Notes under the pieces: generated by a model
Database searches by the model: none
The model's input: only the letters and a program-made list of their open reading frames with translations
Told to the model about the DNA's origin: nothing
Translations under genes and position numbers: made by a program
Shown here: one piece after another, positions 1 through 64,000 of the stretch
Layout of the letters: every line of letters starts with the position of its first letter
Position numbering within the stretch: the stretch's first letter is position 1
Assembly: GCA_021513695.1 (NCBI GenBank)
Contig: CP084166.1
Span: forward strand, 448,001-512,000
Length of the DNA: 64,000 nucleotides
Source of the DNA: Candidatus Heimdallarchaeum aukensis
GTDB lineage: Archaea; Asgardarchaeota; Heimdallarchaeia; Heimdallarchaeales; Heimdallarchaeaceae
Reading direction: 5' to 3'

Positions 1-10439: not shown

Positions 10440-11675
10440 ATGAAACATATATCAGAAGATATTTTGGGAACTTTAAGTTCAGAATTAGATGGAAAAACTA
10501 TTGTTCATTGTGTGACTAGCTCTATTTCATGCTTTCTAGCACCAAAAATAAGTCGGTTATTGATGAGAAATGGAGCAAAAGTTATTCCAGTTTTATCTCC
10601 TGAAGCAGCAAAGTTTGTTCATCCTATGATTTTTGAGTGGGCAACAGGAAATGAACCAATAGTTACAATTGAAGGAAAAGTAGAACATGTTCATTATGCA
10701 GGTTTATCAAAAGAAAAAGCTGATCTGATTCTTATTGCGCCCATAACTGCAAATTCTCTTTCTAAAATAGCTAATGGGATTATGGATACATCTGTTACAC
10801 TGATGGCTGGAACAGCTTTGGGAAACAATATACCTATGATAATTGTTCCTACAATGCATGAAGTTATGCTTTACAACCCTTCTGTTAAAGAGAATATTAA
10901 GAAGCTAGAGAAAATGGGTGTTAAAGTCTTAATGCCATTGATTGAAGAAGAAAAAGCTAAAATTCCTTCTGAAGAATATATAGTAAATGAAGTAGTAAAA
11001 GAACTAACTGAAAAAACTTTTGAGAATACTTCTGTTTTAGTTACAGCTGGTCCAACTAGAGCATATATAGATGGAATAAGGTTTATTAGCAATCCTTCAA
11101 GTGGAAAAATGGGTTTTGCTTTAGCTTTGGAAGCTTGGAAAAAAGGAGCTAAAGTAAAAGTTGTTTATGGAGCTACAGAACTTTCTCCTGAAAAGAATAT
11201 AGAAGAAAAAGTAAAAGTTGAAAGACCAGAAGAAATGTATTTAGAGGTTTTAGAATCATTAAAGAAAGAAAAATATGATTTTGTAATCCTTGCAGCAGCT
11301 ATGAACGACTTTGCTGCAGAGGAGATACCTGACGAGAAAATCAAGTCAAAGTCAGAATGGTTACTTAAACTGAAGCCTGTAGCCAAATTAGCAGACAAAA
11401 TAAAAGAGATTTCACCTGAAACTACATTAGTTTTATTTAAAGCAGAATATGCAAAAACAGACGAAGAATTAGTTGAAATAGCTAAACAAAGACTAGAAAA
11501 AGCTCAAGCTGACTTTATTGTGGCTAACGATGTTTCCGTCAAAAAATATGGATTTGCAAGTTACCAAAATAGGGTGGCTTTGATATCAAAAGATAAAGAA
11601 AAAGTTCAGTGGTTTGAAGGTAGTAAAAAAGAAGTTGCTAGAAAAATATTAGAAAATATTAGAAAAAAAATGTAA
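10440..11675 (+). CDS. coaBC: bifunctional phosphopantothenoylcysteine decarboxylase / phosphopantothenate-cysteine ligase
   Basis: N-terminal flavoprotein domain (…ADLILIAPITANSLSKIANGIMD…). C-terminal DFP domain with VLVTAGPTRAYIDGIRFISNPSSGKMG signature. Confidence 0.85.
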   Translation: MKHISEDILGTLSSELDGKTIVHCVTSSISCFLAPKISRLLMRNGAKVIPVLSPEAAKFVHPMIFEWATGNEPIVTIEGKVEHVHYAGLSKEKADLILIAPITANSLSKIANGIMDTSVTLMAGTALGNNIPMIIVPTMHEVMLYNPSVKENIKKLEKMGVKVLMPLIEEEKAKIPSEEYIVNEVVKELTEKTFENTSVLVTAGPTRAYIDGIRFISNPSSGKMGFALALEAWKKGAKVKVVYGATELSPEKNIEEKVKVERPEEMYLEVLESLKKEKYDFVILAAAMNDFAAEEIPDEKIKSKSEWLLKLKPVAKLADKIKEISPETTLVLFKAEYAKTDEELVEIAKQRLEKAQADFIVANDVSVKKYGFASYQNRVALISKDKEKVQWFEGSKKEVARKILENIRKKM

Positions 11676-11689
11676 GAAGGCAATATTTC

Positions 11690-12424
11690 TTAATTACCAG
11701 ATGCAACTGGAACTTCAACTATTTTTTTATTGTTCTTTCTTTGGTCAATAATGAAATTTAGTAAAAACAATACTGGAATTCCAGAGTTAAATTCTAGCAG
11801 ACTGTTGAAAAGAATAATTGATAAACTACCTTCAATAGGCCTTATTCCTGAAACATGTAGAGTTAATTCCATTCCAAAGTGAACTAATATACCTATCAGA
11901 AAAAGATAAGCTATGTTAAGAAATGTTAAGTCTTTCATTGGTTTATAAAACAATTTAAGCAAAAGAATTACCAAATAACCAATTCCAACCATGAGTATTT
12001 GTGTCAGCCTAGCATTTGTCATTTCTCTGTAAATTGAAATCGTGCGGTCATCAAGAGGAATATATTGAGACATAAATGCAGATGACAACCAACCTACATA
12101 TAGGAAAACTGTCCAGAATAAAGCTTTCTTTACTTCTTTTGTTCTAATCATAATAATAGCGTAAGAAAACTCAATAACTCCGTAAGTAAATGAAAAGTAC
12201 AATAAAAACAGATCTGGTTGTAGAGGAGCATCAATAACCCTTGTTCCTTTAAGATGAAACCAAATGACATCATCAGTAAAGAAAACTATTAAAAAACCAA
12301 ATAAACCAAAGAAAAACTCTCTGTAATGTTTTTTCTTCAATAAAACTCCAATCCAAATCAAGCAAAATAATAAGTCAAAATATATAAAATCAAAATTAAA
12401 GACTCTGGCAACTATATTGTTCAT
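11690..12424 (-). CDS. polytopic membrane protein, unknown function
   Basis: Multiple hydrophobic helices. No motif. Confidence 0.4.
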   Translation of the reverse strand: MNNIVARVFNFDFIYFDLLFCLIWIGVLLKKKHYREFFFGLFGFLIVFFTDDVIWFHLKGTRVIDAPLQPDLFLLYFSFTYGVIEFSYAIIMIRTKEVKKALFWTVFLYVGWLSSAFMSQYIPLDDRTISIYREMTNARLTQILMVGIGYLVILLLKLFYKPMKDLTFLNIAYLFLIGILVHFGMELTLHVSGIRPIEGSLSIILFNSLLEFNSGIPVLFLLNFIIDQRKNNKKIVEVPVASGN

Positions 12425-12565
12425 TAAATTCGAGACAATTTACGTGATTTATAAGATTTATCTACATTTTAGTGTAATGTTGTTTATAATTTTTCATAAT
12501 AACTAACTTTTTGTTAGTACAATGAATAGGGTTATAAATTCTCCTTTCAGAGTTAATTTCGGAAA

Positions 12566-13471
12566 TTGAATAGGCAAATAGAATATCAGTGTGATGAATG
12601 TAAGAAAATAAGAATGCTACTTATTTCAGATGCTATTGAACTTAAGAGTTTAATGCTAGATGTTGGAACTATCGAGTTCGTAGATGTTCATCGATGCATA
12701 GATGATGAAATTAAGGCATCGTTATTGTACATAGACTCTTATAACAAAGTTCGTTCTCAGTGTATTATTGAAGCTGAAGAAAATGATGATACCAAAAATG
12801 AACTAGATAACTTAATTCCTACCGTTCCAAAAACAGATTTTCCTAAAATTCAAATAGTACCTACTTCTGATTTTGGTTCATTCAATTTAAAAGGTTTTAA
12901 AATTAAAGACAAACTTAGACAATGTTATTACTTACTTAATGAGAATGCTAAAGGAGAAAAAATTAAAGTTATTTCTCTCCTGAAATTTATTGAATTTGAA
13001 GCAACTATTGCTCCAGAAATAGATAAAAAGATTGCAGAAAGATGGATAAAAAGAACAGTAAAGTTAATTGAAAGTGTTCCAATTTTAGAAGATATTGTTA
13101 TAACCTTTCTCCCTTCCTATCTTGATAATTTTATCACTTTTGAACCAAAAGAAAGAGAAATAAATGAACTAGAATTGCTTTTTAATTCACCAATAAGTGT
13201 AATTTATACAACAGAAGATAAAAAGAAACTGTTTCAAGAAAATTGGAAAACTATTTGCCCAGATTTAGGTAGTACAGGATATAGAATGTATAACACAATC
13301 TTAGAAGAATGTGCAGATGAAATTGAAAAATCAATAATCGATGTATATTTTCAAATAGGTTCACAATACACTTTTCCTTACTTTTTAGCTTCAATTAATG
13401 AATTAATATCCTTGGGTTTAATCTGTTTTGAAAAACTAGAATTTATAACTATTAAACGACCTAACGATTAA
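12566..13471 (+). CDS. hypothetical Zn-ribbon protein (paralog of 7541..8437)
   Basis: See 7541..8437; shares the CxxC…HxC N-terminal motif and overall collinearity. Confidence 0.5.
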   Translation: MNRQIEYQCDECKKIRMLLISDAIELKSLMLDVGTIEFVDVHRCIDDEIKASLLYIDSYNKVRSQCIIEAEENDDTKNELDNLIPTVPKTDFPKIQIVPTSDFGSFNLKGFKIKDKLRQCYYLLNENAKGEKIKVISLLKFIEFEATIAPEIDKKIAERWIKRTVKLIESVPILEDIVITFLPSYLDNFITFEPKEREINELELLFNSPISVIYTTEDKKKLFQENWKTICPDLGSTGYRMYNTILEECADEIEKSIIDVYFQIGSQYTFPYFLASINELISLGLICFEKLEFITIKRPND

Positions 13472-13535
13472 GAATTGAGATATTAATATTTTTTTGTTGA
13501 TTTTTTTATGTTATTAAACACATTTAAAAAGTGAT

Positions 13536-16505
13536 ATGAAAATAAAATCCATGAAATATAAAAAATATTTTTTCTTTGTACTTTTCACGGTCTTAGTTGT
13601 ATTCGCTTATCCACGAAGCTTTTACAACGAAGTTGAAGCAGGATATACACAAACAACTCCTATCAACATATATTCTGATTCAGACTTAGAAAGTTATTCA
13701 TTTCCTGGTACAGGAACTGAAGCTGACCCTTATATTATAGAAAATTATAACATCACAGTTACTAGTGGTTATGCTATTTCAATTAGAGCAACAACAAAAT
13801 ATGTCATTATAAGAAATAACTATATTATAGGGTCTGATACTGGCAATGGAATGTACATTTTTAGTGTTGCACCAAACACTGTTCATATAATAAATAACAC
13901 CGTTGTCAATGCTTATACTGGAATTTATGTAAATACTGAAGGACAAATGATAATAGAGAATAATACTGTAACAGGAGGAGAGTCTGCCTATTATTTCTCT
14001 TCAACTGGAAATATTAATTTTACTAACAATAAGGCAATCAATCCTAAAAAATATGGTTTAAGAGCTTATAATTTAAATAACTTCAGAATGGCTAATAGTA
14101 CTTTAATAGGCGCTGGAGTAGGTTTTTCTACAAGTAGTACATCCTTTTATGATAATTACTATTTTGATAACAATTCAATTAATAACAAGCCTTTGATGGT
14201 AGTTTATTCTTCATCAGATCTTGTTTTTGACAAAAATCAAAATGGTCAGATATTAATTATAGACAGCACGAACATCACAGTCAAAAATTATGTCTCAAGC
14301 GAAAATACTTTTGGAGTTTATTCCTACTATTCTGATAAAATAACAATAGAGGATAGTTTTTTTTCAAAAGCAGTTTCTTCAATTAAAGCAGAATATTCTT
14401 CAAATATTGAAATAAAGAATGTAAAAATTAGTAACACATACGAGTATGGAATGAATATTCGCAATATAGATGGAATTTCGATTGAAGATACTATAGTTGA
14501 AGATTCTAATAAAGGGATATATGCAAGAGGAATAAATAATTTAGAAATAACAAATACTACTTCCACTAATCATGAAAATGATGGCTTGTACCTGTGGTAT
14601 GTAAATAATGCAAATATTTCTAGTTCGTTTTTCGCAAATTGTAAGAACGGATTAGTTGCAAGAAGTTCAACTAACATAAGATTAGAAGAAAACTCAGCTT
14701 CAAACTGTAGTTATACAAGTTTTACTCTAATTTATCTTGAGAATGTAACAGTAAAAGATAACTTAATGGAATCTGGGATAAAACTTAACCATTACAACGT
14801 TGAATGGAGCTACGAATTCAGTAATAATACAATAAAAGGAAAACCTTTAGGTGTTTTTTATAATAAAACAGGGTTAACTATTGACTCAACTTATTCGCAA
14901 TTAATACTAGTAAATTGTACAGACTTTATAATCAATAATGCGTATTTTTCTCAAGTAGTAAGAGGAATTTACATTCTTTACGGAGAAAATATTTCTATAA
15001 ATAATATCTCGATGTACAACGTCTTTGAAGGTGGACTATTAGTAGAGTATTCCAAGAAAATAAGCATTCAAGATTTAAATGTAAATGGAGTAATAGGTAA
15101 TGAAGCTTATGGTATTTACACTTATAATGTAACTTCGGTGTTTCTTAATCATTCTATTTTTACACTGTGCGGAGATTATCCTTTTTATGGAGAAGAGATT
15201 GCAGATGCTATAATTTCTTATAATATATTTAATAATAGCACTAATAATGTGTTTTACATTTACAATGGCTTTAATCTTTCTATTTTTGGAAATGATTTTT
15301 TGTTTAATGATTATGCACTTTATGTTGAATTTTCAAACGAAATAGAATTCTACAACCTTGAATTAGAAATGGGAAATTGTTACTCTGAATGGAACGGTTC
15401 AACTAGATATCCTATTGAAACAGATAGTGGCTACATTTATGATGAATTTCCATTAAATGATACTGACAGAGATAAGCTTAACGACAGTTTAGAAGTGTAT
15501 AGTTACAATACTGACCCATTTCTTGCAGATACAGATTACGATATACTCAGTGATTATGACGAAATAATGAACTATGGAACTGACCCAAACTCGGTAGATT
15601 CAGATAATGATAATATGCCAGACAAATGGGAAATAGAAAATAATCTTAACCCAATCGAAGATGACTCCTCAGAAGATCCTGACGATGATGATTTGTCTAA
15701 CATAGAAGAATATAATTCACACACCAATCCCAATTCTGCTGATACAGATTCTGATGGTATGCCTGATGGTTGGGAAGTGGAAAATGAATTAAATCCTTTG
15801 ATAGATGATGCTGATGAAGACCCAGATAATGATGATCTAACTAATTTAGAAGAATACTCTAATAATACTGACCCTAACTCTGCAGATACAGATTCTGACG
15901 GTATGCCTGACAAATGGGAGGTAGATAATAATCTTGACCCAACTAAAGATGATGCTGATGAAGACCCAGATAATGATGATCTAACTAATTTAGAAGAATA
16001 CACTAACAACACAGACCCTAACACCAATGACACAGATGGTGATGGTATGTTTGATGGTTGGGAAGTAGATAATAGTCTTGATCCTCTAACTGATGATGCT
16101 GATGAAGATCCTGATAATGATGGACTAACAAATCTAGAAGAACATACAAACAATACTAACCCAAATGATGAAGATACGGATTCAGATGGTATGCCTGATG
16201 GATGGGAAGTGGAAAATGGATTAAATCCTCTGATAGATGATGCTGAGGAAGACCCAGATAATGATAGATTAACTAACATACAAGAATACTTGAATAACAC
16301 AGATCCCAACAATCCAGATACTGATGGAGATGGATATTCAGACTCTGAAGAAATAGAGAAAGGCTCTAACCCTACCGATGCTACAGATAAACCTCTTAAT
16401 TTGGGATTGATTCTTGGTTTATCCATTGGTATTCCAACTGTTCTTATTGCAGTCTTCTTATTTATAATGAAGAAAAAAGGTTTACTCTTCTTTAAGAAGA
16501 AGTAA
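13536..16505 (+). CDS. cell-surface protein: signal peptide, right-handed parallel beta-helix repeats, ~6 thrombospondin-type-3-like Asp-rich Ca-binding repeats, C-terminal TM anchor
   Basis: N-terminal hydrophobic signal. Repeated NNT(V/I)…N…GIY beta-helix (PbH1-like) units. Tandem D-T-D-S-D-G-M-P-D-G-W-E…DPDNDDLTNLEEY units. C-terminal GLILGLSIGIPTVLIAVFLFIMKKK. Confidence 0.7.
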   Translation: MKIKSMKYKKYFFFVLFTVLVVFAYPRSFYNEVEAGYTQTTPINIYSDSDLESYSFPGTGTEADPYIIENYNITVTSGYAISIRATTKYVIIRNNYIIGSDTGNGMYIFSVAPNTVHIINNTVVNAYTGIYVNTEGQMIIENNTVTGGESAYYFSSTGNINFTNNKAINPKKYGLRAYNLNNFRMANSTLIGAGVGFSTSSTSFYDNYYFDNNSINNKPLMVVYSSSDLVFDKNQNGQILIIDSTNITVKNYVSSENTFGVYSYYSDKITIEDSFFSKAVSSIKAEYSSNIEIKNVKISNTYEYGMNIRNIDGISIEDTIVEDSNKGIYARGINNLEITNTTSTNHENDGLYLWYVNNANISSSFFANCKNGLVARSSTNIRLEENSASNCSYTSFTLIYLENVTVKDNLMESGIKLNHYNVEWSYEFSNNTIKGKPLGVFYNKTGLTIDSTYSQLILVNCTDFIINNAYFSQVVRGIYILYGENISINNISMYNVFEGGLLVEYSKKISIQDLNVNGVIGNEAYGIYTYNVTSVFLNHSIFTLCGDYPFYGEEIADAIISYNIFNNSTNNVFYIYNGFNLSIFGNDFLFNDYALYVEFSNEIEFYNLELEMGNCYSEWNGSTRYPIETDSGYIYDEFPLNDTDRDKLNDSLEVYSYNTDPFLADTDYDILSDYDEIMNYGTDPNSVDSDNDNMPDKWEIENNLNPIEDDSSEDPDDDDLSNIEEYNSHTNPNSADTDSDGMPDGWEVENELNPLIDDADEDPDNDDLTNLEEYSNNTDPNSADTDSDGMPDKWEVDNNLDPTKDDADEDPDNDDLTNLEEYTNNTDPNTNDTDGDGMFDGWEVDNSLDPLTDDADEDPDNDGLTNLEEHTNNTNPNDEDTDSDGMPDGWEVENGLNPLIDDAEEDPDNDRLTNIQEYLNNTDPNNPDTDGDGYSDSEEIEKGSNPTDATDKPLNLGLILGLSIGIPTVLIAVFLFIMKKKGLLFFKKK
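15470..16360 (+). repeat. intragenic tandem repeats (~140-150 bp units) encoding TSP3-like Asp-rich modules
   Basis: Near-identical stretches, e.g. gatgatgctgatgaagacccagataatgatgatctaactaatttagaagaatac at ~15808 and ~15950. Confidence 0.6.
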
Positions 16506-16570
16506 GTTCTTTATTTTTTTTACAATTTTACTATTTTGCTAATTTTCAACAAAAAAGATAAGAAAAAAAG

Positions 16571-17467
16571 TTAGTAGAATTCTTTAGTTATAATTTCTAT
16601 TTGTTCATCACTTAAGCCTAGTTTGTCATGAGCAGGAATATATCCTTGGTTTAGAGCGAAATCTCTTTCTTCGTATGTTGTTTTATTTTCAATCTGGTAG
16701 AATATTCCTATAGGTAATTGATCTCTCACAAATCTCTGATTAGCCAAATCTATAGCAGCATGAAAGTCTTCTTTATCGTGGTCTGTTTCTTCTATTTTGT
16801 AAACTCTTGCTCTAAAGAAATCAAAAGTTTGGTTTCTGTTGAAAGTTATACATGGGCTAAAAACGTCAACAAATGCAAAACCTCTATGTTCTATTGCCTC
16901 TTTAAAGATATATTGTAAATGTTTAGCATCACCACTAAATCCTCTTGCTACAAAAGTTGCTCCTGCAGAAATTGCTAAAGAAACTGGATTCAAGGGGTTT
17001 TCTATGCTTCCTCTTGGAGTAGTCTTTGTTAATGTTCCTACTGGCGAAGTTGGAGAGGCTTGCCCTGTTGTTAGACCATAAATGAAATTGTTAGATACAA
17101 TTGTTATAATGTCCACATTTCTTCTACAAGCATGTAAAAAGTGATTTCCTCCTATCCCATAAATATCTCCATCTCCTCCATAAACAAGAACAGTTAATTT
17201 GGGATTAGCTAGTCTTACACCCGTCGCAACAGGAATTCCTCTTCCATGCACCGTCTGTATTCCATAAACATTTAAGAAATTGGGCATATGAGAAGAACAA
17301 CCAATTCCTGAAGCTAAAACAACTTCTTCAGGAGGAATCTCAAGTTCAGCTAGAGCAGCTCTTAAAGCTCTCCATTGGGCGAAGTTACCACAACCAGGGC
17401 ACCATGTAGGCCTAAAATTGCTTTTATAATCGTCAGCTTTATATTTTCTTTCACTCATTTTTAACAA
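16571..17467 (-). CDS. 2-oxoacid:ferredoxin oxidoreductase, beta (TPP-binding) subunit
   Basis: WCPGCGNF Cys motif, GDG…N TPP-binding fold (VYGGDGDIYGIGGNHF). Confidence 0.85.
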   Translation of the reverse strand: MLKMSERKYKADDYKSNFRPTWCPGCGNFAQWRALRAALAELEIPPEEVVLASGIGCSSHMPNFLNVYGIQTVHGRGIPVATGVRLANPKLTVLVYGGDGDIYGIGGNHFLHACRRNVDIITIVSNNFIYGLTTGQASPTSPVGTLTKTTPRGSIENPLNPVSLAISAGATFVARGFSGDAKHLQYIFKEAIEHRGFAFVDVFSPCITFNRNQTFDFFRARVYKIEETDHDKEDFHAAIDLANQRFVRDQLPIGIFYQIENKTTYEERDFALNQGYIPAHDKLGLSDEQIEIITKEFY

Positions 17468-19202
17468 TCTCCTTTACTTTCTCTACTATTTGGCTCGGAA
17501 CAATAAGTTCTCCATCATATCTTCGCAAGTGATGCTTGATATCAAAAGCAGTTTGCATACAAATATACTGCTGCATCTGTCCAGAAAAGTTCTGTTCTAT
17601 AATCAAAACTTCTTTAGCATTCTCCAAAATTTCTTTAACTTTTTCTTTTTGGAAGGGGAGAATGTATTTTATGTGAAGATGATTACTTTTTATTCCTTCT
17701 TCTTCCAGAAGAATTCGAGCTTCTCTAACAATATTTATTGTTGAGCCCCAAGAAACAAGTGTTATATCTGCATCTTTGTCTCCTTCGAAAATAGGTTCTG
17801 GTATCTCTTTTGCTACTTGCTCCAGTTTTCTAGCTCTTTTTTCAACCATTGCATTTCTAATAGGTAGAGTATCAGGAAGACCTGCTAAAGTTGACGCAAT
17901 AGAAAAACCTTTTTCATTTCTTTCACTAGAACCTGTAAAGTGCATACCTTTGGGTGTTCCTGGAAGTGTTCTGGGTGAAACTCCACTTTCTGTAATTTTA
18001 TATCTGAGATAATTGTCATCCACTTTGTCTAGAATACCATATCTTTTTGTTTTGTGTTTTAAATTGAGTTTTCTAACTGTAGCTATTCCTTCTGATAAAT
18101 AGAGATCCATTAAAACTATTACTACCATTTGATATTTTTCAGCTAATTCTAAAGATTCTACACCCACGTTAAAAGCATCTTCCATATCATATGGAGCGAT
18201 TATAATCTTAGGAAAGTCTCCTTGACTTGCACCATAAGCTTGGAACAAATCAGCTTGTTCGGTTTTTGTTGCCATTCCAGTTGAAGGACCAGCACGCATG
18301 GAGTTGATTATAACCAAAGGAACTTCTTGAATGGCAGCCATCCCTACAATCTCTGTCATGAGAGCAAATCCTCCTCCAGAAGTCCCCGTAGCAGCTCGTG
18401 CACCACAATAAGAAGCTCCTACAGCCATTCCTACTGCTGCTATTTCATCTTCAGTTTGTTTAACGATAATTCCTAATTTAGGTAGATATCTTGTGAGATA
18501 ATGAATAATTGAAGTCGCTGGAGTCATGGGGTATCCAGAATAATATTTCAAGCCACCTGTTAAAAGACCTAAAGCTAAAGCTTCATTTCCAGTTATGACC
18601 ATCTGTTTTCCTTTTTCAAACTTAAGTTTTTTAGATACCTTTTCCCAGTTATTGCTTTTAGCAAATTCAATTCCTAAATCTAAAGCTTTATAGTTTATTT
18701 CTACTACTTCTTTTCCTTTGTAACCAAATTGCTCTTCTAAAACTTCTTTAATTAGTTCAGTATCTAAACCTAGTATATGTCCTAAAGCTCCAAAAACAAT
18801 AATGTTCTTAATTACAGAAAGCTTAGAAACTTGCTTTGCTAATTCTTTCATGGGTATGGGTAATTTCTCTATTTTGTCAGAAGTGTAACCCAACTCATCT
18901 AAATCAACATAGTCTTGATCATAAACTATCTTTGCATTATCGTTGACCCTAGGAAGGTGTAATGCTGCAACATGTTTATTGAGCAAAACAATTATGTCTG
19001 CTTCTTCACCAACAGAATAAACTTTCTCGTCGCTGAATCTTAACTGATATTCGTTATATCCTCCTCGAATAACAGATTGATAACTTCTAAATCCTACTAG
19101 ATTTAGATTGTGTTTTTTAATTATTTTAGCAAAAAGCCAACCTAAAGAGACCAAACCATCTCCAGCACTACCAACAAATCTCACTGTAATATCTTGATTC
19201 AT
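17451..19202 (-). CDS. 2-oxoacid:ferredoxin oxidoreductase, alpha subunit with fused N-terminal gamma-like domain (Sulfolobus-type two-subunit OFOR)
   Basis: N-terminal FVGSAGDGLVSLG gamma-subunit-like domain followed by an alpha domain (…GYPMTPATSIIH…). 17-nt overlap with the beta gene indicates an operon. Confidence 0.85.
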   Translation of the reverse strand: MNQDITVRFVGSAGDGLVSLGWLFAKIIKKHNLNLVGFRSYQSVIRGGYNEYQLRFSDEKVYSVGEEADIIVLLNKHVAALHLPRVNDNAKIVYDQDYVDLDELGYTSDKIEKLPIPMKELAKQVSKLSVIKNIIVFGALGHILGLDTELIKEVLEEQFGYKGKEVVEINYKALDLGIEFAKSNNWEKVSKKLKFEKGKQMVITGNEALALGLLTGGLKYYSGYPMTPATSIIHYLTRYLPKLGIIVKQTEDEIAAVGMAVGASYCGARAATGTSGGGFALMTEIVGMAAIQEVPLVIINSMRAGPSTGMATKTEQADLFQAYGASQGDFPKIIIAPYDMEDAFNVGVESLELAEKYQMVVIVLMDLYLSEGIATVRKLNLKHKTKRYGILDKVDDNYLRYKITESGVSPRTLPGTPKGMHFTGSSERNEKGFSIASTLAGLPDTLPIRNAMVEKRARKLEQVAKEIPEPIFEGDKDADITLVSWGSTINIVREARILLEEEGIKSNHLHIKYILPFQKEKVKEILENAKEVLIIEQNFSGQMQQYICMQTAFDIKHHLRRYDGELIVPSQIVEKVKEIVKNE

Positions 19203-19344
19203 ACACTTATTCGCTCTTCTAAGCTTCTAAGAGCACATAATTTAAAGAGATAAAAAATCTTGCTAAATGGATATGATTTATTTTAGATCAACATTTGTCA
19301 CTTAAAATTACTTAAAACTTAAGAACAATAATGCATATTTTCAT

Positions 19345-20313
19345 TTGGTGGTTTTTATTACAAATGAAAACACTTTTCGCACAGAAAAAGAAAATGAACT
19401 TGGTTTCGAACAATTTTTGATAAAAAAACCTTCAGTTTTTAGGTGGATAATAGTTTTCTTAATTACACTTGGTTCTAATTTACTTTGGGTAGCGCTTACA
19501 GAAATTCCACTAATGCTATTACTTTTTGTTGTAGGTGGGGTAATTACTATTTCAATCTTCTTTTGGTCTGTAACAGGTCAATGGAGTGTAAGAATACTAG
19601 TTCTAAAAAATATTGAACGTATATCGGTTGGAAAAATGGGTTTTTTTCTTAAATATTCTATGAAGTTCCTTGGAATGCATTTTGATAAAAATAATAAATA
19701 CTTTTTAGAACGAACAAGCTATTTTAGAGATTATAATAATATAAAAGAATTATTTTATGATAGACTTCTTGACCCTGTTTCTTCGTCACTTGGATTAGGT
19801 TTCTTAATAATAACTTTTGTCAAACCATTCATCACTACTGTTCCACAAGCAATGATTATAGCAAACTTCGTTCTTCTTACAACTCCATTACTGGCAGGTT
19901 TTATAATTCCATTCTATTGGATAATAAAAGATTCTAGAATAAGATACATAAATGAGAAAAACGACATTTTCAAAGCAGAAGAAAATATAAAGAAGAGTAC
20001 ACTTAACAAGTTTTTAGGTTTTTCAGGTTTTGTTGCAGGAATTAATTTCCTACTAGAAAGTTTGCCAGAACATCCAGCATTTGCTAAAGTTAACTCGACT
20101 TTGGTTTTATTCATACTTTCAGTAATCGTCCTTCTGTTCATAAGCTTGATAGTTGCAGGAATAAACCTTTTTGTAGCAACAGTATATCTAACAACAAAAC
20201 ATCAAAAATTAGTAAATGAATTAAGAAATAAAATTACAAATTTTATTCCTGTAGGAGAAACTAATGTTTTACTAAATGATGAAAGAAAATCAGAAGTTAA
20301 CTTTCAAAGATAG
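19345..20313 (+). CDS. polytopic membrane protein, unknown
   Basis: Multiple TM helices. Start uncertain. Confidence 0.35.
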   Translation: MVVFITNENTFRTEKENELGFEQFLIKKPSVFRWIIVFLITLGSNLLWVALTEIPLMLLLFVVGGVITISIFFWSVTGQWSVRILVLKNIERISVGKMGFFLKYSMKFLGMHFDKNNKYFLERTSYFRDYNNIKELFYDRLLDPVSSSLGLGFLIITFVKPFITTVPQAMIIANFVLLTTPLLAGFIIPFYWIIKDSRIRYINEKNDIFKAEENIKKSTLNKFLGFSGFVAGINFLLESLPEHPAFAKVNSTLVLFILSVIVLLFISLIVAGINLFVATVYLTTKHQKLVNELRNKITNFIPVGETNVLLNDERKSEVNFQR

Positions 20314-20551
20314 TTTTTTTTTTATTTTTAATTTTGTTATGATCTTAGACAATTAAAATATTCTTTTAAACTTTCGTTACAATATTTGATGAATTTGGGA
20401 AATTTGTATATTCTAATCCAATTAAACAAGAGTAAATAATAAAATTGCAATGAAAATCAATTACAATTAACTTTTGTTTAATTAAAGCTAGAAAATAGAT
20501 TATAATTTGTAAAAGATTGTTTAGGAAGTCTAAATAAAAAAAGAAAGGAAA

Positions 20552-22459
20552 TTAGTAGATTTTTTTCAGTTGTTTAAGGAGAGGAGTATAGATATCATAC
20601 TCTTCTTTTAGATCTTTTGCTATTATTAGTTCTTTCAGATTCTGTGCAGATTGTAAAATAAAAGTGGGTGCAGTACTCTCAATTAATGGATATTGTTTTG
20701 ATTTATATCCTGCTAAAACAGTATTGTTCTTTAGGCAAATAGAAGCCAATAGTTTAATTTCCTCTTCTTCGTTTAGTTCTTCTCCTTTTTCAAATAACCA
20801 GTTTATAGAACCTTTTTCTGCTATACTGCCTACCCAGATTAATAGAAGATAATCATAGATATCGTTAGGAAAGCCTAAACTGTTGTATTTGTTAAAAACA
20901 GAGAATAAATTAGCAAATTGTTCTACTTCTTTATTATCTTTACTTACTATCATTATAGAGATAAGAAAATCTTTTTGAACATCTGTGAGAGTATCTAAAA
21001 GCTCTTTCTTTATCTTTAACAATTCATCTTTCTTCTCTTTAATTTCTTCATAACTTTCATTGTTTATTTTGTAATTTCCAATTATCTCATCAAGTTGTTT
21101 TTTCCTTTCTTCTTCTAAACCTTCTAAATCTTTTGTATAATTTTCAATAATCTCTTTTAGAGTTTCTTTAGCTTCTTCTACTTCTTTCTCTGTAACTTCT
21201 GCATTAGTGATGGTCTTTCCTTGCATTGCAGCTTTTGTCTGTTTTTGCCAACTAAGTGCGTCTTTTAAACTTTTATCGTTTAATAAAGAGTTGATCATCT
21301 TTGCAACTATGTATTTAATTTCAACGATGGAATTAGCATCTCTTGTAGCTATTGAAAGAAATAGGTGTAAAACATTAGGCATCAAATTATAAGGATCAAT
21401 TTGTTGATTTCCTCTCAATGCACTAAAATTAAAGTTAGATAATGCCCATTCATATAAAGAACTTCCAACGAAGTTTGAAGGGGGATTAAGGGCAGAAAAT
21501 ATAGGTAAAGAAGTATACATGTTACCTATTGACAATAAAACATTATGCCAACCAAAGGTCGAAGAATCAAATTCTTTAATTCTTATTTCTTTTCCAGAGA
21601 TAAGGTATTCTTCAGTCAAATAATAAATTAAATGTTTATTTAAGCTGACTGAAGATAGAGAATCTGCTTCATATTTGGTCTCATTACTGTTTAATACAGA
21701 TATTAGCTCTATATTGTTAAATAATTCTGCTTGATTAGCGTCATCAAGTATTTCTTTTATTGATTCTTGGTTTTCAGGGTATAATGCTTCTAGAATGTGG
21801 TATATCCAGTGAATAATGTAAGCATAAACATTCTCATTTTGTTTAAGCACTTTTCTCCATTCAAACCATTGTTTTAGTCTATTTAGATAGATTTCACTCA
21901 TCTTTTCAATATCTGAATCACTTAATTCTTTTGTTGAATAACGCAATGGAAAGATTGAAACAGGTTCCTTATTATTAAACAGCACTTCTTTAATGTCTTT
22001 AATTAGTGTGTTAATAATTAGTTCAAGATCCATAATTGCATAACGTGAGATTACTTTTGCTTCTTTAAAATAATCAAAAGAGCAGCTTCCATTTCTCAAG
22101 AAAATGGGTTCATGAATGTAACTAACAATTTTATCAAAGAATTCTTTCCCCTTTTCATCTAATTGAGCAATAAGTTCTGATACTTCTTGAAAGATATAGG
22201 CATTAAGAAAAGCGTTAAACGCTGTTCCAATAATTTTTGCATTTGAAGCATAACTCTTAATAATTTTATTAATCTCTGGACTATTCTTTTTTATTTTACT
22301 TAACTCAAAGTCATCTGGAATCTTAACTAGTTCTTTATTACTATCTCGTGGCCTAAGAAATTTTCCTTCACTTTGAAAGACAAGTAGTTTGTTCTTTGTA
22401 TCCAAACCAAAAATAACTTCCTTGTCTAGCAATTTTCCTTCAAAAATTTTTATATCCAT
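20552..22459 (-). CDS. hypothetical protein with central coiled-coil region
   Basis: 635-aa ORF. Lys/Glu-rich heptad-like region (…EVEEAKETLKEIIENYTKDLEGLEEERKKQLDEII…). No catalytic motif recognised. Confidence 0.4.
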   Translation of the reverse strand: MDIKIFEGKLLDKEVIFGLDTKNKLLVFQSEGKFLRPRDSNKELVKIPDDFELSKIKKNSPEINKIIKSYASNAKIIGTAFNAFLNAYIFQEVSELIAQLDEKGKEFFDKIVSYIHEPIFLRNGSCSFDYFKEAKVISRYAIMDLELIINTLIKDIKEVLFNNKEPVSIFPLRYSTKELSDSDIEKMSEIYLNRLKQWFEWRKVLKQNENVYAYIIHWIYHILEALYPENQESIKEILDDANQAELFNNIELISVLNSNETKYEADSLSSVSLNKHLIYYLTEEYLISGKEIRIKEFDSSTFGWHNVLLSIGNMYTSLPIFSALNPPSNFVGSSLYEWALSNFNFSALRGNQQIDPYNLMPNVLHLFLSIATRDANSIVEIKYIVAKMINSLLNDKSLKDALSWQKQTKAAMQGKTITNAEVTEKEVEEAKETLKEIIENYTKDLEGLEEERKKQLDEIIGNYKINNESYEEIKEKKDELLKIKKELLDTLTDVQKDFLISIMIVSKDNKEVEQFANLFSVFNKYNSLGFPNDIYDYLLLIWVGSIAEKGSINWLFEKGEELNEEEEIKLLASICLKNNTVLAGYKSKQYPLIESTAPTFILQSAQNLKELIIAKDLKEEYDIYTPLLKQLKKIY

Positions 22460-22639
22460 TTTTTTCCCCTTTTCTCGCTATTAATGAACATTTTGCAAAG
22501 TTTTTATTTGTTTGCTTGTATGACATACAATTTTAACTTCAAATAATAATTCTAAATGTTAATTTAAATTAGGTCCCTTTAAAAAATCTTAAAAAATAAA
22601 TAAGTTATTCATATTATCGATTATACAGAGAATCTAGAA

Positions 22640-23938
22640 ATGAATAAAGTAAATTATCTTTCAGAGAAAGGAATGTTCATCGAAAAAAATGTTAATCTTT
22701 CAGCAGGAACTCTTGCTTGGGGAAGTAAGGCAAGACAAAGAGCTAAAGAAGTTAAGGATTTTATAGACGCAACAATTGGCTCGGCAAAAAGTGATGAAGG
22801 AAAGTTATTTGCTTTTAAAACCTTTGAAGAGGAATTAAAAGGGTTACCAGCAGATAAAATGTTTGGTTATGCAAACGTTAGAGGACAAAAAAGATTTACA
22901 AGAGCTTGGATGGAAGATACATTAGAAACCTTTCCAAGTGAATATAGAGAAAAATCTCGTTTATTATCAACAGAACCTATAACAACTTGCGGCGGGATTA
23001 CAGGAGGATTAACTATTGCAGGTCAACTCTTTTTCGATAAAACAGATAATTTACTTGTTCCTAATTCAAGATGGAGTAATGTAGATAATTGTTTCTTCAA
23101 AAACCAACAGATAACAGAATTAAATTATAATCTGATTGACATAGAAGGAAATCTATCTTTTGATGACCTTATAGAGAAAATTAAACTTCTAGAAAAAGAA
23201 AATAAAAAAATTGGTATATACTTTAATTTTCCAAACAATCCCAGTGGTATAAGCCCCACTTTATCACAAATAAAAGAAATTCAAGAAACTTTAGAAGAAG
23301 TAAAAGTTCCAACAGTAATTATTTTAGACGATGCTTATGAAGGATATGTCTATTCTGATGATGTTTTAGATCATTCGATTTACCCTTATTTAATCGGGCT
23401 AAATGAGAATGTCCTAACAATTAAAGTAGACGGTATGAGTAAAAGATATTCTGCTTATGGAGTAAGATTAGGTACAATTATGCTAGGTTTTGGAAAAGAA
23501 GTTGATGAGAAAGAAAAAGAAGATTATCGCGAGCTGATAGCTAAAGGTGCAAGGTCTTTAACTTCTAGTTCTCCAAGAGGTCCTCAAGAAGCTTTTGCCA
23601 ACATTTCAGAAGACAAAAAGAAGAAAGAACAACTGAAAAAAGAAAAAGAAGAATTAAAGAATCTATTAAAAGAGAGGTATTTAGAGATAAAAGCTTTAAT
23701 AAAAGATAAAGAGCATGATACTATTCACCCTGTCGACTTTAATAGTGGTTTCTTCGGTTATTGGATAATTAAGAACGATCTTCTATCATTCGATTTAGGA
23801 GAAAAGTTGTTAGAAAGAGGTTTAGGAACTGTACCATTTTACAACAATACAACAGGATTAAATGGTATAAGATTAGCTTTTTGCTCAATAAAAAGAGATG
23901 ATCTCGAAAAAGCAATTGATATTCTTTATTCAATCTAA
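22640..23938 (+). CDS. PLP-dependent aminotransferase, class I/II fold
   Basis: NFPNNPSGISPT (N-P-x-N-P-T/S-G motif) and VDGMSKRYSAYGVRLG (PLP-Lys SK…G.R.G motif). Unusual charged coiled-coil insert near residues 320-350. Confidence 0.6.
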   Translation: MNKVNYLSEKGMFIEKNVNLSAGTLAWGSKARQRAKEVKDFIDATIGSAKSDEGKLFAFKTFEEELKGLPADKMFGYANVRGQKRFTRAWMEDTLETFPSEYREKSRLLSTEPITTCGGITGGLTIAGQLFFDKTDNLLVPNSRWSNVDNCFFKNQQITELNYNLIDIEGNLSFDDLIEKIKLLEKENKKIGIYFNFPNNPSGISPTLSQIKEIQETLEEVKVPTVIILDDAYEGYVYSDDVLDHSIYPYLIGLNENVLTIKVDGMSKRYSAYGVRLGTIMLGFGKEVDEKEKEDYRELIAKGARSLTSSSPRGPQEAFANISEDKKKKEQLKKEKEELKNLLKERYLEIKALIKDKEHDTIHPVDFNSGFFGYWIIKNDLLSFDLGEKLLERGLGTVPFYNNTTGLNGIRLAFCSIKRDDLEKAIDILYSI

Positions 23939-24111
23939 CTCTTTTCTTTTTTTTAATTTCTTTTTCACTTTTCTACTTTTCCACTTTTAAAAAAAGATAG
24001 TTGTTGACCAAATAAGTAATTTATTACCCAATAGAACAAATTTAAGATGAGTCAATATTCTATTTAATTTTAGAAAAAATTTATAAAATAGCTATTAAAC
24101 AAAAAGTTGAA

Positions 24112-25629
24112 ATGAATTTGCTAAAAACTGTAGTAAAAATAACTCCTGTCTCAATATTGCGTAAAGTTCAATCATTTTCACTAAAAAAACCTAGCAGAAT
24201 TAAATTTTTATTCAAAGTTTCTAATGAAGAAGCTTTAGTCGAGATAGGAAAAAAACTGGCTTATAATAATTTCAAAAAAGTATCAAAGAATACACCCGCT
24301 TACAAGAAGTTCTTGGAGAGTAATGGAGTCAATGCAAAGAAAGTTAATAGCTTTGAAAAATTTATTGAAATTGTTCCTACAACAGACAAAAACAACTATA
24401 TTGCTAAATATCCGATGGATGAACTCTGTATCAACGGAGACCTTTCTCCACTAGCAATAATTGACAGAAGCTCAGGATATTCGGGTAAATCCATTTACTT
24501 TCCGATATCCAAAAAAGAAAACCTCTTTGATGAACTAGTAATGGCAAATTGGTTTAAAACACAATTCAATATCTCAACTAAAGATTTACTCATAAATTGT
24601 TTCTTTTTAGGTTCATGGGTAGCAGGAATAAAGATAGGAAACTCAGCTAGAATGATAGGAACTACAATAAATACAGGACCTCGTTTAGATGAAATTGTAG
24701 AAACAATATTCGATCTCGATAGATACTATGAAAGAATAATTATTTTATCCTATCCGCCCTTTGCAATGATGCTTGTTTACAAACTAATAGAAGCAGGATA
24801 TGACTTTGAAGGTAAAAACTTCTTGTTTTTGGTAGGAGGAGAAGGATATAATCTGGAGTTCAAACAAAAATTGCAAGAACTTACAAAAAACAGTAGCGAA
24901 ATTTTTGGAGCTTTTGGTAGTACTGAAACAGGAATAAGAATCGGAAATGAAACAGCTGATACACACATGCTTAAACAAATGGCTGCATCAAACAAGGAAT
25001 TCTGCAAGAAAATGTTTGGAAAAGAATTCCCACCAAATATCTTTCAATATGACCCAACAAATGTTCATTTATTCACAAAGAAATATAAAAACGGAAAAGA
25101 CGCTCTGGTTTTCACTTCAGCATCTAAAAGAGCAGTTCCTGTAATTAAATATAACCTAAAAGATGAAGGAGGAGTACTAACACAAAAAGAAGTAAAGAAA
25201 ATAATAAAAGAAGTATTTAACATGGATTTCAATTTTAAACTACCTTTACCAATCTTTTATGTTTATGGAAGAGTAGATGATACAATATCCATAGCAAGTG
25301 CAATATTCTATCCTCATCAAATAAAATCAGGACTGTTGGAGTTCATGGATAATGTAATAGATTACAGATTGGAATCAAAAACAACAGATACAGGAGTAAT
25401 CTATCCTGCAGTTCATGTAGCGGTAAAAGATAAAAGAAAAGCTTCCAAAAAGAAAATAGAAGAAAGTATTTACAAAACGTTACTAAAATACAGTAGCACC
25501 TACTCAGAATCAATAAAAGAAGGAATTGCAGATAGACCTATAGTTTTCCTATACACAGAAAAAGACTTCCCTTTTGAACTAAACGAAATAACAAAAAATC
25601 AAGTAAAAGAAAAACATTTAGTAAATTAA
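24112..25629 (+). CDS. adenylate-forming enzyme, phenylacetate-CoA ligase / F390-synthetase (PaaK-like) family
   Basis: RSSGYSGKSIYFP resembles the (S/T)SG(T/S)(T/S)GKP P-loop of PaaK-like ANL enzymes. Size ~500 aa. Confidence 0.45.
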   Translation: MNLLKTVVKITPVSILRKVQSFSLKKPSRIKFLFKVSNEEALVEIGKKLAYNNFKKVSKNTPAYKKFLESNGVNAKKVNSFEKFIEIVPTTDKNNYIAKYPMDELCINGDLSPLAIIDRSSGYSGKSIYFPISKKENLFDELVMANWFKTQFNISTKDLLINCFFLGSWVAGIKIGNSARMIGTTINTGPRLDEIVETIFDLDRYYERIIILSYPPFAMMLVYKLIEAGYDFEGKNFLFLVGGEGYNLEFKQKLQELTKNSSEIFGAFGSTETGIRIGNETADTHMLKQMAASNKEFCKKMFGKEFPPNIFQYDPTNVHLFTKKYKNGKDALVFTSASKRAVPVIKYNLKDEGGVLTQKEVKKIIKEVFNMDFNFKLPLPIFYVYGRVDDTISIASAIFYPHQIKSGLLEFMDNVIDYRLESKTTDTGVIYPAVHVAVKDKRKASKKKIEESIYKTLLKYSSTYSESIKEGIADRPIVFLYTEKDFPFELNEITKNQVKEKHLVN

Positions 25630-25795
25630 CAAACCCTTTTTTCTTTTTATTGATAAACAACTTTCTACCTTGCGTAAATAGTTTAGTTTATTTATAGAGA
25701 ATTGAAATAAAACAGAACTAAACATCATAAAAAGTTTTATCAAAAAATGAAATCGTGTTTTAAAATTTAAAAATAAAGAAAAAAAGAAATTTTCA

Positions 25796-28700
25796 TTATT
25801 CTTTCTTCTTACCTTCACCTATAATTTCCCAATCACGATATTGGCTAAGTAAACGGTCAATCTCATTATCAATATCAATAGTTTCTTTTCTTACAAAAGA
25901 TTGCTCAAGTTCATAATATTCACCAATATCAGGGTTAGCTTGTAGGATATCTTTGAGATACTCTTCAACAACAGATTTAGAAAGACCGCTAAGTTCAGAA
26001 ATTCGTTGCAAAGTAACAGAAATATTAGGTTTGAATTGGTTAAGCAAGTTAATGAGAGTTTTATAATCTTCTTCTCTCTTCAATGCTTTCATGTACTCAG
26101 ATTTAGTTTTATAGCCTTGAGCAGAGATTTCTTCCCACTCAGACTTAGTTTTAAAACCTAACTTCATTGCTGTATACATTTCTTTGATAGAAGAAAAACC
26201 AAAAGAAGAAGCTCTTTTACGAAGATAAAGTCTAATTCCTATAAAAGTCAAAAAAGCAACAGCACCAGTAACAATGACAGCACCTGTAACTATTGAAATA
26301 ATTGTGAGTATTCTTTTAACTTTCAATTTGTGTTCTAAATTCGATTTAGGATTGAGAGGATCAAAACCGTTTTCTATTTCTTTACCATCATTTTCTCCAT
26401 CTCCATCAGTGTCAGAATTGTTAGGGTCTGTTCTATAAATCTTTACTTCTTCATAATCAGTTAATCCATCACTATCAGAATCACTACTTGTGGGGTTAGT
26501 AAAATATTCTTTAATCTCTTCATAATCAGTTAATCCATCATTATCTGTATCAGTACTATTAGCAAACGTACCAACATTAAATTCTTCAAGATTGGTTAAA
26601 CCATCACCGTCTAAATCAGAGTTGGAATCATCTGTTAATGGGTCTAATCCAGAATGAACTTCATAACCATCAGGCATACCATCTTCGTCAGTGTCAGAGT
26701 TGTTAGCGAAAGTGCCAAGAGTATATTCCTCAAAATTAGATAAATTATCGTTATCGAAATCAGAATTACTATCATTAACAATTGCGTTTGTACCTGTTTG
26801 AACTTCCCACAAATCATCCATCAAGTCACCATCAGTATCAGTACTATTAGCAAACGTACCAACATTAAATTCTTCAAGATTGGTTAAACCATCACCGTCT
26901 AAATCAGAGTTGGAATCATCTGTTAATGGGTCTAATCCAGAATGAACTTCATAACCATCAGGCATACCATCTTCGTCAGTGTCAGAGTTGTTAGCGAAAG
27001 TGCCAAGAGTATATTCCTCAAAATTAGATAAATTATCGTTATCGAAATCAGAATTACTATCATTAACAATTGCGTTTGTACCTGTTTGAACTTCCCACAA
27101 ATCATCCATCAAGTCACCATCAGTATCAGTACTATTAGCAAACGTACCAACATTAAATTCTTCAAGATTGGTTAAACCATCACCGTCTAAATCAGAGTTG
27201 GAATCATCTGTTAATGGGTCTAATCCAGAATGAACTTCATAACCATCAGGCATACCATCTTCGTCAGTGTCAGAAACCAAAGGATCAGTACCGTAAGTGT
27301 TAACCTCTTCTCCATCAGTTAAACCATCACTGTCAGTGTTAGAAGTAGTAGGATCAGTTGAATAAACATTGATTTCACTAAAATCATCTAATCCATCACT
27401 ATCAGTATCAGAAGTAGTAGGATCAGTTGAATAATTTACTACTTCATCAAAATCATCCAATCCATCACTGTCAGTATCAACCTTACTCATATCTGTCCCT
27501 AAAATCTCCTCCTCATGGTCAAACAATCCATCATTATCAGTATCTAAATATTCCCCTGTCCTTTGATTGTTAACCGAATCAGTATAGAGTGGAGCATATC
27601 CAAGGCCAATAGAATTCCAAATAGATACTCCCATGTTGGAAACATCACCGTACCCGGCAAGTATTTCTAAGGAAGAATCGTTATCGACATCAGCAACAGC
27701 TAAAGACCAAAAAGTACCACTTGTCGTTTTTGGCCAACCAGGAACAACAGTACCATCACTATTCCAAATAACCACTCCACCACCAAAGTCAATACGATAC
27801 CCGGCAATTATCTCAAGTGCTGAATCGTTATCGACATCTGCAATAGTTAAAGAATGAACTTCACCACTTGTTTCACTTGTTGTTTGTGGCCAACCAGGAA
27901 CAACAGTACCATCACTATTCCAAATAATTACGCCACCACTGTAGTATTCACCGTACCCAGCAATTATTTCTAATGTTGAATCATCATCAACATCTGCAAC
28001 AGCTAAAGAATAAACATAACCACTTGTTGTTTTTGGCCAACCAGCAACAACACTACCATCACTATTCCAAATAACTACTCCACCACCATATCCTGCAATT
28101 ATTTCTAATGTTAAATCATCATCAACATCTGCAACAGCTAAAGAACGAACATCATCACTTGTTTTTGGCCAACCAGGAACAACAGTACCATCACTATTCC
28201 AAATAATTACTCCACCACCATATCCTGCAATTATTTCTAATGTTGAATCATCATCAACATCTGCAACAGCTAAAGAATAAACATAACCACTTGTTGTTTT
28301 TGGCCAACCAGCAACAACACTACCATCACTATTCCAAATAACTACTCCACCATAACCAGCATCACGATATCCTGCAATTATTTCTAGTTCTGAATCACCA
28401 TCAACATCAGCAAGAGCTAAAGAATAAACATAACCACTTGTTGTTTTTGGCCAACCAGCAACAACACTACCATCACTATTCCAAATAACTACTCCACCAT
28501 CATCAACATATCCTCCTCCTGCGACTATCTCGAGTTTTAAATCACCATCAACATCAGCAAGAGCTAAAGAATAAACATCTCCGCTTGTAGTTTTAGGCCA
28601 ACCAGGAATAACAGTACCATCACTATTCCAAATAACTACTCCACCATAATACCCTGCAAGTATTTCTAGTTCTGAATCACCGTCCACATCTCCAACAGCT

Positions 28701-30244
28701 AAAGAATAAACATAACCGCTTGTAGTTTTTGACCAAGAAAATAAAGTTGAATAATAATTAATAAAAGAGTTATAGCGACTGTTACTTGTATTATAGTTAG
28801 TTGTTTTCCAATCAAAAACATTATCACAGCTAATTTGAGCAGCTAAAATATAACCATAATAATCTGAATAGTATAAATATTTGCCTTGAATAGTAATTAT
28901 TCTGTTTAAATATAAATAACCTGATAATATTGCTTCATTCGTGGATGAAGAATAAAAATGCTTTGCATAAACATTTGAAGAGGAACAATATAGTAATTCC
29001 CAATTATAATCATTGTCCACATCGGTAAGTATAGGTTCTTCTTGAATATTTAGACCTAAGGAACTACTATACTCATTTAATATCTCTCCGGTGAAAGAAA
29101 AACTTTTTTGTTCTCCGTTTGTTGATAGAGTAACTATTTCATACTCTCTATCCCAATTAATATCAACAATTATAGGACCTAACCACTCTGAATCACCTGA
29201 AGAAGTAAGCCAAGAATGAATAGTAGTACCATTATTTGATAAAAGATAAAGATTTCTTCCTGCAGGGCAAACAATGTCTATTTTACTGTCTTTGTTGATG
29301 TCTGCAACTGCAAGAGGATGAGTAATAGGCTCTGTTAAATCTTTAGGAAAATTTGAGATGATGTCTCCATTTCCTTTCCACGCGTAAACTTTTCCATCGG
29401 TACTACCTACAATAACATCTTTGGAACCATCATTGTCTACATCAGCTAAAACTGGTGCAACTATTACTTCTCCTCCTGTTGTTTTAGGCCAACCAGCTAA
29501 AAGATTTCCACTTCCATCAAATGCATAAACTTTTGAACTGTTAGATCCAACCACTATCTCATTTTTATCGTCTCCATTAATATCTCCAACTGCTAATGTT
29601 TCTTCTACTGGTCCCTCACAATTGACTGGCCAACCTGGTATACTAGTACCATCACCGTAAAATGCGTAAACCGAACCATTAGCTGCTCCTATAATTATTT
29701 CTTCAGTTGCACTATTTCCATCTATATTAGCTAACATTGGTGTAGATATTAAAGCAACACCTATGTTTTTTCCATCTATCCAATTTGAAGATTCTGTACC
29801 ATCTATCTCGTAAACTCTTATTATGCCATTTAACGTTCCTACAACAATTTCATAATTTCCATCTCCGTCTATATCCCCTGCTCCAGGTCCTCCTTTTAAC
29901 TCTCCCCCTACATATATTGGCCAACTACCAAAAGAATTGAGAGATTGAGAGATTTTTTTACCTGAAAAATTGTTATCTAAAAGTTCAGAACGGGAAGAAG
30001 TTGTTTTGATCTCTATGTCGTTGTTCGCTTCTTCAACTCTTTGTAAATCTGTGTGATAATCATTATTTTGACTTACATTATTTTGACTTACATTACTTTG
30101 TTGTGAATCTAAAATGATATTATTAAAATCTTTCATCACTAGAGAATTTGTAGTCATTGAACTTGTAATTATAATTAGTAATGCTACTACCATTCCTGAA
30201 TATTTTGATTTCCCTCTAAAACTTTTTTTTATTCGTTTCATCAT
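25796..30244 (-). CDS. giant integrin-like surface protein: signal peptide, FG-GAP/beta-propeller repeats, TSP3-like Asp-rich Ca-binding repeats, single TM helix, ~150-aa cytoplasmic tail
   Basis: Repeated …ADVDGD(S/L)xLEIIAGY…GGVVIWNSDG(T/S)VVPGWPKTTSG… FG-GAP-like units. Repeated DTDSDGL(D/T)D…E modules. TM ILTIISIVTGAVIVTGAVAFLTFIGI followed by a basic/charged tail. Confidence 0.7.
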   Translation of the reverse strand: MMKRIKKSFRGKSKYSGMVVALLIIITSSMTTNSLVMKDFNNIILDSQQSNVSQNNVSQNNDYHTDLQRVEEANNDIEIKTTSSRSELLDNNFSGKKISQSLNSFGSWPIYVGGELKGGPGAGDIDGDGNYEIVVGTLNGIIRVYEIDGTESSNWIDGKNIGVALISTPMLANIDGNSATEEIIIGAANGSVYAFYGDGTSIPGWPVNCEGPVEETLAVGDINGDDKNEIVVGSNSSKVYAFDGSGNLLAGWPKTTGGEVIVAPVLADVDNDGSKDVIVGSTDGKVYAWKGNGDIISNFPKDLTEPITHPLAVADINKDSKIDIVCPAGRNLYLLSNNGTTIHSWLTSSGDSEWLGPIIVDINWDREYEIVTLSTNGEQKSFSFTGEILNEYSSSLGLNIQEEPILTDVDNDYNWELLYCSSSNVYAKHFYSSSTNEAILSGYLYLNRIITIQGKYLYYSDYYGYILAAQISCDNVFDWKTTNYNTSNSRYNSFINYYSTLFSWSKTTSGYVYSLAVGDVDGDSELEILAGYYGGVVIWNSDGTVIPGWPKTTSGDVYSLALADVDGDLKLEIVAGGGYVDDGGVVIWNSDGSVVAGWPKTTSGYVYSLALADVDGDSELEIIAGYRDAGYGGVVIWNSDGSVVAGWPKTTSGYVYSLAVADVDDDSTLEIIAGYGGGVIIWNSDGTVVPGWPKTSDDVRSLAVADVDDDLTLEIIAGYGGGVVIWNSDGSVVAGWPKTTSGYVYSLAVADVDDDSTLEIIAGYGEYYSGGVIIWNSDGTVVPGWPQTTSETSGEVHSLTIADVDNDSALEIIAGYRIDFGGGVVIWNSDGTVVPGWPKTTSGTFWSLAVADVDNDSSLEILAGYGDVSNMGVSIWNSIGLGYAPLYTDSVNNQRTGEYLDTDNDGLFDHEEEILGTDMSKVDTDSDGLDDFDEVVNYSTDPTTSDTDSDGLDDFSEINVYSTDPTTSNTDSDGLTDGEEVNTYGTDPLVSDTDEDGMPDGYEVHSGLDPLTDDSNSDLDGDGLTNLEEFNVGTFANSTDTDGDLMDDLWEVQTGTNAIVNDSNSDFDNDNLSNFEEYTLGTFANNSDTDEDGMPDGYEVHSGLDPLTDDSNSDLDGDGLTNLEEFNVGTFANSTDTDGDLMDDLWEVQTGTNAIVNDSNSDFDNDNLSNFEEYTLGTFANNSDTDEDGMPDGYEVHSGLDPLTDDSNSDLDGDGLTNLEEFNVGTFANSTDTDNDGLTDYEEIKEYFTNPTSSDSDSDGLTDYEEVKIYRTDPNNSDTDGDGENDGKEIENGFDPLNPKSNLEHKLKVKRILTIISIVTGAVIVTGAVAFLTFIGIRLYLRKRASSFGFSSIKEMYTAMKLGFKTKSEWEEISAQGYKTKSEYMKALKREEDYKTLINLLNQFKPNISVTLQRISELSGLSKSVVEEYLKDILQANPDIGEYYELEQSFVRKETIDIDNEIDRLLSQYRDWEIIGEGKKKE
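26551..27270. repeat. near-perfect tandem repeat, 288-bp unit x ~2.5 copies, inside the integrin-like gene
   Basis: Units begin at 26551, 26839 and 27127 (cagtactattagcaaacgtaccaacattaaattcttcaag…) and are identical over hundreds of bp. Encodes 96-aa repeat DTDEDGMPDGYEVHSGLDPLTDDSNSDLDGDGLTNLEEFNVGTFANSTDTDGDLMDDLWEVQTGTNAIVNDSNSDFDNDNLSNFEEYTLGTFANNS. Confidence 0.9.
27700..28760. repeat. degenerate tandem repeats (~135-160 bp) encoding FG-GAP-like blades
   Basis: Recurring ggccaaccag(g/c)aa(c/t)aaca(g/c)taccatcactattccaaataa(c/t)(c/t)actccacc at ~27728, 27888, 28031, 28170, 28303, 28441, 28597. Confidence 0.7.
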
Positions 30245-30491
30245 TTTTTTGAATTACTTATATTTTATAAAATTTTTTTTAATAATAATTCTCTAAGAAC
30301 ACGTTTAAATTTTAAAAAAATGTCACTTCGCTACTTCTCACAAGTCTGTTTCAATTTACCATATCTATATTATAGACACTTTTTTAGGAAATTTATGACG
30401 GGAATGCAAATAATTACGTATTGGTTATTCAAATGCTTCTATTTTCAATCATATCCGATATCTTTAAATTTTAAAATTCTTTTTTGCAAAT

Positions 30492-31616
30492 ATGATTTCT
30501 TATTACTCTATAGGTTTATTCTTATTTGAGCAACTTACTTTTATTACTAGCAGCATTATTTTGTTTAGAACTTACAAGCAGACTCGCTTTCTTTCTCACT
30601 TCCTTTTGGGTACTAGCTATCTTTTGTGGGTTTTCAATTCTATAGGAAGATTCATTACTTCTTTTTTCAGTGAAAATGTAATAATCTTCGACAATACTCG
30701 ACTTATTTCACTTATTTGGATCATTGTTAACTGTTTGTTAATTCTTGGAATGATTTTCGTTTTCTATTCTTTTATTTATTTCAAGACTAACAGATTACAT
30801 CCTATAATAAACATAGTTAGTTTTTTAGGAGGAGCATTATTTCTTGCATTTATAATACCTGATTTCACTGAATTGACTTACTCTGAACAACTTGGAGCTT
30901 GGTCTGCGAAATATAGTATTTGGATATCTGTTCTTGTTATTCCAATGCTTTTATTCTTCATTTTTTCTTTTATTCTTCCCATTTCTACAAAAATTGTTAG
31001 AACTACTGACAAAGATATTCGTAAGCAACTATTTGTGCAGATAGTCGGACTTATTATCGTAATTATCTGGGCATTTTTCGCTGGTTTTACTAGCAATGCT
31101 GTTCTTCGAGCTGTTCGTCCTTTCCTTATGGCAACAGGCTGGTTTATCTGGTCTTTAACTTTGATAATGGATCCTTTCAACATAATGATTTCTAACGCTA
31201 AAATTAGTCAATTATTGATTACAACTACTAGCGGTTTACCAATCTATTATGATGACTTCACTTTTGATGAAAAAGAAGTAAAAAGTGAGATTTCTGCAGA
31301 TCTAGCTTCAGGTTTAATTTCAGGAGTTACCCAAGCTCTAGAGCAAATAATGGAAAGAAAATCGGAATTAAACACTGTAGTATATAAAGACAAAGTTATA
31401 GGTACTACTGCAGTAGGCTATCTTCAAGCATATATTTTTGGAGAAAGATTTGATAAAACTTTAGAAACTGTATTAAATGTTCTTCTAAGAGAAATACAAG
31501 ATAATCCAGCTCTTGCTTTAAAAATCACTCCCAACTTTGTAGATCTAGATGGGGCTTCAGGAAAAATCTTGAAACTCATAGTTGAAAAAAATCTAAAGAG
31601 AATATTAGTAATTTAA
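30492..31616 (+). CDS. membrane protein (N-terminal ~7 TM helices) with C-terminal soluble domain, unknown function
   Basis: Hydrophobic N-terminal two-thirds. C-terminal ~130 aa predicted soluble (…GLISGVTQALEQIMERKSELNTVVYKDKVIGTTAVGYLQAYIF…). Confidence 0.4.
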   Translation: MISYYSIGLFLFEQLTFITSSIILFRTYKQTRFLSHFLLGTSYLLWVFNSIGRFITSFFSENVIIFDNTRLISLIWIIVNCLLILGMIFVFYSFIYFKTNRLHPIINIVSFLGGALFLAFIIPDFTELTYSEQLGAWSAKYSIWISVLVIPMLLFFIFSFILPISTKIVRTTDKDIRKQLFVQIVGLIIVIIWAFFAGFTSNAVLRAVRPFLMATGWFIWSLTLIMDPFNIMISNAKISQLLITTTSGLPIYYDDFTFDEKEVKSEISADLASGLISGVTQALEQIMERKSELNTVVYKDKVIGTTAVGYLQAYIFGERFDKTLETVLNVLLREIQDNPALALKITPNFVDLDGASGKILKLIVEKNLKRILVI

Positions 31617-31774
31617 TTAATTTGCATTCTTTTCTTCCTTTTTCTTTCTTATGTTCTATATTTAGCTTTTATTATACTAGGTAAATATACGAAACTATCA
31701 TATCTTTTAATATAAGTTCAAAATAGTTGATTAATAGGAAATAAACTTTTAAATAACCAATTTTAGAAATAAAT

Positions 31775-32503
31775 ATGATTGCACCAACTATTGATTCTTT
31801 ATGGTCTGCAGCTTTGGGATATTTTTTTGGTTCAATACCCTTATCTTTTATAATCGTCAAAGTTTTTCTTGACGGGTTAGATATTCGAACAGTTGGATCA
31901 AAAAATGTCGGTGGAAGAAATGTTATTAGATCTTTCAAGTATAAAGGAAAGTCAAATAATGTTGCTTATACTATGGGGTTAATTGTAGCTATCTTTGATA
32001 TATTGAAAGGATACTTTGCTATGTGGCTGTCACAGTATCTATCTTACAATTTTGGAAATAATGACCCTTGGAGCATTTGCTTTGCAGGTATTTTTGCTAT
32101 ACTTGGACATAATTGGCCAATATGGTTATTAAGTCATGGTGGAAGAGGAGTAGCAACAACTCTTGGTAATTTGATGTTTTTCAATCCTATCTTCTTTTTA
32201 ATATGGCTAGCAACGTTTTTCTTACTCAGTTTTCCTCTTATGTATTCAGCTATCGTTTACATCACTAGTTTTATAGTTATGGGAGTTATTCTATACTTCT
32301 GGCCCTGGTATGTAAGTCCGATGGTAACAGAACTGAAAAACGACCCCAATCTAGGTTTTTTATCAATGATAATGCTTTTCGGTATAACTCTTGTTGTTCT
32401 TTCGCGTCAAAAATCTAATTTCATGAAAATAAAGAATGGTGAAGCAAAAAGAATGAAATTATGGAAAATATTCCAAGGAAAGGCAGATGAAGCCTTAAAA
32501 TAA
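31775..32503 (+). CDS. plsY: glycerol-3-phosphate acyltransferase PlsY-like (acyl-phosphate:G3P acyltransferase family)
   Basis: GYFFGSIPLSFII…DIRTVGSKNVGGRNVIRSF matches the bacterial PlsY N-terminal signature (…CGSIS…DPRTSGSGNPGATNVLR…). ILKGYFAMW matches VLKG…W. AILGHNWPIWL…GGRGVATTLG matches LGHIWP…GGKGVAT. Confidence 0.7.
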   Translation: MIAPTIDSLWSAALGYFFGSIPLSFIIVKVFLDGLDIRTVGSKNVGGRNVIRSFKYKGKSNNVAYTMGLIVAIFDILKGYFAMWLSQYLSYNFGNNDPWSICFAGIFAILGHNWPIWLLSHGGRGVATTLGNLMFFNPIFFLIWLATFFLLSFPLMYSAIVYITSFIVMGVILYFWPWYVSPMVTELKNDPNLGFLSMIMLFGITLVVLSRQKSNFMKIKNGEAKRMKLWKIFQGKADEALK

Positions 32504-32541
32504 ATTCTTTCTTTCTTTTTCTATCTTTTTAACAATTTTTT

Positions 32542-33288
32542 CTATTTTAGTTCTATTAATTCAGAGGATTCTATTTCTAGCGAAAGAGTCTCTTTTTCAT
32601 TTTGTATCTTTAAAAGTCCATTATCCTCAATTCCTTCTACTGTATATTCTTGATTTTTGTAGATAATATTATTTTTGCACAATATATCATAAGAATTAAA
32701 TTCCTTCAAGATTTCTTTAAGATTGTTTTTTAGAACCTTGATAATATAGTTTTTAATTTGCTTATGCAATTCTTTTGTTAATTTCTCATTATCTACTTTT
32801 ATTTTCAAGGATTCATTTATTGAAATAGCTATAGAATTGACTGGAGAGTCTAAAGAAAGAACTTTGTTATTTGTATTTATTCCTATTCCAACGAGTAGAA
32901 AATTACAATTTGTATCTTTCACTGTATCAATTAAAATTCCGCCTAACTTTCTTTTTTCTAGAATTATATCATTTGGCCATTTAATTTTAACAGGTATAGA
33001 CAGAATTGTTTCTATTGCTTTTCTTACTCCTAAAGCAATAGAATAATGAAGAAAAGCATATTGTTTTTGATTTATTTCTTCTTTTTTACAAAAAACAAAC
33101 GTTCCCCACCAACCTCCTTTTGGAGAAAACCATTTACTCTGTTTTCTTCCAATACTTGCAGATTGTTCCTCTGCTATTATTAACAAATCTTCATTTTTTG
33201 CTAATTCTAAATAAGACAAAGCTACATTTTGAGTGGAAGGAACAGATTGAAAATGAATGATTTTCAAGGAAAAGGATTCTTGAGCCAT
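32542..33288 (-). CDS. birA: biotin--protein ligase (BirA catalytic domain, no HTH)
   Basis: SIGRKQSKWFSPKGG (GRxGRxWxSPxG biotinyl-AMP loop) and KWPNDI motif. Confidence 0.75.
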   Translation of the reverse strand: MAQESFSLKIIHFQSVPSTQNVALSYLELAKNEDLLIIAEEQSASIGRKQSKWFSPKGGWWGTFVFCKKEEINQKQYAFLHYSIALGVRKAIETILSIPVKIKWPNDIILEKRKLGGILIDTVKDTNCNFLLVGIGINTNNKVLSLDSPVNSIAISINESLKIKVDNEKLTKELHKQIKNYIIKVLKNNLKEILKEFNSYDILCKNNIIYKNQEYTVEGIEDNGLLKIQNEKETLSLEIESSELIELK

Positions 33289-33401
33289 TATTTTCGTCGA
33301 AAAACACTTTTATTTAAACTTTTTTTTGTTTTATCAAGATAAAATTATTTAATCATAAAAACAAATTGGGTTTTTAAAAGACCTTTTTTTCTTTAAACTT
33401 A

Positions 33402-34976
33402 ATGGCTCGTATTACTCATATTGGACATGATAAAGGAATTTTGGAAGAAAAAAGACAAACAATACTTTCACTAAGAGAAAAGTCTCTAAAAGGTGGGGGA
33501 GAGGAAAAAATAGCCAGTCAACACAATAAAGGAAAGCTTACTGCGAGAGAGAGAATAGAATTATTGGTTGACGAAAATTCTTTTTGCGAAATAGATCAAA
33601 TAAGAAAATCTCAACATTCTGAATTAGAAATGGAAAAAATAGAAGGAGACGGTGTAGTAACAGGTTATGCAACTATTAATGGTAGACGAGTCTTTATTTA
33701 TAGTCAAGATTTTACCGTTTTGGGAGGAAGTTTAGGAAAAACTCACGCAAAAAAAATTTGTAAAGTTATGGATCTTGCTCTTCAGAGTGGGTGTCCTATA
33801 ATAGGGTTACTTGACTCTGGAGGAGCAAGAATTCAAGAAGGAATAGATTCTCTAGCTGGTTATGGTGAAATATTTTATAGAAATGTAATGAGTTCAGGGG
33901 TAATTCCCCAAGTTTCTATTATTTTGGGTCCTTGTGCTGGAGGAGCGGTCTATTCTCCTGCCCTAACTGATTTTATTATTATGAATCAAATTAATTCATT
34001 TATGTTTGTTACTGGCCCTCAAGTTGTTAAGACAGTTACCGGTGAAGATGTTTCATTCTATGATTTAGGAGGAAGTGAAGTACATAGTTCACTTAGCGGA
34101 GTAAGTCATTTAGTAGGAGAAGATGAAGAGGAAACGATAAATTTAGCTAAGAGACTCTTATCTTACCTTCCATCGAACAATTTAGATGACCCTCCACAAG
34201 AAATAGATGATATCGAAGAAAATGATCAAGATATTCTTTCTGATATTATTCCTGAGCAGGAAAATGAACCTTATGATATGAAAAAAGTAGTTGAAACAGT
34301 TTTAGACCAAGACAGTTTCTTTGAATTACAAGAAAATTGGGCAAAAAACATTATTGTTGGTTTCGGAAGATTAGAAGGTTTAACTGTCGGTATTATTGCA
34401 AACCAACCTTTATTTCTTGGAGGAGCTATAGAATATAATGCTGCGGATAAAGCAGCAAGATTTATTCGTTTTTGTGATTCATTTAACATCCCTATAATTA
34501 CTTTTGTTGATGTACCTGGTTTTATGCCAGGATTAAAACAAGAGGAAGAAGGAATAATTCGTCATGGAGCTAAAATGCTTTTTGCTTATTCAGAAGCTAC
34601 TGTCCCAAAACTTGCAGTAATAACAAGAAAAGCTTATGGAGGAGCTTATATTGTTATGAGCTCAAAGCATTTAGGAGCTGATATTAATTTTGCTTGGCCT
34701 ACAGCAGAAATAGCTGTCATGGGGGCAGAGGGAGCTTGTAATATTATTTATAGAAAAGAACTGAAAAAAGCTGAAAATCCAGAACAAGCTTTGCAAGATT
34801 TTGTTGTAAAATACAAAAAACAGTTCAGCAATCCTATTCGAGCAGCTGAGAAAGGATATGTTGACAAAGTTATTTTGCCTGAAGAAACAAGAATTGAACT
34901 TTCTAATGCCTTGAAATTTTTACAAAATAAAAGGATAGATACCCCGAAAAGAAAACACGGGAATATTCCACTTTAA
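33402..34976 (+). CDS. acyl-CoA carboxylase carboxyltransferase subunit (PccB/AccD family; alternatively the alpha subunit of a biotin-dependent decarboxylase/transcarboxylase)
   Basis: Full-length two-domain carboxyltransferase pattern (…GGSLGKTHAKKICKVMDLA…, …GPCAGGAVYSPALTDF…, …AYGGAYIVMSSKHLGAD…). Confidence 0.85.
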   Translation: MARITHIGHDKGILEEKRQTILSLREKSLKGGGEEKIASQHNKGKLTARERIELLVDENSFCEIDQIRKSQHSELEMEKIEGDGVVTGYATINGRRVFIYSQDFTVLGGSLGKTHAKKICKVMDLALQSGCPIIGLLDSGGARIQEGIDSLAGYGEIFYRNVMSSGVIPQVSIILGPCAGGAVYSPALTDFIIMNQINSFMFVTGPQVVKTVTGEDVSFYDLGGSEVHSSLSGVSHLVGEDEEETINLAKRLLSYLPSNNLDDPPQEIDDIEENDQDILSDIIPEQENEPYDMKKVVETVLDQDSFFELQENWAKNIIVGFGRLEGLTVGIIANQPLFLGGAIEYNAADKAARFIRFCDSFNIPIITFVDVPGFMPGLKQEEEGIIRHGAKMLFAYSEATVPKLAVITRKAYGGAYIVMSSKHLGADINFAWPTAEIAVMGAEGACNIIYRKELKKAENPEQALQDFVVKYKKQFSNPIRAAEKGYVDKVILPEETRIELSNALKFLQNKRIDTPKRKHGNIPL

Positions 34977-34997
34977 AATTATTAAGAGGAGAATTTT

Positions 34998-37900
34998 ATG
35001 AAAACTCTAAAAGAACTAAAAAATGAACTACAAATTAAATATCCAATTTTTGGATATAATCCTATCGGACTTGCTGATCCCACGTTAGCTATTGAAATCT
35101 CCAAACTTGGAGGAGTGGGATTAATTAACACTATTGGACTTGAACAAGAAGAACTAACTAAGATTCTTGATCAATGCGAACTTAATCTACCCACACAACT
35201 ATGGGGAATAAGGATTAACGATCTTTCTCACATTAAATGGATTAATCATGAACGAAGTATTCCAATCGTTATCCTACCGGAGAAACCTACAAGATTACAA
35301 CTGGATAAACTGCGTAAAATAAGTAAATTTATTGTCGCTGAAGTTTTATTTGTTGAAGAAGCAAAAAGTCATCTTGAATGGTCAGATTTCTTTTTAGTTA
35401 AAGGTATTGAAGCAGGAGGAAAAGTTGGTACAAAAGCTTCTTTTATTCAGATTCAAGAGTTTTATGAAACTGGATGGCCTTTTATCATTCAAGGAGGAAT
35501 GGGTGCTTTTAATATTAGTTCTGCTCTAATAGGAGGAGCAATAGGAGTAGTTTTTGAGGGACAATTATATCAATTTCCTGAATGTCCTCTTTCTGAAGAA
35601 GCGAAAAAGTATCTTGCTTCTTTAGGTGAAAATGATTCTTTCATTATCAATGAAAGTGGTAAAGAAGGTTACAGAATTTCTGGAAAACTAGCTAACAAAG
35701 CAATTAGAGAAATAAAACAACTAGAAGAAGAATCAAGTGAGGAAAAAATACTTGATAGAATTACTGAATTTGAAAAACCTCACGATCAATTTGGTTTTAA
35801 GAGTCAGAACATTAAACACGCATTTTTACCACTAGGTAACGATGTTTTCTTCTCCACATTCTTCAAGAAAAGATTTGGAAATTTAACAAATTTTGTGGAG
35901 CAAGCTCTTAAGATAGCTGATGAACAAATACAGATTGCTCTAAGAAATTGGCCTTTTGCAAAAGGTTCTACTTTATCCAACTTTCTAGGTACAAAATATC
36001 CTATTATTCAAGGCCCTATGGCTAATGTTTCTGATAATGTAGACTTTGCTATTAATGTAGCGAAAAATGGAGCTCTTCCTTTCTTAGCTTTGGGTGGATT
36101 ACTAAAAGAAGAAACTGAGGAGCTTTTTGATAAAGTTAGAGAAAGTGAACTTGTAAAATATTCCTATGGTTGTGGGATTATAGGTTTAGAAGCAGTTAAA
36201 CAAAGGAGAGAAGAGCACCTTTCTTTAATGAGAGATCTTAAACCTCCCTTTGCTTTGATTGCTGCTGGAACAGTTAATTTAGCTAAACAAGTACAAGAAA
36301 TGGGTTTTAAGACTTTATTACACACTCCCGCTCTATCAATGTTTAAAGATTCTATCAAAAATGGAATAGATTTACAAATTTTAGAAGGGAGTGAATGTGG
36401 AGGACATATTGGACTTCTTTCATCTTTTATTTTATGGGAAAGTATTTTGGAATTTTTAGATGAAAATAGAGAACAGATAGAAAAACCTTTGAAAATAGCT
36501 TTTGCAGGAGGGATATCTGACGGCACTAGTTCTGCGATGCTAGCAGTTATGATTGCTAAACATCTAGATATTATAGAATCAGCAATACAGATGGGTACAT
36601 CCTACTTATTTACTGAAGAGATTCTAGAAACAAAGGCTTTAACTGGATTTTATCAAGAACTTCTTCTTAATTCTAACTACACCAGAATTATAGGCTCAAC
36701 AGTAAATACTCGAGCACGAGCTGCTCCTTCACCTTTTGTAGATCAAACAATTAAAAGAGAAAGAGAGAGAATTAGACAAAAAATACCAATAAAAGAAAGA
36801 AAAGAACTTTACGAGAAAGATAATCTAGGAGCTTTAAGAATTGCAGCTAAAGCTGAAAAATGGAATAACGATCATGTTCCTGGTACTGCAACTACACAGT
36901 TTATAAAAATCGATGAAGAGGAACAGAAAAACTTTGGTTGCTTTATGGCTGGAGAAGTAATAGCAAAGAAACGTAGTATTTACAAGATAGATGACCTACA
37001 CTATGATATTTCAGTAATTGGAAAAGAAATCTTAGAAAAGCAATCAACTTCTATTGCTGATTATTTACTTTCAAAAGAAAAACTAGAAGCTTATGTTTCT
37101 AAAGAACAAAGTCCTCTAGTTATAGATAGTACTAATAAAATTGCTATAGTAGGAATAGGTAGTTTCTTCCCTGATGCTCCAAACACAGAAAAATTCTGGG
37201 AAAATATTGTTAACAAACATTATGCTGTAACTGAAGTACCTATTGAAAGATGGGATCCTAAATATTATTATGACGAAGATCGAACCGCTCCAGACAAGAC
37301 TTATACCAAAATTGGAGCGTTTGTAAAAGAATTTAAATTTAAACCTATTCAATTCAAGATTCCTCCTAAAGTAGCTGAAAAGATGGATGAAGTTCAGAAA
37401 TGGTCATTAATTGCTGCAAAAGAAGCTTTAGAAGATGCTGGAATACCCACAGATGGCAAGAAACGCCTACCTATAGGAGTAATTGTAGGCAATGCTTTAG
37501 GTGGAGAAAATCAGAGAATTACTAACAGGAGATTACACTATCCAGAAATTGAAGAACAACTAAAAATTTTATTAAGCTCAAAATTGTCTGATGAGGAAGT
37601 AGAAAAGTTTGTTTCTTCTTTCAAGAAAGAATATCTCAGTAAATACGCAGAGATTACAGAGGATACTATGCCTGGAGAATTATCTAATGTTGTTGCGGGA
37701 AGAATAGCCAATATATTCAATTTATCTGGTAAATCAATGACAACAGATGCTGCATGTGCTTCTTCTCTTGCTGCTCTGGACATTGCGGTAAAAAGTTTGT
37801 TGAATAACGATTTTGATACTATTCTTGTTGGCGGAGCAGATAGATCTATGGATGTTTCTTCTTATGTTAAATTCAGTAAGATCGGTGCTCTTTCTGCAAC

Positions 37901-39518
37901 TGGTTCTCGACCTTTTGATTCCAAGGCAGACGGTTTTGTAATGGGAGAAGGATGTGGTTTTCTTGTCTTGAAGAAATTGAAAAAAGCTATTGAAGACAAT
38001 GACAAAATTTATGCCATAATTGATTCTGTTGGTTCTTCCTCTGATGGTAAAGGAAAAGGAATTACTGCTCCTAATCCTTTAGGACAAAAAGAAGCTATTG
38101 AAAGAGCTCTTGAACAAGCTAAAGTTTCTCCTTCTGAGATAGATTTAATTGAAGCACATGGAACTTCCACCATAGTAGGAGATAAAACAGAAGTTCAAGT
38201 TTTAAATGAGATTTTCACAGAAAAACAAAAAGAAAGAAAAAGGAAAATAGCTCTTGGTTCAATTAAAAGCCAAATTGGTCATTTAAAGAGCGCAGCAGGT
38301 ATAGCTTCTGTTATAAAAGTAGCTTTAGCTCTTGACAAGAAAATTCTTCCACCAACGATAAATGTTCAAGAACTTAATCCTGCGATTGATTGGAATAATT
38401 CTAATCTTTTTGTTAATCTTGATGCTCAACCATGGGAAAAGGTTGATAACTCTATCAGAAGAGCAGGAGTTTCTGCTTTTGGTTTTGGAGGAACAAATTA
38501 TCATACAATCTTGGAAGAATATATTCCAGAAGCACAGTACATAGAAAAAGAAAAGCAACCAATAGTTGAACTAAAAGAACAAAAAGAAGAAGTTTGCTTC
38601 CTTTATACTGGACAAGGAAGTCAATATTTAGGCATGATAAAGGAACTTTATGATAATTATCCAACTGTTAGAAAAACAATAGATGAAGCTTCAGTTATTG
38701 CTAAAGAGAGTTTAAATGCTGATTTGCGTGAAATAATTTTTGGTTCACCTCAACTTTCCAAAGTTGAAAATGAGGAAAGATTAAGACAAACAGAATACAC
38801 TCAACCTTCTCTCTTTGTAGTCGAAGTTGCTTTAACTAGATTATTGAAAGAAAAAGGAATTGAGCCTACAAGAGTAGCTGGACATAGTTTAGGAGAATAT
38901 ACTGCTTTAGTTGCTGCGGGAGTGTTCTCTTTTGAAGATGGATTAAAAGCTGTAATAGAAAGAGGAAAAGCGATGGCAAAAGCTTCTAAAAGTATCCCTG
39001 GAGCAATGGCAGCTATTCTTACATCTCAAGAAAAAGTTAAGGAAATTATAGAAAAGGTAAATGAAGGTTATATAACAGTAGCCAATTATAACTCATTAAA
39101 CCAAACAGTGATTTCGGGAGAAGAAAAAGCTGTAAACAAAGCTATAGAACTTTTCTCTGCAAGAAAAATAAAAGCAATAAAATTAAATGTTTCAACAGCT
39201 TTTCATTCTATTATTGTTAAAGATGCAGAAATAGAAATGGAGAGAGTGCTTAACAGCCTGACTTACAATAAACCTTCAATTCCTGTCTATTCAAATGTAA
39301 CGGGAAGTTTGTACCCTGACAAACCCTCTAAAATTAAAGAACTTCTAATTAATCAGCTCTGTAATTCTGTTCAATGGGTTAAGATTTCAGAAATGGTCAT
39401 TAATTGCTGCAAAAGAAGCTTTAGAAGATGCTGGAATACCCACAGATGGCAAGAAACGCCTACCTATAGGAGTAATTGTAGGCAATGCTTTAGGTGGAGA
39501 AAATCAGAGAATTACTAA
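34998..39518 (+). CDS. type I FAS/PUFA-synthase-like megasynthase, N-terminal part: tandem FabK/PfaD-like (NPD/TIM-barrel, FMN) enoyl-reductase domains, ketosynthase (KS1), acyltransferase (AT); truncated by a frameshift at a tandem-duplication junction
   Basis: YPIIQGPMANVSD and LQILEGSECGGHIG (FabK/nitronate monooxygenase motifs). KS: IAIVGIGSFFPDAP, TDAACASSLAAL (Cys), EAHGTSTIVGDKTE, GSIKSQIGHLKSAAG. AT: FLYTGQGSQYLGM, GHSLGEYTAL. After 39385 the frame runs into copy B of the duplication out of frame and stops at 39518. Confidence 0.8.
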   Translation: MKTLKELKNELQIKYPIFGYNPIGLADPTLAIEISKLGGVGLINTIGLEQEELTKILDQCELNLPTQLWGIRINDLSHIKWINHERSIPIVILPEKPTRLQLDKLRKISKFIVAEVLFVEEAKSHLEWSDFFLVKGIEAGGKVGTKASFIQIQEFYETGWPFIIQGGMGAFNISSALIGGAIGVVFEGQLYQFPECPLSEEAKKYLASLGENDSFIINESGKEGYRISGKLANKAIREIKQLEEESSEEKILDRITEFEKPHDQFGFKSQNIKHAFLPLGNDVFFSTFFKKRFGNLTNFVEQALKIADEQIQIALRNWPFAKGSTLSNFLGTKYPIIQGPMANVSDNVDFAINVAKNGALPFLALGGLLKEETEELFDKVRESELVKYSYGCGIIGLEAVKQRREEHLSLMRDLKPPFALIAAGTVNLAKQVQEMGFKTLLHTPALSMFKDSIKNGIDLQILEGSECGGHIGLLSSFILWESILEFLDENREQIEKPLKIAFAGGISDGTSSAMLAVMIAKHLDIIESAIQMGTSYLFTEEILETKALTGFYQELLLNSNYTRIIGSTVNTRARAAPSPFVDQTIKRERERIRQKIPIKERKELYEKDNLGALRIAAKAEKWNNDHVPGTATTQFIKIDEEEQKNFGCFMAGEVIAKKRSIYKIDDLHYDISVIGKEILEKQSTSIADYLLSKEKLEAYVSKEQSPLVIDSTNKIAIVGIGSFFPDAPNTEKFWENIVNKHYAVTEVPIERWDPKYYYDEDRTAPDKTYTKIGAFVKEFKFKPIQFKIPPKVAEKMDEVQKWSLIAAKEALEDAGIPTDGKKRLPIGVIVGNALGGENQRITNRRLHYPEIEEQLKILLSSKLSDEEVEKFVSSFKKEYLSKYAEITEDTMPGELSNVVAGRIANIFNLSGKSMTTDAACASSLAALDIAVKSLLNNDFDTILVGGADRSMDVSSYVKFSKIGALSATGSRPFDSKADGFVMGEGCGFLVLKKLKKAIEDNDKIYAIIDSVGSSSDGKGKGITAPNPLGQKEAIERALEQAKVSPSEIDLIEAHGTSTIVGDKTEVQVLNEIFTEKQKERKRKIALGSIKSQIGHLKSAAGIASVIKVALALDKKILPPTINVQELNPAIDWNNSNLFVNLDAQPWEKVDNSIRRAGVSAFGFGGTNYHTILEEYIPEAQYIEKEKQPIVELKEQKEEVCFLYTGQGSQYLGMIKELYDNYPTVRKTIDEASVIAKESLNADLREIIFGSPQLSKVENEERLRQTEYTQPSLFVVEVALTRLLKEKGIEPTRVAGHSLGEYTALVAAGVFSFEDGLKAVIERGKAMAKASKSIPGAMAAILTSQEKVKEIIEKVNEGYITVANYNSLNQTVISGEEKAVNKAIELFSARKIKAIKLNVSTAFHSIIVKDAEIEMERVLNSLTYNKPSIPVYSNVTGSLYPDKPSKIKELLINQLCNSVQWVKISEMVINCCKRSFRRCWNTHRWQETPTYRSNCRQCFRWRKSENY

Positions 39519-41378
39519 CAGGAGATTACACTATCCAGAAATTGAAGAACAACTAAAAATTTTATTAAGCTCAAAATTGTCTGATGAGGAAGTAGAAAAG
39601 TTTGTTTCTTCTTTCAAGAAAGAATATCTCAGTAAATACGCAGAGATTACAGAGGATACTATGCCTGGAGAATTATCTAATGTTGTTGCGGGAAGAATAG
39701 CCAATATATTCAATTTATCTGGTAAATCAATGACAACAGATGCTGCATGTGCTTCTTCTCTTGCTGCTCTGGACATTGCGGTAAAAAGTTTGTTGAATAA
39801 CGATTTTGATACTATTCTTGTTGGCGGAGCAGATAGATCTATGGATGTTTCTTCTTATGTTAAATTCAGTAAGATCGGTGCTCTTTCTGCAACTGGTTCT
39901 CGACCTTTTGATTCCAAGGCAGACGGTTTTGTAATGGGAGAAGGATGTGGTTTTCTTGTCTTGAAGAAATTGAAAAAAGCTATTGAAGACAATGACAAAA
40001 TTTATGCCATAATTGATTCTGTTGGTTCTTCCTCTGATGGTAAAGGAAAAGGAATTACTGCTCCTAATCCTTTAGGACAAAAAGAAGCTATTGAAAGAGC
40101 TCTTGAACAAGCTAAAGTTTCTCCTTCTGAGATAGATTTAATTGAAGCACATGGAACTTCCACCATAGTAGGAGATAAAACAGAAGTTCAAGTTTTAAAT
40201 GAGATTTTCACAGAAAAACAAAAAGAAAGAAAAAGGAAAATAGCTCTTGGTTCAATTAAAAGCCAAATTGGTCATTTAAAGAGCGCAGCAGGTATAGCTT
40301 CTGTTATAAAAGTAGCTTTAGCTCTTGACAAGAAAATTCTTCCACCAACGATAAATGTTCAAGAACTTAATCCTGCGATTGATTGGAATAATTCTAATCT
40401 TTTTGTTAATCTTGATGCTCAACCATGGGAAAAGGTTGATAACTCTATCAGAAGAGCAGGAGTTTCTGCTTTTGGTTTTGGAGGAACAAATTATCATACA
40501 ATCTTGGAAGAATATATTCCAGAAGCACAGTACATAGAAAAAGAAAAGCAACCAATAGTTGAACTAAAAGAACAAAAAGAAGAAGTTTGCTTCCTTTATA
40601 CTGGACAAGGAAGTCAATATTTAGGCATGATAAAGGAACTTTATGATAATTATCCAACTGTTAGAAAAACAATAGATGAAGCTTCAGTTATTGCTAAAGA
40701 GAGTTTAAATGCTGATTTGCGTGAAATAATTTTTGGTTCACCTCAACTTTCCAAAGTTGAAAATGAGGAAAGATTAAGACAAACAGAATACACTCAACCT
40801 TCTCTCTTTGTAGTCGAAGTTGCTTTAACTAGATTATTGAAAGAAAAAGGAATTGAGCCTACAAGAGTAGCTGGACATAGTTTAGGAGAATATACTGCTT
40901 TAGTTGCTGCGGGAGTGTTCTCTTTTGAAGATGGATTAAAAGCTGTAATAGAAAGAGGAAAAGCGATGGCAAAAGCTTCTAAAAGTATCCCTGGAGCAAT
41001 GGCAGCTATTCTTACATCTCAAGAAAAAGTTAAGGAAATTATAGAAAAGGTAAATGAAGGTTATATAACAGTAGCCAATTATAACTCATTAAACCAAACA
41101 GTGATTTCGGGAGAAGAAAAAGCTGTAAACAAAGCTATAGAACTTTTCTCTGCAAGAAAAATAAAAGCAATAAAATTAAATGTTTCAACAGCTTTTCATT
41201 CTATTATTGTTAAAGATGCAGAAATAGAAATGGAGAGAGTGCTTAACAGCCTGACTTACAATAAACCTTCAATTCCTGTCTATTCAAATGTAACGGGAAG
41301 TTTGTACCCTGACAAACCCTCTAAAATTAAAGAACTTCTAATTAATCAGCTCTGTAATTCTGTTCAATGGGTTAAGAT
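37393..41378. repeat. perfect direct tandem duplication, 2 x 1993 bp (copy A 37393-39385, copy B 39386-41378) covering most of KS1 and all of AT
   Basis: Identical sequence at an offset of 1993 nt throughout. Duplicate antisense ORFs appear at 37538/39531, 38325/40318, 38362/40355, 38455/40448. 1993 mod 3 = 1. Deleting one copy restores one continuous ~3,515-aa reading frame (34998..47538 minus 1993). Confidence 0.95.
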
Positions 41379-44300
41379 AATTGAAGAGATGTATAACGAT
41401 GGAGGAAGAATTTTTGTAGAAGTAGGACCTAAAAAAGCATTGTACAACTTTGTTAAAGATATTTTAGGTGAAAAAGAAGACATTCAAACTTTTCTTACAT
41501 TAAACCCGAAAGTAGGAGAGTTAAAATCTTTTAATGATACTGTCTCTAAATTAAAAATGAGCAAAAGAAGAGAAACCGAAACCCCAGTTCAAACTAAAGA
41601 AAAAATAGTTTACAAAGAATCAGCACTAGATGTTTTACTTAAAAATAAAGAGATTAACAACTTGGTCTCTAAACCCTATTTCCGTGAGTATTTGAAAGAG
41701 AACAGCAATCTTCTTTCATCTATAATGAAACAAGGTTACGAGCAGTTCTCAAAGTACAGAGAATCATTGGTTATTGCTGAAAAAGCTAAATATTGGGATA
41801 TAAACTTTGATCTTATTGGTGTTACTGGTGTTGGAATTGGTCTCCCAGGAAAGAATAGAGCTGTTTTCTCTGATGATAATTTTGATCTTATTCTCAATGG
41901 AACAAATCTTATCGAATCTGTTGAAGATACAATAAAACAAGAAACTTTAGACAAAAACATCGTTAGGTTAGTTAAATCTCCTGATGGTAATGCAACTTTT
42001 GAAGCAATTGACGATATAAGTAAAGTTATTCAACTTGCAGCACAGATAGGAGAATTAAACTTCAAAGAATTAGGTATAGAAGATAAATTGGCTAAAGCTT
42101 TAGACTCCACTTTTATTATGGCTATAGGTGCAGGACTAGAAGCGTTGAAAGATGCTGGTATTCCTCTTGTTGAAAGCAAAATAGTTACTTCAACTGGAAA
42201 AACTTTGAAAGGGAGCTGGACTTTACCAGAATCCTTACAACATGATACTGGAATAGTTTTTGCTTCTGCTTTTCCCGGATATGATAATTTAGTAGATGAA
42301 GTAACAAGACATCTTGTAGCTAAATTTGAAAACAAAACTAATAAAGAGATTGAGGAGATATTTGAGCAATTAATTAATGTTGTATCAAACCCTGAAGCAA
42401 AAGAAGAGATCTCTAACTGGTTCTTGGAGAAACAATCTCTACTGGAAGAAAAAGAAGAAAAGTATACTTTTAGTAGAGAGTTCCTTTACAAAGTTTTGTC
42501 TATGGGGCACTCTCAATTTGCCCAATTTATTAAAGCTAAAGGTCCGAATACTCAAGTCAATGCTGCTTGTGCTTCTACAACCCAAGCAATTGGTGTAGCA
42601 GAAGATTGGATAAGAACTGGAAGATGTAAGAGAGTAATAGTAATAGCTGGAGACAATGCTGCAAGCAAGAATCTGTTACCTTGGATAGGTGGGGGATTCT
42701 TAGCAGCTGGGGGAGTAACCACAAAAGCCGATGTTAAAGAAGCTGCTTTACCTTTTGGAAAAGAAAGACATGGATTAATTATAGGTTCAGCTTCTGCAGG
42801 TCTTGTAATTGAAAGCAGAGAATCCTATGAAGAAAGAGGAGTTAAACCAATAGTAGACCTTGTGGGTACTTATATGGCAAATAGTGCTTATCATGGTTCT
42901 AGATTAGATGTCAACCATATTTCTGAAGAACTTGAAAGCTTTATTGAAAAAGTAGAAAGAAGATATAATATCGACAGGAAAAATATCGCTAAAGAAGGTA
43001 TTTTTGTCTCTCATGAAACTTATACACCTGCAAGAGGAGGAAGTGCAGAAGCAGAAATTCAATCACTTCTTAATGTTTTCAAAGAAGATGCTTATTCTAT
43101 GACCATAATAAACACAAAAGGATTTACAGGTCATTCAATGGGTGCAGGAATAGAAGAAGCTGTAGCTATTAAAGCAATAGAAAAAGGTAAGATTCCTCCA
43201 ATTGCTAACATAGAGAAACTTGACCCTGCCTTTTCTAAATTTAAGTTCTCAAAAGGAGAAAAGAGAAGATTTTCCTTCGCTTTGAGATTAGCAGCTGGAT
43301 TTGGGTCACAATTAGCTTTTGCTCTCTTCAGGTTAAATACTTACGACAACAGATTCTCTGCCCAATACAATGAATGGCTCAAGAGTCTTGGTGGTGGCAA
43401 AGAAGAGTTATTTGTTGAAGGCAGAGTACTTAAACTCAAAACAGATAATAAGAAAAAACAAGCTGATTTAGTTAAGAAACCAGCAGTACAAAAAACTGTT
43501 GAAAAGAAAATTAAAACTGTTACAAAAGCACCTACAGATATTCTTCAAGTTGTAAAAGATATTATTTCTGAAAAAACAGGTTATGAAACAGAAGTCATTG
43601 AAGAAAATATGCATTTAGAAGAAGATCTTGGGATTGACAGTATTAAAGCAGCAGAAATAATGAACGATATTAGCGATAAATGGTCAATACCTCAAGAAAA
43701 ACTCTTCGAACAATTTGATATCGATACACCAGGAAAAATTGCAAAGTTCATTTCTGAAAACACAAGCGCTCCTGAAGAGACAAGTTATTCAGTTGAAACA
43801 ACTGTAGCAAAAGAGGAAGTAAAAAGAGCAGAAACTTCTAGTGTTTCAACAGGAGATATTTTAGTGCGAATTAAAGAAGTAATTGGAAAACACACAGGTT
43901 ATGACATTCAAGATCTAGATGAAAACTATGACCTAGAAGAAGATCTGGGAATAGATACAGTAAAACAAGCAGAAATTTTTGGAGATTTAAGAGATTTATT
44001 CGGATTGGATTTAGATGAGACTTATGCTTTAGCAGATTATCGAACAATAGCTGACATTGCCCAAGCAATATCTACAGAGAAACCAGTGGAAAAGGTTAAA
44101 CAAGTGGAAACTGAAGAAAGCGGAGAGATTAGAACAGCACAACAACCAACAATCATATCTGAAGCTGAAAGTTCAATTTCCAGAGAAGAAGTTACAAAAG
44201 AAGTGCTTTCAATTATCTCAGAAATTACAGGATACGATACAGAAGATATAGAAATAGAGATGGATCTAGAGGAAGATTTGGGTGTTGATAGTATCAAGAT

Positions 44301-47300
44301 TGCTGAAATTCTAAGCTCTTTGGGAAGTAAGTTCGACCTTGAATTTGATGAGATGTCTGATCTTTCAGGAATTAGAAATACAGAAGATATAGTGGAAGCA
44401 GTGATAAAAATTAAGCAATCCATTGAACAAACTCAAACCCCAACCAAAACAGAAGAACAATTAGCTGTAAGTCAAAAACTTAAAGTTGAACAAGAAGAAG
44501 AAATAGTTATTCGTAGTGTAGAACCTGTTCTAAAGCCTTTAGAACAAAGTGAAGTAAATAAATTTAATCTAGAAGATAAAAATCTCTTACTTCTAGATAT
44601 TCATTCAAAAGAAGCCAAATATATCTATTCTTTACTTGAACAGAAGAAGGCTAAAATTGAGCTTGTTAGGATTAATTCTGAAGACTCAGAAAAACCAAAT
44701 AATAATAAATATGACTTAATCTTAATCTTATTACCAGATGATCACAATTCTGCAAATGATACTAAATACTTTGAGCAACTATTTCTTACCCTACAACAGC
44801 TAGAGTACAATCATAATACTAAGATTGTTTCTTACTCTGTTGAAGACTATTTAGACTCTAAAAAGGAGATAATTCCTTTAAGTGGAGGTATATCCGCTTT
44901 TGTTAAGACTATTGGTCAAGAATTTGAACTAGACATTAAACATGTTTATTCCACAAAACCTGAAGAACTAGTTACAGAGTTGGAAAATTGGGATAAAAAC
45001 CTTGAAGTTATTTATTCAGAGGGTAAAAGATACATTTTCAGTCACATGAGAAAAATACCTCTAGAACAATTACAAAAAGAAAAAATCGAACTTACAGAAG
45101 ATGATCTTATACTTGTTACTGGAGGAGCAAGAGGTATCACTTATGAATGTATTAAAGAACTTACAAAAGATGCTAAACCTTCAATTGCTATCGTTGGTAG
45201 AACTAAACTTCCAGAAGATGTATCTGAATTGCTCTTCTTAACCGACAAAGAAATAGCAAACAAAAAAGAAGAGATAAAAGAAAAACTTGCTCAAGAAAAT
45301 GAAAAAGTTACTCCAGTGATGATAGAAAAAGCTTGGAAACGCTTCCTAAACACTGTTGAAATTGCAAAGAATATTCTCTATTTAATTGAAAATGAAGTGA
45401 ATGCTAACTATTATTCTGCAGATGTTTCAGATGAAGAACAAATGAAAAGTGTTTTGAGTCAAATTGAAGAAGATTTCGAAAAAACTATAACTCTTATTGT
45501 ACATGGTGCGGGAATAGAAGAATCTAAAGCTTTCAAGAAAAAGAAACTAGAAATGGCAAAGAAAATAGTACAAGTAAAGATTTCAGGGTTATACAATATT
45601 CTAAATAATATAGATCAATCTAATTTGAAGAAGATCATCTGCTTTAGCTCAATTGCAGGAAGATTTGGTAATAGAGGACAAGTGGATTATGCTTTTGCAA
45701 ATGGTTATCTAGCTAGAACATGCTGGAAGTTTAAACAACAAGGAATTAACGCTCTAGCTATAGATTGGTCAGCTTGGGCAGATATAGGCATGGCAACACA
45801 AGGTTCTATTCTTAAAGTGCTGAAAGCTGCAGGAATAACTCCCATTCCATTAAAAGAAGGAATAAGAATATTTTCTGAACTAACCAATTACAATGTAGAA
45901 CAAAGTGAATTAATAGTTGCAGGAAAACTTGGACTTCTTCTAAAAGAAATAGAAGATAAAAAAACAAGTGGTCAACACGATACTAGTATGAACACAGAGA
46001 GTTATCCAATGATTGATGAAATTAGAAAAACAGACAACGGTTTTATTGCTTCAAAGACACTAAAATATGATTATGACTTATACATGAGAGATCATCAAAT
46101 CCAAGGATTGCCAATATTTCCTGCAGTAATGGGATTAGAATTCTTCGCTGAGATGTTCAAACTTACAACAGAAAAAGATGTTTACGCAATAGCAGAAGTA
46201 TCGTTTAGAGAAGCAATTAAACAGTTTAAGAACAAAAATGTTGAACTTCAATGTTCATTTGATACAGAAAGAGGGGATATGGAAATTAAAACAATCTTTA
46301 CAGACATTAAAGGAGTTCAAAAAGAAAAGAAACACTTCTTCTGTAAGTCTGTAAAAGATACGACAGAAAAAAGCTATAAGAAAAAGAAGATAGAAAAAAG
46401 AGTGATACCACTACTTTCCAAAGAAGTGATCTATCAGCTTTTCTTCCATGGTCCAAGTTTTCAAGTTTTGGAGAATTTGAATGAGATAAAAGGAAATATC
46501 ATCTCCACTAATGTCCAGATTCCAAATCTGCCTTTATTCAAAGATGAAGAATTGAAAACTATTCTCGTTCCTCGAGCAATAGAAGCGGCTTTACAGACAG
46601 CAGGGTTGTATGACATGTTCATTAACAATGTTGTTTCATTGCCATCAAAAATAAAAAACTTGGAAGTATACAAGGAAACAGAAGCTGTTTTTGCTGAAGC
46701 TGAATTCCTAAAGATAGAGGAAAGACATAGTTTCTTCAATGTAAAGATTTACGATGCTGAAGGAGAAGTAATAATGGTTTTAGAACAACTAGGAATGATA
46801 CATACTTCTATGCCCATAAATTTGGACGAAAAAGGAAAGAAACTCTTCCAGATGATTAAAGGATATCATGAAATAAGAACAAAAGTAGATGACGAAAAAG
46901 TAGCTGTTTTACCTATTCACAAAGTAGTAGAAGAATACAGAAAAAATAGACAAGAACTAGAAAATAAACTAGTTGCTTACGAAAAAACAAGATTTACTAA
47001 AATATCCAACGAAAAAAGAAAAATGGAATATTTAGCGGGAGTAATCCTTGCTAAAGAACTTTTTTCCAAATATGAAAACATTACCGATTTCAGAAGTATA
47101 GAAATAAAAAAGAAGAGTAAGGGGCAACCTTACTTTTTCAACAGACAACTAAAAGAAGAAACGGATTGGTATGTTTCTATTAGTCATTCAAATGATTTCG
47201 CTGTAGTCTCTATTGAGAAACAACCAGTAGGAATAGACATAGAAAAAGTAGAAGAAAGAAGTAAAAGTTTCTATGGCGAAGTTTTTTCAGATTATGAATT

Positions 47301-47538
47301 ATCAAAAATTGCTGATGACCATACTTTAGGAACAAAATATTGGACTGCTAAAGAGTCATTAACTAAAGCATTAGGAGAAGGATTACATATTAAACTAAAA
47401 GAAATTGAGTTTGGTTACAACGATGGCAAATTTGATCTAAAAAAATATCCTTCTTCTCTAAAACAAGATCAATTGCAGACTTCTATTGAATCTATTGAAG
47501 CAGCAGGTTATGTTGTTTCTAAATGTGTAATAAAATAA
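39577..47538 (+). CDS. type I FAS/PUFA-synthase-like megasynthase, C-terminal part: (duplicate KS1 fragment, AT), KS2, ACP x3, ketoreductase, dehydratase, 4'-phosphopantetheinyl transferase
   Basis: Restarts at an internal Met inside the duplicated KS. KS2: IGVTGVGIGLPG, NAACASTTQA, GHSMGAG. ACPs: LEEDLGIDSIK, LEEDLGIDTVK, LEEDLGVDSIK. KR: LVTGGARGITYE Rossmann. DH: DHQIQGLPIFPAV (HxxxGxxxxP). PPTase: VGIDIEKV and YWTAKESLTKALGEG (W-x-x-KE-A-x-x-K-x-x-G). Confidence 0.8.
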   Translation: MSDEEVEKFVSSFKKEYLSKYAEITEDTMPGELSNVVAGRIANIFNLSGKSMTTDAACASSLAALDIAVKSLLNNDFDTILVGGADRSMDVSSYVKFSKIGALSATGSRPFDSKADGFVMGEGCGFLVLKKLKKAIEDNDKIYAIIDSVGSSSDGKGKGITAPNPLGQKEAIERALEQAKVSPSEIDLIEAHGTSTIVGDKTEVQVLNEIFTEKQKERKRKIALGSIKSQIGHLKSAAGIASVIKVALALDKKILPPTINVQELNPAIDWNNSNLFVNLDAQPWEKVDNSIRRAGVSAFGFGGTNYHTILEEYIPEAQYIEKEKQPIVELKEQKEEVCFLYTGQGSQYLGMIKELYDNYPTVRKTIDEASVIAKESLNADLREIIFGSPQLSKVENEERLRQTEYTQPSLFVVEVALTRLLKEKGIEPTRVAGHSLGEYTALVAAGVFSFEDGLKAVIERGKAMAKASKSIPGAMAAILTSQEKVKEIIEKVNEGYITVANYNSLNQTVISGEEKAVNKAIELFSARKIKAIKLNVSTAFHSIIVKDAEIEMERVLNSLTYNKPSIPVYSNVTGSLYPDKPSKIKELLINQLCNSVQWVKIIEEMYNDGGRIFVEVGPKKALYNFVKDILGEKEDIQTFLTLNPKVGELKSFNDTVSKLKMSKRRETETPVQTKEKIVYKESALDVLLKNKEINNLVSKPYFREYLKENSNLLSSIMKQGYEQFSKYRESLVIAEKAKYWDINFDLIGVTGVGIGLPGKNRAVFSDDNFDLILNGTNLIESVEDTIKQETLDKNIVRLVKSPDGNATFEAIDDISKVIQLAAQIGELNFKELGIEDKLAKALDSTFIMAIGAGLEALKDAGIPLVESKIVTSTGKTLKGSWTLPESLQHDTGIVFASAFPGYDNLVDEVTRHLVAKFENKTNKEIEEIFEQLINVVSNPEAKEEISNWFLEKQSLLEEKEEKYTFSREFLYKVLSMGHSQFAQFIKAKGPNTQVNAACASTTQAIGVAEDWIRTGRCKRVIVIAGDNAASKNLLPWIGGGFLAAGGVTTKADVKEAALPFGKERHGLIIGSASAGLVIESRESYEERGVKPIVDLVGTYMANSAYHGSRLDVNHISEELESFIEKVERRYNIDRKNIAKEGIFVSHETYTPARGGSAEAEIQSLLNVFKEDAYSMTIINTKGFTGHSMGAGIEEAVAIKAIEKGKIPPIANIEKLDPAFSKFKFSKGEKRRFSFALRLAAGFGSQLAFALFRLNTYDNRFSAQYNEWLKSLGGGKEELFVEGRVLKLKTDNKKKQADLVKKPAVQKTVEKKIKTVTKAPTDILQVVKDIISEKTGYETEVIEENMHLEEDLGIDSIKAAEIMNDISDKWSIPQEKLFEQFDIDTPGKIAKFISENTSAPEETSYSVETTVAKEEVKRAETSSVSTGDILVRIKEVIGKHTGYDIQDLDENYDLEEDLGIDTVKQAEIFGDLRDLFGLDLDETYALADYRTIADIAQAISTEKPVEKVKQVETEESGEIRTAQQPTIISEAESSISREEVTKEVLSIISEITGYDTEDIEIEMDLEEDLGVDSIKIAEILSSLGSKFDLEFDEMSDLSGIRNTEDIVEAVIKIKQSIEQTQTPTKTEEQLAVSQKLKVEQEEEIVIRSVEPVLKPLEQSEVNKFNLEDKNLLLLDIHSKEAKYIYSLLEQKKAKIELVRINSEDSEKPNNNKYDLILILLPDDHNSANDTKYFEQLFLTLQQLEYNHNTKIVSYSVEDYLDSKKEIIPLSGGISAFVKTIGQEFELDIKHVYSTKPEELVTELENWDKNLEVIYSEGKRYIFSHMRKIPLEQLQKEKIELTEDDLILVTGGARGITYECIKELTKDAKPSIAIVGRTKLPEDVSELLFLTDKEIANKKEEIKEKLAQENEKVTPVMIEKAWKRFLNTVEIAKNILYLIENEVNANYYSADVSDEEQMKSVLSQIEEDFEKTITLIVHGAGIEESKAFKKKKLEMAKKIVQVKISGLYNILNNIDQSNLKKIICFSSIAGRFGNRGQVDYAFANGYLARTCWKFKQQGINALAIDWSAWADIGMATQGSILKVLKAAGITPIPLKEGIRIFSELTNYNVEQSELIVAGKLGLLLKEIEDKKTSGQHDTSMNTESYPMIDEIRKTDNGFIASKTLKYDYDLYMRDHQIQGLPIFPAVMGLEFFAEMFKLTTEKDVYAIAEVSFREAIKQFKNKNVELQCSFDTERGDMEIKTIFTDIKGVQKEKKHFFCKSVKDTTEKSYKKKKIEKRVIPLLSKEVIYQLFFHGPSFQVLENLNEIKGNIISTNVQIPNLPLFKDEELKTILVPRAIEAALQTAGLYDMFINNVVSLPSKIKNLEVYKETEAVFAEAEFLKIEERHSFFNVKIYDAEGEVIMVLEQLGMIHTSMPINLDEKGKKLFQMIKGYHEIRTKVDDEKVAVLPIHKVVEEYRKNRQELENKLVAYEKTRFTKISNEKRKMEYLAGVILAKELFSKYENITDFRSIEIKKKSKGQPYFFNRQLKEETDWYVSISHSNDFAVVSIEKQPVGIDIEKVEERSKSFYGEVFSDYELSKIADDHTLGTKYWTAKESLTKALGEGLHIKLKEIEFGYNDGKFDLKKYPSSLKQDQLQTSIESIEAAGYVVSKCVIK

Positions 47539-47572
47539 TATGGAGATTAAAAAAAAAAAAAGGTGATAATAT

Positions 47573-48334
47573 ATGTTACAACTGAATTATGATATAAAAT
47601 TTAGAAAGGATTTCATTCATGGAATTCTTTATTTGCCGGATGAAGAGGGGCAGTTCCCTTTAGTTATAAGATTGAACGGTTTTCCGGGCAATTCTCCAGA
47701 AAAAGAAGAACAAAGATTAGCAGATATTATCACCCAGAATAATATGGCTTTTTATGCCTTTGACTATGTAGGAGTAAGAAAAAGTACAGGGACATTTAAT
47801 TATTATACGAGTTTGGAAAACATAAATACTGTTATAACAGATTTATCACATCATCCTCGAATTAATCCTGCAAAGATTGCTCTTCTTGGAGAAAGCTTCG
47901 GAGGAGCAATGGCAATAAGCCAAGGAGTAAGAGACCAAAGAATAAAATGTATTGTTTTAAGGTCTCCTGTATATGATACTGAAGTTATTCCTCAAATACC
48001 GTCTTTTAATACTTTAGTTAAAATATGGTCCAGAAACAATCAAATACGTTTCCCTAAAGGAGACATAAGTGAATTATACTACAAACAAACTAATCTTTAC
48101 AATCCTAAAAAAATAGCAAATTTAGTTAATTGCCCCGTAAAATTGATTGCAGGAGATAAAGATGAGTTGTTGGAAGTTAAGGGTTTTAGAGAACTTTACA
48201 AATGTTTACCACGGAAACTAAGAAAAGGAATTGATATCATTAAAGGAGCAGATCATAACTTTACTAAACAAAAACAGTTTATAGAATTAAAGAGTGAACT
48301 TTCCAGCTTTTTGACTTGTTGCCTTTTAGGGTAA
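47573..48334 (+). CDS. alpha/beta-hydrolase (putative thioesterase/acyl-hydrolase)
   Basis: GESFG nucleophile elbow (GxSxG), later acidic residue in IAGDKDEL and His in GADHNF. GGTGA SD-like element 8 nt upstream. Confidence 0.65.
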   Translation: MLQLNYDIKFRKDFIHGILYLPDEEGQFPLVIRLNGFPGNSPEKEEQRLADIITQNNMAFYAFDYVGVRKSTGTFNYYTSLENINTVITDLSHHPRINPAKIALLGESFGGAMAISQGVRDQRIKCIVLRSPVYDTEVIPQIPSFNTLVKIWSRNNQIRFPKGDISELYYKQTNLYNPKKIANLVNCPVKLIAGDKDELLEVKGFRELYKCLPRKLRKGIDIIKGADHNFTKQKQFIELKSELSSFLTCCLLG

Positions 48335-48346
48335 ATAACTTATGGA

Positions 48347-48838
48347 GTGCAAAAGATGAAGAAAAAAATAATCTACAACAATGAAGAATACATAATAGAA
48401 GCTAAAGGAGAAGACGAGATAGTAGTGAATAATAAGACTTTCAAAGTTAACTTAAAAGAGAAAAACAAGAATTTTTTCAATATAGAAATTCAAGGAAAGA
48501 AGTTTATTATAGAAGTAAGAGAAGGAGAATTCTATTTAGACGGAGAGAAAATAGAAAAATTATCAATTAGCCCCTATTTTCCACAATTAAAGAAACAAAA
48601 ACAAATGATTAACTCTCAAAAAGAAGTAGTAAAAGCACCTATACCAGGAACTATAACTCAAATACTAGTTAAAGAAGGAGATACAGTAAAAAAAGACCAA
48701 GAATTATTTATCCTTGAAGCGATGAAAATGAGAAATAGAATCTTAACAACCATTGACAAAGGTGTAGTAAAAAAAATCTACGTTAGCGAGAATGAAACTG
48801 TATCTCAAGATCAAAAACTAGCTATAATTGAAAATTAA
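48347..48838 (+). CDS. biotinyl-domain protein (biotin carboxyl carrier protein-like)
   Basis: C-terminal biotinyl domain with ILEAMKMRNRI (E-A-M-K-M biotinylation motif). N-terminal ~80 aa atypical (no Ala/Pro linker). Confidence 0.7.
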   Translation: MQKMKKKIIYNNEEYIIEAKGEDEIVVNNKTFKVNLKEKNKNFFNIEIQGKKFIIEVREGEFYLDGEKIEKLSISPYFPQLKKQKQMINSQKEVVKAPIPGTITQILVKEGDTVKKDQELFILEAMKMRNRILTTIDKGVVKKIYVSENETVSQDQKLAIIEN

Positions 48839-49073
48839 ATAAAAAAATAACAAAACAAATTTATTGCAAAAATAATTTAAAATTCGCACAAATATTTGGA
48901 TACTTCTTCTTTTTTAAATTCAAATTTTATCAAAAACTTGAAAAGAATGCTAAATAGTCTATTTTTTAAATAAATAGGAAACAAAAAAAGTTTAGACTAA
49001 GTGGTTAGTTTTTGAAGTATAAATGAGGAGAAATAGGAACTGTATAATTTAAAGAAGAATAAAAAAAATAGGA

Positions 49074-49661
49074 CTAATCAACCATAAGTTTGGGAAATTT
49101 TGAAAGTTCCATTAATTTCATGAATTTTTTTCCTTTCTTAAAAATAGTATCTATACATTCAATTATTATATCCAAAAGCTCTTCTACTTTTTCTTTTTTT
49201 ACAGGTTTTAGTCCATGAGCAAGTATTGATTCATTTCTCTCTTTTAAAAGGTCTTTCATTTTGTTGGATGAAGAAAACATTTTCCCAAGATCATCATTCA
49301 AATCGTCTAAAACTAGATAACAATCATATAATCCCAACTTTACTTTTGAACCATTACTTTTTCTTTCTTTGAAATAACTTATACGTTGAGAAGAAACTCC
49401 TAACTTTTCTAATTGCTCTAAGGATATGTCATGGGGAGGTAAATTGTAGGCACTCTTTAATCTATACTGTGCCATAAGTTCTACAGCTCTGTAGAGCCTA
49501 GCCATTGCATCATCAAACTTTTCTTCTTTTAATCGACGTTTTGCGTTATTTAATAAATCTGCAAGAAAATAAAGGTCTTTCTCTATTTTTTTATCACTTT
49601 TATGTAACAAGTCGCACAAAAATTCTTTATTAAAACTATATTCTTTGCCAAGCTGTTTCAT
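49074..49661 (-). pseudogene. 5'-truncated copy of csx1/csm6-like gene (HEPN half only), produced by the tandem duplication
   Basis: 195 aa identical to the C-terminal half of the 409-aa CARF-HEPN protein (51770..52999). The N-terminal CARF domain is replaced by the duplication junction at 49690/49691. Confidence 0.6.
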
Positions 49662-49679
49662 TTTATCAAAAGCTTCTTT

Positions 49680-50234
49680 ATGGTTAAATCTACTAAAATA
49701 TCCAACGAAAAAAGAAAAATGGAATATTTAGCGGGAGTAATCCTTGCTAAAGAACTTTTTTCCAAATATGAAAACATTACCGATTTCAGAAGTATAGAAA
49801 TAAAAAAGAAGAGTAAGGGGCAACCTTACTTTTTCAACAGACAACTAAAAGAAGAAACGGATTGGTATGTTTCTATTAGTCATTCAAATGATTTCGCTGT
49901 AGTCTCTATTGAGAAACAACCAGTAGGAATAGACATAGAAAAAGTAGAAGAAAGAAGTAAAAGTTTCTATGGCGAAGTTTTTTCAGATTATGAATTATCA
50001 AAAATTGCTGATGACCATACTTTAGGAACAAAATATTGGACTGCTAAAGAGTCATTAACTAAAGCATTAGGAGAAGGATTACATATTAAACTAAAAGAAA
50101 TTGAGTTTGGTTACAACGATGGCAAATTTGATCTAAAAAAATATCCTTCTTCTCTAAAACAAGATCAATTGCAGACTTCTATTGAATCTATTGAAGCAGC
50201 AGGTTATGTTGTTTCTAAATGTGTAATAAAATAA
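49680..50234 (+). pseudogene. chimeric ORF: junction-derived ATG fused to a duplicated PPTase-domain fragment of the megasynthase
   Basis: From residue 5 onward identical to the last ~180 aa of 39577..47538 (GIDIE and WxxKEAxxK PPTase motifs). The ATG at 49680-49682 comes from copy-A sequence antisense to csx1. Could encode a standalone PPTase if expressed. Confidence 0.5.
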
Positions 50235-50269
50235 TATGGAGATTAAAAATAAAAAAAAGGTGATAATAT

Positions 50270-51031
50270 ATGTTACAACTGAATTATGATATAAAATTTA
50301 GAAAGGATTTCATTCATGGAATTCTTTATTTGCCGGATGAAGAGGGGCAGTTCCCTTTAGTTATAAGATTGAACGGTTTTCCGGGCAATTCTCCAGAAAA
50401 AGAAGAACAAAGATTAGCAGATATTATCACCCAGAATAATATGGCTTTTTATGCCTTTGACTATGTAGGAGTAAGAAAAAGTACAGGGACATTTAATTAT
50501 TATACGAGTTTGGAAAACATAAATACTGTTATAACAGATTTATCACATCATCCTCGAATTAATCCTGCAAAGATTGCTCTTCTTGGAGAAAGCTTCGGAG
50601 GAGCAATGGCAATAAGCCAAGGAGTAAGAGACCAAAGAATAAAATGTATTGTTTTAAGGTCTCCTGTATATGATACTGAAGTTATTCCTCAAATACCGTC
50701 TTTTAATACTTTAGTTAAAATATGGTCCAGAAACAATCAAATACGTTTCCCTAAAGGAGACATAAGTGAATTATACTACAAACAAACTAATCTTTACAAT
50801 CCTAAAAAAATAGCAAATTTAGTTAATTGCCCCGTAAAATTGATTGCAGGAGATAAAGATGAGTTGTTGGAAGTTAAGGGTTTTAGAGAACTTTACAAAT
50901 GTTTACCACGGAAACTAAGAAAAGGAATTGATATCATTAAAGGAGCAGATCATAACTTTACTAAACAAAAACAGTTTATAGAATTAAAGAGTGAACTTTC
51001 CAGCTTTTTGACTTGTTGCCTTTTAGGGTAA
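50270..51031 (+). CDS. alpha/beta-hydrolase, duplicate copy (identical to 47573..48334)
   Basis: 100% identical 253-aa product. Confidence 0.65.
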   Translation: MLQLNYDIKFRKDFIHGILYLPDEEGQFPLVIRLNGFPGNSPEKEEQRLADIITQNNMAFYAFDYVGVRKSTGTFNYYTSLENINTVITDLSHHPRINPAKIALLGESFGGAMAISQGVRDQRIKCIVLRSPVYDTEVIPQIPSFNTLVKIWSRNNQIRFPKGDISELYYKQTNLYNPKKIANLVNCPVKLIAGDKDELLEVKGFRELYKCLPRKLRKGIDIIKGADHNFTKQKQFIELKSELSSFLTCCLLG

Positions 51032-51043
51032 ATAACTTATGGA

Positions 51044-51517
51044 GTGCAAAAGATGAAGAAAAAAATAATCTACAACAATGAAGAATACATAATAGAAGCT
51101 AAAGGAGAAGACGAGATAGTAGTGAATAATAAGACTTTCAAAGTTAACTTAAAAGAGAAAAACAAGAATTTTTTCAATATAGAAATTCAAGGAAAGAAGT
51201 TTATTATAGAAGTAAGAGAAGGAGAATTCTATTTAGACGGAGAGAAAATAGAAAAATTATCAATTAGCCCCTATTTTCCACAATTAAAGAAACAAAAACA
51301 AATGATTAACTCTCAAAAAGAAGTAGTAAAAGCACCTATACCAGGAACTATAACTCAAATACTAGTTAAAGAAGGAGATACAGTAAAAAAAGACCAAGAA
51401 TTATTTATCCTTGAAGCGATGAAAATGAGAAATAGAATCTTAACAACCATTGACAAAGGTGTAGTAAAAAAATCTACGTTAGCGAGAATGAAACTGTATC
51501 TCAAGATCAAAAACTAG
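51044..51517 (+). pseudogene. biotinyl-domain protein, duplicate copy with 1-nt homopolymer deletion changing the C-terminal ~20 aa
   Basis: Identical to 48347..48838 until …KGVVKK. An A7 vs A8 tract shifts the frame (…STLARMKLYLKIKN). The EAMKM site is retained. Confidence 0.5.
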
Positions 51518-51769
51518 CTATAATTGAAAATTAAATAAAAAAATAACAAAACAAATTTATTGCAAAAATAATTTAAAATTCGCACAAATATTTGGATACT
51601 TCTTCTTTTTTAAATTCAAATTTTATCAAAAACTTGAAAAGAATGCTAAATAGTCTATTTTTTAAATAAATAGGAAACAAAAAAAGTTTAGACTAAGTGG
51701 TTAGTTTTTGAAGTATAAATGAGGAGAAATAGGAACTGTATAATTTAAAGAAGAATAAAAAAAATAGGA

Positions 51770-52999
51770 CTAATCAACCATAAGTTTGGGAAATTTTGAA
51801 AGTTCCATTAATTTCATGAATTTTTTTCCTTTCTTAAAAATAGTATCTATACATTCAATTATTATATCCAAAAGCTCTTCTACTTTTTCTTTTTTTACAG
51901 GTTTTAGTCCATGAGCAAGTATTGATTCATTTCTCTCTTTTAAAAGGTCTTTCATTTTGTTGGATGAAGAAAACATTTTCCCAAGATCATCATTCAAATC
52001 GTCTAAAACTAGATAACAATCATATAATCCCAACTTTACTTTTGAACCATTACTTTTTCTTTCTTTGAAATAACTTATACGTTGAGAAGAAACTCCTAAC
52101 TTTTCTAATTGCTCTAAGGATATGTCATGGGGAGGTAAATTGTAGGCACTCTTTAATCTATACTGTGCCATAAGTTCTACAGCTCTGTAGAGCCTAGCCA
52201 TTGCATCATCAAACTTTTCTTCTTTTAATCGACGTTTTGCGTTATTTAATAAATCTGCAAGAAAATAAAGGTCTTTCTCTATTTTTTTATCACTTTTATG
52301 TAACAAGTCGCACAAAAATTCTTTATTAAAACTATATTCTTTGCCAAGCTGTTTCATTTTATCAAAAGCTTCTTTATGGTTAAATCTATCCCATAAACTA
52401 AAAGAATCAATTAAATTGTAATAGTATTCTTTTGTTTTGTCTCCGTTTAATAATACTATTTCATCTAAATAATTTCGTGCAGCATTATATCGATAATTAT
52501 TGAAAGATTCTTTCATTCTCCTTAACAATAATTTGTCATATACTGAATAAAGACTTTGCTCGACAATTCTTTCAGTACCTGAAAGAACAACACCATCTTT
52601 TCTTCTGCCTGAAATCAAAGTTAGTTTTTTGTGAAAAAGTACTGCAGCGATAGCTGCACTCATAGTCATTGTTTTTGTTCCAGAAGTATAGTCAATTATT
52701 ATTTCAGAATTGGAATACTTGTATATCTCATTCTGAATTAGTTGAAAACAACTATCAAAATCATCAATAGAAGTAAATTGAATAAATTCGTAAGAAGACA
52801 ATTCCTTGTTATACTGTGATTTATGTTGCCTTTCTATCTCCTTTATTGTTTTACGACTGTCTTCAGAACCAAAAAAAACAATATGATCAGGTTTATAGTG
52901 TTCAATACAAACTAGCAGTCCATGAGCTAAACTCTCAATTTTCTTGTCAACGTCCTCCCCTATTGCAGTTCCTACAGTCATAAAAAGAATACGTTTCAT
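51770..52999 (-). CDS. csx1: CRISPR ancillary CARF-HEPN protein (Csx1/Csm6 family)
   Basis: N-terminal Rossmann-like CARF (MKRILFMTVGTA…; DYTSGTKTMTM matches D-x-T-x-G-x-K/R). C-terminal RNESILAH matches the HEPN R-x4-6-H motif. Directly downstream of the cmr operon. Confidence 0.7.
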   Translation of the reverse strand: MKRILFMTVGTAIGEDVDKKIESLAHGLLVCIEHYKPDHIVFFGSEDSRKTIKEIERQHKSQYNKELSSYEFIQFTSIDDFDSCFQLIQNEIYKYSNSEIIIDYTSGTKTMTMSAAIAAVLFHKKLTLISGRRKDGVVLSGTERIVEQSLYSVYDKLLLRRMKESFNNYRYNAARNYLDEIVLLNGDKTKEYYYNLIDSFSLWDRFNHKEAFDKMKQLGKEYSFNKEFLCDLLHKSDKKIEKDLYFLADLLNNAKRRLKEEKFDDAMARLYRAVELMAQYRLKSAYNLPPHDISLEQLEKLGVSSQRISYFKERKSNGSKVKLGLYDCYLVLDDLNDDLGKMFSSSNKMKDLLKERNESILAHGLKPVKKEKVEELLDIIIECIDTIFKKGKKFMKLMELSKFPKLMVD

Positions 53000-53111
53000 G
53001 GTAAACCACTAACTAACTTTTAAAATAATTAAATCAAAATTTTTAAGCGTTACTAAAAACAAATATGTAAATAAAGCAATTACAAGGTAAAAATCCGTCA
53101 TCTTACTCAAC

Positions 53112-53933
53112 TTAAATTACTTTGAAACGGCCATAACCTAATGCAGTTTTTGCACCTAGTCCATGAATTTTCAATATGCCTGGCAGTAAGCTATTAATAA
53201 AATTCAAGTCTTCATCCATTTCAGTATAGTTTCTCTTTGGTAATAGCACAATTTGAAACTCTTGTTCAACATCAACAGCAAGAAACGGAATAGGAATAGG
53301 CTTCATCCAATCTCCTGGTGCTTCTTTTTCCAAATAATATTGTGAATAATGAGGAGTAATAATTTCTCCTTTTAATCTTGGAAATTTAGTTGGTAACATG
53401 TCTAAAAATATCATAGAACCAACTTCATTTGAGAGAGTTTTTTGATTTTCTTCTTTTGATAAAGAACCAAAAATTCTCTTTATTTGTTTTTTTTCGTTAT
53501 CGTCGTCCATTAGATCTATTATATAATCACGGATAGCACCTTTCAACGAGCTACCAGGTAGAAAAGGAACACCTAATGTATAGTGCCACAGAAAACCCAC
53601 TTCAATTGGATGTGGAAGACCAACACCTGTAATAAATGGAGTCAAAGTTCTAACATAAATAATTCTTCCATTTCGCTGTTCAGACAACAATAGTCTATGC
53701 TCAATGCATCTCTTAAGTAAAAAATTTTCATGTTTTACTTCATTATCAGTAAGTTTAGTAAAATGTTCAATCCATTTTTTCTTTCCCTCACTTATATATT
53801 CGATGTAATTATTTTTTTTCCACTTGTCAAAAAATTTTGAGTAGACTAAACCCTTGTTTGCACATTTATAGTTTTCATAGAAAAAGTTTTGTTCATTAAA
53901 CTTATGTCCTTTATAGATTACATTAGTCAGTTT
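53112..53933 (-). CDS. cmr6: type III-B RAMP Cmr6 (Cas7 group); ORF track start at 53690 (TTG), but the stop-free frame extends to 53933
   Basis: GLPHPIEVGFLWHYTLGVPFLPGSSLKGAIRDY (P-x-(I/L)PGSS-x-KG-x-x-R RAMP hallmark). The same frame stays open for 81 further codons upstream, up to the stop at 53934-53936, and encodes plausible protein (KLTNVIYKGHKFNEQNFFYENYKCANKGLVYSKFFDKWKKNNYIEYISEGKKKWIEHFTKLTDNEVKHENFLLKRCIEHRLL…), but contains no in-frame ATG/GTG/TTG. Confidence 0.55.
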   Translation of the reverse strand, partial: KLTNVIYKGHKFNEQNFFYENYKCANKGLVYSKFFDKWKKNNYIEYISEGKKKWIEHFTKLTDNEVKHENFLLKRCIEHRLLLSEQRNGRIIYVRTLTPFITGVGLPHPIEVGFLWHYTLGVPFLPGSSLKGAIRDYIIDLMDDDNEKKQIKRIFGSLSKEENQKTLSNEVGSMIFLDMLPTKFPRLKGEIITPHYSQYYLEKEAPGDWMKPIPIPFLAVDVEQEFQIVLLPKRNYTEMDEDLNFINSLLPGILKIHGLGAKTALGYGRFKVI

Positions 53934-54223
53934 TCATTCACCTCAACCTTGGCTTGAGCTAGTTTTTTTAGCCATCCAAGGAACTCTAAAGTTTCTATCT
54001 GTGCAAGAATATACTCATCTTGTGTTGCATTTGTAATGTTATAAATTAAATCATTAGAATCTGTAAAAATATTCACCTTTTTTAACCATGTTTCTATAAT
54101 ATCAACAATTTTTTTATGGGCCTTTTTATCGCCATTATCGGGTTTAGGAGTTGCACTTGCTAGTTCCATTGCAATGGCTTGTCCAAGACCATTCATTACA
54201 ATTGTAGCTGGTAAACTTTTCAC
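53927..54223 (-). CDS. cmr5: small alpha-helical subunit, Cmr5/Cas11-like (by position and size)
   Basis: 98-aa predicted all-helical protein between cmr4 and cmr6. No diagnostic motif. Confidence 0.4.
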   Translation of the reverse strand: MKSLPATIVMNGLGQAIAMELASATPKPDNGDKKAHKKIVDIIETWLKKVNIFTDSNDLIYNITNATQDEYILAQIETLEFLGWLKKLAQAKVEVNEN

Positions 54224-54327
54224 ATAACTTAAAAAGCTTGAATTGTTTATTTCGTCATCATCAATTACTTCATTTATTGATGCTAAAGCAAATTTAGCCC
54301 TATCGTTATCTGATAAAAACTCCAGAT

Positions 54328-55275
54328 TTATTCACCTCCTTTATCTGCATCAATTTTATCTATATGATGAATGATTTTTTCTGCATAATCCAGTTTTACA
54401 TGAAACCAACCTTGACCAACAGTTTCATTTCCTCCGATCTGGAGAAAACAACTATTAGTTAATAAATTGTCCAAAAAATCAATTCCATCTTCCTCAGAAA
54501 AAACTAAGCAATACATTAGAGTATCAGAGGAAATGTACTCTTCGTACCACAAATTTCTGCTTGACTTTGTCTCTGAATTTAATATATTCCTTGCTCGTAT
54601 TTCTAACCCAAAATTTGCGAACCATTTAAAATCATCATTATGAAGTATAACAAGCTGGTCTTTTAGTCTGTTCCTTACATCATCATCGGGTATCATAGCT
54701 GATAATAAATTAGCCAAATTGTCTATACCTTCACTTTCTTCTTTTTCAAATTGCCGTTCTTCAAGAAAAATATATTGTTCATTCACACAAGATAGAGTTT
54801 TTCCTCTTGTCACTTCGGGAATTGTAAATGAATATTTTATTCCTAAGCGTTTTAGGTCTCTTTTCAGTCTTTCTAATATATATGGACAAGTAATCCATCT
54901 ATAATTCGTCAATAAACTTCGTACTGGTAGCAATAGTAAGCGTGCATCAGAAATTAATAATTTTCCAGCAGAATCAGAACTTCCAAAGTACTTATCAACC
55001 TTTTTATTTGTTATATTAGAATTAACACCAACATTCTCATTAGCTAAACCACGCAGTGAGCCTTTTAAACTAGTGCTTGGTATGAAAGGATAACTTGTAA
55101 TTGTTTCACGAGCTACGGGACAATCTACTATTGATGTAGGATGTCCAGTTCCTGTATGAACAAATGTTTCAGCCAACATTTTCATTATTTTCCCTTTTAA
55201 ATTCGACTTCTTTTCATTTTGTTCCATATTAATCACCTCTTTCCCATTTTCCAAAAAGAAATTGTCCAAATCCAA
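54328..55275 (-). CDS. cmr4: type III-B RAMP Cmr4 (Cas7 backbone subunit)
   Basis: LAETFVHTGTGHPTSIVDCPVARE…YPFIPSTSLKGSLRG, classic Cmr4/Csm3 N-terminal signature. Confidence 0.75.
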   Translation of the reverse strand: MDLDNFFLENGKEVINMEQNEKKSNLKGKIMKMLAETFVHTGTGHPTSIVDCPVARETITSYPFIPSTSLKGSLRGLANENVGVNSNITNKKVDKYFGSSDSAGKLLISDARLLLLPVRSLLTNYRWITCPYILERLKRDLKRLGIKYSFTIPEVTRGKTLSCVNEQYIFLEERQFEKEESEGIDNLANLLSAMIPDDDVRNRLKDQLVILHNDDFKWFANFGLEIRARNILNSETKSSRNLWYEEYISSDTLMYCLVFSEEDGIDFLDNLLTNSCFLQIGGNETVGQGWFHVKLDYAEKIIHHIDKIDADKGGE

Positions 55276-56389
55276 ATTCAGTTAATTTACCTATTTTATT
55301 GGAAACCAATCTTTTTAATGAAGATGTATTTTTTTCATCAAAAAAGAATGTAGACCCTGGAGGAATAAAAGGTCTGACTTCTAGAGGTTCTTTTTTTACT
55401 GCATTCCATCCTCCAATGCGAAGAATATCACCAATGTTAGCACCTATAACCTCAGAACCAAACTTTTTTGACAAAAATGTCATAACTTCATCTAGAGAAT
55501 CTCCTAAATATGCAGGAGTAATAAATGTAATTGTAAAATTATCAGAAACTGTTGAAATAGGGGGTATTTTATCAATTACTGGGAATTCTATTTCCTTGTA
55601 ACTAATATTAGCTATCTTTCCTTCTCCACCTATACGGTTACACCAATTTTCAATTGAGTCAAGTAAATCAATACCATTGACTTTCATACAAAGTACAATA
55701 TTTTCTAACCTTATCATTTGACGCGAAAATAAATTTCCAGTAACTGCAGTATTGGTTGTAGGATCTATTTCAATACCAATCTCATTTTCTTTTTGCCATA
55801 ATTTATTCTCAGAGAGAAAACGAACATTTTTAAGACTTTCAGAAGAAAAGGACAATAATCTTTCTAGATCATCAAATTTAACATAATAATTTTGTAATGT
55901 TTTATAACCATAATTACCACTTCTTCTTGGAAGTAAAATACTCTTTCTATCATGTTTGTCTTTACTTATACTTGACAAATACTTTTGTTTAGAAGGAATT
56001 AAATAATCCAGATCTACAATCTCTTCGTTTTTTTGAGAGGAAATGTGTCCAATTATATGTAAAGGAACAGGAAATAAAGGATGAAATTGATTATCCTCTT
56101 TTAATAATAAGTAAGGACCAAAAAAGTCTAAAGGCCCAAGATCGGTACCATCACCCAATTTACTAATTATATTTTCATCCCATTTACTGCTTCCATCCCA
56201 TCCATAATATCGAGCTAGTAAGGATCTTATTAGTCCAGTAATTGAAAATGGAGATGGTGGAAAAACACTTTTAACAAAATCTGACGAACTATCACTTTTA
56301 TAGAAAGAATAGTTTCCTCTAAAAAACAACCTATCTAAAGGTTCAATTATGAAACACTGTTCCTTAGCCATTTTTATTACCAACCCCAT
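55229..56389 (-). CDS. cmr3: type III-B Cmr3 (Cas5 group)
   Basis: IIEPLDRLFFRGNYSF…SVFPPSPFSITGLIRS (PLDPLFFRD / FPPSPST-x-x-GALR Cmr3 hallmarks). Confidence 0.7.
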   Translation of the reverse strand: MGLVIKMAKEQCFIIEPLDRLFFRGNYSFYKSDSSSDFVKSVFPPSPFSITGLIRSLLARYYGWDGSSKWDENIISKLGDGTDLGPLDFFGPYLLLKEDNQFHPLFPVPLHIIGHISSQKNEEIVDLDYLIPSKQKYLSSISKDKHDRKSILLPRRSGNYGYKTLQNYYVKFDDLERLLSFSSESLKNVRFLSENKLWQKENEIGIEIDPTTNTAVTGNLFSRQMIRLENIVLCMKVNGIDLLDSIENWCNRIGGEGKIANISYKEIEFPVIDKIPPISTVSDNFTITFITPAYLGDSLDEVMTFLSKKFGSEVIGANIGDILRIGGWNAVKKEPLEVRPFIPPGSTFFFDEKNTSSLKRLVSNKIGKLTEFGFGQFLFGKWERGD

Positions 56390-58373
56390 GTTGATAAAGA
56401 AATTTTATAATATCAAGAAAACTTATAAAAAACTCATTTTCAGAGCTTTCAGGTATATACTCATTATTCTCATCTAATACTCTATATGACCGCTTCATTA
56501 GTTTAATCAATAAGCAAATAGTGGAATCTAATTTTTCGTTATTTAATTTTCTGTTTTCATGAGTAACAAATTCAGATTTTAATACTGTACTCAAATCTTT
56601 TCCAAAATCAGATATCTTTACAACATTTAGAGATTTACTTATTTCTTTATTTTCGTTTAATTTTCTAAAGACATTTCTAATTCTATACAATGCTCCTATC
56701 GAAAGATCGACATTAGAATCATAAAATAATTCAGAAATAAATTTCTCAAAATCATATCCATTTTTCTCAATAGAAGAAATAACGTCAAAAGTTGTTACAT
56801 ATTGATATTCTTTAGTTCCTCCTTTTAATAATGAAATTGCAATACTAGATCGACCATTATAATCTTTTGCAACTTCATCCAAAAGATAATGAGCTTTTTT
56901 CAAGACATCTTGTAAAGGATCATTAAAATGAGCGAAAACAATTCCTGCGGACATTGTTGCTTTTTTAGCATGCTTATCCATTTCTTCAACAAATCTATTA
57001 TTAATTGAAATTGCACATGAAATAACTTTATTTATTGGAACAAAAGCTAGAACATCGTCACCTCCAGCGTAAACAAGTACTCCATTATAATTTCTTACAA
57101 TTTCTTCTACTTCAATTGCAAATTTGGCAAGAATCTTACTAACTTTTTTTATAGCTTCTTTTTCTCCTTTTTCTTTCAATTTTTTGATAACATCACCTAT
57201 TTTATCACCATCCATTATCAGAACAGAGTAATAAGGTGATGGTATTATTTCACACTTATCGTAAATATTATCAACAAGATTTTTAGAAAGTTTTTTTCGA
57301 TATTCTTCGTATTCGGATGGAAACATAATTTTATTCTCATTTTTTAATAAGTCAGTATAATAAAGTTGAGCATCTAACTGAAAGAAAGGTTTGATTGCCT
57401 TTGCATCTTCTGATGCTCCTTCTTTATTGAAATTAAAATCAAACCATTGAGTAACATTAGGTCTTTTCAAATGTGATAAATCTTTGACTTTTTTAGCAAA
57501 ACTAATCAAAGATTTTCTCAATTCTAAATCTGTAGCAGCTTTTTCTTCTAACATGAACAACCAAGGTAAAGCTGCAATATAAACCGTTGAGGGCCAGTTT
57601 AGTATAGTTTTGCTTTTTAGAATTTCTTCTGAACATAAAGGAAACAATCGTTTTATTAATGCAATAGAAGAAAGCCTTTCATCATCTTTTAGTACGTATT
57701 TTAAAATATTTTTTCTAACTCGTTCCCAAAATGCATCTTGCTTATCTTTTTCACTTGTACTTTTTCCTCTGATAAAACCCGATAATTCTTGCCAATTTCC
57801 CATCATTTTACAACGATCACCCTTCTCAACAGGGAAAGAAAAAGGTGACCAAAGTTTAAAGTTAGAGAAATATTTTATTTCTTCTTCATTTTCTACTATT
57901 AACCATCGTATATTCCAAAAATTACTAGTTTGTCTAGCCCAAATCTTCTTTACTTCTGGATATTGTTTTTCTAGACTTGAAAAATATCTATCCCAAATCG
58001 TATCACAAATCCTCAACCATTCATTTCTAACAACAATTTCTGCTTTTTTAGCTAATTGAAAAGGATCTTTGCTTTTAGTTTTTATCACAGCTTGGTTTGG
58101 AATTGAACCTACTTTTGGGACTCCTTCAAGACCTTTGGTTTCATTCTTATCTGATTTTTCTTTTAAAGCATTTATAAAGGAATAAAATTCATTTCCATCT
58201 AGATTAGGCGATTCTATTGTTCCTCCAGAAATCATAAATTCATGCAATGCAACCCCAGTTAAGTAAGAAAGCAAATAAGAACCTACCCATAAATCTTGAG
58301 TCTTTCTAGCTTGTGCAATAAAAGACTGAACTGGGCCTATGGAAAAAATAATTGTAGTCTCATTAGTATCCAT
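56364..58373 (-). CDS. cas10: Cas10/Cmr2 large subunit, HD-domain-less, cyclase palm with intact GGDD
   Basis: 669 aa. N-terminal FSIGPVQSFIAQARKTQDLWVGSYLLSYL (Cmr2-type). VYAGGDDVLAFVP palm motif. No H-D nuclease motif at the N-terminus. Confidence 0.75.
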   Translation of the reverse strand: MDTNETTIIFSIGPVQSFIAQARKTQDLWVGSYLLSYLTGVALHEFMISGGTIESPNLDGNEFYSFINALKEKSDKNETKGLEGVPKVGSIPNQAVIKTKSKDPFQLAKKAEIVVRNEWLRICDTIWDRYFSSLEKQYPEVKKIWARQTSNFWNIRWLIVENEEEIKYFSNFKLWSPFSFPVEKGDRCKMMGNWQELSGFIRGKSTSEKDKQDAFWERVRKNILKYVLKDDERLSSIALIKRLFPLCSEEILKSKTILNWPSTVYIAALPWLFMLEEKAATDLELRKSLISFAKKVKDLSHLKRPNVTQWFDFNFNKEGASEDAKAIKPFFQLDAQLYYTDLLKNENKIMFPSEYEEYRKKLSKNLVDNIYDKCEIIPSPYYSVLIMDGDKIGDVIKKLKEKGEKEAIKKVSKILAKFAIEVEEIVRNYNGVLVYAGGDDVLAFVPINKVISCAISINNRFVEEMDKHAKKATMSAGIVFAHFNDPLQDVLKKAHYLLDEVAKDYNGRSSIAISLLKGGTKEYQYVTTFDVISSIEKNGYDFEKFISELFYDSNVDLSIGALYRIRNVFRKLNENKEISKSLNVVKISDFGKDLSTVLKSEFVTHENRKLNNEKLDSTICLLIKLMKRSYRVLDENNEYIPESSENEFFISFLDIIKFLYQHGVGNKNG

Positions 58374-59569
58374 TATATCTCCTCTTTACAATCAAATCTA
58401 TCAAAAAATGAATCTAAAAACGACCAATTTACTGCTAAAGGGACTTCTGTTGAATTTACTATTTTTTTTACTGTTCTATTACGAATTCTGTGTTGTTTTG
58501 TTGCTATAATTTTGAGTTTATTGTTCTGTAAAAATTTGGATTTTAATATCAAACCTATTGCAGCATAATGCTGTTGAACTTTAATGATTTTTATGAAAAG
58601 CGGGCTTGCTCTTCTAGTTGCACTATTTGAAAATGGTGATATCATTACACTTGTTTTATTGCTCTGAAAATAATAATTATGAGGTAAGCCAAAAATAATA
58701 CGTTCAGGATGCTCTTCAATTTTATTTTTATTAGTAAAATCAAGCATTAGATCATGATCTCTCTTAAAGTTTCTCTCAGCTCTTATTCCTCCTGGTAGTT
58801 CTCCACTATCCCCATAACTTCTATATTTTAATAACTCAAATCCAATAGAATTTAACAATTTATTAACATCACTGTCAATTTTTAATAAACAAGCCCTAGA
58901 ATACCTTGAAAAACGGGAATACAGTAAATCATTAATTTGTATCTGGTCTTCTTCTTTAAATTCAGCAAGAAAGTTCTCAATATTAATTTTTAAATCTTTT
59001 ACATTCTTTGATTGGATATATTCTAGCTCATCACCATTTTTTATCTCTTCAATATGAAATGATCCTAACCCTCGTCTAGATCTTGCGCCTATACCTCCAA
59101 AATAACTGAGAGCTATTAGAGCTTTAATAATAGAATTTTTAATGGATTTTTTACATTTTTTATTCAAATTTCTAAAGTAGATATTTATTTTTCCATTAAC
59201 AGGTGGTAAAACATATTCCTTAATATCATCTTTATGTTTTTTAATACCATATGTTAAATAACTTAATCCATATTCATTTTTTCCATATCCTTTAAAATGA
59301 CCCTTTTTGAAGTAATCTACCTCTGCATTTAATATCACCTTAGATTTACCAACGGACTTATCTGTGCTACTGAAAATCATAGTTTCATTACGATATAATT
59401 CATCTATAGTTTTTAGCTTAAAGTATTTCCAAGCTATCGCTCGCCACCAGAATCTTAAAGCCCCTTTAAAACTAGAAAGTCTAAATTCTGCTTTAGACTG
59501 ATCATAGCCGCGTAAAAATAGAGGAGTAACTATTTCAAACTTAACTGAAATATGTTCATACTCTTTCAC
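58373..59569 (-). CDS. cmr1: type III-B RAMP, Cmr1-like (first gene of operon)
   Basis: VTPLFLRGYDQSKAEFRLSSFKGALRFWWRA and Gly-rich loop YFGGIGARSRRGLGSF. A second RAMP-like half (…RRASPLFIKII…). 398 aa. Confidence 0.55.
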   Translation of the reverse strand: MKEYEHISVKFEIVTPLFLRGYDQSKAEFRLSSFKGALRFWWRAIAWKYFKLKTIDELYRNETMIFSSTDKSVGKSKVILNAEVDYFKKGHFKGYGKNEYGLSYLTYGIKKHKDDIKEYVLPPVNGKINIYFRNLNKKCKKSIKNSIIKALIALSYFGGIGARSRRGLGSFHIEEIKNGDELEYIQSKNVKDLKINIENFLAEFKEEDQIQINDLLYSRFSRYSRACLLKIDSDVNKLLNSIGFELLKYRSYGDSGELPGGIRAERNFKRDHDLMLDFTNKNKIEEHPERIIFGLPHNYYFQSNKTSVMISPFSNSATRRASPLFIKIIKVQQHYAAIGLILKSKFLQNNKLKIIATKQHRIRNRTVKKIVNSTEVPLAVNWSFLDSFFDRFDCKEEI

Positions 59570-59836
59570 AATTATGACACCGTCAGCAATACAATTATTA
59601 TTTTATCTATTGTTTTTTATTTATAAGTTTAGTCTAATATTTTAAACAAAGTGTAATTTTAAATTTAAAATTTAAAAAAGCAATTATTTATTTATGATAG
59701 TCCTCATTACGTTTTATTTTTAGTAAAAATAGTTGTTTTAGTTAATCTTTTTTAAATGTAAAAGATAAATACTAATTTTTTCTATTAAATGGTTTAAATA
59801 CTTTTTTAAAGAAAGTATTACCTAATACATATAATT
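59570..59836. promoter_or_regulatory. divergent AT-rich intergenic region between the cmr operon (-) and CARF gene (+); candidate bidirectional promoter
   Basis: 267-bp gap between divergently oriented start codons. Not specifically resolved (TATA/BRE cannot be singled out in this AT-rich DNA). No CRISPR-like repeats present. Confidence 0.25.
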
Positions 59837-60391
59837 ATGTGTGAGCTAGTATATGTAACATTAGCTGGTTCTTCTAAAAAAGCTATTGTAAACTCAATAT
59901 ATTTTACAGTAAAAGAATTTATTAAAAAAAATATTAAATCAGTTGAAAAATTGTCAATTTTGATAATAAAATCAAATACAAGTCCAATAAAAAAAGAGTC
60001 TATAAAAACTTCTATAACAGAATATTTTAGTCTATCAAAAGAATTATCGGATATCAAAATTGAATTTTTCGAAGAAAAAGTAGTTCCAGAGCATATGTTA
60101 ATAGATATTTTTAAAGAGATTCAAAATGAACTTGTTCCTTTTTTAGACAATAATCAAAATAAGCTAATTATTGTAGATTTGACCGCATCAAGAAAAATAA
60201 TGTCGATAGGTCTCACTCTAAGTATTATTGAGTATTGGAAAAAGAAAAAAAACAACAATGTTTTTGTGTCCTATTACTTACTTAAGAAATTTTACGACAA
60301 TAAAGAGAAAATAACTATAGAATTATTTCCTGATGAATTCTCCGTTGAAATATGGTCTATCAAAGATTTAGAGGTGATCTTTAGTGAATGA
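59837..60391 (+). CDS. small CARF-only protein (Crn1-like ring-nuclease / Csa3-like sensor candidate)
   Basis: N-terminal ELVYVTLAGSSKKAIVNSIY (Rossmann start as in CARF MxxLxxTLGTS) and IIVDLTASRKIMSIGL (D-x-T-x-x-R-K, CARF-like). 184 aa, no effector domain. Confidence 0.4.
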   Translation: MCELVYVTLAGSSKKAIVNSIYFTVKEFIKKNIKSVEKLSILIIKSNTSPIKKESIKTSITEYFSLSKELSDIKIEFFEEKVVPEHMLIDIFKEIQNELVPFLDNNQNKLIIVDLTASRKIMSIGLTLSIIEYWKKKKNNNVFVSYYLLKKFYDNKEKITIELFPDEFSVEIWSIKDLEVIFSE

Positions 60392-60980
60392 TAAAGAAAC
60401 AGAACTATATTTTGCTCAGTTTTTTGAAAAATTTCTAAAAAACAAAGAAATTATCATTAAAGGTTACAATGAAAGCAAAAATAGTGAATTTGAAATATCT
60501 TTCTCTGAACCGAAATTAATTTTCACTGGTGGTTTGCTCAATAGTACCATTCGAGATCTACTCTTTAATATAGCTATAGACAAAAATCAATTTGCTAAAA
60601 ACTATGAAGAACTAATTAGTGCAATTAATGAGGAATATATCATCGCAAAAAAGGATAATCGAATTCTAGCTTTGGGTATTGATACCAATATAATCTATTC
60701 AGGAGTTCTACTTACTGGATTATACAAACGTTTAATGAAAAAATTAGACTGGAAATTCCCTTTAATTGTAATCTCACATACCACTTCAGAAGAAATTCAC
60801 TATAAACGAGCTTCTAAATATAAAAATCCAACTTTAAATCAATTTAAAGCTAATATTCAGAAACAATCTGAAAATATTCAAAGTTTATTAAATAAAGTAT
60901 TTGCTGAAGAAGGAATGAATATTTCAGAAAGTGTTTATAGAAATCTACTTGATAGAGATGGTAGATTAGGCCATCTCTAG
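60384..60980 (+). CDS. hypothetical protein co-operonic (8-nt overlap) with the CARF-only gene
   Basis: 198-aa ORF, no motif recognised. Confidence 0.3.
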   Translation: MNDKETELYFAQFFEKFLKNKEIIIKGYNESKNSEFEISFSEPKLIFTGGLLNSTIRDLLFNIAIDKNQFAKNYEELISAINEEYIIAKKDNRILALGIDTNIIYSGVLLTGLYKRLMKKLDWKFPLIVISHTTSEEIHYKRASKYKNPTLNQFKANIQKQSENIQSLLNKVFAEEGMNISESVYRNLLDRDGRLGHL

Positions 60981-61200
60981 GAGTATACAAATTGCTCTTA
61001 CATCGCATTAAAATGAATACAATTGTAATAAAATCAATTCACCCTTATTACTCTGGAAAGTTTTCCAATAATGGAAATGTTCCTAGAGAAATTGGTGCAA
61101 TATATGATTCTTTAGTTTGCATTAATTCATAACTCTAGAAGAAGGATTTTTGAACAAGATTAAATTAAAAAAAAAAAAGGATATAGAGAAAGTTGAGTTG

Positions 61201-62718
61201 TTACCAAATGAAGTCTACTATTAAGTTTCCAAGTGTCCAAGTAGATGGTAAAATACCAACTGATGCCAGAGCACACCATGCATCATACGCAAATCCAATA
61301 CCATACACAGGTTCTAAAGCATCACCAATACCAGCATCAATAACATTTGCAACAATAGTTTTCATTTCACTTGTAGAAATAGTACCGTCGTCAACAAGAG
61401 CGATTGCAACAGAAATAACACCTGTAGCAAGCATAGATATACATGGTGAAAAATAACTCGTTTTAAGAGCGTTTTTTAGGATATTTCTTATTTCTTCTTC
61501 AGTTATAGTGTCAGTAGGGGATACCTTAAACAAGTTTCCAATTAATTCATAGGTAGCATCTTTTATGTGTGCACCTGTGCTCCCTATTATTTTATCAGTG
61601 AAGTCTCTTAATGCTTTTGCCATTTTTCCTGCGGTTTCTGTGGAATGAGAAAGATAATAACTATTACAGTATCCCTTAATGTCTTCAATGACTTTTAGAG
61701 TATTATCTACAAGTTGATAACTATTCAATGAAGCTTTGATATCAGAGGTATCTGATGTTCTATCGCTAGCGAATGCCATTATAAATTCCCTGATTTCTCC
61801 AGAACCATCACCCCAACTAAATACATCTTTTGCTAGTATTTTCCATTTAAGGGGTCTGTGGGCGTAAGAAGGATTGTTTACTGATATCGTGAATTCAAGA
61901 GTTTTTTCTCCAGGATCTGGATTGGAAGAGCTATGTCTGTCCCATAATTGTGCTATATACACATTTTCATTATTAACAGCATCGTAGTAACCCAAATACA
62001 CATCAAGTTGAGTCCAGTCTGAGTATGATATCCTTGTCTTTACATATATATAATCAACATATACATTATCTGGTACGTAATAGTTATATATTGAAGCATA
62101 AGCCATAAAGGGATCGTCTAATTCTACTTCATTGTGATAAGTACTATCGAAGTAATAAGCATCTCTTGATACTGCTACAGAACCTTCACCCCCCTCACCG
62201 CCATATGGACTGTTTGTTTCATACTGACTATTTCCGCCTATTCCAGTTGTAATCGCGATAGACCAATAATCGATATATCCTTTATCACCGCTAGCACAAT
62301 CTTCTACGCGTAATTTCCATGTACCATAACAGTTGAATCCTTTAAAATAACTTGTAATAACGAAATCCTGATGGATGTCATCTGAGCTACCACCTTCTCT
62401 GTCCCAAATTTGATAAGTTAACCCACTAGGACTGACAACCCATATTTTTAGGTCTCCAATCCATGTATGAATAATGCTCACGTAAACTGAAACAGTATCT
62501 ATAGAATCAGATTTTGAGATATATATATAGCTTTCTGTTGTAGAATGATCATAGATATTATAGTTTGATCCATTGGACCCCTGTGTACCTGCAGCACTTG
62601 TAGCGCTAGTTGGCATTATGAATGTATTTTGAGGAATCACTGTTACTATCATTAATGCTAATATAGACAGACTTATTAAGTAGATTTTTGATTTAGATTT
62701 TAATTTCATGTTATCCAT
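61201..62718 (-). CDS. secreted protein with proprotein-convertase P-domain-like module
   Basis: N-terminal signal/TM (LISLSILALMIVTVIP). TWIGDLKIWVVSPSGLTYQIWDREGGSSDDIHQDF matches the P-domain signature (GDL-x-I-x-L-x-SP-x-G-T…). Confidence 0.45.
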   Translation of the reverse strand: MDNMKLKSKSKIYLISLSILALMIVTVIPQNTFIMPTSATSAAGTQGSNGSNYNIYDHSTTESYIYISKSDSIDTVSVYVSIIHTWIGDLKIWVVSPSGLTYQIWDREGGSSDDIHQDFVITSYFKGFNCYGTWKLRVEDCASGDKGYIDYWSIAITTGIGGNSQYETNSPYGGEGGEGSVAVSRDAYYFDSTYHNEVELDDPFMAYASIYNYYVPDNVYVDYIYVKTRISYSDWTQLDVYLGYYDAVNNENVYIAQLWDRHSSSNPDPGEKTLEFTISVNNPSYAHRPLKWKILAKDVFSWGDGSGEIREFIMAFASDRTSDTSDIKASLNSYQLVDNTLKVIEDIKGYCNSYYLSHSTETAGKMAKALRDFTDKIIGSTGAHIKDATYELIGNLFKVSPTDTITEEEIRNILKNALKTSYFSPCISMLATGVISVAIALVDDGTISTSEMKTIVANVIDAGIGDALEPVYGIGFAYDAWCALASVGILPSTWTLGNLIVDFIW

Positions 62719-62970
62719 TTCTTCTCACCTGTCGTAAGTAGAGGCATCCTCATACTCAAATGGGATGCCAATTTATATTTCACTACCGTTCTTTAAAAAT
62801 CAATTGTGCTTATAAGCAAAGCCTAATCTTGTTTTAATCACCATCAAGAACTTTTATGAATATAAAAAGAAGAAAGCTTTTTATTGTTGTTATCATATTA
62901 AAATTTATTAGTGAGGTTCACAGCAGCAAATAAAATATTATTGTCTCTTTTATTCAATGATTGTGTTCAT

Positions 62971-64000
62971 ATGTCTAATTCCCATCAATATAATGTTAGC
63001 TATTATGCTACACAGCGTGGAATAGCTGAAAGTACAGGTATTCCTCTGACAAATATCCCTAGAACCCTAAAAATGTTAATTAAAAAAGGATTTGTAGAAC
63101 AAAGTATGGGGTATACAAAAGATGCAATAAGAAGAAGAAAAGTGTATTTTCTCACAGAAATTGGAAAAAAAATGGCACAAAACCTTTACCATGAGCTATT
63201 AGAGCAAGAAATTACAATAATTAATAAACACGGTAAGAGTGAATTACATCCATTTAATGAAGTAGCGAAATTATATAATGTAGACGTTATAAAGATACTT
63301 AGAAATTTGGATTTGCAAGGAAATATTATGCTGGAAGAGCTTGTTCAAAATAACAATGAGGCTAATAAAGTTTATTTTCTTAATTATACACCAGAAGAGA
63401 ATTTTTTTTTCGGAAGAAAGGAAGAATTAGAAAAAATCAGAAGATTTATTGAACACGAACACAAAAAAGTTATAGCTGTATACGGTATTGCAGGTATAGG
63501 AAAGACCTCGTTGATATTAAAAATAATGCAGAATTATAGAAAGAATTACAATATTTTTTATTATAGATTACACGAGTGGGACAGCTTACGAAGTGTGTTA
63601 ACTTCATTATCTGACTTTTTAAGTAGGCTTGGAAAGAAAAGTTTGAGAAAATATTTGAATAATAACAGACCTTGCCTTGATGAAGTTCAAGCAATATTAA
63701 GAAAAGAATTAATGAACGTTAATTCTCTGTTGGTAATCGACGAAGTTCAAAACATTGCGAGCGATGAAATAGTTGATTTACTAAAATATCTTATAATAAT
63801 CTTTTGTGCTGAAATTGAGAATTCAATCCTTATTTTCGCCAGTAGAAAGAGGGTTAATTTCTACTCAATGAAACATACTCTAAAACGAAGCATCGGAGAA
63901 ATTGTTTTGAATGGGCTGGATAGGGAATCAAGTAATAAAATAATTGAGAAGAATATAAATATAAGAAACTTTGAGGAAATTTATAATATTACACAGGGAC
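62971..64000 (+). CDS. wHTH + AAA+ ATPase (archaeal ATPase / Arch_ATPase-like), 3'-partial at window end
   Basis: Not in the ORF track because no stop within the window. ATG at 62971. N-terminal wHTH-like (…RTLKMLIKKGFVEQSMGYTKDAIRRRKVYFLTEIG…). Walker A VYGIAGIGKTSL. Walker B LLVIDEVQ. Confidence 0.6.
   Translation, partial: MSNSHQYNVSYYATQRGIAESTGIPLTNIPRTLKMLIKKGFVEQSMGYTKDAIRRRKVYFLTEIGKKMAQNLYHELLEQEITIINKHGKSELHPFNEVAKLYNVDVIKILRNLDLQGNIMLEELVQNNNEANKVYFLNYTPEENFFFGRKEELEKIRRFIEHEHKKVIAVYGIAGIGKTSLILKIMQNYRKNYNIFYYRLHEWDSLRSVLTSLSDFLSRLGKKSLRKYLNNNRPCLDEVQAILRKELMNVNSLLVIDEVQNIASDEIVDLLKYLIIIFCAEIENSILIFASRKRVNFYSMKHTLKRSIGEIVLNGLDRESSNKIIEKNINIRNFEEIYNITQG

Follow-up and report, generated by a model that had tools for sequence, protein, structure and literature searches.

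Introduction

In the repeat-region adhesins of staphylococci and streptococci and in the Alp/Rib family, the stalk repeats change length in frame by unequal recombination. These adhesins carry long, near-identical in-frame repeats between a binding head and an anchor, their copy number varies among close relatives and their repeats undergo concerted evolution, features that recur at the locus described here. The latter differs in its archaeal host, in the use of Ca-binding TSP3 units and not Ig-like or Rib domains, and in the presence of a transmembrane (TM) helix and a cytoplasmic domain in place of the cell-wall anchor. Propellers of the FG-GAP/VCBS type are common across prokaryotes, according to work on the VCBS superfamily (Pereira & Lupas 2021, PMC8023676) and on propellers of the integrin type in bacteria (Chouhan et al. 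2011, PMC3192720). The protein analyzed here resembles the prokaryotic surface proteins of this group in its blades with Ca-type DxDxDG loops and its predicted extracellular location; unlike them, it has two propellers joined to a stalk of TSP3 repeats, a TM helix near the C-terminus and a cytoplasmic winged-helix (WH) tail that is conserved, whereas most FG-GAP relatives in the databases are fused to proteases, beta-helices or T9SS/FlgD-type sorting domains. With thrombospondin type-3 and bacterial TSP3 proteins it shares tandem Asp-rich DxDxDGxxDxxE motifs, although here the repeats are grouped in a higher-order unit of 48/96 amino acids. We consider it probable, though well short of certain, that the product is a single-pass (type I-like) cell-surface protein with a propeller head, a TSP3 stalk, a TM helix and a conserved tail, the stalk being variable in length by gain or loss of one repeat unit, termed B-A below.

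Organization of the gene and its product

The window, that is the whole stretch of DNA analyzed, comprises 64,000 nucleotides of Candidatus Heimdallarchaeum aukensis (GCA_021513695.1 CP084166.1:448001-512000). According to the ORF list, positions 25796..30244 of the (-) strand encode a protein of 1482 amino acids starting at an ATG. The ORF list, Pfam and the syntenic ortholog (locus L005 2407..6552, 1381 amino acids) of Ca. Heimdallarchaeum endolithica PR6, whose genome is complete, delimit in it a signal or anchor, a linker, two FG-GAP/VCBS propellers, the TSP3 stalk, a TM helix and a cytoplasmic tail. The ortholog has the same neighbours (374, 505, 432 and 635 amino acids), and 12.5 kb of the two loci align in two blocks with 89% and 93% nucleotide identity. 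The nearest homologues of the protein are from Heimdallarchaeaceae; beyond the orthologs, the next ones are FG-GAP proteins of bacteria and archaea in fusion with proteases, beta-helices and domains of that sort.

Hydropathy analysis found only two hydrophobic segments, aa 17-37 and aa 1312-1337, both with basic residues on the cytoplasmic side. The N-terminal basic stretch and hydrophobic segment (aa 1-37; 30134..30244, (-) strand), in which Kyte-Doolittle windows exceed 1.6 at aa 17-19 and seven Lys/Arg residues precede the hydrophobic run, may be a Sec signal peptide or an uncleaved N-terminal anchor. The second segment is the predicted TM helix (26234..26311, (-) strand), modelled by AF2 as a long helix with pLDDT of about 90 and followed by RLYLRKR, in agreement with the positive-inside rule. 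Between the N-terminal segment and the head, TRF detected a 15-bp in-frame microrepeat (30061..30100, (-) strand) coding for a 5-aa Q/N/V/S unit of the low-complexity linker, with 2.7 copies in the window versus 3.7 in the PR6 ortholog, which appears as a 5-aa indel in the alignment. The first-pass annotation, made from the DNA alone, had proposed an archaeal host, FG-GAP-type blades, TSP3-like Ca-binding Asp repeats, a single C-terminal TM helix in a receptor-like topology and a cytoplasmic tail of about 150 residues with a wHTH-like segment; the Heimdallarchaeaceae relatives and PR6 synteny, the two hydrophobic segments, the profile scores given below and a tail of 145 residues with a predicted winged helix inside bear it out on each of these points.

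The propeller head

Propeller 1 (aa 106-500; 28745..29929, (-) strand) has seven blades with DxDxDG-type FG-GAP motifs, five located by regular expression and two read by eye; Pfam FG-GAP_3/FG-GAP profiles match best at aa 221-279, and AF2 predicts an all-beta structure (pLDDT 82-96). It is 92% identical in nucleotides to the PR6 ortholog, with dN/dS 0.34. Propeller 2 (aa 501-885; 27590..28744, (-) strand) is an array of eight blade motifs of 44-52 amino acids each, with the pattern 'IWNSDG..GWPKT..SLAVADVDxDxxLEIIAG', detected by TRF (period 147, 5.7 copies, 84%) and as repeat families D2-D4, and modelled with pLDDT of about 85-93. In the blade identity matrix its blades share 71-92% of their DNA, still alike enough to show recent amplification, as in prokaryotic FG-GAP/VCBS proteins. 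It is also the most diverged part of the gene, with 76-82% nucleotide identity to PR6 and dN 0.175. In the Pfam profile search, PF13517 matched 10 stretches and scored 89.1 bits, the cut-off being 26.9, while PF01839 reached 23.3 bits over a cut-off of 22.1; together with the models, these scores place the protein in the FG-GAP/VCBS beta-propeller superfamily. The two propellers, with their 7 + 8 blade motifs, would form an outward-facing binding head serving surface adhesion or ligand binding.

The architecture had been described at first as integrin-like. The description holds for the propeller superfamily and the topology: as in integrin alpha chains, there is an FG-GAP propeller head, a type I topology and a tail that would bind adaptors. 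It does not extend to the rest of the molecule, which lacks thigh/calf legs, the GFFKR motif and a known beta partner, and has instead a second propeller and a stalk of TSP3 repeats. Integrin_alpha2 (PF08441; thigh/Calf-1/Calf-2 legs) gave no Pfam match at E<=0.1, TSP3 repeats following the propellers; the juxtamembrane GFFKR motif is absent, the sequence after the TM helix being RLYLRKRASSFGFSS; and the neighbouring genes of 374 and 505 amino acids have no Pfam match. Identity as an integrin alpha chain was rejected for the missing legs and motif. A true homolog or ancestor of these chains, as FG-GAP repeats, Ca-binding loops, one TM helix, a cytoplasmic tail and an Asgard host could suggest, is also very improbable, given the two propellers and TSP3 stalk, the bacterial and archaeal FG-GAP fusions as nearest non-orthologous homologues, and the wide prokaryotic distribution of such propellers (PMC3192720, PMC8023676).

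The TSP3 region, a probable stalk

The proximal stalk (27276..27589, (-) strand) consists of 23-aa (69-bp) DxDxDGxxDxxE repeats (TRF period 69, 2.3 copies; Pfam TSP3_bac), and the distal TSP3 repeats adjoining the membrane (26330..26546, (-) strand; Pfam TSP3_bac) are 96% identical in nucleotides to PR6. TSP3_bac (PF18884) reaches 53.7 bits over a cut-off of 25, which identifies them as bacterial TSP3 repeats. The whole protein contains 26 DxDxD motifs versus 19 in the PR6 ortholog. Since AF2 gives no confident structure for the TSP3 region (pLDDT 23-45), its role as a membrane-proximal stalk or spacer is proposed from position and analogy; Ca binding would stiffen it. The window encodes one more surface protein (13536..16505), which has a beta-helix/NosD head and a TM anchor; it carries the same 48-aa half-unit (44-50% amino acid identity) directly before the anchor, and relatives with WD40 or beta-helix heads likewise follow the order head-TSP3-TM. 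The NCBIfam equivalogs MtsD and CglD of Myxococcus matched at the repeat region only, with 76 bits (cut-off 800) and 58 bits (cut-off 400); as these scores are far below the equivalog cut-offs, the protein is not a member of either family.

Other proteins having this stalk and TM helix under different heads could point to a structural envelope component, such as a surface-layer spacer or anchor with its tail fixed to a cytoplasmic scaffold, and not to a ligand-binding receptor or adhesin. The composition of the protein, rich in Asp, Gly and Ser, with 21 N-x-S/T sequons and, by Pfam, no signalling enzyme domain, fits that proposal. The rapid evolution of propeller 2, however, is more like that of an interaction surface than of a lattice protein, and each genome has no fewer than two paralogs of the gene, the heads differing across the wider family. 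We therefore regard a purely structural role as unlikely and retain a binding head on a length-variable stalk.

The 288-bp array

Between both stalk segments lies an array of 729 bp (26547..27275, (-) strand) with the order A-B-A-B-A. Each 288-bp unit is made of two 144-bp half-units, A and B, 62% identical to each other, and codes for 96 amino acids, that is two 48-aa half-units with two DxDxD-type Ca-binding motifs each. TRF reported a period of 288 with 2.5 copies and 99% matches at 26543-27274. Compared base by base, position i equals i+288 over 441 consecutive positions (26547..26987), a perfect periodicity that chance is unable to yield; the array thus contains 2.53 units with 0 mismatches, as the initial reading had it (2.5 copies essentially without divergence at 26551-27270), the bounds agreeing within a few bases.

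A repeat of this kind exceeds short reads, and the genome of Ca. H. aukensis was assembled with SPAdes from 150-bp Illumina reads, Nanopore reads being used for scaffolding only (PMC8813620). The true locus could then hold 1.5 units or another number, the assembler having misrun a de Bruijn loop, with no biological difference behind the array. Two related short-read metagenome contigs, L002 and L003, have out-of-frame junctions exactly in the array, confirming the earlier suspicion of an assembly collapse hotspot; gene calls P0003 and P0005 on these contigs, as well as P0004, end inside it; and another nearly perfect repeat occurs in the window at 46995-52389, where 2.7 kb are duplicated in tandem. 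Against an artefact, the array in the window keeps an exact period and the reading frame, as the garbled contigs do not, and the architecture of 2.5 units is natural in a PR6 paralog whose units are 13% diverged and therefore neither collapsible nor inflatable. The PR6 genome is a Canu assembly of Nanopore reads (PMC8813620), so that the 1.5-unit state, at least, is real. On balance, a wrong copy number in the window is a minor though appreciable risk. The array is in any case a proven assembly trap, and what short-read MAGs show for this family, in gene calls as in copy numbers, should be distrusted.

The PR6 ortholog has the order A-B-A (1.5 units), an exact in-frame 96-aa indel relative to A-B-A-B-A in the window as assembled; the paralogous locus L006 of PR6 has 2.5 units at 87%, and locus L001 has 1.5 units. 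All four complete genes compared contain A-B-A, and its boundaries coincide in the window and in L001, where they were checked base by base. Within a gene the A copies are 100% (window), 99.3% (L005), 99.3% (L001) and 97.9% (L006, A2/A3) identical, while across paralogous or more distant genes A identity is 73-80%. This pattern indicates an old array, homogenised by concerted evolution, whose length would change by unequal recombination. The first-pass annotation had proposed a very recent repeat expansion. Judged by these comparisons, this is true of the extra B-A unit alone, since B1 and B2 of the window match fully, against a difference of 3.5% (96.5% identity) between B there and B of the PR6 ortholog; the A-B-A arrangement is old, ancestral to the gene family.

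Gene conversion would keep the two flanking A copies (153 bp) nearly identical, and whole B-A units would be gained or lost when these copies recombine unequally by homology or slip during replication. The extra unit would lengthen the stalk by 96 amino acids and four DxDxD-type motifs with the frame intact. Stalk length would presumably influence function, and a difference of a single unit could be neutral to selection.

Perfect tandem repeats within a surface-protein gene also recall a contingency locus, and phase or antigenic variation had been suggested next to variation in adhesion length. Frameshift-type phase variation is excluded because the variable units measure 288 and 15 bp, lengths divisible by 3, with which copy changes hold the frame, and both variants seen between genomes are in frame. 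The repeat sits, moreover, in the membrane-proximal stalk, outside the exposed head. On/off or antigenic switching is accordingly a highly unlikely explanation, and it is the length variation of the stalk that stays as a possibility.

The cytoplasmic tail

The tail starts with three 'G[FY]x[ST]xxE[YWM]' repeats of about 15 amino acids (aa 1348-1392; 26069..26203, (-) strand), predicted by AF2 as helical and with net charge +6; up to about 12 copies were counted by regular expression in relatives. There follows a winged-helix domain with a C-terminal helix 'ID.LL..Y..WE..GEGKKK' (aa 1393-1482; 25799..26068, (-) strand), of net charge -6 and with the signature 'P.I.V.L.RI..L...E..LK.I....P.IGEY.ELEQ.F(I/V)R'. 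Its predicted structure has the H1-b1-H2-H3-b2-b3 topology of the fold and structural matches to WH domains. With dN/dS 0.08 and 98% nucleotide identity to PR6, the tail is evidently under purifying selection. Phmmer found 119 related proteins at E<=1e-3 (15 at E<=1e-10), with varied ectodomains and, as far as they are named, nearly all from Heimdall-group archaea; V17, R21, G48, E54 and Q55 are invariant in the family alignment (A3), and a local HMM matched the module once in the window. By these sequence features the tail is assigned to what we name the Heimdall-group 'GEYLELEQVFIR' WH tail family, whose module is usually C-terminal, often after G[FY]x[ST]xxE[YW] repeats. It appears to be an undescribed family, seemingly restricted largely to Heimdall-group archaea; the first-pass annotation had not recognised the tail as such a conserved module.

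No Pfam family of DNA-binding wHTH proteins (MarR, ArsR, IclR, OmpR and others) matches the tail at E<=0.01, it has no sequence relative in the PDB and its WH domain is acidic; assignment to a DNA-binding transcription factor family was rejected on these grounds. The best Foldseek matches are the PCI subunits CSN2 and Rpn, protein-binding WH domains, with weak scores (E 2.7e-3 or poorer, low TM-scores), and Pfam finds no PCI match. Of the 108 relatives scanned, 22 carry a RING finger behind the WH, which is a context of protein modification; the protein of the window has no RING. All this argues against a membrane-tethered one-component regulator of ToxR/CadC-like logic, in which the ectodomain would sense a ligand and the winged helix bind DNA, and makes it improbable. 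Most likely the tail would dock a protein partner in the cytoplasm, and not DNA.

The module of GF-repeats and WH is found behind single-pass receptors whose ectodomains resemble eukaryotic ones, their heads being of the FG-GAP, WD40 and beta-helix types and in most cases borne by TSP3 stalks. In relatives that are soluble, contain LRRs or span the membrane several times, it directly precedes Zn-ribbon and RING-H2 fingers. As a tentative proposal, possible but doubtful, these proteins would constitute an archaeal transmembrane system in which docking, WH to WH or by the C-terminal helix, couples binding at the surface to RING/ubiquitin-type machinery in the cytoplasm, while gain and loss of repeats tune the stalk length. 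The ectodomain-TM-RING ligases of eukaryotes and their adaptor-binding adhesion receptors would then have in it an analogue, or possibly a forerunner. Eukaryotic DDRGK1/UFBP1, a membrane-anchored helix-plus-WH adaptor, and the PA-TM-RING ligases show a resemblance without membership; they have no detectable sequence similarity to the protein of the window, and DDRGK1, in contrast to it, is anchored by its N-terminus.

Implications

The locus provides a testable example of a surface-protein stalk whose length differs between sister genomes via an identifiable recombination substrate. At the other side of the membrane, a conserved cytoplasmic module connects many membrane proteins of the lineage to RING-finger proteins. 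If the tail recruits a ubiquitin-type ligase or another adaptor, the protein would link the outside of an Asgard archaeon to its inside in the manner of a receptor.

The 288-bp array and the ectodomain

According to the ORF list, the reading frame at 25796..30244 on the minus strand of the window (G+C 30.9%) encodes a surface protein of 1482 amino acids, for which an exact look-up returned no record. The 288-bp repeat that the first-pass annotation had noticed inside it, virtually free of divergence, is real. Tandem Repeats Finder placed 2.5 copies of period 288 bp at 26543-27274, and the comparison of each base i with base i+288 gave 441 consecutive identities (26547..26987), so that the array extends over 26547..27275 with 0 mismatches. 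Each unit in turn goes back to an older duplication, its 144-bp halves, A and B, being 62% identical to each other. In the protein the order is A-B-A-B-A; the A copies are located at aa 992, 1088 and 1184, the B copies at aa 1040 and 1136. A tRNA scan and an Rfam scan across the window gave no match.

The hydropathy profile contains only two hydrophobic segments, aa 17-37, preceded by a basic N-terminus, and aa 1312-1337, directly followed by RLYLRKR. Seven blade motifs are located at aa 106-500 (five detected by regular expression and two, near aa 271 and 317, by eye) and eight further ones at aa 501-885; the eight blades of this second propeller share 71-92% pairwise DNA identity. The earlier FG-GAP assignment was confirmed by the Pfam profiles (FG-GAP_3, 89 bits against a cut-off of 26.9, over 10 stretches), which likewise accepted the FG-GAP family and the bacterial TSP3 repeats (53.7 bits, cut-off 25), while the Myxococcus TSP3 proteins MtsD and CglD of NCBIfam matched far below threshold only. 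The AlphaFold2 model of aa 101-1300 contains two confident all-beta regions (pLDDT 82-96) and a TSP3 region without confident structure (pLDDT 23-45), as would be expected for Ca-dependent repeats. Foldseek searches of the PDB with the 1200-aa ectodomain model retrieved only generic tandem-propeller proteins (Utp, DDB1, Gemin5) and are uninformative on integrin affinity. The protein is a member of the FG-GAP/VCBS propeller superfamily with bacterial-type TSP3 repeats, and prokaryotes commonly use both domain types in their surface proteins (PMC3192720, PMC8023676). Although its architecture was first described as integrin-like, the protein is no integrin alpha: the leg domains and the GFFKR motif are absent and, in contrast to integrin alpha, it carries a second propeller and has no known beta partner.

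A second surface protein of the window, encoded at 13536-16505 (+), consists of a signal peptide, a right-handed beta-helix/NosD head, TSP3 half-units and a TM helix. Comparison of the two, which had been proposed earlier, revealed the same 48-aa half-unit: five diverged copies (73-75% nucleotide identity, 144/288-bp period) stand immediately before the TM anchor and a short basic (KKK) tail. The stalk module is thus common to both proteins (44-50% amino acid identity), whereas the winged-helix (WH) tail is not. Relatives whose head is a WD40 propeller or a beta-helix have the head-TSP3-TM order as well. The presence of the same TSP3 region between other heads and the TM helix supports its role as a spacer or stalk, which each added unit would lengthen.

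Orthologs and length variation of the array

The closest database proteins carry the annotation Candidatus Heimdallarchaeaceae, and when the GTDB species representatives were scanned with the tail, only two loci were found, and the complete genome of Ca. Heimdallarchaeum endolithica PR6 (CP084167.1) contains both. One of them, L005, is the syntenic ortholog of the window gene: its neighbours match those in the window in size (374, 505, 432 and 635 aa), and over the 12.5 kb compared two blocks align, one of 89% nucleotide identity that holds most of the gene and another of 93%. In view of this conserved chromosomal synteny, a mobile-element origin of the gene was rejected. The other locus, L006, lies some 97 kb from L005 and is a paralog with 76% protein identity in the tail. 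The immediate neighbours at 24112-25629 (+), 505 aa, and 30492-31616 (+), 374 aa and mostly hydrophobic, are conserved in PR6, and neither protein has a Pfam match. Since the neighbours of the homolog L001 are different, no operon partner is conserved.

The window gene, with 2.5 units (A-B-A-B-A) whose copies are 100% identical, differs from its PR6 ortholog (1381 aa), which has 1.5 units (A-B-A; A copies 99.3% identical), by an in-frame indel of exactly 96 aa. L001 (protein P0001, 1206 aa, GCA_054387635.1) is also A-B-A, its A copies being 99.3% identical with 1 difference in 153 nt. The paralog L006 (1455 aa) has 2.5 units, 87% identical overall, in which A2 and A3 share 97.9%, A1 is about 80% identical to both, and B1 and B2 share 80.6%. 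Between the A copies of paralogous or more distantly related genes, identity drops to 73-80%. Base-by-base inspection of the boundaries revealed that in the window gene and in L001 one and the same codon opens the run of identity, and that the 153-nt partial copy after which the run closes is also the same. Read most simply, the ancestor of the family already had A-B-A, and concerted evolution keeps homogenising the flanking A copies. Because B1 and B2 are identical in the window gene while its B differs from that of PR6 at 5 of 144 positions, either the origin of the extra B-A unit or its last homogenisation postdates the separation of the two lineages. The obvious mechanism would be unequal recombination or slippage, for which the A copies provide 153 bp of identical sequence. 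The first-pass suggestion of phase variation was rejected, the repeat units being in frame; in-frame, recombination-driven length variation is familiar from adhesin stalks, and the gene fits the same pattern. A metagenome scan with an exact 31-nt A-unit pattern gave no match.

Length also varies elsewhere in the gene. An in-frame 15-bp repeat of the N-terminal linker is present in 2.7 copies in the window (30061-30100) and in 3.7 perfect copies in the PR6 ortholog (L005 2551-2605), small indels occur in blade loops, and the more distant P0001 aligns with about three fewer blades. The proximal stalks of homologs contain independent, near-perfect 69-bp (23-aa TSP3) repeats (96-100% matches, 2.1-2.8 copies) at L001 12295-12442, L005 5223-5373 and L006 4851-5045; therefore, several repeat tiers of the gene family expand or homogenise separately.

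The array as an assembly hazard

That the array could be a collapse hotspot, as first supposed, is borne out in relatives. In L002 (7200-8174) and L003 (3400-4870), two contigs of metagenome 3300033149, out-of-frame junctions within the A-B array split the gene into three ORFs, the tail downstream remaining intact and conserved; the junctions are probably misassemblies, and pseudogenes are less likely. Of the partial proteins, P0004 and P0005 terminate within the first A unit, whereas P0003 reaches the opening residues of the next B unit; the ends of P0003 and P0005 are the L002/L003 junctions and not contig ends. P0121 and P0122, from contigs of 995 and 594 bp, are fragments that comprise the tail alone. 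The 995-bp ENA contig L004 (1-995) encodes the last TM-helix residues and a tail 91% identical to that of the window protein, preceded by unrelated sequence with no TSP3 region; either the contig is chimeric or the gene copy is truncated. For the window, too, the number of units would have to be backed by reads. The PR6 assembly was built with Canu from Nanopore reads, and that of Ca. H. aukensis, its sister species at 88% ANI, with SPAdes from 150-bp reads and Nanopore scaffolding (Wu et al. 2022, PMC8813620); integrins and FG-GAP are absent from the text of that paper, which touches on intragenic tandem repeats in passing. The window would fit a sister genome of this kind.

Acyl-lipid genes near the surface-protein gene

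A bacterial-type acyl-lipid gene cluster lies at 32542-47538 (and 31775-32503) of this Heimdallarchaeum-like genome, with PlsY (glycerol-3-phosphate acyltransferase) adjoining the surface-protein gene. It comprises a biotin ligase (32542-33288, minus strand), an acyl-CoA carboxyltransferase (33402-34976), a 1506-aa enoyl-reductase-like/KS/AT protein (34998-39518) and a 2653-aa protein with two KS matches, AT, three ACP matches, KR, DH and PPTase (39577-47538). These KS/AT megasynthase genes resemble those of PUFA synthases or PKS, and the cluster bears on whether Asgard archaea have the capacity to make ester lipids. At 46995-52389, about 2.7 kb are duplicated in tandem and almost perfectly (copy 1, 46995-49691; copy 2, 49691-52389; two 1-bp indels only). 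The duplicated stretch takes in the PPTase-coding end of the megasynthase gene together with the genes of an alpha/beta hydrolase, whose two 253-aa ORFs score identically in Pfam, and of a biotin-carrier protein (163 and 157 aa). Either a segmental duplication took place very recently or the assembly is at fault here.

Selection along the gene and the cytoplasmic tail

Nucleotide identities between the window gene and its PR6 ortholog were obtained from a codon alignment and from BLAST, values that diverge at indels, and dN/dS from the codon alignment. The N-terminus and linker gave 98.7% (codon) and 94% (BLAST) with dN/dS 0.74; propeller 1, 92% by both methods and 0.34; propeller 2, 82% and 76% with 0.55 (dN 0.175); the proximal TSP3 region, 86% by both and 0.34; the A-B-A array, 98% by both and 0.08; and the distal TSP3 region, 94% and 96% with 0.36. 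The TM helix and the tail are 98% identical by both methods, with dN/dS not computable (dS 0) in the former and 0.08 in the latter. Judged from these substitution rates, the tail is under strong purifying selection, and the fastest divergence, in the outer propeller, is compatible with an exposed interaction surface.

The AlphaFold2 model of aa 1300-1482 (mean pLDDT 86) begins with a long TM helix, continues with three short helices that correspond to three G[FY]x[ST]xxE[YWM] (GF) repeats, and ends, after a winged helix of canonical topology (H-b-H-H-b-b), in a C-terminal helix. The fold of the wHTH-like segment noticed in the first reading is therefore supported by the model, but DNA is unlikely to be its binding partner: with a net charge of -6 the WH part is acidic (the basic GF part has +6), and Pfam gave no match on the tail. 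An archaeosortase-type C-terminal sorting signal was rejected, the tail being 145 aa long and predicted to be folded.

Searching 1.84 billion representatives with the tail by phmmer yielded 119 proteins at E<=1e-3, 15 of them at E<=1e-10. The WH profile had no significant match among the PDB sequences, a word-indexed search with the same profile returned only 7 fragments, none named, and a metagenome scan with tail peptide patterns had no match. The WH signature, P.I.V.L.RI..L...E..LK.I....P.IGEY.ELEQVFIR, has five invariant columns among 12 diverse members, and in some members the GF repeats form long arrays (up to 12 copies by regular expression). The module occurs once in the window. In the family it follows a TM helix both in multi-pass proteins and in proteins whose ectodomain is FG-GAP plus TSP3, a beta-helix, or WD40 plus TSP3; it is also found in small, apparently soluble proteins and in a protein with N-terminal LRR repeats. 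Pfam matches among the 108 members scanned were zf-RING_2 (22), TSP3_bac (10), LRR_8 (8) and WD40 (5), the RING members being ordered WH, Zn-ribbon, RING-H2. This three-part unit, whose WH part has no Pfam family, is present in P0129, P0133, P0137, P0142, P0145, P0160, P0162, P0165, P0148 and P0169; its carriers are soluble, LRR-containing, helical-repeat or multi-pass membrane proteins, and the few with an organism name are mostly Heimdall-group archaea. Nine named tail-family proteins fall in eight clusters, eight of the nine from Heimdallarchaeota, Heimdallarchaeaceae or Hodarchaeales and one from a 'Zixibacteria' MAG. No description of the WH(-RING) module was found in the searchable literature, which is not proof of absence.

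The WH module ties the receptor-like window protein to a family with many RING-finger proteins that is apparently mainly of the Heimdall group. New here are the tail and the context in which the gene stands, with an Asgard host, concerted evolution across paralogs and a difference documented for two sister genomes.

Follow-up and report, generated by a model that had tools for sequence, protein, structure and literature searches.

The window examined here is a stretch of 64,000 nucleotides from Candidatus Heimdallarchaeum aukensis (GCA_021513695.1, CP084166.1:448001-512000). It contains an ATG-to-stop open reading frame of 242 aa on the plus strand (Table 1), the product of which is 100% identical to the Ca. 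Heimdallarchaeum aukensis protein named glycerol-3-phosphate acyltransferase by NCBI, in agreement with the archaeal host supposed in the first-pass annotation of this DNA. The gene is preceded on the same strand by unk374, for which searches of Pfam and NCBIfam returned no match, and is followed by an opposite-strand gene for a BirA-type biotin-protein ligase, with which it is convergent across a 38-bp gap. The carboxyltransferase and megasynthase genes begin beyond BirA on the plus strand and are followed there by genes for an alpha/beta hydrolase and a BCCP. The order is thus unk374, PlsY, BirA, carboxyltransferase, megasynthase, and the PlsY-like gene does not lie between BirA and the carboxyltransferase, as had been stated; nor does it share a transcription unit with the megasynthase gene. 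Scans of the window for tRNA genes and Rfam families found nothing, and a sigma-70 promoter and terminator scan near the gene, a model inapplicable to an archaeon, returned fewer sites than shuffled controls.

Table 1. Features of the window, their positions and the basis on which each was assigned
Feature	Position	Strand	Basis or remark
Usual context of clade-1 PlsY-like genes: POR beta/alpha, unk322, unk635, aminotransferase	16571-23938		Comparison with other loci
POR beta/alpha	16571-19202	-	Part of the clade-1 context
unk635, unknown ORF of 635 aa	20552-22459	-	Beside the aminotransferase in the clade-1 context
Class I aminotransferase	22640-23938	+	Usual neighbour of clade-1 PlsY-like genes
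PaaK/F390-synthetase-like gene	24112-25629
unk374: hydrophobic N-terminal region (~230 aa), C-terminal region (~140 aa)	30492-31616	+	Sequence reading only
PlsY-family (PF02660) 7-TM membrane acyltransferase homologue, Heimdallarchaeia clade 1	31775-32503	+	ORF, Pfam, AlphaFold2 and Foldseek
Motif 1, GSKNVGGRNVIR (residues 41-52)	31895-31930	+	Gap-free alignment to aaPlsY
LGHNWP (His112 = aaPlsY His92), then motif 2, GGRGVAT (residues 122-128)	32102-32158	+	Alignment
Tyr162 codon, at the position of aaPlsY Ser142	32258-32260	+	MAFFT alignment RYVSLASIT / MYSAIVYIT
Motif 3 equivalent, RQKSNFMKIKNGE (residues 211-223)	32405-32443	+	Alignment to aaPlsY
BirA-type biotin-protein ligase, convergent with PlsY	32542-33288	-	PF03099; TIGR00121, 134.4 bits
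Megasynthase module next to PlsY-BirA	33402-48838		Plus strand; separate from the PlsY-like gene; comprises the next four rows
Carboxyltransferase	33402-34976	+	Megasynthase module
ArsA-like type I FAS/PKS megasynthase	34998-47538	+	Module; split by an internal 1,993-bp duplication
Alpha/beta hydrolase	47573-48334	+	Megasynthase module
BCCP	48347-48838	+	Megasynthase module
Tandem duplication 1, two copies	37393-39385 and 39386-41378		1,993 bp, 100% identity
Tandem duplication 2, two copies	46992-49686 and 49688-52382		2,696 bp, 99.9% identity

Both its profile match and its fold place the ORF in the PlsY family. It aligned with positions 1-163 of the 164-position PF02660 (G3P_acyltransf) profile at 117.7 bits (E 7.3e-34), a full-length match far above the gathering score of 24.1, and phmmer matched it to the crystal-structure sequence of the Aquifex aeolicus enzyme (aaPlsY) at E 5e-14. 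An AlphaFold2 model built with 24 homologues reached a pLDDT of 89.3 and a pTM of 0.86. When this model was compared with the PDB using Foldseek, the only significant matches were five aaPlsY entries, 5XJ5-5XJ8 (probability 1.00; TM-score 0.75-0.79 on the target), and the next match had an E value of 0.49, so that the model has the 7-TM fold of PlsY. The motifs on which the first-pass annotation had relied, GSKNVGGRN (residues 41-49), LGHNWP (110-115) and GGRGVAT (122-128), are all found; its family call is borne out by the Pfam profile, and neither the profile nor the fold matches pointed to a different transmembrane family. Its description of PlsY as a 5-TM family was mistaken, the fold being 7-TM (PMC5700162). 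The score against TIGR00023, the NCBIfam equivalog model for PlsY, was 124.4 bits and fell under the cut-off of 137.2 for canonical PlsY.

We aligned 118 homologues, retrieved by a search of 5.8 billion proteins, together with aaPlsY, and relied on Li et al. 2017 (PMC5700162, Table 2) for what each residue does and how active its mutants are. Around the key active-site positions, the alignments were gap-free or nearly so. The Heimdall protein is about 25-27% identical to aaPlsY (PDB 5XJ5-5XJ9), with which it shares the Pfam family, the 7-TM fold and three recognisable motifs, and it keeps the equivalents of Ser35, Asn37, Asn42, Arg45, His92, Gly102, Gly103, Gly105 and Asn180. It differs from aaPlsY by the replacements Thr41 to Arg, Lys104 to Arg, Ser142 to Tyr, His177 to Gln and Arg183 to Lys, by an insertion after motif 1 and by a conserved C-terminal extension (...GKxxEALK).

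The residues that hold phosphate are retained. Motif 1 supplies Ser42, Asn44, Asn49 and Arg52 (S35, N37, N42 and R45 of aaPlsY), and Ser42 and Arg52 complete, with Arg124 and Asn215, the clamp for the phosphate of glycerol 3-phosphate (G3P). Arg124 stands at the position of Lys104, a conservative exchange: the archaeal clades have either K or R here, and K104R retains 25% of the activity in aaPlsY (PMC5700162). LGHNWP and GGRGVAT provide the "phosphate hole" for the acyl-phosphate (His112 and G122-G-R-G-V-A127), and the oxyanion residue, Asn44, is present. The acceptor clamp (positions 35, 45, 104 and 180 in aaPlsY numbering), the phosphate hole (H92 and the GG(K/R)G loop) and N37 are all kept in the ORF and in all of its approximately 70 archaeal relatives.

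Three other positions are changed throughout the same set, with Arg at 41, Tyr at 142 and Gln at 177 in the ORF and in all of these relatives. The hydroxyl of Thr41, which in aaPlsY contacts the carbonyl of the acyl-phosphate through a hydrogen bond, is lost to Arg48; T41A leaves 4.8% of the activity, and R is found at this position in 3.0% of 7,288 homologues (PMC5700162, Table 2). Tyr162 and Gln212 take the places of Ser142 and His177, the side chains that bind the 2-OH of G3P in aaPlsY. His177 is 91.4% conserved, Q is absent from the alternatives listed for it, and H177Q retains 1.0% of the activity (PMC5700162, Table 2). In motif 3, Asn215 (Asn180) is retained and Lys218 replaces Arg183, a position that is Lys in nearly all the archaeal relatives. 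At position 189, the alignment shows Ala for nearly all of them, and an invariant Glu lies one residue earlier; Glu223 may stand in for aaPlsY Glu189, one residue off. When 24 diverse sequences from clades 1 and 2 were aligned (mean column identity 49%), Arg48, Tyr162, Gln212 and Asn215 were all invariant, and the 33 invariant columns included every phosphate-binding residue. The canonical bacterial matches, by comparison, all read S35-N37-T41-N42-R45-H92-GGKGVA-S142-H177-N180-R183-E189. Judged by these residues, the Heimdallarchaeial proteins are not canonical PlsY. With a score below the equivalog cut-off and T41R, S142Y and H177Q at residues critical in mutagenesis, the protein falls in a branch specific to Heimdallarchaeia, and the label "bacterial-type" does not fit it.

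The extent of this branch was gauged with a profile of the two archaeal clades searched against 1.84 billion representatives clustered at 50% identity. Family members numbered 17,612 at E ≤ 1e-3 and only 14 at E ≤ 1e-30, and below the two clades, at 340 and 297 bits, the scores dropped to 161 and from there to about 125 bits. Among the best 150 of the 17,612 representatives, the R41/Y142/Q177 signature occurred in only four clusters, and those with source names came from Heimdallarchaeota, Heimdallarchaeaceae or Kariarchaeaceae. The canonical string SNTNRHK(S/A)HNRE was present in 97 of 143 aligned sequences (140 representatives from these best 150, plus three references). In the genome scan, one clade-2 locus was labelled Thorarchaeota and one "Promethearchaeati". 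A crude neighbour-joining tree grouped the signature-bearing sequences as monophyletic with weak bootstrap support (26/60), and we therefore let no claim rest on monophyly. Clades 1 and 2 are 34-42% identical to each other and, because they occur together in at least nine genomes, are paralogues; the scan of the complete H. endolithica chromosome (CP084167.1) recovered clade 1 only. Taken together, the searches describe what appears to be a small PlsY branch restricted to Heimdallarchaeia and composed of at least two paralogous clades, with the ORF in clade 1.

By their sequences, PF02660 also contains other non-canonical branches. The divergent Chloroflexota-type paralogues (for example P0075 and P0117) belong to the same Pfam family, likewise carry K104R and have lost His177 and Asn180; their signature is a different one, T/S-Q-G-N-R ... 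V-R-A-R-D, with a long motif 3 insertion. They come from bacterial hosts and show no specific kinship with the Heimdall clades.

The PlsY-like gene is under strong purifying selection. Its H. aukensis and H. endolithica versions, the products of which are 98% identical, differ by 37 synonymous and 4 non-synonymous codons, the strongest constraint among six neighbouring genes compared between the two species, and none of the four amino-acid changes falls in a motif.

We mapped all window proteins by tblastn onto 34 PlsY-like loci, four further encoding contigs and four megasynthase loci. The PlsY-BirA-carboxyltransferase-megasynthase adjacency was seen in 2 of 17 clade-1 loci, namely the window and H. 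endolithica, and in none of 20 clade-2 loci, so the adjacency is not conserved. The usual clade-1 context is another one. A class I aminotransferase gene adjoins the PlsY-like gene in 13 other clade-1 loci, including that of P0002 (78% identity); unk635 comes next in 9 of these 13, followed by POR alpha/beta where the contig extends far enough. In the window, this context lies upstream of PlsY, with PaaK-like, FG-GAP and unk374 genes in between. unk374 is itself a recurrent neighbour of clade-1 PlsY-like genes, its homologues adjoining them in L003, L008, L084 and L085 (two copies in the last), and the PaaK/F390-synthetase-like gene is found 6 kb upstream of PlsY in both Heimdallarchaeum species. 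The locus of P0003 (74% identity) has neither the megasynthase nor the aminotransferase neighbourhood. The surroundings of clade-2 genes are a conserved run of housekeeping genes, namely PGM/PMM, FBP aldolase, FBPase, CofC, CofD and a methyltransferase.

Several candidate lipid connections were considered and set aside. The aminotransferase was assigned by NCBIfam to generic class I aminotransferases and not to the lipid-related alpha-oxoamine synthases of the serine-palmitoyltransferase type. The neighbours of clade-2 genes proved to be housekeeping genes and not lipid genes: the six families that were profiled comprise PGM/PMM, FBPase, CofC, CofD, a CxxCxxCC protein and a protein resembling class II FBP aldolase, and a SAM methyltransferase is found in addition. 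An apparent 38,321 bp contig shared by a PlsY-like gene (P0035) and a megasynthase gene (P0125) was discarded, as the two belong to different assemblies. Across the 34 PlsY-like loci and the further contigs, neither paralogue showed a conserved neighbour related to lipids. Within the 64-kb window, we found no PlsX, PlsC, GpsA/G3P dehydrogenase or biotin carboxylase, and a tblastn search of the window for biotin carboxylase, thiolase and acyl-CoA dehydrogenase gave no matches.

The module downstream of BirA combines biotin-dependent carboxylase genes with a type I FAS-like megasynthase that carries ACPs and a PPTase. Asgard homologues of the megasynthase are 45-55% identical to it; among bacteria, the closest relatives with a name, at about 33-37% identity, are "type I fatty acid synthases" of the ArsA type. 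Two other Asgard loci carry BirA on the minus strand followed by carboxyltransferase, megasynthase, KR-DH-PPTase, hydrolase, BCCP and biotin carboxylase; a third, the contig of which ends upstream, keeps all of these genes starting with the carboxyltransferase, and a fourth is a variant without the carboxylase genes. The BirA/carboxyltransferase pair heads the module in L086 and L089, and the module stands without PlsY in L086, L087 and L089. Searched up to 10 kb on each side, none of the four other Asgard megasynthase loci had PlsY nearby. Because the module in other Asgard loci includes BirA and lacks PlsY, BirA belongs to the module and is not a partner of PlsY. A conserved PlsY-megasynthase linkage was likewise rejected, tblastn with the window proteins having found none outside Heimdallarchaeum.

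The placement of PlsY beside the module is consequently a juxtaposition specific to one genus, neither an operon nor a conserved functional unit. The first-pass annotation had proposed such a unit; the opposite-strand BirA, the restriction of the adjacency to one genus and the absence of PlsY from the other Asgard loci argue against it. One juxtaposition event is no basis for inferring a functional connection, or for denying one. As the ArsA-like megasynthase is present in Heimdallarchaeum, a functional link may have been acquired recently without ancestral synteny.

The megasynthase shares the domain content ER(NMO)-KS-AT...ACP-KR-DH-PPTase with the ArsA/ArsD type I FAS of the Azotobacter vinelandii alkylresorcinol system, from which it differs in sitting in a BirA/carboxyltransferase/BCCP/(biotin carboxylase) module. 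Ars products are passed to type III PKSs and are not known to go to a glycerol-phosphate acyltransferase. The likeness to ArsA/ArsD is a feature of the neighbouring megasynthase, not of the PlsY-like gene.

Two near-perfect tandem duplications fall in this part of the window. The 1,993-bp duplication is not a multiple of three and splits what would be a megasynthase ORF of 3,515 aa in two. It is absent from H. endolithica and from a short-read contig of the same organism, although that contig may have collapsed the repeat. The 2,696-bp duplication takes in the hydrolase, the BCCP, part of Csm6 and the end of the megasynthase that carries the PPTase. According to the published description of the genome (PMC8813620), assembly followed MDA and Nanopore reads were used for scaffolding, so the tandem duplications could be assembly artefacts.

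The first-pass annotation had also read the presence of PlsY as a sign of G3P stereochemistry. This reading is not supported: B. subtilis and E. coli PlsY are reported to use glycerol 1-phosphate (G1P) and G3P about equally in vitro (Rieche 2026, PMC13400652), and the side chains that bind the 2-OH are changed here. The supplement of PMC8813620 notes a G1P-dehydrogenase-related protein for Heimdallarchaeum; apart from this note, those supplementary files have nothing on such genes, with no plsY, plsX or plsC entries. Given the promiscuity of PlsY, the G1P-dehydrogenase-related gene and the replaced C2-hydroxyl residues, no backbone stereochemistry can be inferred from the gene. In view of that reported protein and the acceptance of G1P by bacterial PlsY, G1P would be at least as likely an acceptor as G3P. 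As regards the partners of bacterial PlsY, Coleman 2019 reports finding no archaeal homologues of PlsX or PlsB (PMC6431249), and PlsC is given as absent from both Heimdallarchaeum species by Wu 2022 (PMC8813620), so that, in contrast to the bacterial systems, this host is reported to have neither PlsX nor PlsC. The literature thus leans towards the absence of a partner that generates acyl-phosphate, the condition under which the first-pass annotation would have given up its reading. From the first-pass description, then, membership of the PlsY family stands by profile and fold, and the bacterial type, the G3P stereochemistry and the functional unit with the megasynthase do not.

We consider it likely that the gene encodes a divergent PlsY-family acyltransferase of Heimdallarchaeia, the donor and acceptor of which cannot be transferred from bacterial PlsY, and which has no conserved link to the megasynthase. 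Retention of the phosphate-binding residues and purifying selection suggest that it is probably an active membrane acyltransferase with uncertain donor and acceptor. Such an enzyme would still move an acyl group from a phosphate-anhydride donor, an acyl-phosphate or something similar, to a small phosphorylated polyol, most plausibly glycerol phosphate. The clamp formed by Ser42, Arg52, Arg124 and Asn215 would hold the phosphorylated acceptor, His112 and the GGRGVA loop would bind the acyl-phosphate, and Asn44 would stabilise the oxyanion; with Arg48, Tyr162 and Gln212 in place of the donor-carbonyl and 2-OH contacts, the specificity of bacterial PlsY would not carry over. Since H177Q and T41A nearly abolish the activity of aaPlsY, the protein could also have a low or different activity. 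Those two mutant activities, together with the reported absence from the lineage of donor-generating and downstream enzymes (PMC6431249, PMC8813620), speak for a relic that has lost catalysis, or for a membrane protein that keeps the PlsY fold without being an enzyme. We regard this as very improbable, because the 33 columns invariant across 24 sequences include every phosphate-binding residue, synonymous changes outnumber non-synonymous ones 37 to 4, and Heimdallarchaeia have kept two paralogues, each in a conserved context.

At the other extreme, a canonical bacterial-type PlsY would transfer chains made by the megasynthase, as acyl-phosphates, onto sn-glycerol-3-phosphate, and the locus would be a unit for acyl-G3P lipids. 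The family and fold, the intact phosphate clamp and phosphate hole, the closeness to a module that joins a biotin-dependent carboxylase to a type I FAS-like enzyme and includes ACPs and a PPTase, and the recurrence of the arrangement in the sister species H. endolithica agree with it. Nevertheless, the TIGR00023 score is too low, Thr41, Ser142 and His177 are replaced, the module's own opposite-strand BirA stands between PlsY and the rest, the adjacency is confined to the two loci of one genus, and the other Asgard megasynthase loci lack PlsY. PlsX, PlsC, GpsA and biotin carboxylase were not found in the window, the literature cited above reports no archaeal PlsX and no PlsC in the H. aukensis genome, and even bacterial PlsY is reported not to be G3P-specific (PMC13400652). 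This makes such a unit decidedly improbable. A reading that overlaps with our preferred one goes further and has the Arg48/Tyr162/Gln212 pocket select a different acceptor (G1P or another phosphorylated alcohol), a different anhydride donor, for example an acyl-adenylate from the PaaK-like enzyme, or both, with a lipid or lipid-like product other than bacterial lysophosphatidic acid. The three substitutions are invariant among sequences 34-100% identical and concern the residues by which the C2 stereocentre and the donor carbonyl are read (PMC5700162), the remaining catalytic apparatus is conserved under purifying selection, a G1P-dehydrogenase-related gene is reported in the host (PMC8813620), and an adenylating enzyme of the PaaK/F390-synthetase type is encoded upstream in both Heimdallarchaeum species. 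We nonetheless hold this neofunctionalisation to be possible but doubtful: it is read from sequence, Gln and Tyr are still hydrogen-bond donors, so that the substitutions may be compensatory with the substrate unchanged, the PaaK-like gene was not found near PlsY-like genes outside Heimdallarchaeum, and neither paralogue has a conserved lipid-related neighbour.

PlsY homologues have been reported in Loki-, Thor- and Heimdallarchaeota (Coleman 2019, PMC6431249, citing Villanueva 2017; Manoharan 2019, PMC6737245), and Asgard homologues are discussed in Rieche 2026 (PMC13400652). Wu 2022 (PMC8813620) is the source of the circularised genome of Ca. H. aukensis, for which Fig. 1d of that paper tabulates genes of ester-linked lipid synthesis. 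The protein described here is one of these reported homologues, and in view of the published reports and the NCBI name, the presence of the gene was already known and annotated. In their accessible parts, these four reports (PMC6431249, PMC6737245, PMC8813620 and PMC13400652) do not discuss the active-site residues and make no mention of the R41/Y142/Q177 signature, the two paralogous clades or the non-lipid neighbourhoods. Set against those parts of the literature, only the clade-wide active-site signature and the paralogue structure have some novelty.

Asgard PlsY homologues are often cited as evidence that the archaeal ancestors of eukaryotes were able to make bacterial-type ester lipids. 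The gene described here is real and under selection, yet the residues that position the C2-OH and the donor are changed clade-wide, and the PlsY-like loci compared revealed no conserved association with a source of fatty acids or with further phospholipid genes. The changed residues and the missing association argue against reading "acyl-G3P lipids" from the annotation alone, and an adjacency found in one genus, combined with altered substrate-binding residues, is poor evidence for a bacterial-type acyl-G3P lipid pathway. Arg48, Tyr162 and Gln212 are the three residues that we single out for experiment. The remodelled pocket might accept G1P or another donor or acceptor and thereby place ester-linked acyl chains on an archaeal-type backbone; we think this unlikely. 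Heimdallarchaeia are placed closest to eukaryotes in several analyses, and if such a mixed lipid did exist, it would be relevant to the lipid-divide transition at eukaryogenesis.

Immediately upstream of the PlsY-like gene lies unk374, in which inspection by eye distinguished a hydrophobic N-terminal region and a soluble-looking C-terminal region. This gene adjoins clade-1 PlsY-like genes in five loci (the window, L003 from H. endolithica, L008, L084, and L085) and is present as two tandem copies in L085. Among the loci examined, the gene for the PaaK-like adenylate-forming enzyme was found only in both Heimdallarchaeum species and was not linked with PlsY-like genes elsewhere. It is conceivable that this enzyme serves as a source of an acyl-adenylate donor.

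Features of the window considered in this part (window coordinates)
Feature	Position	Strand	Remarks
UFC1-like (UFM1-conjugating enzyme) ORF	1080-1661	+	26.1 bits vs gathering score of 25
EAP30/Vps36-family (ESCRT-II) ORF	1837-2874	+	
Large secreted/surface-type protein	13536-16505	+	beta-helix/NosD and TSP3; 989 aa
PaaK/coenzyme-F390-synthetase-like adenylate-forming enzyme	24112-25629	+	weak NCBIfam matches, no Pfam match
Large secreted/surface-type protein	25796-30244	-	FG-GAP and TSP3 repeats; 1,482 aa
unk374, uncharacterized	30492-31616	+	374 aa; no Pfam or NCBIfam match
ArsA-like type I FAS/PKS megasynthase module	33402-48838		domains ER-KS-AT, ACP x3, KR, DH, PPTase
Csm6 and type III-B (Cmr) CRISPR-Cas effector module	51770-59569	-	RAMP proteins, Cmr3, Cas10/Cmr2

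Heimdallarchaeia also have a second PlsY-like paralogue, clade 2 (loci L016-L035), which is 34-42% identical to clade 1 and carries the same signature of Arg, Tyr, and Gln at the positions of Thr41, Ser142, and His177 in Aquifex aeolicus PlsY, together with the loop GG(K/R)GIT. The housekeeping block around the clade-2 genes is conserved. A PGM/PMM-family gene was present in all 20 of the 20 loci and, wherever the locus map was printed, was the upstream neighbor on the opposite strand. Two further groups of PF02660 homologues were distinguished. The Heimdall/Asgard cluster typified by the protein P0248 has Arg41 and a degenerate motif 3, while P0075, P0117, and about 25 others form a separate divergent branch, in which the two members with a named source both come from Chloroflexi/Chloroflexota. 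Proteins of this branch lack His177 and Asn180, have a 15-residue insertion in motif 3, and show the signature T/S-Q-G-N-R-H-GGRG...V-R-A-R-D.

Elsewhere in the window, the internal repeats of the FG-GAP protein are 82-99.8% identical to one another. Its versions in the two Heimdallarchaeum species share just 75% identity, compared with 94-98% for its neighbors. The UFC1-like and EAP30/Vps36-family ORFs are candidate eukaryotic signature proteins.

The megasynthase is interrupted by a 1,993-bp tandem duplication in its interior (37393-39385 and 39386-41378), the two copies being 100% identical. Because 1,993 bp is not divisible by 3, the repeat produces a stop at 39518 and an apparent second ORF, which begins with a partial KS-AT; removal of the extra copy restores one uninterrupted ORF of 3,515 aa (34998-47538). 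The duplication was not found in the short-read contig of the same organism (L001), where short-read collapse is possible, nor in H. endolithica L003, where the megasynthase ORF is unbroken. It may be either a genuine recent event or an assembly artefact of this MDA/Nanopore-scaffolded genome. Another tandem duplication, of 2,696 bp (46992-49686 and 49688-52382; 99.9% identity, with one mismatch and two gaps), has copied the megasynthase's PPTase end, seen as a standalone "PPTase" ORF at 49680-50234, along with the alpha/beta hydrolase, BCCP, and the HEPN end of Csm6. The two BCCP copies encode 163 and 157 aa.

The Csm6/Cmr block sits where biotin carboxylase stands in other Asgard megasynthase modules, and no biotin carboxylase was detected across the whole 64-kb window. 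The megasynthase and its flanking genes for BirA, carboxyltransferase, hydrolase, and BCCP form a module kept in Heimdall-, Loki-, and Thor-labeled Asgard MAGs at 45-55% identity (loci L086, L087, L088, and L089); its closest named bacterial relatives are ArsA-type enzymes, at about 35% identity. A 2024 preprint describes archaea as being without type I FAS and mostly without ACP and ACP synthase (10.1101/2024.07.05.601840). In view of that statement, the Asgard megasynthase module merits separate assessment.

Follow-up and report, generated by a model that had tools for sequence, protein, structure and literature searches.

Few Asgard genomes are described as complete. Among them is the chromosome of Candidatus Heimdallarchaeum aukensis PM71, in which the gene of a large multidomain synthase is interrupted by a perfect head-to-tail repeat of 1993 bp. 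The question raised by this locus is whether the organism itself carries the repeat, or whether a second copy was introduced when the genome was built. The window analysed here is the stretch of 64,000 nt from contig CP084166.1 (positions 448,001 to 512,000, forward strand), and all coordinates below refer to it.

The repeat and the interrupted synthase gene

Copy A (37393..39385, + strand) and copy B (39386..41378, + strand) match at 1993 of 1993 positions, bearing out the first-pass annotation, which had called them identical, and a k-mer scan found the unit to be the longest exact repeat of the window. A chance origin cannot explain an exact repeat of this length. The match is not extendable on either side, not even by one base, and the junction 39385/39386 (39356..39415 on the + strand with 30 nt on each side) therefore displays 0 bp of microhomology. 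No homopolymer of at least 7 nt is found in the unit, so that perfect polishing is plausible. Differences between the copies were considered as an indicator of Nanopore origin and rejected as such, since without homopolymers of this length the perfection of the unit is uninformative either way.

When one copy is deleted (34998-39385 joined to 41379-47538), an uninterrupted in-frame ORF of 3515 codons emerges (34998..47538, + strand), as had been predicted. The architecture of this native synthase, ER-KS-AT-KS'-ACP3-KR-DH-PPT, is PfaA-like on a single polypeptide; Pfam assigns KS to residues 713-1123 and AT to residues 1201-1500, together with three PP-binding domains, KR and PKS_DH_N, in addition to an NMO/FabK-like ER and a PPTase. 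The domain set of PfaA-type enzymes (KS, AT, tandem ACPs, KR, DH) is present, and among NCBIfam models TIGR02813 omega_3_PfaA fits best. The two fragments, scored separately, fell short of its cut-off of 1010.1 bits at 648.6 and 836.4 bits.

In the record as it stands the gene is split in two. The unit length is indeed not divisible by 3 (1993 = 3x664+1, that is, 1993 mod 3 = 1), and the first fragment (GenBank UJG41226.1, 1506 aa, 34998..39518, + strand; ER (FabK/NMO-like)-KS-AT) terminates 133 nt beyond the repeat junction, both as first described, its tail consisting of 44 out-of-frame codons after AT and then a stop. The second fragment (GenBank UJG42174.1, 2711 aa, 39403..47538, + strand) is annotated from an ATT at 39403, and comprises a truncated KS-AT-KS'(CLF-like)-ACP x3-KR-DH-PPTase; the mechanical ORF begins at 39577 and encodes 2653 aa. 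The first-pass annotation had placed an internal Met at 39577, but this codon is TTG, not ATG, and encodes Leu863 in the intact protein; an ATG in frame does not occur until 39661. Its estimate that some 150 aa of the KS N-terminus are missing was accurate, the Pfam KS domain beginning at residue 713 and the second ORF at native residue 863.

The unit corresponds to native residues 799-1462, from the interior of the KS N-domain to the interior of the AT domain (Pfam), and its ends coincide neither with domain borders nor with linker borders. Duplication is a known evolutionary route for PKS modules, and the unit spans most of one KS-AT pair, as would befit a functional module duplication, or a programmed frameshift, yielding a synthase with two KS-AT pairs. 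Since the borders lie inside KS (residue 799) and AT (residue 1462), however, read-through would join an AT and a KS that are both truncated, and the +1 frame break leads to a stop 44 codons on. The copies have not diverged at all and the duplication is found in no relative examined. We reject this explanation on account of the cut KS and AT domains and the early stop, and give it next to no credence.

Short-read graph and relatives

An independent assembly of short reads from the same population as PM71 is available in Logan (SRR15988954, k=31), in which singleton k-mers are dropped and graph branches retained (PMC12424806). The identity over 27.5 kb is 100%, no other Logan sample has these proteins, and the sample table of the genome paper agrees, for which reasons we infer SRR15988954 to be the PM71 Illumina library; the accession appears neither in the searchable literature nor in the PM71 genome paper or its supplements.

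The Logan contigs of this sample match the window at 100% identity. One of them, L001 (13,596 nt), equals window positions 31436-39385 fused directly to 41379-46969 with 0 mismatches, and it holds all of the 31-mers that span the borders between left flank and unit and between unit and right flank (60/60). By contrast, the 31-mers spanning the junction between the copies are absent from L001 (0/30) and from the three short-read contigs fetched from SRR15988954 (0/30), and the k=31 assembly has no graph branch at 37393 or at 39385.

These observations bear directly on the possibility of a real, fixed and very recent duplication by which the synthase has just been pseudogenised or split into two polypeptides. 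The description of the genome as complete, circularised and Pilon-polished and the annotation of both fragments as proteins speak for it. A fixed duplication would, however, force k=31 branches at 37393 and 39385, where L001 instead passes straight through, and its junction k-mers would have about half the coverage of those of the unit. A difference between DNA samples is unlikely to explain the discrepancy and was dismissed, the species having been recovered from one DNA sample only, FW4588 (PMC8813620). With all relatives in single copy as well (below), we regard a fixed duplication as very improbable.

It must be noted that the absence of the junction is read from graph topology and excludes the duplication as majority allele only. 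Minia-type simplification could remove a loop edge with coverage several-fold below that of its neighbours, and a minority variant is therefore possible. An internal control is provided by a second tandem duplication 5.6 kb downstream (46995..52388, + strand; copies 46995-49692 and 49691-52388, unit about 2697 bp, with a 2-bp TA overlap). Here the two borders coincide to the base with breaks between Logan contigs: L001 ends at 46994+30, L003 (2699 nt) is exactly 46995-49692, and L004 starts at 52389-30. A well-covered loop junction is accordingly retained and visible in Logan, and the neighbouring duplication of about 2.7 kb appears real.

All relatives examined have one copy of the unit. This holds for the chromosome of the sister species Ca. 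H. endolithica PR6 (L005, about 93% nucleotide identity) and for a JGI contig (L007, 95-97% identity), and the protein has seven orthologs in other assemblies (94.6-98.7% identity) that are collinear across one or both unit borders. The Ca. H. endolithica ortholog UJG44031.1 has 3515 aa, exactly the collapsed length, and is collinear at 95% identity, as is a 3519-aa MAG protein with the collapsed synthase at 98.4% identity. A scan of genome contigs matched PR6, the sister species, and a single distant sequence from an unrelated bacterium, but not the PM71 genome itself, and a 601-aa query over the collapsed junction retrieved only distant matches (at most 1050 aa and at most 49% identity), several of them from Asgard MAGs. 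The C-terminal 516 aa had no match in a protein-based scan of JGI metagenome contigs. An exact scan of the same contigs with 40 nt of the 1993-bp-repeat junction found no match either, but the JGI collection probably lacks the strain, so that nothing can be concluded from this result.

Origin of the extra copy

The most plausible explanation of these observations, and one that we hold with good confidence, is that the 1993-bp repeat is a false duplication produced when contigs were scaffolded with long reads or gaps were filled. In the organism itself, the unit most likely occurs once and the synthase gene is intact, encoding 3515 aa. Whether A or B would be the spurious extra copy is not definable. 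Of the two alternatives between which the first-pass annotation did not decide, expansion by the assembly is favoured, because the graph path is unbranched and single-copy, the relatives are single-copy and Illumina contigs were scaffolded with MDA-amplified Nanopore reads; a recent real duplication inactivating the synthase lacks support as the genotype of the majority. The properties of the repeat itself are in line with an artefact, as its borders cut the KS and AT domains without microhomology or divergence between copies, and its collapse restores an ORF of 3515 aa, the length of the PR6 ortholog.

The procedure by which the PM71 genome was assembled was able to yield a false tandem duplication. 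Assembly of the Illumina PE150 reads was done in metaSPAdes, Nanopore reads then served to scaffold the contigs in two LRScaf iterations, and Pilon polishing followed at 346x; the Nanopore DNA had been amplified by MDA and, for the high-yield run, additionally by PCR (PMC8813620). At circularisation the chromosome ends were found to have identical sequence, which was trimmed manually (PMC8813620). We infer that the extra copy would have entered when metaSPAdes contigs were joined or gap-filled with these amplified Nanopore reads, before Pilon polishing. Two routes are plausible. One contig, or overlapping contig ends, may have been concatenated instead of merged. Alternatively, a gap may have been filled from a chimeric MDA read with a backward jump of 1993 bp, in which case Pilon would have polished the chimeric fill to Illumina accuracy. 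As to the first route, LRScaf merges negative-gap contigs according to its paper (PMC6902338), and a simple merge failure would therefore be undocumented behaviour.

Two further observations count against an artefact. A scaffolder should leave contig interiors unaltered, so that a metaSPAdes contig end must have lain in the region, and the k=31 graph shows no obvious cause for one here. The adjacent duplication, supported by the short-read graph, is apparently real, so the region does undergo tandem duplication.

The latter observation, together with the masking of a low-coverage loop edge that graph simplification could bring about, would speak for a real duplication present in a minority of cells of the enrichment culture, which amplified Nanopore reads would have carried and the scaffolder placed in the consensus. 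The rare allele must then have supplied the linking long reads, while at 346x Illumina coverage none of the 30 junction 31-mers occurs in the contigs fetched. As a rule, linking reads of this kind would stem more often from MDA chimeras than from rare variants. The lack of any microhomology and the destruction of a conserved 3515-aa gene also weigh against it, and we consider a minority variant rather unlikely.

Consequences and likeness to known systems

If the repeat is a false duplication, the error has propagated to GenBank and UniProt, where one conserved synthase is listed as UJG41226.1 and UJG42174.1 and the record shows a spurious second KS-AT. Domain counts, pseudogene calls and orthology tables made from the PM71 record will then err at the synthase locus, and correction of the record would amount to removal of 1993 bp. 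The synthase gene adjoins PlsY and acyl-CoA carboxylase genes, and the locus therefore bears on ester lipids in archaeal relatives of eukaryotes. On a more general note, suspected duplications can be tested without recourse to reads by looking at where the contigs of public k=31 assemblies break. Should the repeat, against our expectation, be a real and very recent tandem duplication in a subpopulation of Ca. H. aukensis, the junction between the synthase and CRISPR-Cas would, with the 2.7-kb duplication, be an ongoing hot spot of tandem duplication in an Asgard archaeon, and one event would knock out the only ACP-dependent fatty-acid/polyketide synthase of the lineage.

False duplications at contig joins and gap fills of scaffolded assemblies are a known class of error, of which examples are reportedly given by Kelley & Salzberg 2010 and Ko et al. 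2022. The PM71 repeat differs from this class in that a merge failure at LRScaf is not documented (PMC6902338). It resembles the class in that its copies are perfect and head to tail, its junction is without independent support in the short-read graph, its collapse restores a conserved ORF, and the assembly consists of long-read-scaffolded short-read contigs with overlapping ends trimmed by hand elsewhere.

Chimeric reads from multiple displacement amplification are said to have been described by Lasken & Stockwell 2007; such chimeras link segments a few kb apart, most of them inverted and formed at short microhomologies. The likeness to PM71 lies in the Nanopore DNA, which was MDA-amplified and then PCR-amplified in the high-yield run, whereas at the 1993-bp junction the segments are joined in direct orientation and with 0 bp of homology. 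Spontaneous tandem duplications in prokaryotes arise where sequences of little or no homology are joined independently of RecA. With its 2-bp TA overlap, the neighbouring 2.7-kb duplication resembles these, and so does the 1993-bp repeat in being head to tail, a few kb in extent and identical between copies. The 1993-bp repeat differs in that the short-read graph from the same population retains nothing of its junction.

The synthase itself is comparable to PfaA-type PUFA synthases and iterative type I PKS in its KS-AT, second KS-like domain, tandem ACPs, KR, DH and FabK-like ER. It departs from the PfaA type in its sub-cut-off match to TIGR02813 (649 and 836 vs 1010 bits, with the fragments scored), in its Asgard archaeon host, and in that all activities, ER and PPTase included, are predicted to reside on one chain of 3515 aa.

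The 1993-bp repeat and the split synthase

The deposited sequence of Candidatus Heimdallarchaeum aukensis PM71 carries a tandem duplication at 37393-41378, whose copies (37393-39385 and 39386-41378) are identical at 1993/1993 positions, as the first-pass annotation had maintained. No longer exact repeat emerged from a k-mer-level scan of the 64 kb. The match is not extendable by even one base to the left or right, and the junction (39385|39386) is thus without microhomology. The unit contains no homopolymer of 7 nt or more, and the perfection of its copies is therefore uninformative with regard to their origin. Since the unit length is 3x664+1 and, as also claimed, not a multiple of three, ORF 34998-39518 is shifted out of its native frame at the junction, ending after 44 out-of-frame codons, the predicted 133 nt further on. 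This 1506-aa ORF corresponds by exact look-up to GenBank UJG41226.1 (Candidatus Heimdallarchaeum aukensis, 3,081,793-bp contig), and the downstream synthase fragment is UJG42174.1 (2711 aa).

The second ORF extends in the native frame to 47538. The internal Met from which it was proposed to restart, at 39577, proved to be a TTG codon, which is the first canonical start and corresponds to Leu863 in the intact synthase; no ATG occurs in frame before 39661. Deletion of one copy leaves, as anticipated, an in-frame fusion, an open ORF without interruption encoding a single polypeptide of 3515 aa. The unit corresponds to native residues 799-1462, starting in the N-terminal domain of the ketosynthase (KS; Pfam, residues 713-1123) and ending in the acyltransferase domain (AT; Pfam, residues 1201-1500); that this represents functional module duplication or frameshifting is scarcely credible.

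The junction in short-read data

According to Wu et al. 2022, Illumina PE150 reads were assembled by metaSPAdes, and the contigs of Ca. H. aukensis, obtained from a single DNA sample (FW4588), were scaffolded with Nanopore reads in two iterations of LRScaf and polished with Pilon at 346x (PMC8813620). The Nanopore DNA was MDA-amplified and, for the high-yield run, additionally PCR-amplified afterwards (PMC8813620).

Logan, a public k=31 short-read assembly, holds for run SRR15988954 contigs 100% identical to the window; from this identity and the sample table we infer that this run, whose accession is unnamed in the genome paper, is the PM71 Illumina library. Contig L001 joins 31436-39385 straight to 41379-46969, base for base (13,541 of 13,596 nt compared). 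Its single unit copy is expected by construction because Logan stores each 31-mer only once (PMC12424806), and the informative feature is that the contig is unbroken. A junction at normal coverage would give the first 31-mer of the unit two predecessors and force the contig to end at 37392+30. L001 carries 60/60 31-mers crossing the left-flank/unit and unit/right-flank borders, and 0/30 of those across the A-end/B-start junction. That the duplication is real and fixed, as the record presents it, is very improbable. Graph simplification, as in the Minia heuristics, can delete a loop edge with coverage several-fold below its neighbours, and a real duplication carried by a minority variant is for this reason conceivable, if unlikely. 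L001 starts at 31436, within ORF 30492-31616; no repeat accounting for this break was found elsewhere in the window, and strain heterogeneity or a repeat in another part of the genome could be its cause.

A second tandem duplication in the window (46995-49692 and 49691-52388; unit ~2697 bp, copies overlapping by 2 bp, TA) served as internal positive control. It takes in the 4'-phosphopantetheinyl transferase (PPTase) end of the synthase, the genes for the hydrolase and the biotin carrier protein (BCCP), and the 3' portion of csm6, and has created a PPTase fragment ORF (49680-50234, 184 aa) and a Csm6 HEPN fragment (49074-49661, minus strand, 195 aa). At each of its borders the Logan contigs break at precisely the position expected of a loop: L001 runs to 47024 (46994+30, from its 13,596-nt size and a gene call reaching the contig end), L003 (2699 nt) matches 46995-49692 exactly and L004 starts at 52359 (52389-30). 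The pipeline therefore keeps a well-covered loop junction and, judged by these breaks, the 2.7-kb duplication is read-supported whereas the 1993-bp duplication is not. Since its junction is thereby placed in the Illumina reads, the second duplication is probably real in the organism. Its copies differ at two homopolymer sites, with one error in each copy when compared to the Illumina contig: deposited A13 versus A5TA8 in copy A (47549-47561, T lost) and A7 versus A8 in copy B (51466-51472), the latter frameshifting the second BCCP gene (51044-51517, 157 aa, altered C-terminus). These errors fit long-read-derived sequence with incomplete polishing.

Relatives and the origin of the extra copy

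The unit is single-copy in the sister species Ca. H. endolithica PR6 (CP084167.1, ~93% nt identity), whose protein UJG44031.1 has exactly the 3515 aa of the collapsed ORF (95% identity), and in the related JGI metagenome contig L007 (95-97% identity), which has a 3519-aa gene. Collinearity across one or both borders is also seen in seven orthologous proteins of other assemblies (94.6-98.7% identity). The junction 40-mer was not found among JGI metagenome contigs, a weak result.

Of the two origins first proposed, artefact or a very recent duplication that inactivated or split the synthase, the former is favoured: the deposited duplication is quite probably an expansion by the assembly. The extra copy is most probably absent from the organism's DNA, or at least from the majority genotype, making the feature real in the record and most likely not in the organism. 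It most likely came in during long-read scaffolding or gap filling, and two routes may be inferred. A contig could have been concatenated with itself, or contigs with overlapping ends with one another; LRScaf is described, with no detail given, as merging negative-gap contigs (PMC6902338). Alternatively, a gap could have been filled from a chimeric MDA read that jumps back by 1993 bp, a fill which Pilon polishing would then have brought to Illumina accuracy. The biological interest is low, and the practical value is that a reference Asgard genome and two protein entries in the databases can be corrected.

The synthase cluster and its surroundings

Elsewhere in the window, genes for two eukaryotic signature proteins adjoin (1080-2874), a UFC1-like ubiquitin-fold-modifier conjugating enzyme (1080-1661) and an EAP30/Vps36-like ESCRT-II protein (1837-2874), both with weak Pfam matches above threshold. 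An FG-GAP/TSP3-repeat protein gene (25796-30244, minus strand, 1482 aa) contains tandem repeats at 26547-27274 and 27726-28650, whose periods are 288 bp and ~132-147 bp and which probably belong to the intragenic tandem repeats named in the genome paper.

Within 48876-59569 lie csm6 and a type III-B Cmr operon (minus strand; Cmr2/Cas10, Cmr3, Cmr5 and RAMP proteins), occupying in PM71 the place where L007 has biotin carboxylase, next after BCCP; the difference suggests an insertion or replacement of a CRISPR-Cas locus, specific to the strain, beside the synthase cluster. Similarity to the PR6 locus and L007 ends ~20-40 nt past the BCCP stop codon.

The Asgard gene cluster at 31775-48838 comprises PlsY glycerol-3-phosphate acyltransferase, biotin-protein ligase, acyl-CoA carboxylase carboxyltransferase, the synthase, an alpha/beta hydrolase and BCCP, in an order kept in PR6 and L007. 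A keyword literature search found no published description of this Heimdallarchaeum cluster, whose content suggests ACP-dependent synthesis of fatty acids or polyketides, coupled to the formation of ester lipids. The synthase is ordered as FabK/NMO-like enoyl reductase, KS, AT, a second KS-like domain, three ACPs, KR, DH and PPTase. Its best NCBIfam match, under the cut-off, is PfaA (TIGR02813), and its distant homologs include Asgard MAG proteins.

Follow-up and report, generated by a model that had tools for sequence, protein, structure and literature searches.

In the deposited complete genome of "Candidatus Heimdallarchaeum aukensis" (Wu et al. 2022), a segment of ∼2.7 kb, which begins in a megasynthase gene and ends in a CRISPR-associated effector gene, is present twice in direct succession. 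This arrangement raises the question of whether the duplication exists in the sequenced DNA or arose during assembly, and whether the small differences between the two copies are genuine. We examined the locus within a stretch of 64,000 nucleotides of this genome (the window), together with contigs derived from sequencing reads and with related Asgard loci.

Structure of the repeat and its gene content

Base-by-base comparison showed that positions 46995–49690 and 49691–52386 are two head-to-tail copies with no spacer and a period of 2696 nt. A repeat search of the window gave the same period (spacing 2696/2697), and self-BLAST aligned 46992–49692 with 49688–52388 over 2702 columns at 99.89% identity, with 1 edge mismatch and 2 gaps. 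Tandem Repeats Finder, run for periods of ≤500, did not detect the 2.7-kb repeat. Judged from the alignment, a repeat of this length at 99.9% identity cannot have originated by chance. The tandem duplication at 46995–52386, its ∼2-nt (TA) junction microhomology, and the identity of the copies save for A-run lengths were all as originally predicted, with exactly two internal differences between the units.

46995 to 49690 (no strand): duplication unit A (self-BLAST, base comparison; matched by Logan contig L002)
49691 to 52386 (no strand): duplication unit B, equal to unit A save two 1-nt indels (L002 aligns equally well, 49691–52388)
49689 to 49692 (no strand): novel junction from unit end to unit start, with a single TA common to both sides (base comparison)

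The junction reads ...GGTTAAATC-TA-CTAAAATATCC..., with ATTTA as breakpoint context on the left and ATCTA on the right. Since the shared TA at 49691–49692 is present once and not twice, blunt joining of overlapping contigs was ruled out. An origin as a mobile element was likewise ruled out: the unit contains no integrase or transposase gene, and its two ends fall within genes unrelated to each other. Unit A comprises the final 181 codons of the megasynthase gene (PPTase domain), a hydrolase gene, a biotin carboxyl carrier protein (BCCP) gene, the intergenic region between convergent genes, and the HEPN-encoding 3′ part of a Csm6-like gene. The left breakpoint falls at codon 3335 of 3515 of the megasynthase and the right one at about codon 204 of the Csm6-like gene. 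The genes and fragments concerned are as follows.

34998 to 47538, plus strand: PfaA-like megasynthase, ER-KS-AT-KS-like-ACPx3-KR-DH-PPTase (domain and ORF analysis)
47573 to 48334, plus strand: alpha/beta hydrolase copy A (253 aa, UJG41227.1)
48356 to 48838, plus strand: BCCP copy A, intact (160 aa, UJG41228.1, EAMKM biotinylation motif)
49074 to 49661, minus strand: HEPN-only fragment (195 aa, residues 215–409 of the full protein, RNESILAH motif included; UJG41229.1)
49680 to 50234, plus strand: PPTase fragment ORF (184 aa; NCBI version 171 aa, UJG41230.1)
50270 to 51031, plus strand: alpha/beta hydrolase copy B (protein identical to copy A, UJG41231.1)
51053 to 51517, plus strand: BCCP copy B (154 aa, UJG41232.1; EAMKM retained)
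51770 to 52999, minus strand: intact CARF-6H-HEPN effector gene (409 aa, TIGR02710 family, UJG41233.1)

The "Ca. H. aukensis" GenBank proteins UJG41225–UJG41234 matched the window's proteins exactly, and every duplicated gene and fragment has been annotated as a protein by NCBI. Exact look-up among called genes returned no match for the 184-aa junction ORF, for which GenBank uses a different start, or for the 409-aa Csm6-like protein, whose gene is cut across two Logan contigs.

ORF and domain analysis confirmed that the HEPN-only ORF lacks the sensor domain and that an ATG at the junction (49680) opens in frame into a PPTase fragment. The first four codons of the latter (MVKS) come from the end of unit A, antisense to the Csm6-like gene, and the remainder corresponds in frame to megasynthase residues 3335–3515. 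The fragment covered positions 49–192 of 235 in the HetI profile and 35–98 of 100 in AASDHPPT_N, with about the first 35 to 45 residues absent; by profile match, it does not possess both pseudosymmetric halves in complete form, as stand-alone enzymes of the Sfp/HetI type do. The by-products and spare genes sit behind oligo-T tracts resembling archaeal terminators and have no evident promoter, and for these reasons they are probably silent or weakly expressed.

The gene at the right breakpoint had been labeled csx1, and its 5′ half had been described as duplicated. Neither description held: the duplicated part is the 3′ (HEPN) half, and the protein passed the cutoff of TIGR02710 (212.2 versus 83.9 bits, residues 27–385) and failed that of TIGR02672, cas_csm6 (45.2 versus 150), with no Csx1-specific model among its profile matches. 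It contains a Csa3_N/Rossmann-like domain (residues 38–126), Csm6_6H (154–228), and Csm6 HEPN (241–383), in which the R-x4-6-H motif is RNESILAH at residue 356. The gene, at the end of a cmr1-6 operon (53112–59569), is thus a predicted Csm6-like CARF-HEPN effector of the TIGR02710 type and not a demonstrated csx1. With the CARF-HEPN RNases (Csm6/Csx1) of type III CRISPR-Cas systems it shares the N-terminal CARF-type Rossmann-like domain, the 6H domain, a HEPN domain with R-x6-H, and adjacency to cmr1-6. The fragment at 49074–49661 differs from these enzymes in having no sensor domain; it arose by accidental truncation and does not belong to a naturally occurring stand-alone HEPN family.

Read-derived contigs at the repeat boundaries

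For comparison with read-derived sequence, we used Logan contigs from run SRR15988954, in which adjoining contigs overlap by 30 nt. The run number does not occur in the text of the source paper; platform and origin of the run were deduced from 100% identity and contig quality; the deposited assembly and these contigs probably share source reads and are not fully independent. Apart from two A-run sites, the contigs were 100% identical to the window. Contig L003 ran from 31436 onwards and ended at 47024 (computed from its length for the last 55 nt), i.e., 46995 + 29; L002, with 2699 nt, corresponded to 46995–49692 and equally to 49691–52388; and L045 extended from 63690 down to 52359, i.e., 52388 − 29. 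The contigs therefore broke exactly at both ends of the 2.7-kb unit, leaving one unit-length contig, and the 30-nt overlaps fell inside the unit. Because of these breaks and overlaps, the unit start has a second incoming path and the unit end a second outgoing path, which is precisely the pattern produced when the end of a unit loops back to its start; the junction contig of such a loop would measure 58 nt. As a control, we used a genuine tandem repeat of 288 nt that lies within a gene of the window; L049 stopped precisely 30 nt inside its exactly repeated portion. Contig topology thus indicated, indirectly, that reads joining the unit end to the unit start very probably exist and, since the control repeat showed the same pattern, that the duplication is likely real in the sequenced enrichment. 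Deletion polymorphism as a cause of the breaks was ruled out by the position of the overlaps, which lie inside the unit and not in the flanks. Since repeats always collapse in de Bruijn assembly, the refutation proposed earlier, namely that an independent assembly would show one copy only, does not apply in its simple form; what counts is whether the contigs break exactly at the unit ends, as they did.

Within the megasynthase gene, 5.6 kb upstream, the window contains a further duplication.

37393 to 41378 (no strand): additional tandem duplication with exact copies (2 × 1993 nt), joined bluntly at 39385/39386 (self-BLAST, base comparison)

In the deposited record, this duplication frameshifts and splits the conserved 3515-aa megasynthase. 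L003 was contiguous through the region with one copy. Contigs that run through the boundaries with a single copy, as expected for an artifact, were thus found at 37393–41378 and not at 46995–52386. Because the read-derived contig gives it no support, the 1993-nt duplication is probably an assembly artifact or a rare variant. Like its sister species, "Ca. H. aukensis" most likely has a single undisrupted gene for a PfaA-like synthase of 3515 aa. A literature search yielded no relevant description of a PfaA-like or PKS megasynthase from Asgard archaea.

The deposited genome was assembled with metaSPAdes, scaffolded by LRScaf with Nanopore reads from MDA-amplified DNA, and then passed through Pilon. 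With its two rounds, its scaffolder, and its Nanopore reads from MDA-amplified DNA, this route is prone to artifacts, and the unsupported 1993-nt duplication lowers trust in this part of the record. From one chromosomal copy of the 2.7-kb unit, a second could have been generated by loop traversal in metaSPAdes, by merging or gap filling in LRScaf, or by a chimeric MDA/PCR Nanopore read. Several observations are in line with such an artifact: the Nanopore libraries were MDA and PCR amplified and a scaffolder was used, LRScaf joins contigs where the estimated gap is negative, the nearby exact duplication at 37393–41378 is contradicted by a contiguous read-derived contig, the 2.7-kb duplication is absent from all relatives compared, and the source paper mentions no duplication at all (Wu et al. 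2022). Nevertheless, we regard this explanation as rather unlikely, since contig breaks that are accurate to the base at both unit ends require extra paths in accurate reads, since the 288-nt control repeat gave the same break pattern, and since the junction has a single shared TA instead of a blunt concatenation. Random chimeras would be too infrequent to survive graph cleaning, and the 1993-nt duplication illustrates how an absent junction appears in the same data, namely with no contig break.

The junction might also be real and yet lie outside the main chromosome, either in a minority of cells (or with higher amplification) or on an excised 2.7-kb circle boosted by MDA in the Nanopore library. 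A tandem duplication, a mixed population, and a circle all give identical contig topology; small circles are preferentially amplified by Phi29 MDA, and the use of MDA is confirmed for the "H. aukensis" assembly. Genes for replication, an integrase, or a transposase are, however, lacking in the unit; its junction persisted through graph cleaning in reads that apparently came from unamplified DNA; and when the authors scaffolded with long reads, both copies were positioned in the chromosome. We therefore assign this arrangement a low probability.

There is likewise only a slim chance that the 2.7-kb and the 1993-nt duplications are both genuine variants that coexist at different frequencies in one enrichment population, each with 0 to 2 nt of junction homology. 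If so, tandem duplication independent of homology would seem to be unusually frequent in a close archaeal relative of eukaryotes or, alternatively, the lipid/PfaA-like locus would have been under selection during enrichment; the raw process that underlies the elevated duplication rates inferred for that lineage could then be observed as it happens.

Two A-run differences between the copies

Each of the two internal differences between the units is a single-base deletion in an A-run.

47549 to 47561, plus strand: A13 run in unit A (A5TA8 in unit B, 50245–50258, and in read-derived contig L002)
51466 to 51472, plus strand: A7 run in unit B (A8 in unit A, 48769–48776, and in L002)

The A13 run is the longest homopolymer in the window; it follows the megasynthase stop codon and precedes the start of the hydrolase gene. 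With A5TA8 and A8, L002 has the undeleted form at both sites, and each copy in the window is one deletion short of it; the T inside the first run is also kept in L001, a 94% identical relative. Across ∼41 kb of read-derived contigs, these two indels were the only discrepancies from the window, i.e., 0 in ∼35.5 kb of unique sequence versus 2 in 5.4 kb of duplicated sequence (chance of both falling there, ∼0.017). Whether the copies had truly diverged or differed by homopolymer errors had been left open in the original prediction. Because L002 is undeleted at both sites and no other discrepancies occurred in ∼41 kb, both differences are most likely sequencing errors, with A13 in unit A and A7 in unit B each probably a 1-nt consensus deletion. 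In the DNA itself, the two copies would be identical, and the deletions may have been left uncorrected because short-read polishing is weak within exact repeats. Residual polishing errors inside repeats are addressed by repeat-aware polishers such as Polypolish.

Alternatively, duplication and differences could both be real, slippage having removed the T of A5TA8 in copy A and one A of A8 in copy B, which would make BCCP copy B a pseudogene. Both changes do lie in slippage-prone A-runs, and L002 is compatible with two alleles, as a de Bruijn contig pops bubbles and retains one allele per site. We consider true divergence very unlikely all the same: L002 is ancestral at both sites, for which the chance is 1 in 4 at half depth and which is certain if the differences are errors; two A-run deletions without a substitution in 2.7 kb are the usual error profile of a Nanopore-derived consensus; and the window agrees fully with the reads everywhere outside the repeat.

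The second A-run determines the reading frame of BCCP, which A8 maintains and A7 shifts over the last 20 codons of copy B. The C-terminal 20 aa of copy B are thereby replaced by 14 out-of-frame residues (copy B ends ...VVKKSTLARMKLYLKIKN; copy A ends ...VVKKIYVSENETVSQDQKLAIIEN), and coverage of Pfam Biotin_lipoyl is 2–55 of 73 in copy B versus 2–73 of 73 in copy A. Second copies of the hydrolase and of a BCCP with an altered C terminus of 20 aa had been listed as consequences of the duplication. Both copies are present, but since the unit contig L002 carries A5TA8 and A8, the altered BCCP copy B probably arises from consensus error and not from the duplication.

Age, origin, and relation to known duplications

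The sister genome PR6, which is 93 to 94% identical to the window, has the locus in single copy, as do all 41 of the 41 Asgard loci compared, none of which contains the 2.7-kb duplication. Single-copy arrangements also cross the left breakpoint in L001 and the right breakpoint in L046–48, and JGI contigs of 96 to 99% identity run straight through the right breakpoint without the duplication. Because it is absent from PR6, the 41 Asgard loci, and the JGI contigs, the 2.7-kb duplication would be very recent. Neither junction sequence (2.7 kb or 1993 nt) was found in JGI metagenome contigs, a weakly informative result given that the populations there are 96 to 99% identical.

The reading that we favor, and hold to be reasonably probable, is that ∼2,697 bp were truly duplicated head to tail, very recently, in the sequenced population, with identical copies and with A-run differences that are consensus errors. 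The duplication may have formed by illegitimate joining, i.e., replication template switching or end joining between sites sharing only TA, one in the PPTase-coding end of the PfaA-like megasynthase and the other midway through the Csm6-like gene, which is convergent to it. Nothing would have been lost in this event, as the megasynthase would be whole across the left flank and unit A and the Csm6-like gene whole across unit B and the right flank. Its by-products at the junction would be the truncated HEPN-only fragment and a near-complete PPTase fragment, in addition to a spare hydrolase and a spare BCCP. Such a duplication would have no function, and its loss by homologous recombination would be expected; it is probably an ordinary structural variant, neutral and transient.

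These observations are chiefly useful as a warning about the quality of this record, a widely used reference and one of the few closed genomes of Asgard archaea. Among its GenBank/UniProt entries, UJG41229 (HEPN fragment), UJG41230 (PPTase fragment), UJG41232 (frameshifted BCCP), and the split megasynthase (UJG41226 plus a 2711-aa piece) are by-products or probable errors. Record-based counts of gene families, "giant proteins," CARF/HEPN effectors, or duplications would be slightly inflated. If the junction is true, the locus represents a clean case of near-homology-free tandem duplication caught in an Asgard population.

Two known classes of duplication offer a comparison. With false duplications in long-read or hybrid assemblies, the locus shares near-identical tandem copies, differences confined to homopolymer indels, and an assembly that drew on noisy, amplified long reads. 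The 1993-nt duplication can be placed here, whereas the 2.7-kb unit differs in that accurate-read contigs branch exactly at the unit ends, a pattern not expected of a purely false duplication. The other class consists of short-junction, RecA-independent tandem duplications in Salmonella and E. coli, reportedly reviewed by Reams and Roth in "Mechanisms of gene duplication and amplification." Like these bacterial duplications, the 2.7-kb repeat is head-to-tail and of kilobase scale, with junction homology of 0 to a few nucleotides; each boundary gene keeps one intact copy, truncated or chimeric ORFs lie at the junction, and the copies are identical, which implies a very recent origin and expected instability. 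The case of "H. aukensis" differs from them in that it comes from an enrichment metagenome of an uncultivated Asgard archaeon with no known selection for gene dosage.

Anatomy and products of the 2.7-kb duplication

Self-comparison of the window aligned 46992-49692 with 49688-52388 at 99.89% identity over 2702 columns, and a separate repeat search of the window paired the same segments at a spacing of 2696/2697 nt. Tandem Repeats Finder did not detect the 2.7-kb unit because the longest period searched was 500. A base-by-base walk gave a period of 2696 nt, with two internal differences between the units.

34998-47538 (+), synthase ORFs, PfaA-like, polyketide-type
46995-49690, unit A, with A13 at 47549-47561 and A8 at 48769-48776
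49691-52386, unit B, with A5TA8 at 50245-50258 and A7 at 51466-51472
51770-52999 (-), 409-aa CARF-HEPN gene
53112-59569 (-), type III-B cmr1-6 operon

The junction reads ...GGTTAAATC-TA-CTAAAATATCC..., one TA being common to the left (...AAGATT-TA-CTAAAAT...) and right (...AAATC-TA-tcccata...) breakpoints. Self-comparison and walk thus reproduced the coordinates, A-run differences and ~2-nt microhomology of the original prediction. The breakpoints lie at codon 3335 of 3515 in the synthase (left) and at approximately codon 204 in the HEPN gene (right); the unit therefore holds the 3' (HEPN) half of the latter, and not the 5' half of "csx1" as had been claimed.

Gene names were assigned from Pfam and NCBIfam scans. 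The synthase comprises an FabK/NMO-like enoyl reductase, KS, AT, a second KS-like region, three ACPs, KR, DH and a C-terminal 4'-phosphopantetheinyl transferase (PPTase), and scored 969 bits with TIGR02813, slightly below the cut-off of 1010. Next in the 3' direction come an alpha/beta hydrolase (253 aa) and a biotin carboxyl carrier protein (BCCP; 160 aa) with an EAMKM motif. Convergent with these genes, the HEPN gene encodes Rossmann-like sensor, 6H and HEPN domains with an RNESILAH motif at residue 356; it passed TIGR02710 (212 bits versus a cut-off of 83.9) and failed the Csm6 equivalog TIGR02672 (45 bits versus 150).

Translation bore out the predicted in-frame fusion ORF at the junction, in which MVKS (HEPN-gene antisense) precedes TKISNEKRK... 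of the PPTase, leaving a fragment that lacks roughly 35-45 N-terminal residues relative to a HetI-type enzyme. It likewise yielded the predicted HEPN-only ORF without sensor domain, starting at Met215, and the altered C-terminus of the second BCCP copy, which diverges 17 residues past the second Met in EAMKM. Both boundary genes retain an intact copy. The convergent intergenic region of 235 nt contains three T tracts on the plus strand (T6, T6, T5) and two on the minus strand (T8, T7); as all are plausible as archaeal terminators, expression of the second copies and of the fragments would probably depend on read-through. A benefit from a higher dosage of hydrolase and BCCP is conceivable, though unsupported, and we see no ground for assigning a function to the duplication.

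By exact-sequence look-up, the GenBank proteins of the region are UJG41225-UJG41234 of Ca. H. aukensis (3,081,793-bp record), so the duplication and its differences are already public, annotated as ordinary genes:

HEPN fragment, 195 aa, UJG41229
PPTase fragment, 171 aa, UJG41230
two hydrolases, UJG41227 and UJG41231
BCCP variant, 154 aa, UJG41232

The genome stems from Wu et al. 2022 (PMC8813620), who assembled Illumina PE150 reads with metaSPAdes, scaffolded in two rounds of LRScaf using Nanopore reads from MDA-amplified, partly PCR-amplified DNA, and finally corrected with Pilon at 346x; the duplication is nowhere mentioned in that paper.

Read-derived contigs across the junction

Four Logan contigs of run SRR15988954, probably built from accurate reads of the same sample, matched the window at 100% identity:

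L003, 13,596 nt, 31436 to 47024 (= 46995+29), end inferred from length, last 55 nt unseen
L002, 2,699 nt, exactly 46995-49692, equally 49691-52388
L045, 63690 down to 52359 (= 52388-29)
L049, 15972-26576, positive control

A single contig, L002, matches the unit together with its TA exactly, and each flank contig shares with it 30 nt that lie inside the unit. These overlaps imply a second path into the first 30-mer of the unit and a second path out of its last, and the contig topology is exactly what a loop joining the end of the unit back to its start would predict. The control contig ended in the same manner: it took in precisely the first 30 nt of the exact portion, starting at 26547, of a genuine intragenic tandem repeat of 288 nt, and stopped there. 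From the contig topology, we consider it quite likely that the 2.7-kb junction is truly present at appreciable frequency in the sequenced population. A deletion variant behind the contig breaks was rejected, as the overlaps would then sit in the flanks, and the single TA speaks against blunt joining of two contigs each carrying the whole shared segment.

L003 begins at 31436-31465, inside an ORF with no family match (30492-31616) and at no window repeat; this break may stem from a strain variant, some other structural variant or a repeat at another place in the genome. Intragenic tandem repeats occur inside large FG-GAP/TSP3-repeat surface-type proteins, at 26543-27274 and 27643-28736 (ORF 25796-30244, -) and at 15597-16286, with periods of 288 nt (99.8% identity), ~150 nt (80-83%) and 144 nt (75%).

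L002 has A5TA8 and A8, so compared with the read-derived sequence each window unit lacks a single base. A 94%-identical relative scaffold (L001) also has the T inside the first run, and the biotinyl domain is complete only with A8 (Pfam 2-73/73 in copy A versus 2-55/73 in copy B). Window and Logan contigs showed zero disagreements over ~35.5 kb of unique sequence; both discrepancies fall within the 5.4 kb of duplicated sequence (chance, ~0.017). The unit contains twelve homopolymers of at least 7, A13 being the longest run in the window. Short-read polishing is poor within exact repeats, where the placement of reads is ambiguous. Given the L002 alleles, the T in L001, the perfect match in unique sequence and this weakness of polishing, both differences are probably consensus errors. 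They may instead represent real slippage after duplication, with which L002 is compatible insofar as a de Bruijn contig displays only one allele per site; against this, L002 is undeleted at both sites. If the differences are consensus errors, the altered BCCP is an artefact of the record and not a consequence of the duplication. Of the three aberrant ORFs originally attributed to the event, one is thus probably a consensus error.

A 1993-nt duplication within the synthase

Within the synthase, 37393-39385 equals 39386-41378 exactly (1993 nt, 100% identical, blunt junction). As 1993 is not divisible by three, the gene is thrown out of frame, giving a 1506-aa ORF (UJG41226) and a second ORF for which NCBI places the start at an ATT codon. 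The 2711-aa GenBank protein UJG42174.1 matches the translation from this ATT at 39403, 18 nt past the junction; the choice of start was apparently a way of annotating around the break that the duplication makes in the gene. Its accession is out of series with those of its neighbours. Removal of one copy restored a 3515-aa ORF, colinear over residues 1-3515 with the protein of the sister genome Ca. H. endolithica PR6 at 95% identity. L003 runs unbroken across 37393-41378 with a single copy, and the 1993-nt junction is therefore absent or rare in the very data set in which the 2.7-kb unit shows up. An assembly artefact or a minority variant is the probable explanation, and the deposited genome is probably wrong at this point. 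Wherever a gap is estimated as negative, LRScaf merges the contigs, a candidate route to such an artefact.

Relatives, age and origin

In the closed PR6 genome (93-94% identical here) everything is single-copy, with one 3515-aa synthase. Retrieval with the hydrolase gave 41 Asgard loci, and in each of them the PPTase domain, the hydrolase and the BCCP occur exactly once. The left breakpoint is spanned by L001 and PR6 and the right one by three JGI contigs (96-99% identical), which carry an intact HEPN gene beside BCCP. Neither the 2.7-kb nor the 1993-nt junction was found in JGI metagenome contigs. Because of the single-copy relatives, the spanning contigs and this absence from JGI, the 2.7-kb duplication is considered private to the sequenced population and very recent.

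The unit overlaps an acyl-lipid gene cluster of bacterial or eukaryotic style (31775-48838), here in a Heimdallarchaeon, encoding a PlsY-like glycerol-3-phosphate acyltransferase, biotin-protein ligase, acyl-CoA carboxylase beta subunit, the 3515-aa synthase, hydrolase and BCCP. Its synthase-hydrolase-BCCP core recurred in almost every one of the 41 Asgard MAG loci (Heimdall, Hod, Loki, Thor), the synthase portion of this core being visible in 36-37 of them within the sequence examined. We found no description of an Asgard acyl-lipid or PfaA-like cluster in the literature searched; the cluster could be relevant to the "lipid divide" between archaea and eukaryotes. Directly adjoining it, the complete cmr1-6 operon ends in the HEPN gene (51770-59569, -). 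This module, missing here in PR6 and L001 and present in the three JGI contigs, is an insertion or replacement that varies locally.

The original reading as a tandem duplication was essentially right, and the feature is most likely a real, ordinary recent duplication in a published Asgard genome, useful for correcting a reference genome. The 2-nt homology is barely above chance, which argues for a homology-independent join; this could have arisen by replication template switch or end joining, with the sensorless HEPN domain and the N-terminally shortened PPTase as by-products, while the boundary genes would each keep an intact copy. The duplication is a fresh instance of an already known type of event, of low biological interest, and would belong to the same class as the short-junction tandem duplications of bacteria.

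Follow-up and report, generated by a model that had tools for sequence, protein, structure and literature searches.

The window analysed here is a 64-kb stretch of the circular genome of Candidatus Heimdallarchaeum aukensis. Profile searches of its minus strand between positions 51770 and 59569 identify, in this order, cmr1, cas10, cmr3, cmr4, cmr5, cmr6 and a gene for a CARF-6H-HEPN protein, all seven with scores above the curated family cut-offs in NCBIfam and/or Pfam. With corrected starts, the junctions from cmr1 to the CARF-HEPN gene measure -1, -26, +1, +2, -4 and +112 nt, which is the layout of an operon. By its sequence, we assign the locus as a type III-B (Cmr) CRISPR interference operon; a Cmr operon at these positions and on this strand had been proposed in the original prediction, and the searches recover every Cmr and Cas10 family. 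The genes are already named in GenBank and the operon itself is ordinary, already published and of little novelty.

Subunits and start codons

Cmr1 (58373–59569, minus strand; 398 aa from a GTG start) is a RAMP/Cas7-like subunit that matches NCBIfam TIGR01894 (1.4e-19) and the PADLOC Cmr1 model (1.7e-27) and carries the same name in GenBank (UJG41238.1). Cas10/Cmr2 (56364–58373, minus strand; 669 aa; UJG41237.1) matches NCBIfam TIGR02577 (4.1e-58) and Pfam PF12469 and PF22335, and consists of Cmr2_N and Palm2 domains. Its cyclase motifs, MDGD at 387–390 and GGDD at 437–440, contain residues that show no variation across a family alignment of 22 sequences (D388, G389, D390, G437, G438, D439 and D440). 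The 669-aa protein has neither an HD match in Pfam nor a single HD dipeptide, and its alignment to HD-bearing Cmr2 structures begins only at their residue ~249. The absence of HD and the retention of GGDD had both been noted before and are borne out; an HD motif hidden in a longer N-terminus was also considered, and it is not possible because an in-frame TAA stands five codons upstream of the ATG. The protein is placed, by sequence, in the widespread HD-less Cmr2 clade, which is large and already known; HD is missing from about 61% of type III loci.

Cmr3 (55229–56389, minus strand; UJG41236.1), the Cas5-like subunit, has 386 aa from the start used here, compared with a 380-aa start in GenBank, and matches Pfam PF09700 (Cas_Cmr3; 4.9e-56) and NCBIfam TIGR01888 (7.6e-33). 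The backbone subunit Cmr4 (54328–55227, minus strand; 299 aa), of the Cas7 type, most likely starts at the ATG at 55227 and matches TIGR02580 (2.4e-52). It is the predicted target-RNA nuclease, and alignment to Pyrococcus furiosus Cmr4 (4W8W, 1.7e-36) matches D35 to the catalytic Asp within VVDQP.

The next two genes appear, from several features of the sequence, to start with CTG. For cmr5 (53927–54325, minus strand), which encodes the 132-aa small subunit, the CTG at 54325 sits 6 nt after a GGAGGTGA Shine–Dalgarno sequence. The product matches TIGR01881 (5.3e-09) and Pfam Cas_Cmr5 (3e-23), and the extension to CTG raises the Pfam score from 82.7 to 106.2 bits, so that positions 3–118 of the 119 in the model are covered. 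Compared with a relative (contig L002), nine of the ten codon changes in the extension are synonymous, while the nominal GTG start is GTA there. GenBank UJG42175.1 is exactly this 132-aa CTG-started product. The start of cmr6 (53112–53930, minus strand; 272 aa; TIGR01898, 6.8e-39), a CTG at 53930, overlaps the cmr5 stop (CTGA) and lies 7 nt after GAGGTGA, a context identical in contigs L002–L005. Alignments to the PADLOC Cmr6 models begin at residue 45 of the extended frame, before the TTG codon of residue 81, and a related MAG record (RLG10349.1, 271 aa) is annotated from the same codon. The public Cmr6 of this genome (UJG41234.1, 191 aa) is about 81 residues too short.

The last gene of the operon (51770–52999, minus strand; csm6 below) encodes a 409-aa predicted ancillary RNase of the TIGR02710 family, within the Csx1/Csm6 superfamily. 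Its CARF motif (D103-YTSGTK) and HEPN motif (R356-x6-H363) are both intact. The protein matches TIGR02710 at 1.1e-62, PF09670 ('Csm6 HEPN') at 4.9e-37, PF22205 (Csm6_6H) at 2.8e-10 and the PADLOC model CARF1--CARF_HEPN at 1.1e-118, and its best PDB matches are Thermus thermophilus Csm6 (8JH1 and 5FSH), to which the CARF and HEPN motifs align. The gene had been described as a Csx1 CARF-HEPN. The domain assignment holds, but the family is TIGR02710 with Csm6 domains and the closest structure is TtCsm6; the Csx1 label is acceptable only in the broad sense of CRISPRCasTyper or in that of Hoikkala et al. 2024, where it denotes the TIGR02710 family.

The defence island and the 2.7-kb duplication

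A blastn comparison of H. endolithica (L010, CP084167.1) with the window stops at 48875 and at 51571. The second point lies some 200 bp past the stop codon of csm6, and the first is its equivalent in the other copy of a duplicated segment. We place the left boundary of the variable (defence) island at 51572–51769, where homology to H. endolithica has ended. At the syntenic site H. endolithica has a BCCP gene and then a biotin carboxylase gene, with no cas genes; four independent JGI contigs carry the same operon with an intact csm6 adjoining BCCP. The sequence comparison indicates that the cassette sits within a strain-variable island between BCCP and biotin carboxylase of an acyl-CoA carboxylase/PKS cluster.

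The tandem duplication (46995–52388) has a unit of 2696–2698 bp, with copies at 46995–49692 and 49691–52388 and a 2-nt TA microhomology at the junction. The unit contains the 3' end of the PKS gene, a hydrolase gene, BCCP and the 3' half of csm6. Copy 1 thus holds a truncated second CARF-HEPN gene (49074–49692, minus strand; UJG41229.1) that comprises codons 205–409, is identical to the 3' half of 51770–52999 and contains a HEPN-only frame of 195 aa (PF09670, 1.1e-37). It had been claimed that the duplication truncates a csx1 copy and that the island ends exactly where the rearrangement happened. The truncation is there; the coincidence is not, since the unit spans both sides of 51571 (1881 bp on the core side, 817 bp on the island side) and its right end, 52388, falls inside csm6 at codon 204.

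We considered whether this duplication is an artefact of assembly or scaffolding with no biological rearrangement behind it. The H. aukensis assembly was built with metaSPAdes and then scaffolded by LRScaf with Nanopore reads from MDA-amplified DNA (PMC8813620), the unit is single copy in H. endolithica and in the JGI and ENA relatives, and the two copies differ only by two poly-A indels, homopolymer differences typical of long-read consensus errors. A perfect 1993-bp tandem duplication nearby, in the PKS gene, does not appear in an independent Illumina contig; it is almost certainly artefactual, which bears on the 2.7-kb case. The independent Illumina data (SRR15988954) nevertheless treat the two differently. 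The Logan assembly yields the 2.7-kb unit as a separate contig of 2699 nt (L009) whose ends match the boundaries to the base, and from which each copy deviates once, while the flanking contigs (L001 and L051) stop exactly 30 nt (k-1) inside it. Both boundaries are therefore branch points of the graph, as expected if the reads hold a unit-to-unit junction; the 1993-bp repeat has no such branching. The independent assembly supports the duplication, and we regard an artefact as the less likely explanation, though one that carries real weight.

A second module and the function of the cassette

Directly upstream of cmr1 lies a second cOA-related module that the original prediction missed. Its first gene (59837–60391, plus strand) is divergent from cmr1 and encodes a stand-alone CARF-domain protein of 184 aa. 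An AF2 model (pLDDT 91.4, from an 11-sequence alignment) has only CARF proteins as its top Foldseek matches in the PDB: Sso2081 Crn1 is first (3.4e-07), followed by Card1, Sis0455, TtCsm6, Cam1 and Cad1. All 11 members of the family match PADLOC CARF models, nine of them CARF_m1--CARF_PIN (best 5e-13), and share the motif DITxGRKxMS. We suggest that the protein either is a Crn1-like ring nuclease, which would degrade cA4, or was once sensor partner to the PIN gene that lies downstream. That gene (60384–61130, plus strand) has decayed: a 198-aa frame (60384–60980) is followed by a frameshifted remnant, with the stop or frameshift at ~60978, RGIDAIYD replaced by REIGAIYD, the C-terminus deleted and homology to L002 ending at 61130. 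An intact relative (P0135) has 359 aa, and its PIN part matches CARF_m1--CARF_PIN at 4.2e-04. The decay indicates that the island is not uniformly maintained.

Neither TRF, a direct-repeat search nor Rfam finds a CRISPR array in the 64-kb window, and none of 23 other ORFs in it matches any PADLOC model, Cas1, Cas2, Cas4 and Cas6 included, in agreement with what had been reported for array, cas6, cas1 and cas2. Neither an array nor cas6 turned up in an additional 2.5 kb outside the window or on contigs of relatives. According to the genome paper, these genomes have other, complete CRISPR-Cas loci that include arrays, besides "one array-free operon (C7)" (PMC8813620), which is probably the present one.

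These features could mark the cassette as an orphaned, non-functional relic that cannot be programmed without array, cas6 and adaptation genes and is decaying like its PIN neighbour. Such a reading would also draw on the two genes that lack canonical start codons, on the involvement of the locus in a duplication and on its absence from the sister species. Against it, all seven frames are intact with their catalytic motifs, and the dN/dS of the six cmr genes is 0.09–0.40 against a ~94%-identical relative (in which csm6 is nearly identical), which indicates continuing purifying selection. The CTG starts have perfect Shine–Dalgarno spacing and are kept in relatives, and the extension evolves synonymously. 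Type III modules without an array are well documented users of crRNAs supplied in trans, with crRNA processing shared (PMC11229360). We consider a relic improbable.

We favour, at a probability of about 0.78, a stand-alone type III-B (Cmr) interference cassette that would be supplied with crRNAs in trans and would signal through cOA to the CARF-HEPN RNase. The six Cmr subunits are intact and tightly packed, Cmr4 retains the catalytic Asp for cleavage of target RNA, and the proposal that an HD-less, GGDD-bearing Cas10 signals to a CARF-HEPN RNase agrees with every sequence-level test. The supply of crRNA is an assumption, because neither array nor cas6 was found in the window, its flank or the relatives' contigs: the crRNAs would be made from arrays elsewhere in the genome and processed by the Cas6 of another CRISPR locus. 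Once the complex binds a complementary foreign transcript, Cmr4 would cut RNA and Cas10 would synthesise cyclic oligoadenylate, with no HD-mediated cleavage of ssDNA. The signal would most likely be cA4, since the CARF-HEPN protein is related to T. thermophilus Csm6; cA4 is the commonest signal (PMC11229360). At the CARF domain it would switch on the HEPN RNase, and non-specific degradation of RNA would result in dormancy or abortive infection. Both the nature of the cOA species and all enzymatic activities are assigned from homology only.

It is also conceivable that Cas10 makes a different signal, such as the SAM-AMP of the Bacteroides fragilis III-B system, or only cuts RNA, with the CARF-HEPN protein regulated in another way. 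GGDD alone does not reveal the product of a Cas10, and a SAM-AMP-producing clade belongs among the HD-less III-B Cas10s (PMC10600005). We suggest that this is very improbable: the linked effectors are CARF proteins, known receptors of cOA, the closest solved CARF-HEPN binds cA4, and there are no CorA, NrN or SAM-lyase genes nearby.

Comparison with known systems

The same Cmr1–6 set occurs in VmeCmr of Vibrio metoecus (PMC8682760) and its HD-less clade (PDB 9ARW, with a 612-aa Cas10/Cmr2), an architecture for which more than 1800 homologues were found. Members of this clade and the present Cas10 have ~600–680 aa, start directly at Cmr2_N, lack HD and keep GGDD, and defence presumably proceeds through a nucleotide second messenger in both. 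VmeCmr signals to NucC and has its own array, whereas a CARF-HEPN protein and no detected array are found here; the nearest Cas10 homologue outside Heimdall is only 36% identical. The P. furiosus Cmr system (PDB 3X1L, 4W8Y and 4W8W) has the same gene set and type of order, and the Palm2 region of its Cmr2 aligns with the present Cas10, but the P. furiosus protein has an N-terminal HD domain of ~215 residues that is missing here. Like Crn1 (Sso2081, Sis0455), the 184-aa protein is a CARF domain that stands alone, and the two agree in size and fold (TM ~0.55). Its family also matches the profiles of the PADLOC families CARF_m1 and CARF_m1--CARF_PIN; the latter is a fusion, whereas in H. aukensis two overlapping genes encode CARF and PIN separately, and the PIN gene is a pseudogene. 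The pairwise similarity of the CARF-HEPN protein to T. thermophilus Csm6 (TTHB152; 5FSH, 8JH1) is weak (E 1.5e-05), and cA4 as ligand and a self-limiting ring-nuclease activity are putative for the present protein; the two share the CARF-6H-HEPN architecture, and the D-x-T-S-G-T-K motif of CARF and the R-N-x5-H-G motif of HEPN align between them.

The Cmr operon and its gene starts

Seven minus-strand genes in the same orientation fill positions 51770-59569, as shown by the ORF listing and profile searches: cmr1 (58373-59569, TIGR01894, 1.4e-19), cas10/cmr2 (56364-58373, TIGR02577, 4.1e-58, with the Pfam domains Cmr2_N and Cas10-Cmr2_palm2), cmr3 (55229-56389, PF09700, 4.9e-56), cmr4 (54328-55227, TIGR02580, 2.4e-52), cmr5 (53927-54325, Pfam Cas_Cmr5), cmr6 (53112-53930, PADLOC Cmr6 models) and a CARF-6H-HEPN gene, csm6 (51770-52999). 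Cmr1, Cmr3 (Cas5), Cmr4 (Cas7), Cmr5 (small subunit) and Cmr6 all score above the curated NCBIfam cut-offs, and PADLOC places each of the five in its own Cmr family. The original prediction of a minus-strand Cmr/Cas10/CARF-HEPN operon is therefore upheld, as profile searches recover all seven families, every one above its curated cut-off. D35 of Cmr4 falls, in alignment, opposite the GVVDQP Asp of Pyrococcus furiosus Cmr4, which we take to be the catalytic residue for target-RNA cleavage.

The starts of cmr5 and cmr6 need correction. Plain ORF calling puts a gap of 105 nt before cmr5 and one of 237 nt before cmr6, and in both the frame is open back to the preceding gene. In each case, the sequence context leaves one plausible start, a CTG located 6-7 nt past a strong Shine-Dalgarno sequence: GGAGGTGA-ATAAAT-CTG at 54325 for cmr5 and GAGGTGA-ATGAAAA-CTG at 53930 for cmr6 (both minus strand), the latter overlapping the cmr5 stop in a shared CTGA. 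With cmr5 extended to its CTG, the Pfam score is 106.2 bits, up from 82.7, and the match takes in positions 3-118 of the 119 in the model; in the extended Cmr6, alignment to the PADLOC Cmr6 models begins at residue 45, ahead of the nominal TTG start at residue 81. Both CTG contexts are identical in a ~94%-identical relative, represented by JGI metagenome contigs (L002-L005), where nine of the ten altered codons in the cmr5 extension still specify the same amino acid and GTA replaces the nominal GTG start. We considered an alternative genetic code and frameshifted pseudogenes as explanations of the gaps; both were rejected in favour of CTG starts on the basis of the Shine-Dalgarno spacing, the fuller profile coverage and the synonymous pattern of change. 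With the corrected starts, the junctions between genes are -1, -26, +1, +2, -4 and +112 nt, and the operon is thus compact and contiguous. GenBank already uses the CTG start for Cmr5 (UJG42175.1, 132 aa). Its Cmr6 entry (UJG41234.1) has 191 aa, compared with 271 aa from the same CTG in the record of a related MAG; with CTG as the start codon, the public Cmr6 is some 81 N-terminal residues short.

Cas10 and the CARF-HEPN RNase

Cas10 scores 197.5 bits against TIGR02577 (cut-off 79.4) and also matches PF12469 and PF22335. It had been predicted to lack the HD nuclease yet retain GGDD, and both points are confirmed. Pfam gives no HD match in Cas10, there is no HD dipeptide anywhere in the protein, the chain starts straight at the Cmr2_N motif, and its alignment to an HD-bearing homologue of known structure (9L7C) begins only at residue 249 of that chain. 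An HD domain hidden behind an upstream start is excluded: the frame is closed by a TAA five codons before the ATG, in a region taken up by cmr1, so that no such extension is possible. The cyclase motifs, D388-G-D390 and G437-G-D-D440, are invariant in a 22-sequence alignment of the family. A homology search (E <= 1e-5) retrieved more than 1800 proteins; all of the best 120 have Cmr2_N and Palm2, 119 of them are ~590-720 aa long, and both bacteria and archaea are represented, among them Methanothrix, Caldanaerobacter, Rubrobacter and Desulfofarcimen. The homologue set and the invariant motifs indicate that an HD-less, cyclase-positive Cas10 is the norm for a large known clade. In a survey of 1113 type III loci, HD was found in only 39% and the cyclase domain in 92% (PMC11229360). 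The loss of zinc-finger cysteines (RLSSIALIKR) was considered as an oddity of this Cas10 and dropped, since many family members have serine there.

The CARF-HEPN protein (409 aa) matches TIGR02710 (1.1e-62), the Pfam families 'Csm6 HEPN' (PF09670, 4.9e-37, in the C-terminal part of the protein) and 'Csm6_6H', and the PADLOC CARF1--CARF_HEPN profile (1.1e-118), the CARF1 profiles covering its full length. At its CARF motif, the protein reads DYTSGTK from residue 103, opposite DLTSGTK in Thermus thermophilus Csm6 (TtCsm6; 5FSH, 8JH1), and its HEPN motif R356-NESILA-H363 (R356-x6-H363) aligns to RNSALLVH of the same enzyme. The domains and motifs expected of an adjacent Csx1 CARF-HEPN protein are therefore present, but the name fits only in a broad sense: by Pfam, NCBIfam and nearest structure, the sequence is of TIGR02710/Csm6 type. 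'Csx1' is acceptable in the broad usage of CRISPRCasTyper/PADLOC and of Hoikkala et al., who group cA4-dependent TtCsm6-like proteins under Csx1. Kinship with TtCsm6 and the prevalence of cA4 make this cyclic oligoadenylate (cOA) species the most likely activator. Signalling by cOA from Cas10 to the RNase would be the standard mechanism, and this reading is supported as far as sequence analysis goes.

The second CARF gene, the island and the assembly

Two overlapping genes run divergently from cmr1, the second starting at GTG behind a Shine-Dalgarno sequence of its own. The first (59837-60391) encodes a CARF-domain protein of 184 aa. Alone, this protein gives only weak CARF matches in PADLOC, and a word-indexed homologue search returned near-identical fragments only; an exhaustive representative search found a small family of related proteins of ~140-200 aa. 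All 11 family members match CARF profiles, nine of them CARF_m1--CARF_PIN (best 5e-13), and the family conserves the motif DITxGRKxMS, in which D114, R119 and K120 are invariant. An AF2 model from a single sequence (pLDDT 53.7) gave uninformative fold matches and was replaced by an alignment-based model (pLDDT 91.4), whose top PDB matches are all CARF proteins, with the stand-alone Crn1 ring nucleases Sso2081 and Sis0455 ahead of Card1, TtCsm6, Cam1 and Cad1. The protein thus has both the Rossmann-like CARF fold and the D-x-T-x-G-x-K motif. In the family, a Ser/Thr stands two residues past G11 in most, though not all, members. The gene has survived and may encode a ring nuclease.

The second gene (60384-60980, 198 aa) is a cut-down version of an intact 359-aa PIN-domain protein from a relative (P0135). 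Compared with P0135, its reading frame is shifted near 60978 and one Asp of the RGIDAIYD motif has become Gly (D-to-G), and no complete PIN fold with the conserved acidic residues is present in the window copy. The C-terminus is gone: the remnant frame stops soon past the frameshift, and homology to the relative (L002) ends at 61130. The CARF gene and the decayed PIN gene together indicate that the locus once had a split CARF and PIN effector; GenBank lists both simply as hypothetical. Between the remnant and a STAND NTPase gene described below lies a gene (61201-62718, minus strand) whose 505-aa product is secreted or membrane-bound and bears a proprotein-convertase P-domain; it is kept beside the CARF/PIN pair in related Heimdallarchaeaceae MAGs.

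The same operon occurs in the four JGI metagenome contigs, where Cas10 is 89% identical and an intact csm6 and then the BCCP gene come next. Between the window and L002, dN/dS is 0.09-0.40 across the six cmr genes and csm6 differs at only 3 of 1230 nt (99.8% identical), which argues for purifying selection and mosaic recombination. Synonymous divergence is 0.04 for cmr3 and 0.16-0.38 for cas10, cmr1 and cmr5, and this mosaic suggests that recombination occurred inside the operon. The next-closest Cas10 is only 36% identical, and its operon holds a Card1 effector.

In the sister species H. endolithica (CP084167.1), the syntenic order is PKS, hydrolase, BCCP, biotin carboxylase and two TldD/PmbA genes, and no cas genes are found in this region; the Cmr cassette therefore sits in a variable island between BCCP and biotin carboxylase. 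Nucleotide homology between the two species stops at 48875/51571. The left edge of the island is ~200 bp beyond the csm6 stop and the right edge is past the available sequence. The 501-aa H. endolithica gene after BCCP was considered as a homologue of the P-domain protein and ruled out, as it is the biotin carboxylase. Sharing the island with the cassette are a small nucleotidyltransferase-like ORF and an 856-aa STAND/AAA NTPase with TPR repeats (62971-64000 and beyond; 969-3539 of the Logan contig L001); PADLOC matches for the STAND-TPR protein and its neighbours past the window are weak (TPR 1e-09, PDC-S27 2.6e-07). The locus shows that Heimdallarchaeum defence cassettes insert inside a conserved metabolic gene cluster and vary between sister species. 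In that cluster (33402-48838), the beta subunit of an acyl-CoA carboxylase is encoded together with BCCP, an alpha/beta hydrolase and a PKS-like synthase of ~3515 aa that carries a PPTase domain at its C-terminus. Homologues of the hydrolase are found in 41 Asgard loci (Heimdall, Hodar, Thor and Loki), and the PKS/BCCP cluster may bear on bacterial-type lipid or polyketide synthesis in Asgard archaea.

A 2.7-kb unit is duplicated at 46995-49692 and 49691-52388, with a 2-nt TA microhomology at the junction. Its right end is at codon 204 of csm6, and as a result the first copy holds a HEPN-only fragment (195-aa ORF) and the second completes the intact gene. The duplication thus does cut a csx1 copy as predicted, but the defence island does not begin exactly at the rearrangement, since the unit straddles the island edge. 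An independent Logan assembly of SRR15988954 gives the unit as a contig of its own (L009, 2699 nt), with ends that coincide base for base with the limits of the duplication, and the flanking contigs (L001 and L051) both end exactly 30 nt (k-1) inside it. This pattern is the graph signature of a real 2.7-kb repeat junction present in the reads. Two poly-A indels (47553/50250, A13 versus A5TA8; 48770-48775/51466-51472, A8 versus A7) account for every difference between the copies, and each copy departs once from L009, an Illumina-only contig. As a result of the second indel, the BCCP copy at 51044-51517 has a shifted frame (157 aa versus 163 aa). We consider these differences, including the frameshift, likely to be consensus errors.

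A second duplication, a perfect tandem repeat of 1993 bp (37393-39385 = 39386-41378), fares differently. Because 1993 is not divisible by 3, the repeat breaks the giant PKS/PUFA-synthase-like gene into two ORFs of 1506 and 2653 aa (GenBank lists the second as UJG42174.1, 2711 aa, with a start upstream). L051 runs through the region with only one copy of the sequence and an uninterrupted ORF of at least 3344 aa, and the H. endolithica PKS is one ORF of 3515 aa (UJG44031.1). For the published assembly, scaffolding relied on LRScaf and on Nanopore reads of MDA-amplified DNA (PMC8813620). Given this scaffolding and the single copy in both L051 and H. endolithica, the 1993-bp duplication is very probably an artefact of the published genome. 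Elsewhere in the window, two large ORFs at 13536-16505 (plus strand, 989 aa) and 25796-30244 (minus strand, 1482 aa) hold long tandem repeats whose periods are 144, 147 and 288 nt, the units of one array being 99% identical; these are probably the 'intragenic tandem repeats' of the genome paper.

crRNA supply and comparison with known systems

Tandem-repeat, direct-repeat and Rfam searches found no CRISPR array in the window, and a focused search found none in the flanks, in L001, which reaches 2.5 kb past the window, or in the relatives' contigs. No cas6 was found in the 64-kb window, L001 or the relatives' contigs, and none of 23 other window ORFs matches any PADLOC model. The predicted lack of an array, Cas6 and Cas1/2 thus stands for the window; of the contig beyond, the check for arrays and cas6 covered 2.5 kb. 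The sole strong PADLOC match elsewhere in the window, and the only other one of defence type, is to a Type II MTase (7.5e-174), assigned by its DPPF motif to a 380-aa DNA methyltransferase ORF at 5574-6716 (minus strand). Arrays and Cas6 elsewhere in the H. aukensis genome would be a plausible source of crRNA, and the sharing of crRNA processing in trans is documented (PMC11229360).

These observations can be combined into a more elaborate proposal, to which we give roughly one chance in four. The locus would be a mobile, interference-only Cmr module that relies solely on the crRNAs and Cas6 of its host and once had two arms responsive to cA4, a Csm6-type RNase and an uncharacterised two-gene effector split into CARF_m1 and PIN. 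The small CARF protein would have been kept as a ring nuclease after PIN loss, and cmr5 and cmr6 would be translationally coupled through CTG initiation, a start usage undocumented for Asgard archaea.

The value of the locus lies mainly in curation, that is, in record corrections for a reference Asgard genome: the Cmr6 start, the CARF/PIN annotation, the 1993-bp duplication and the homopolymer errors in the 2.7-kb copies. The extra CARF/PIN remnant beside the operon adds to this. The locus itself was already known, as is clear from the GenBank gene names (type III-B Cmr1/Cas10/Cmr3/Cmr4/Cmr5/Cmr6 and 'TIGR02710 family CRISPR-associated protein') and from the genome paper. The window is part of the circular 3,081,793-bp Ca. 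Heimdallarchaeum aukensis genome, and the two Heimdallarchaeum genomes are reported to hold seven CRISPR-Cas systems, comprising five complete operons, one orphan array and 'one array-free operon (C7)' (PMC8813620). Our locus fits the description of C7 and is probably the same, the text of that paper giving neither the type of C7 nor its host genome. Array-less modules are a known state, so the locus can still be classed as type III-B. In comparison with known systems, it is ordinary: a textbook HD-less type III-B module from a large known class, already both annotated and published.
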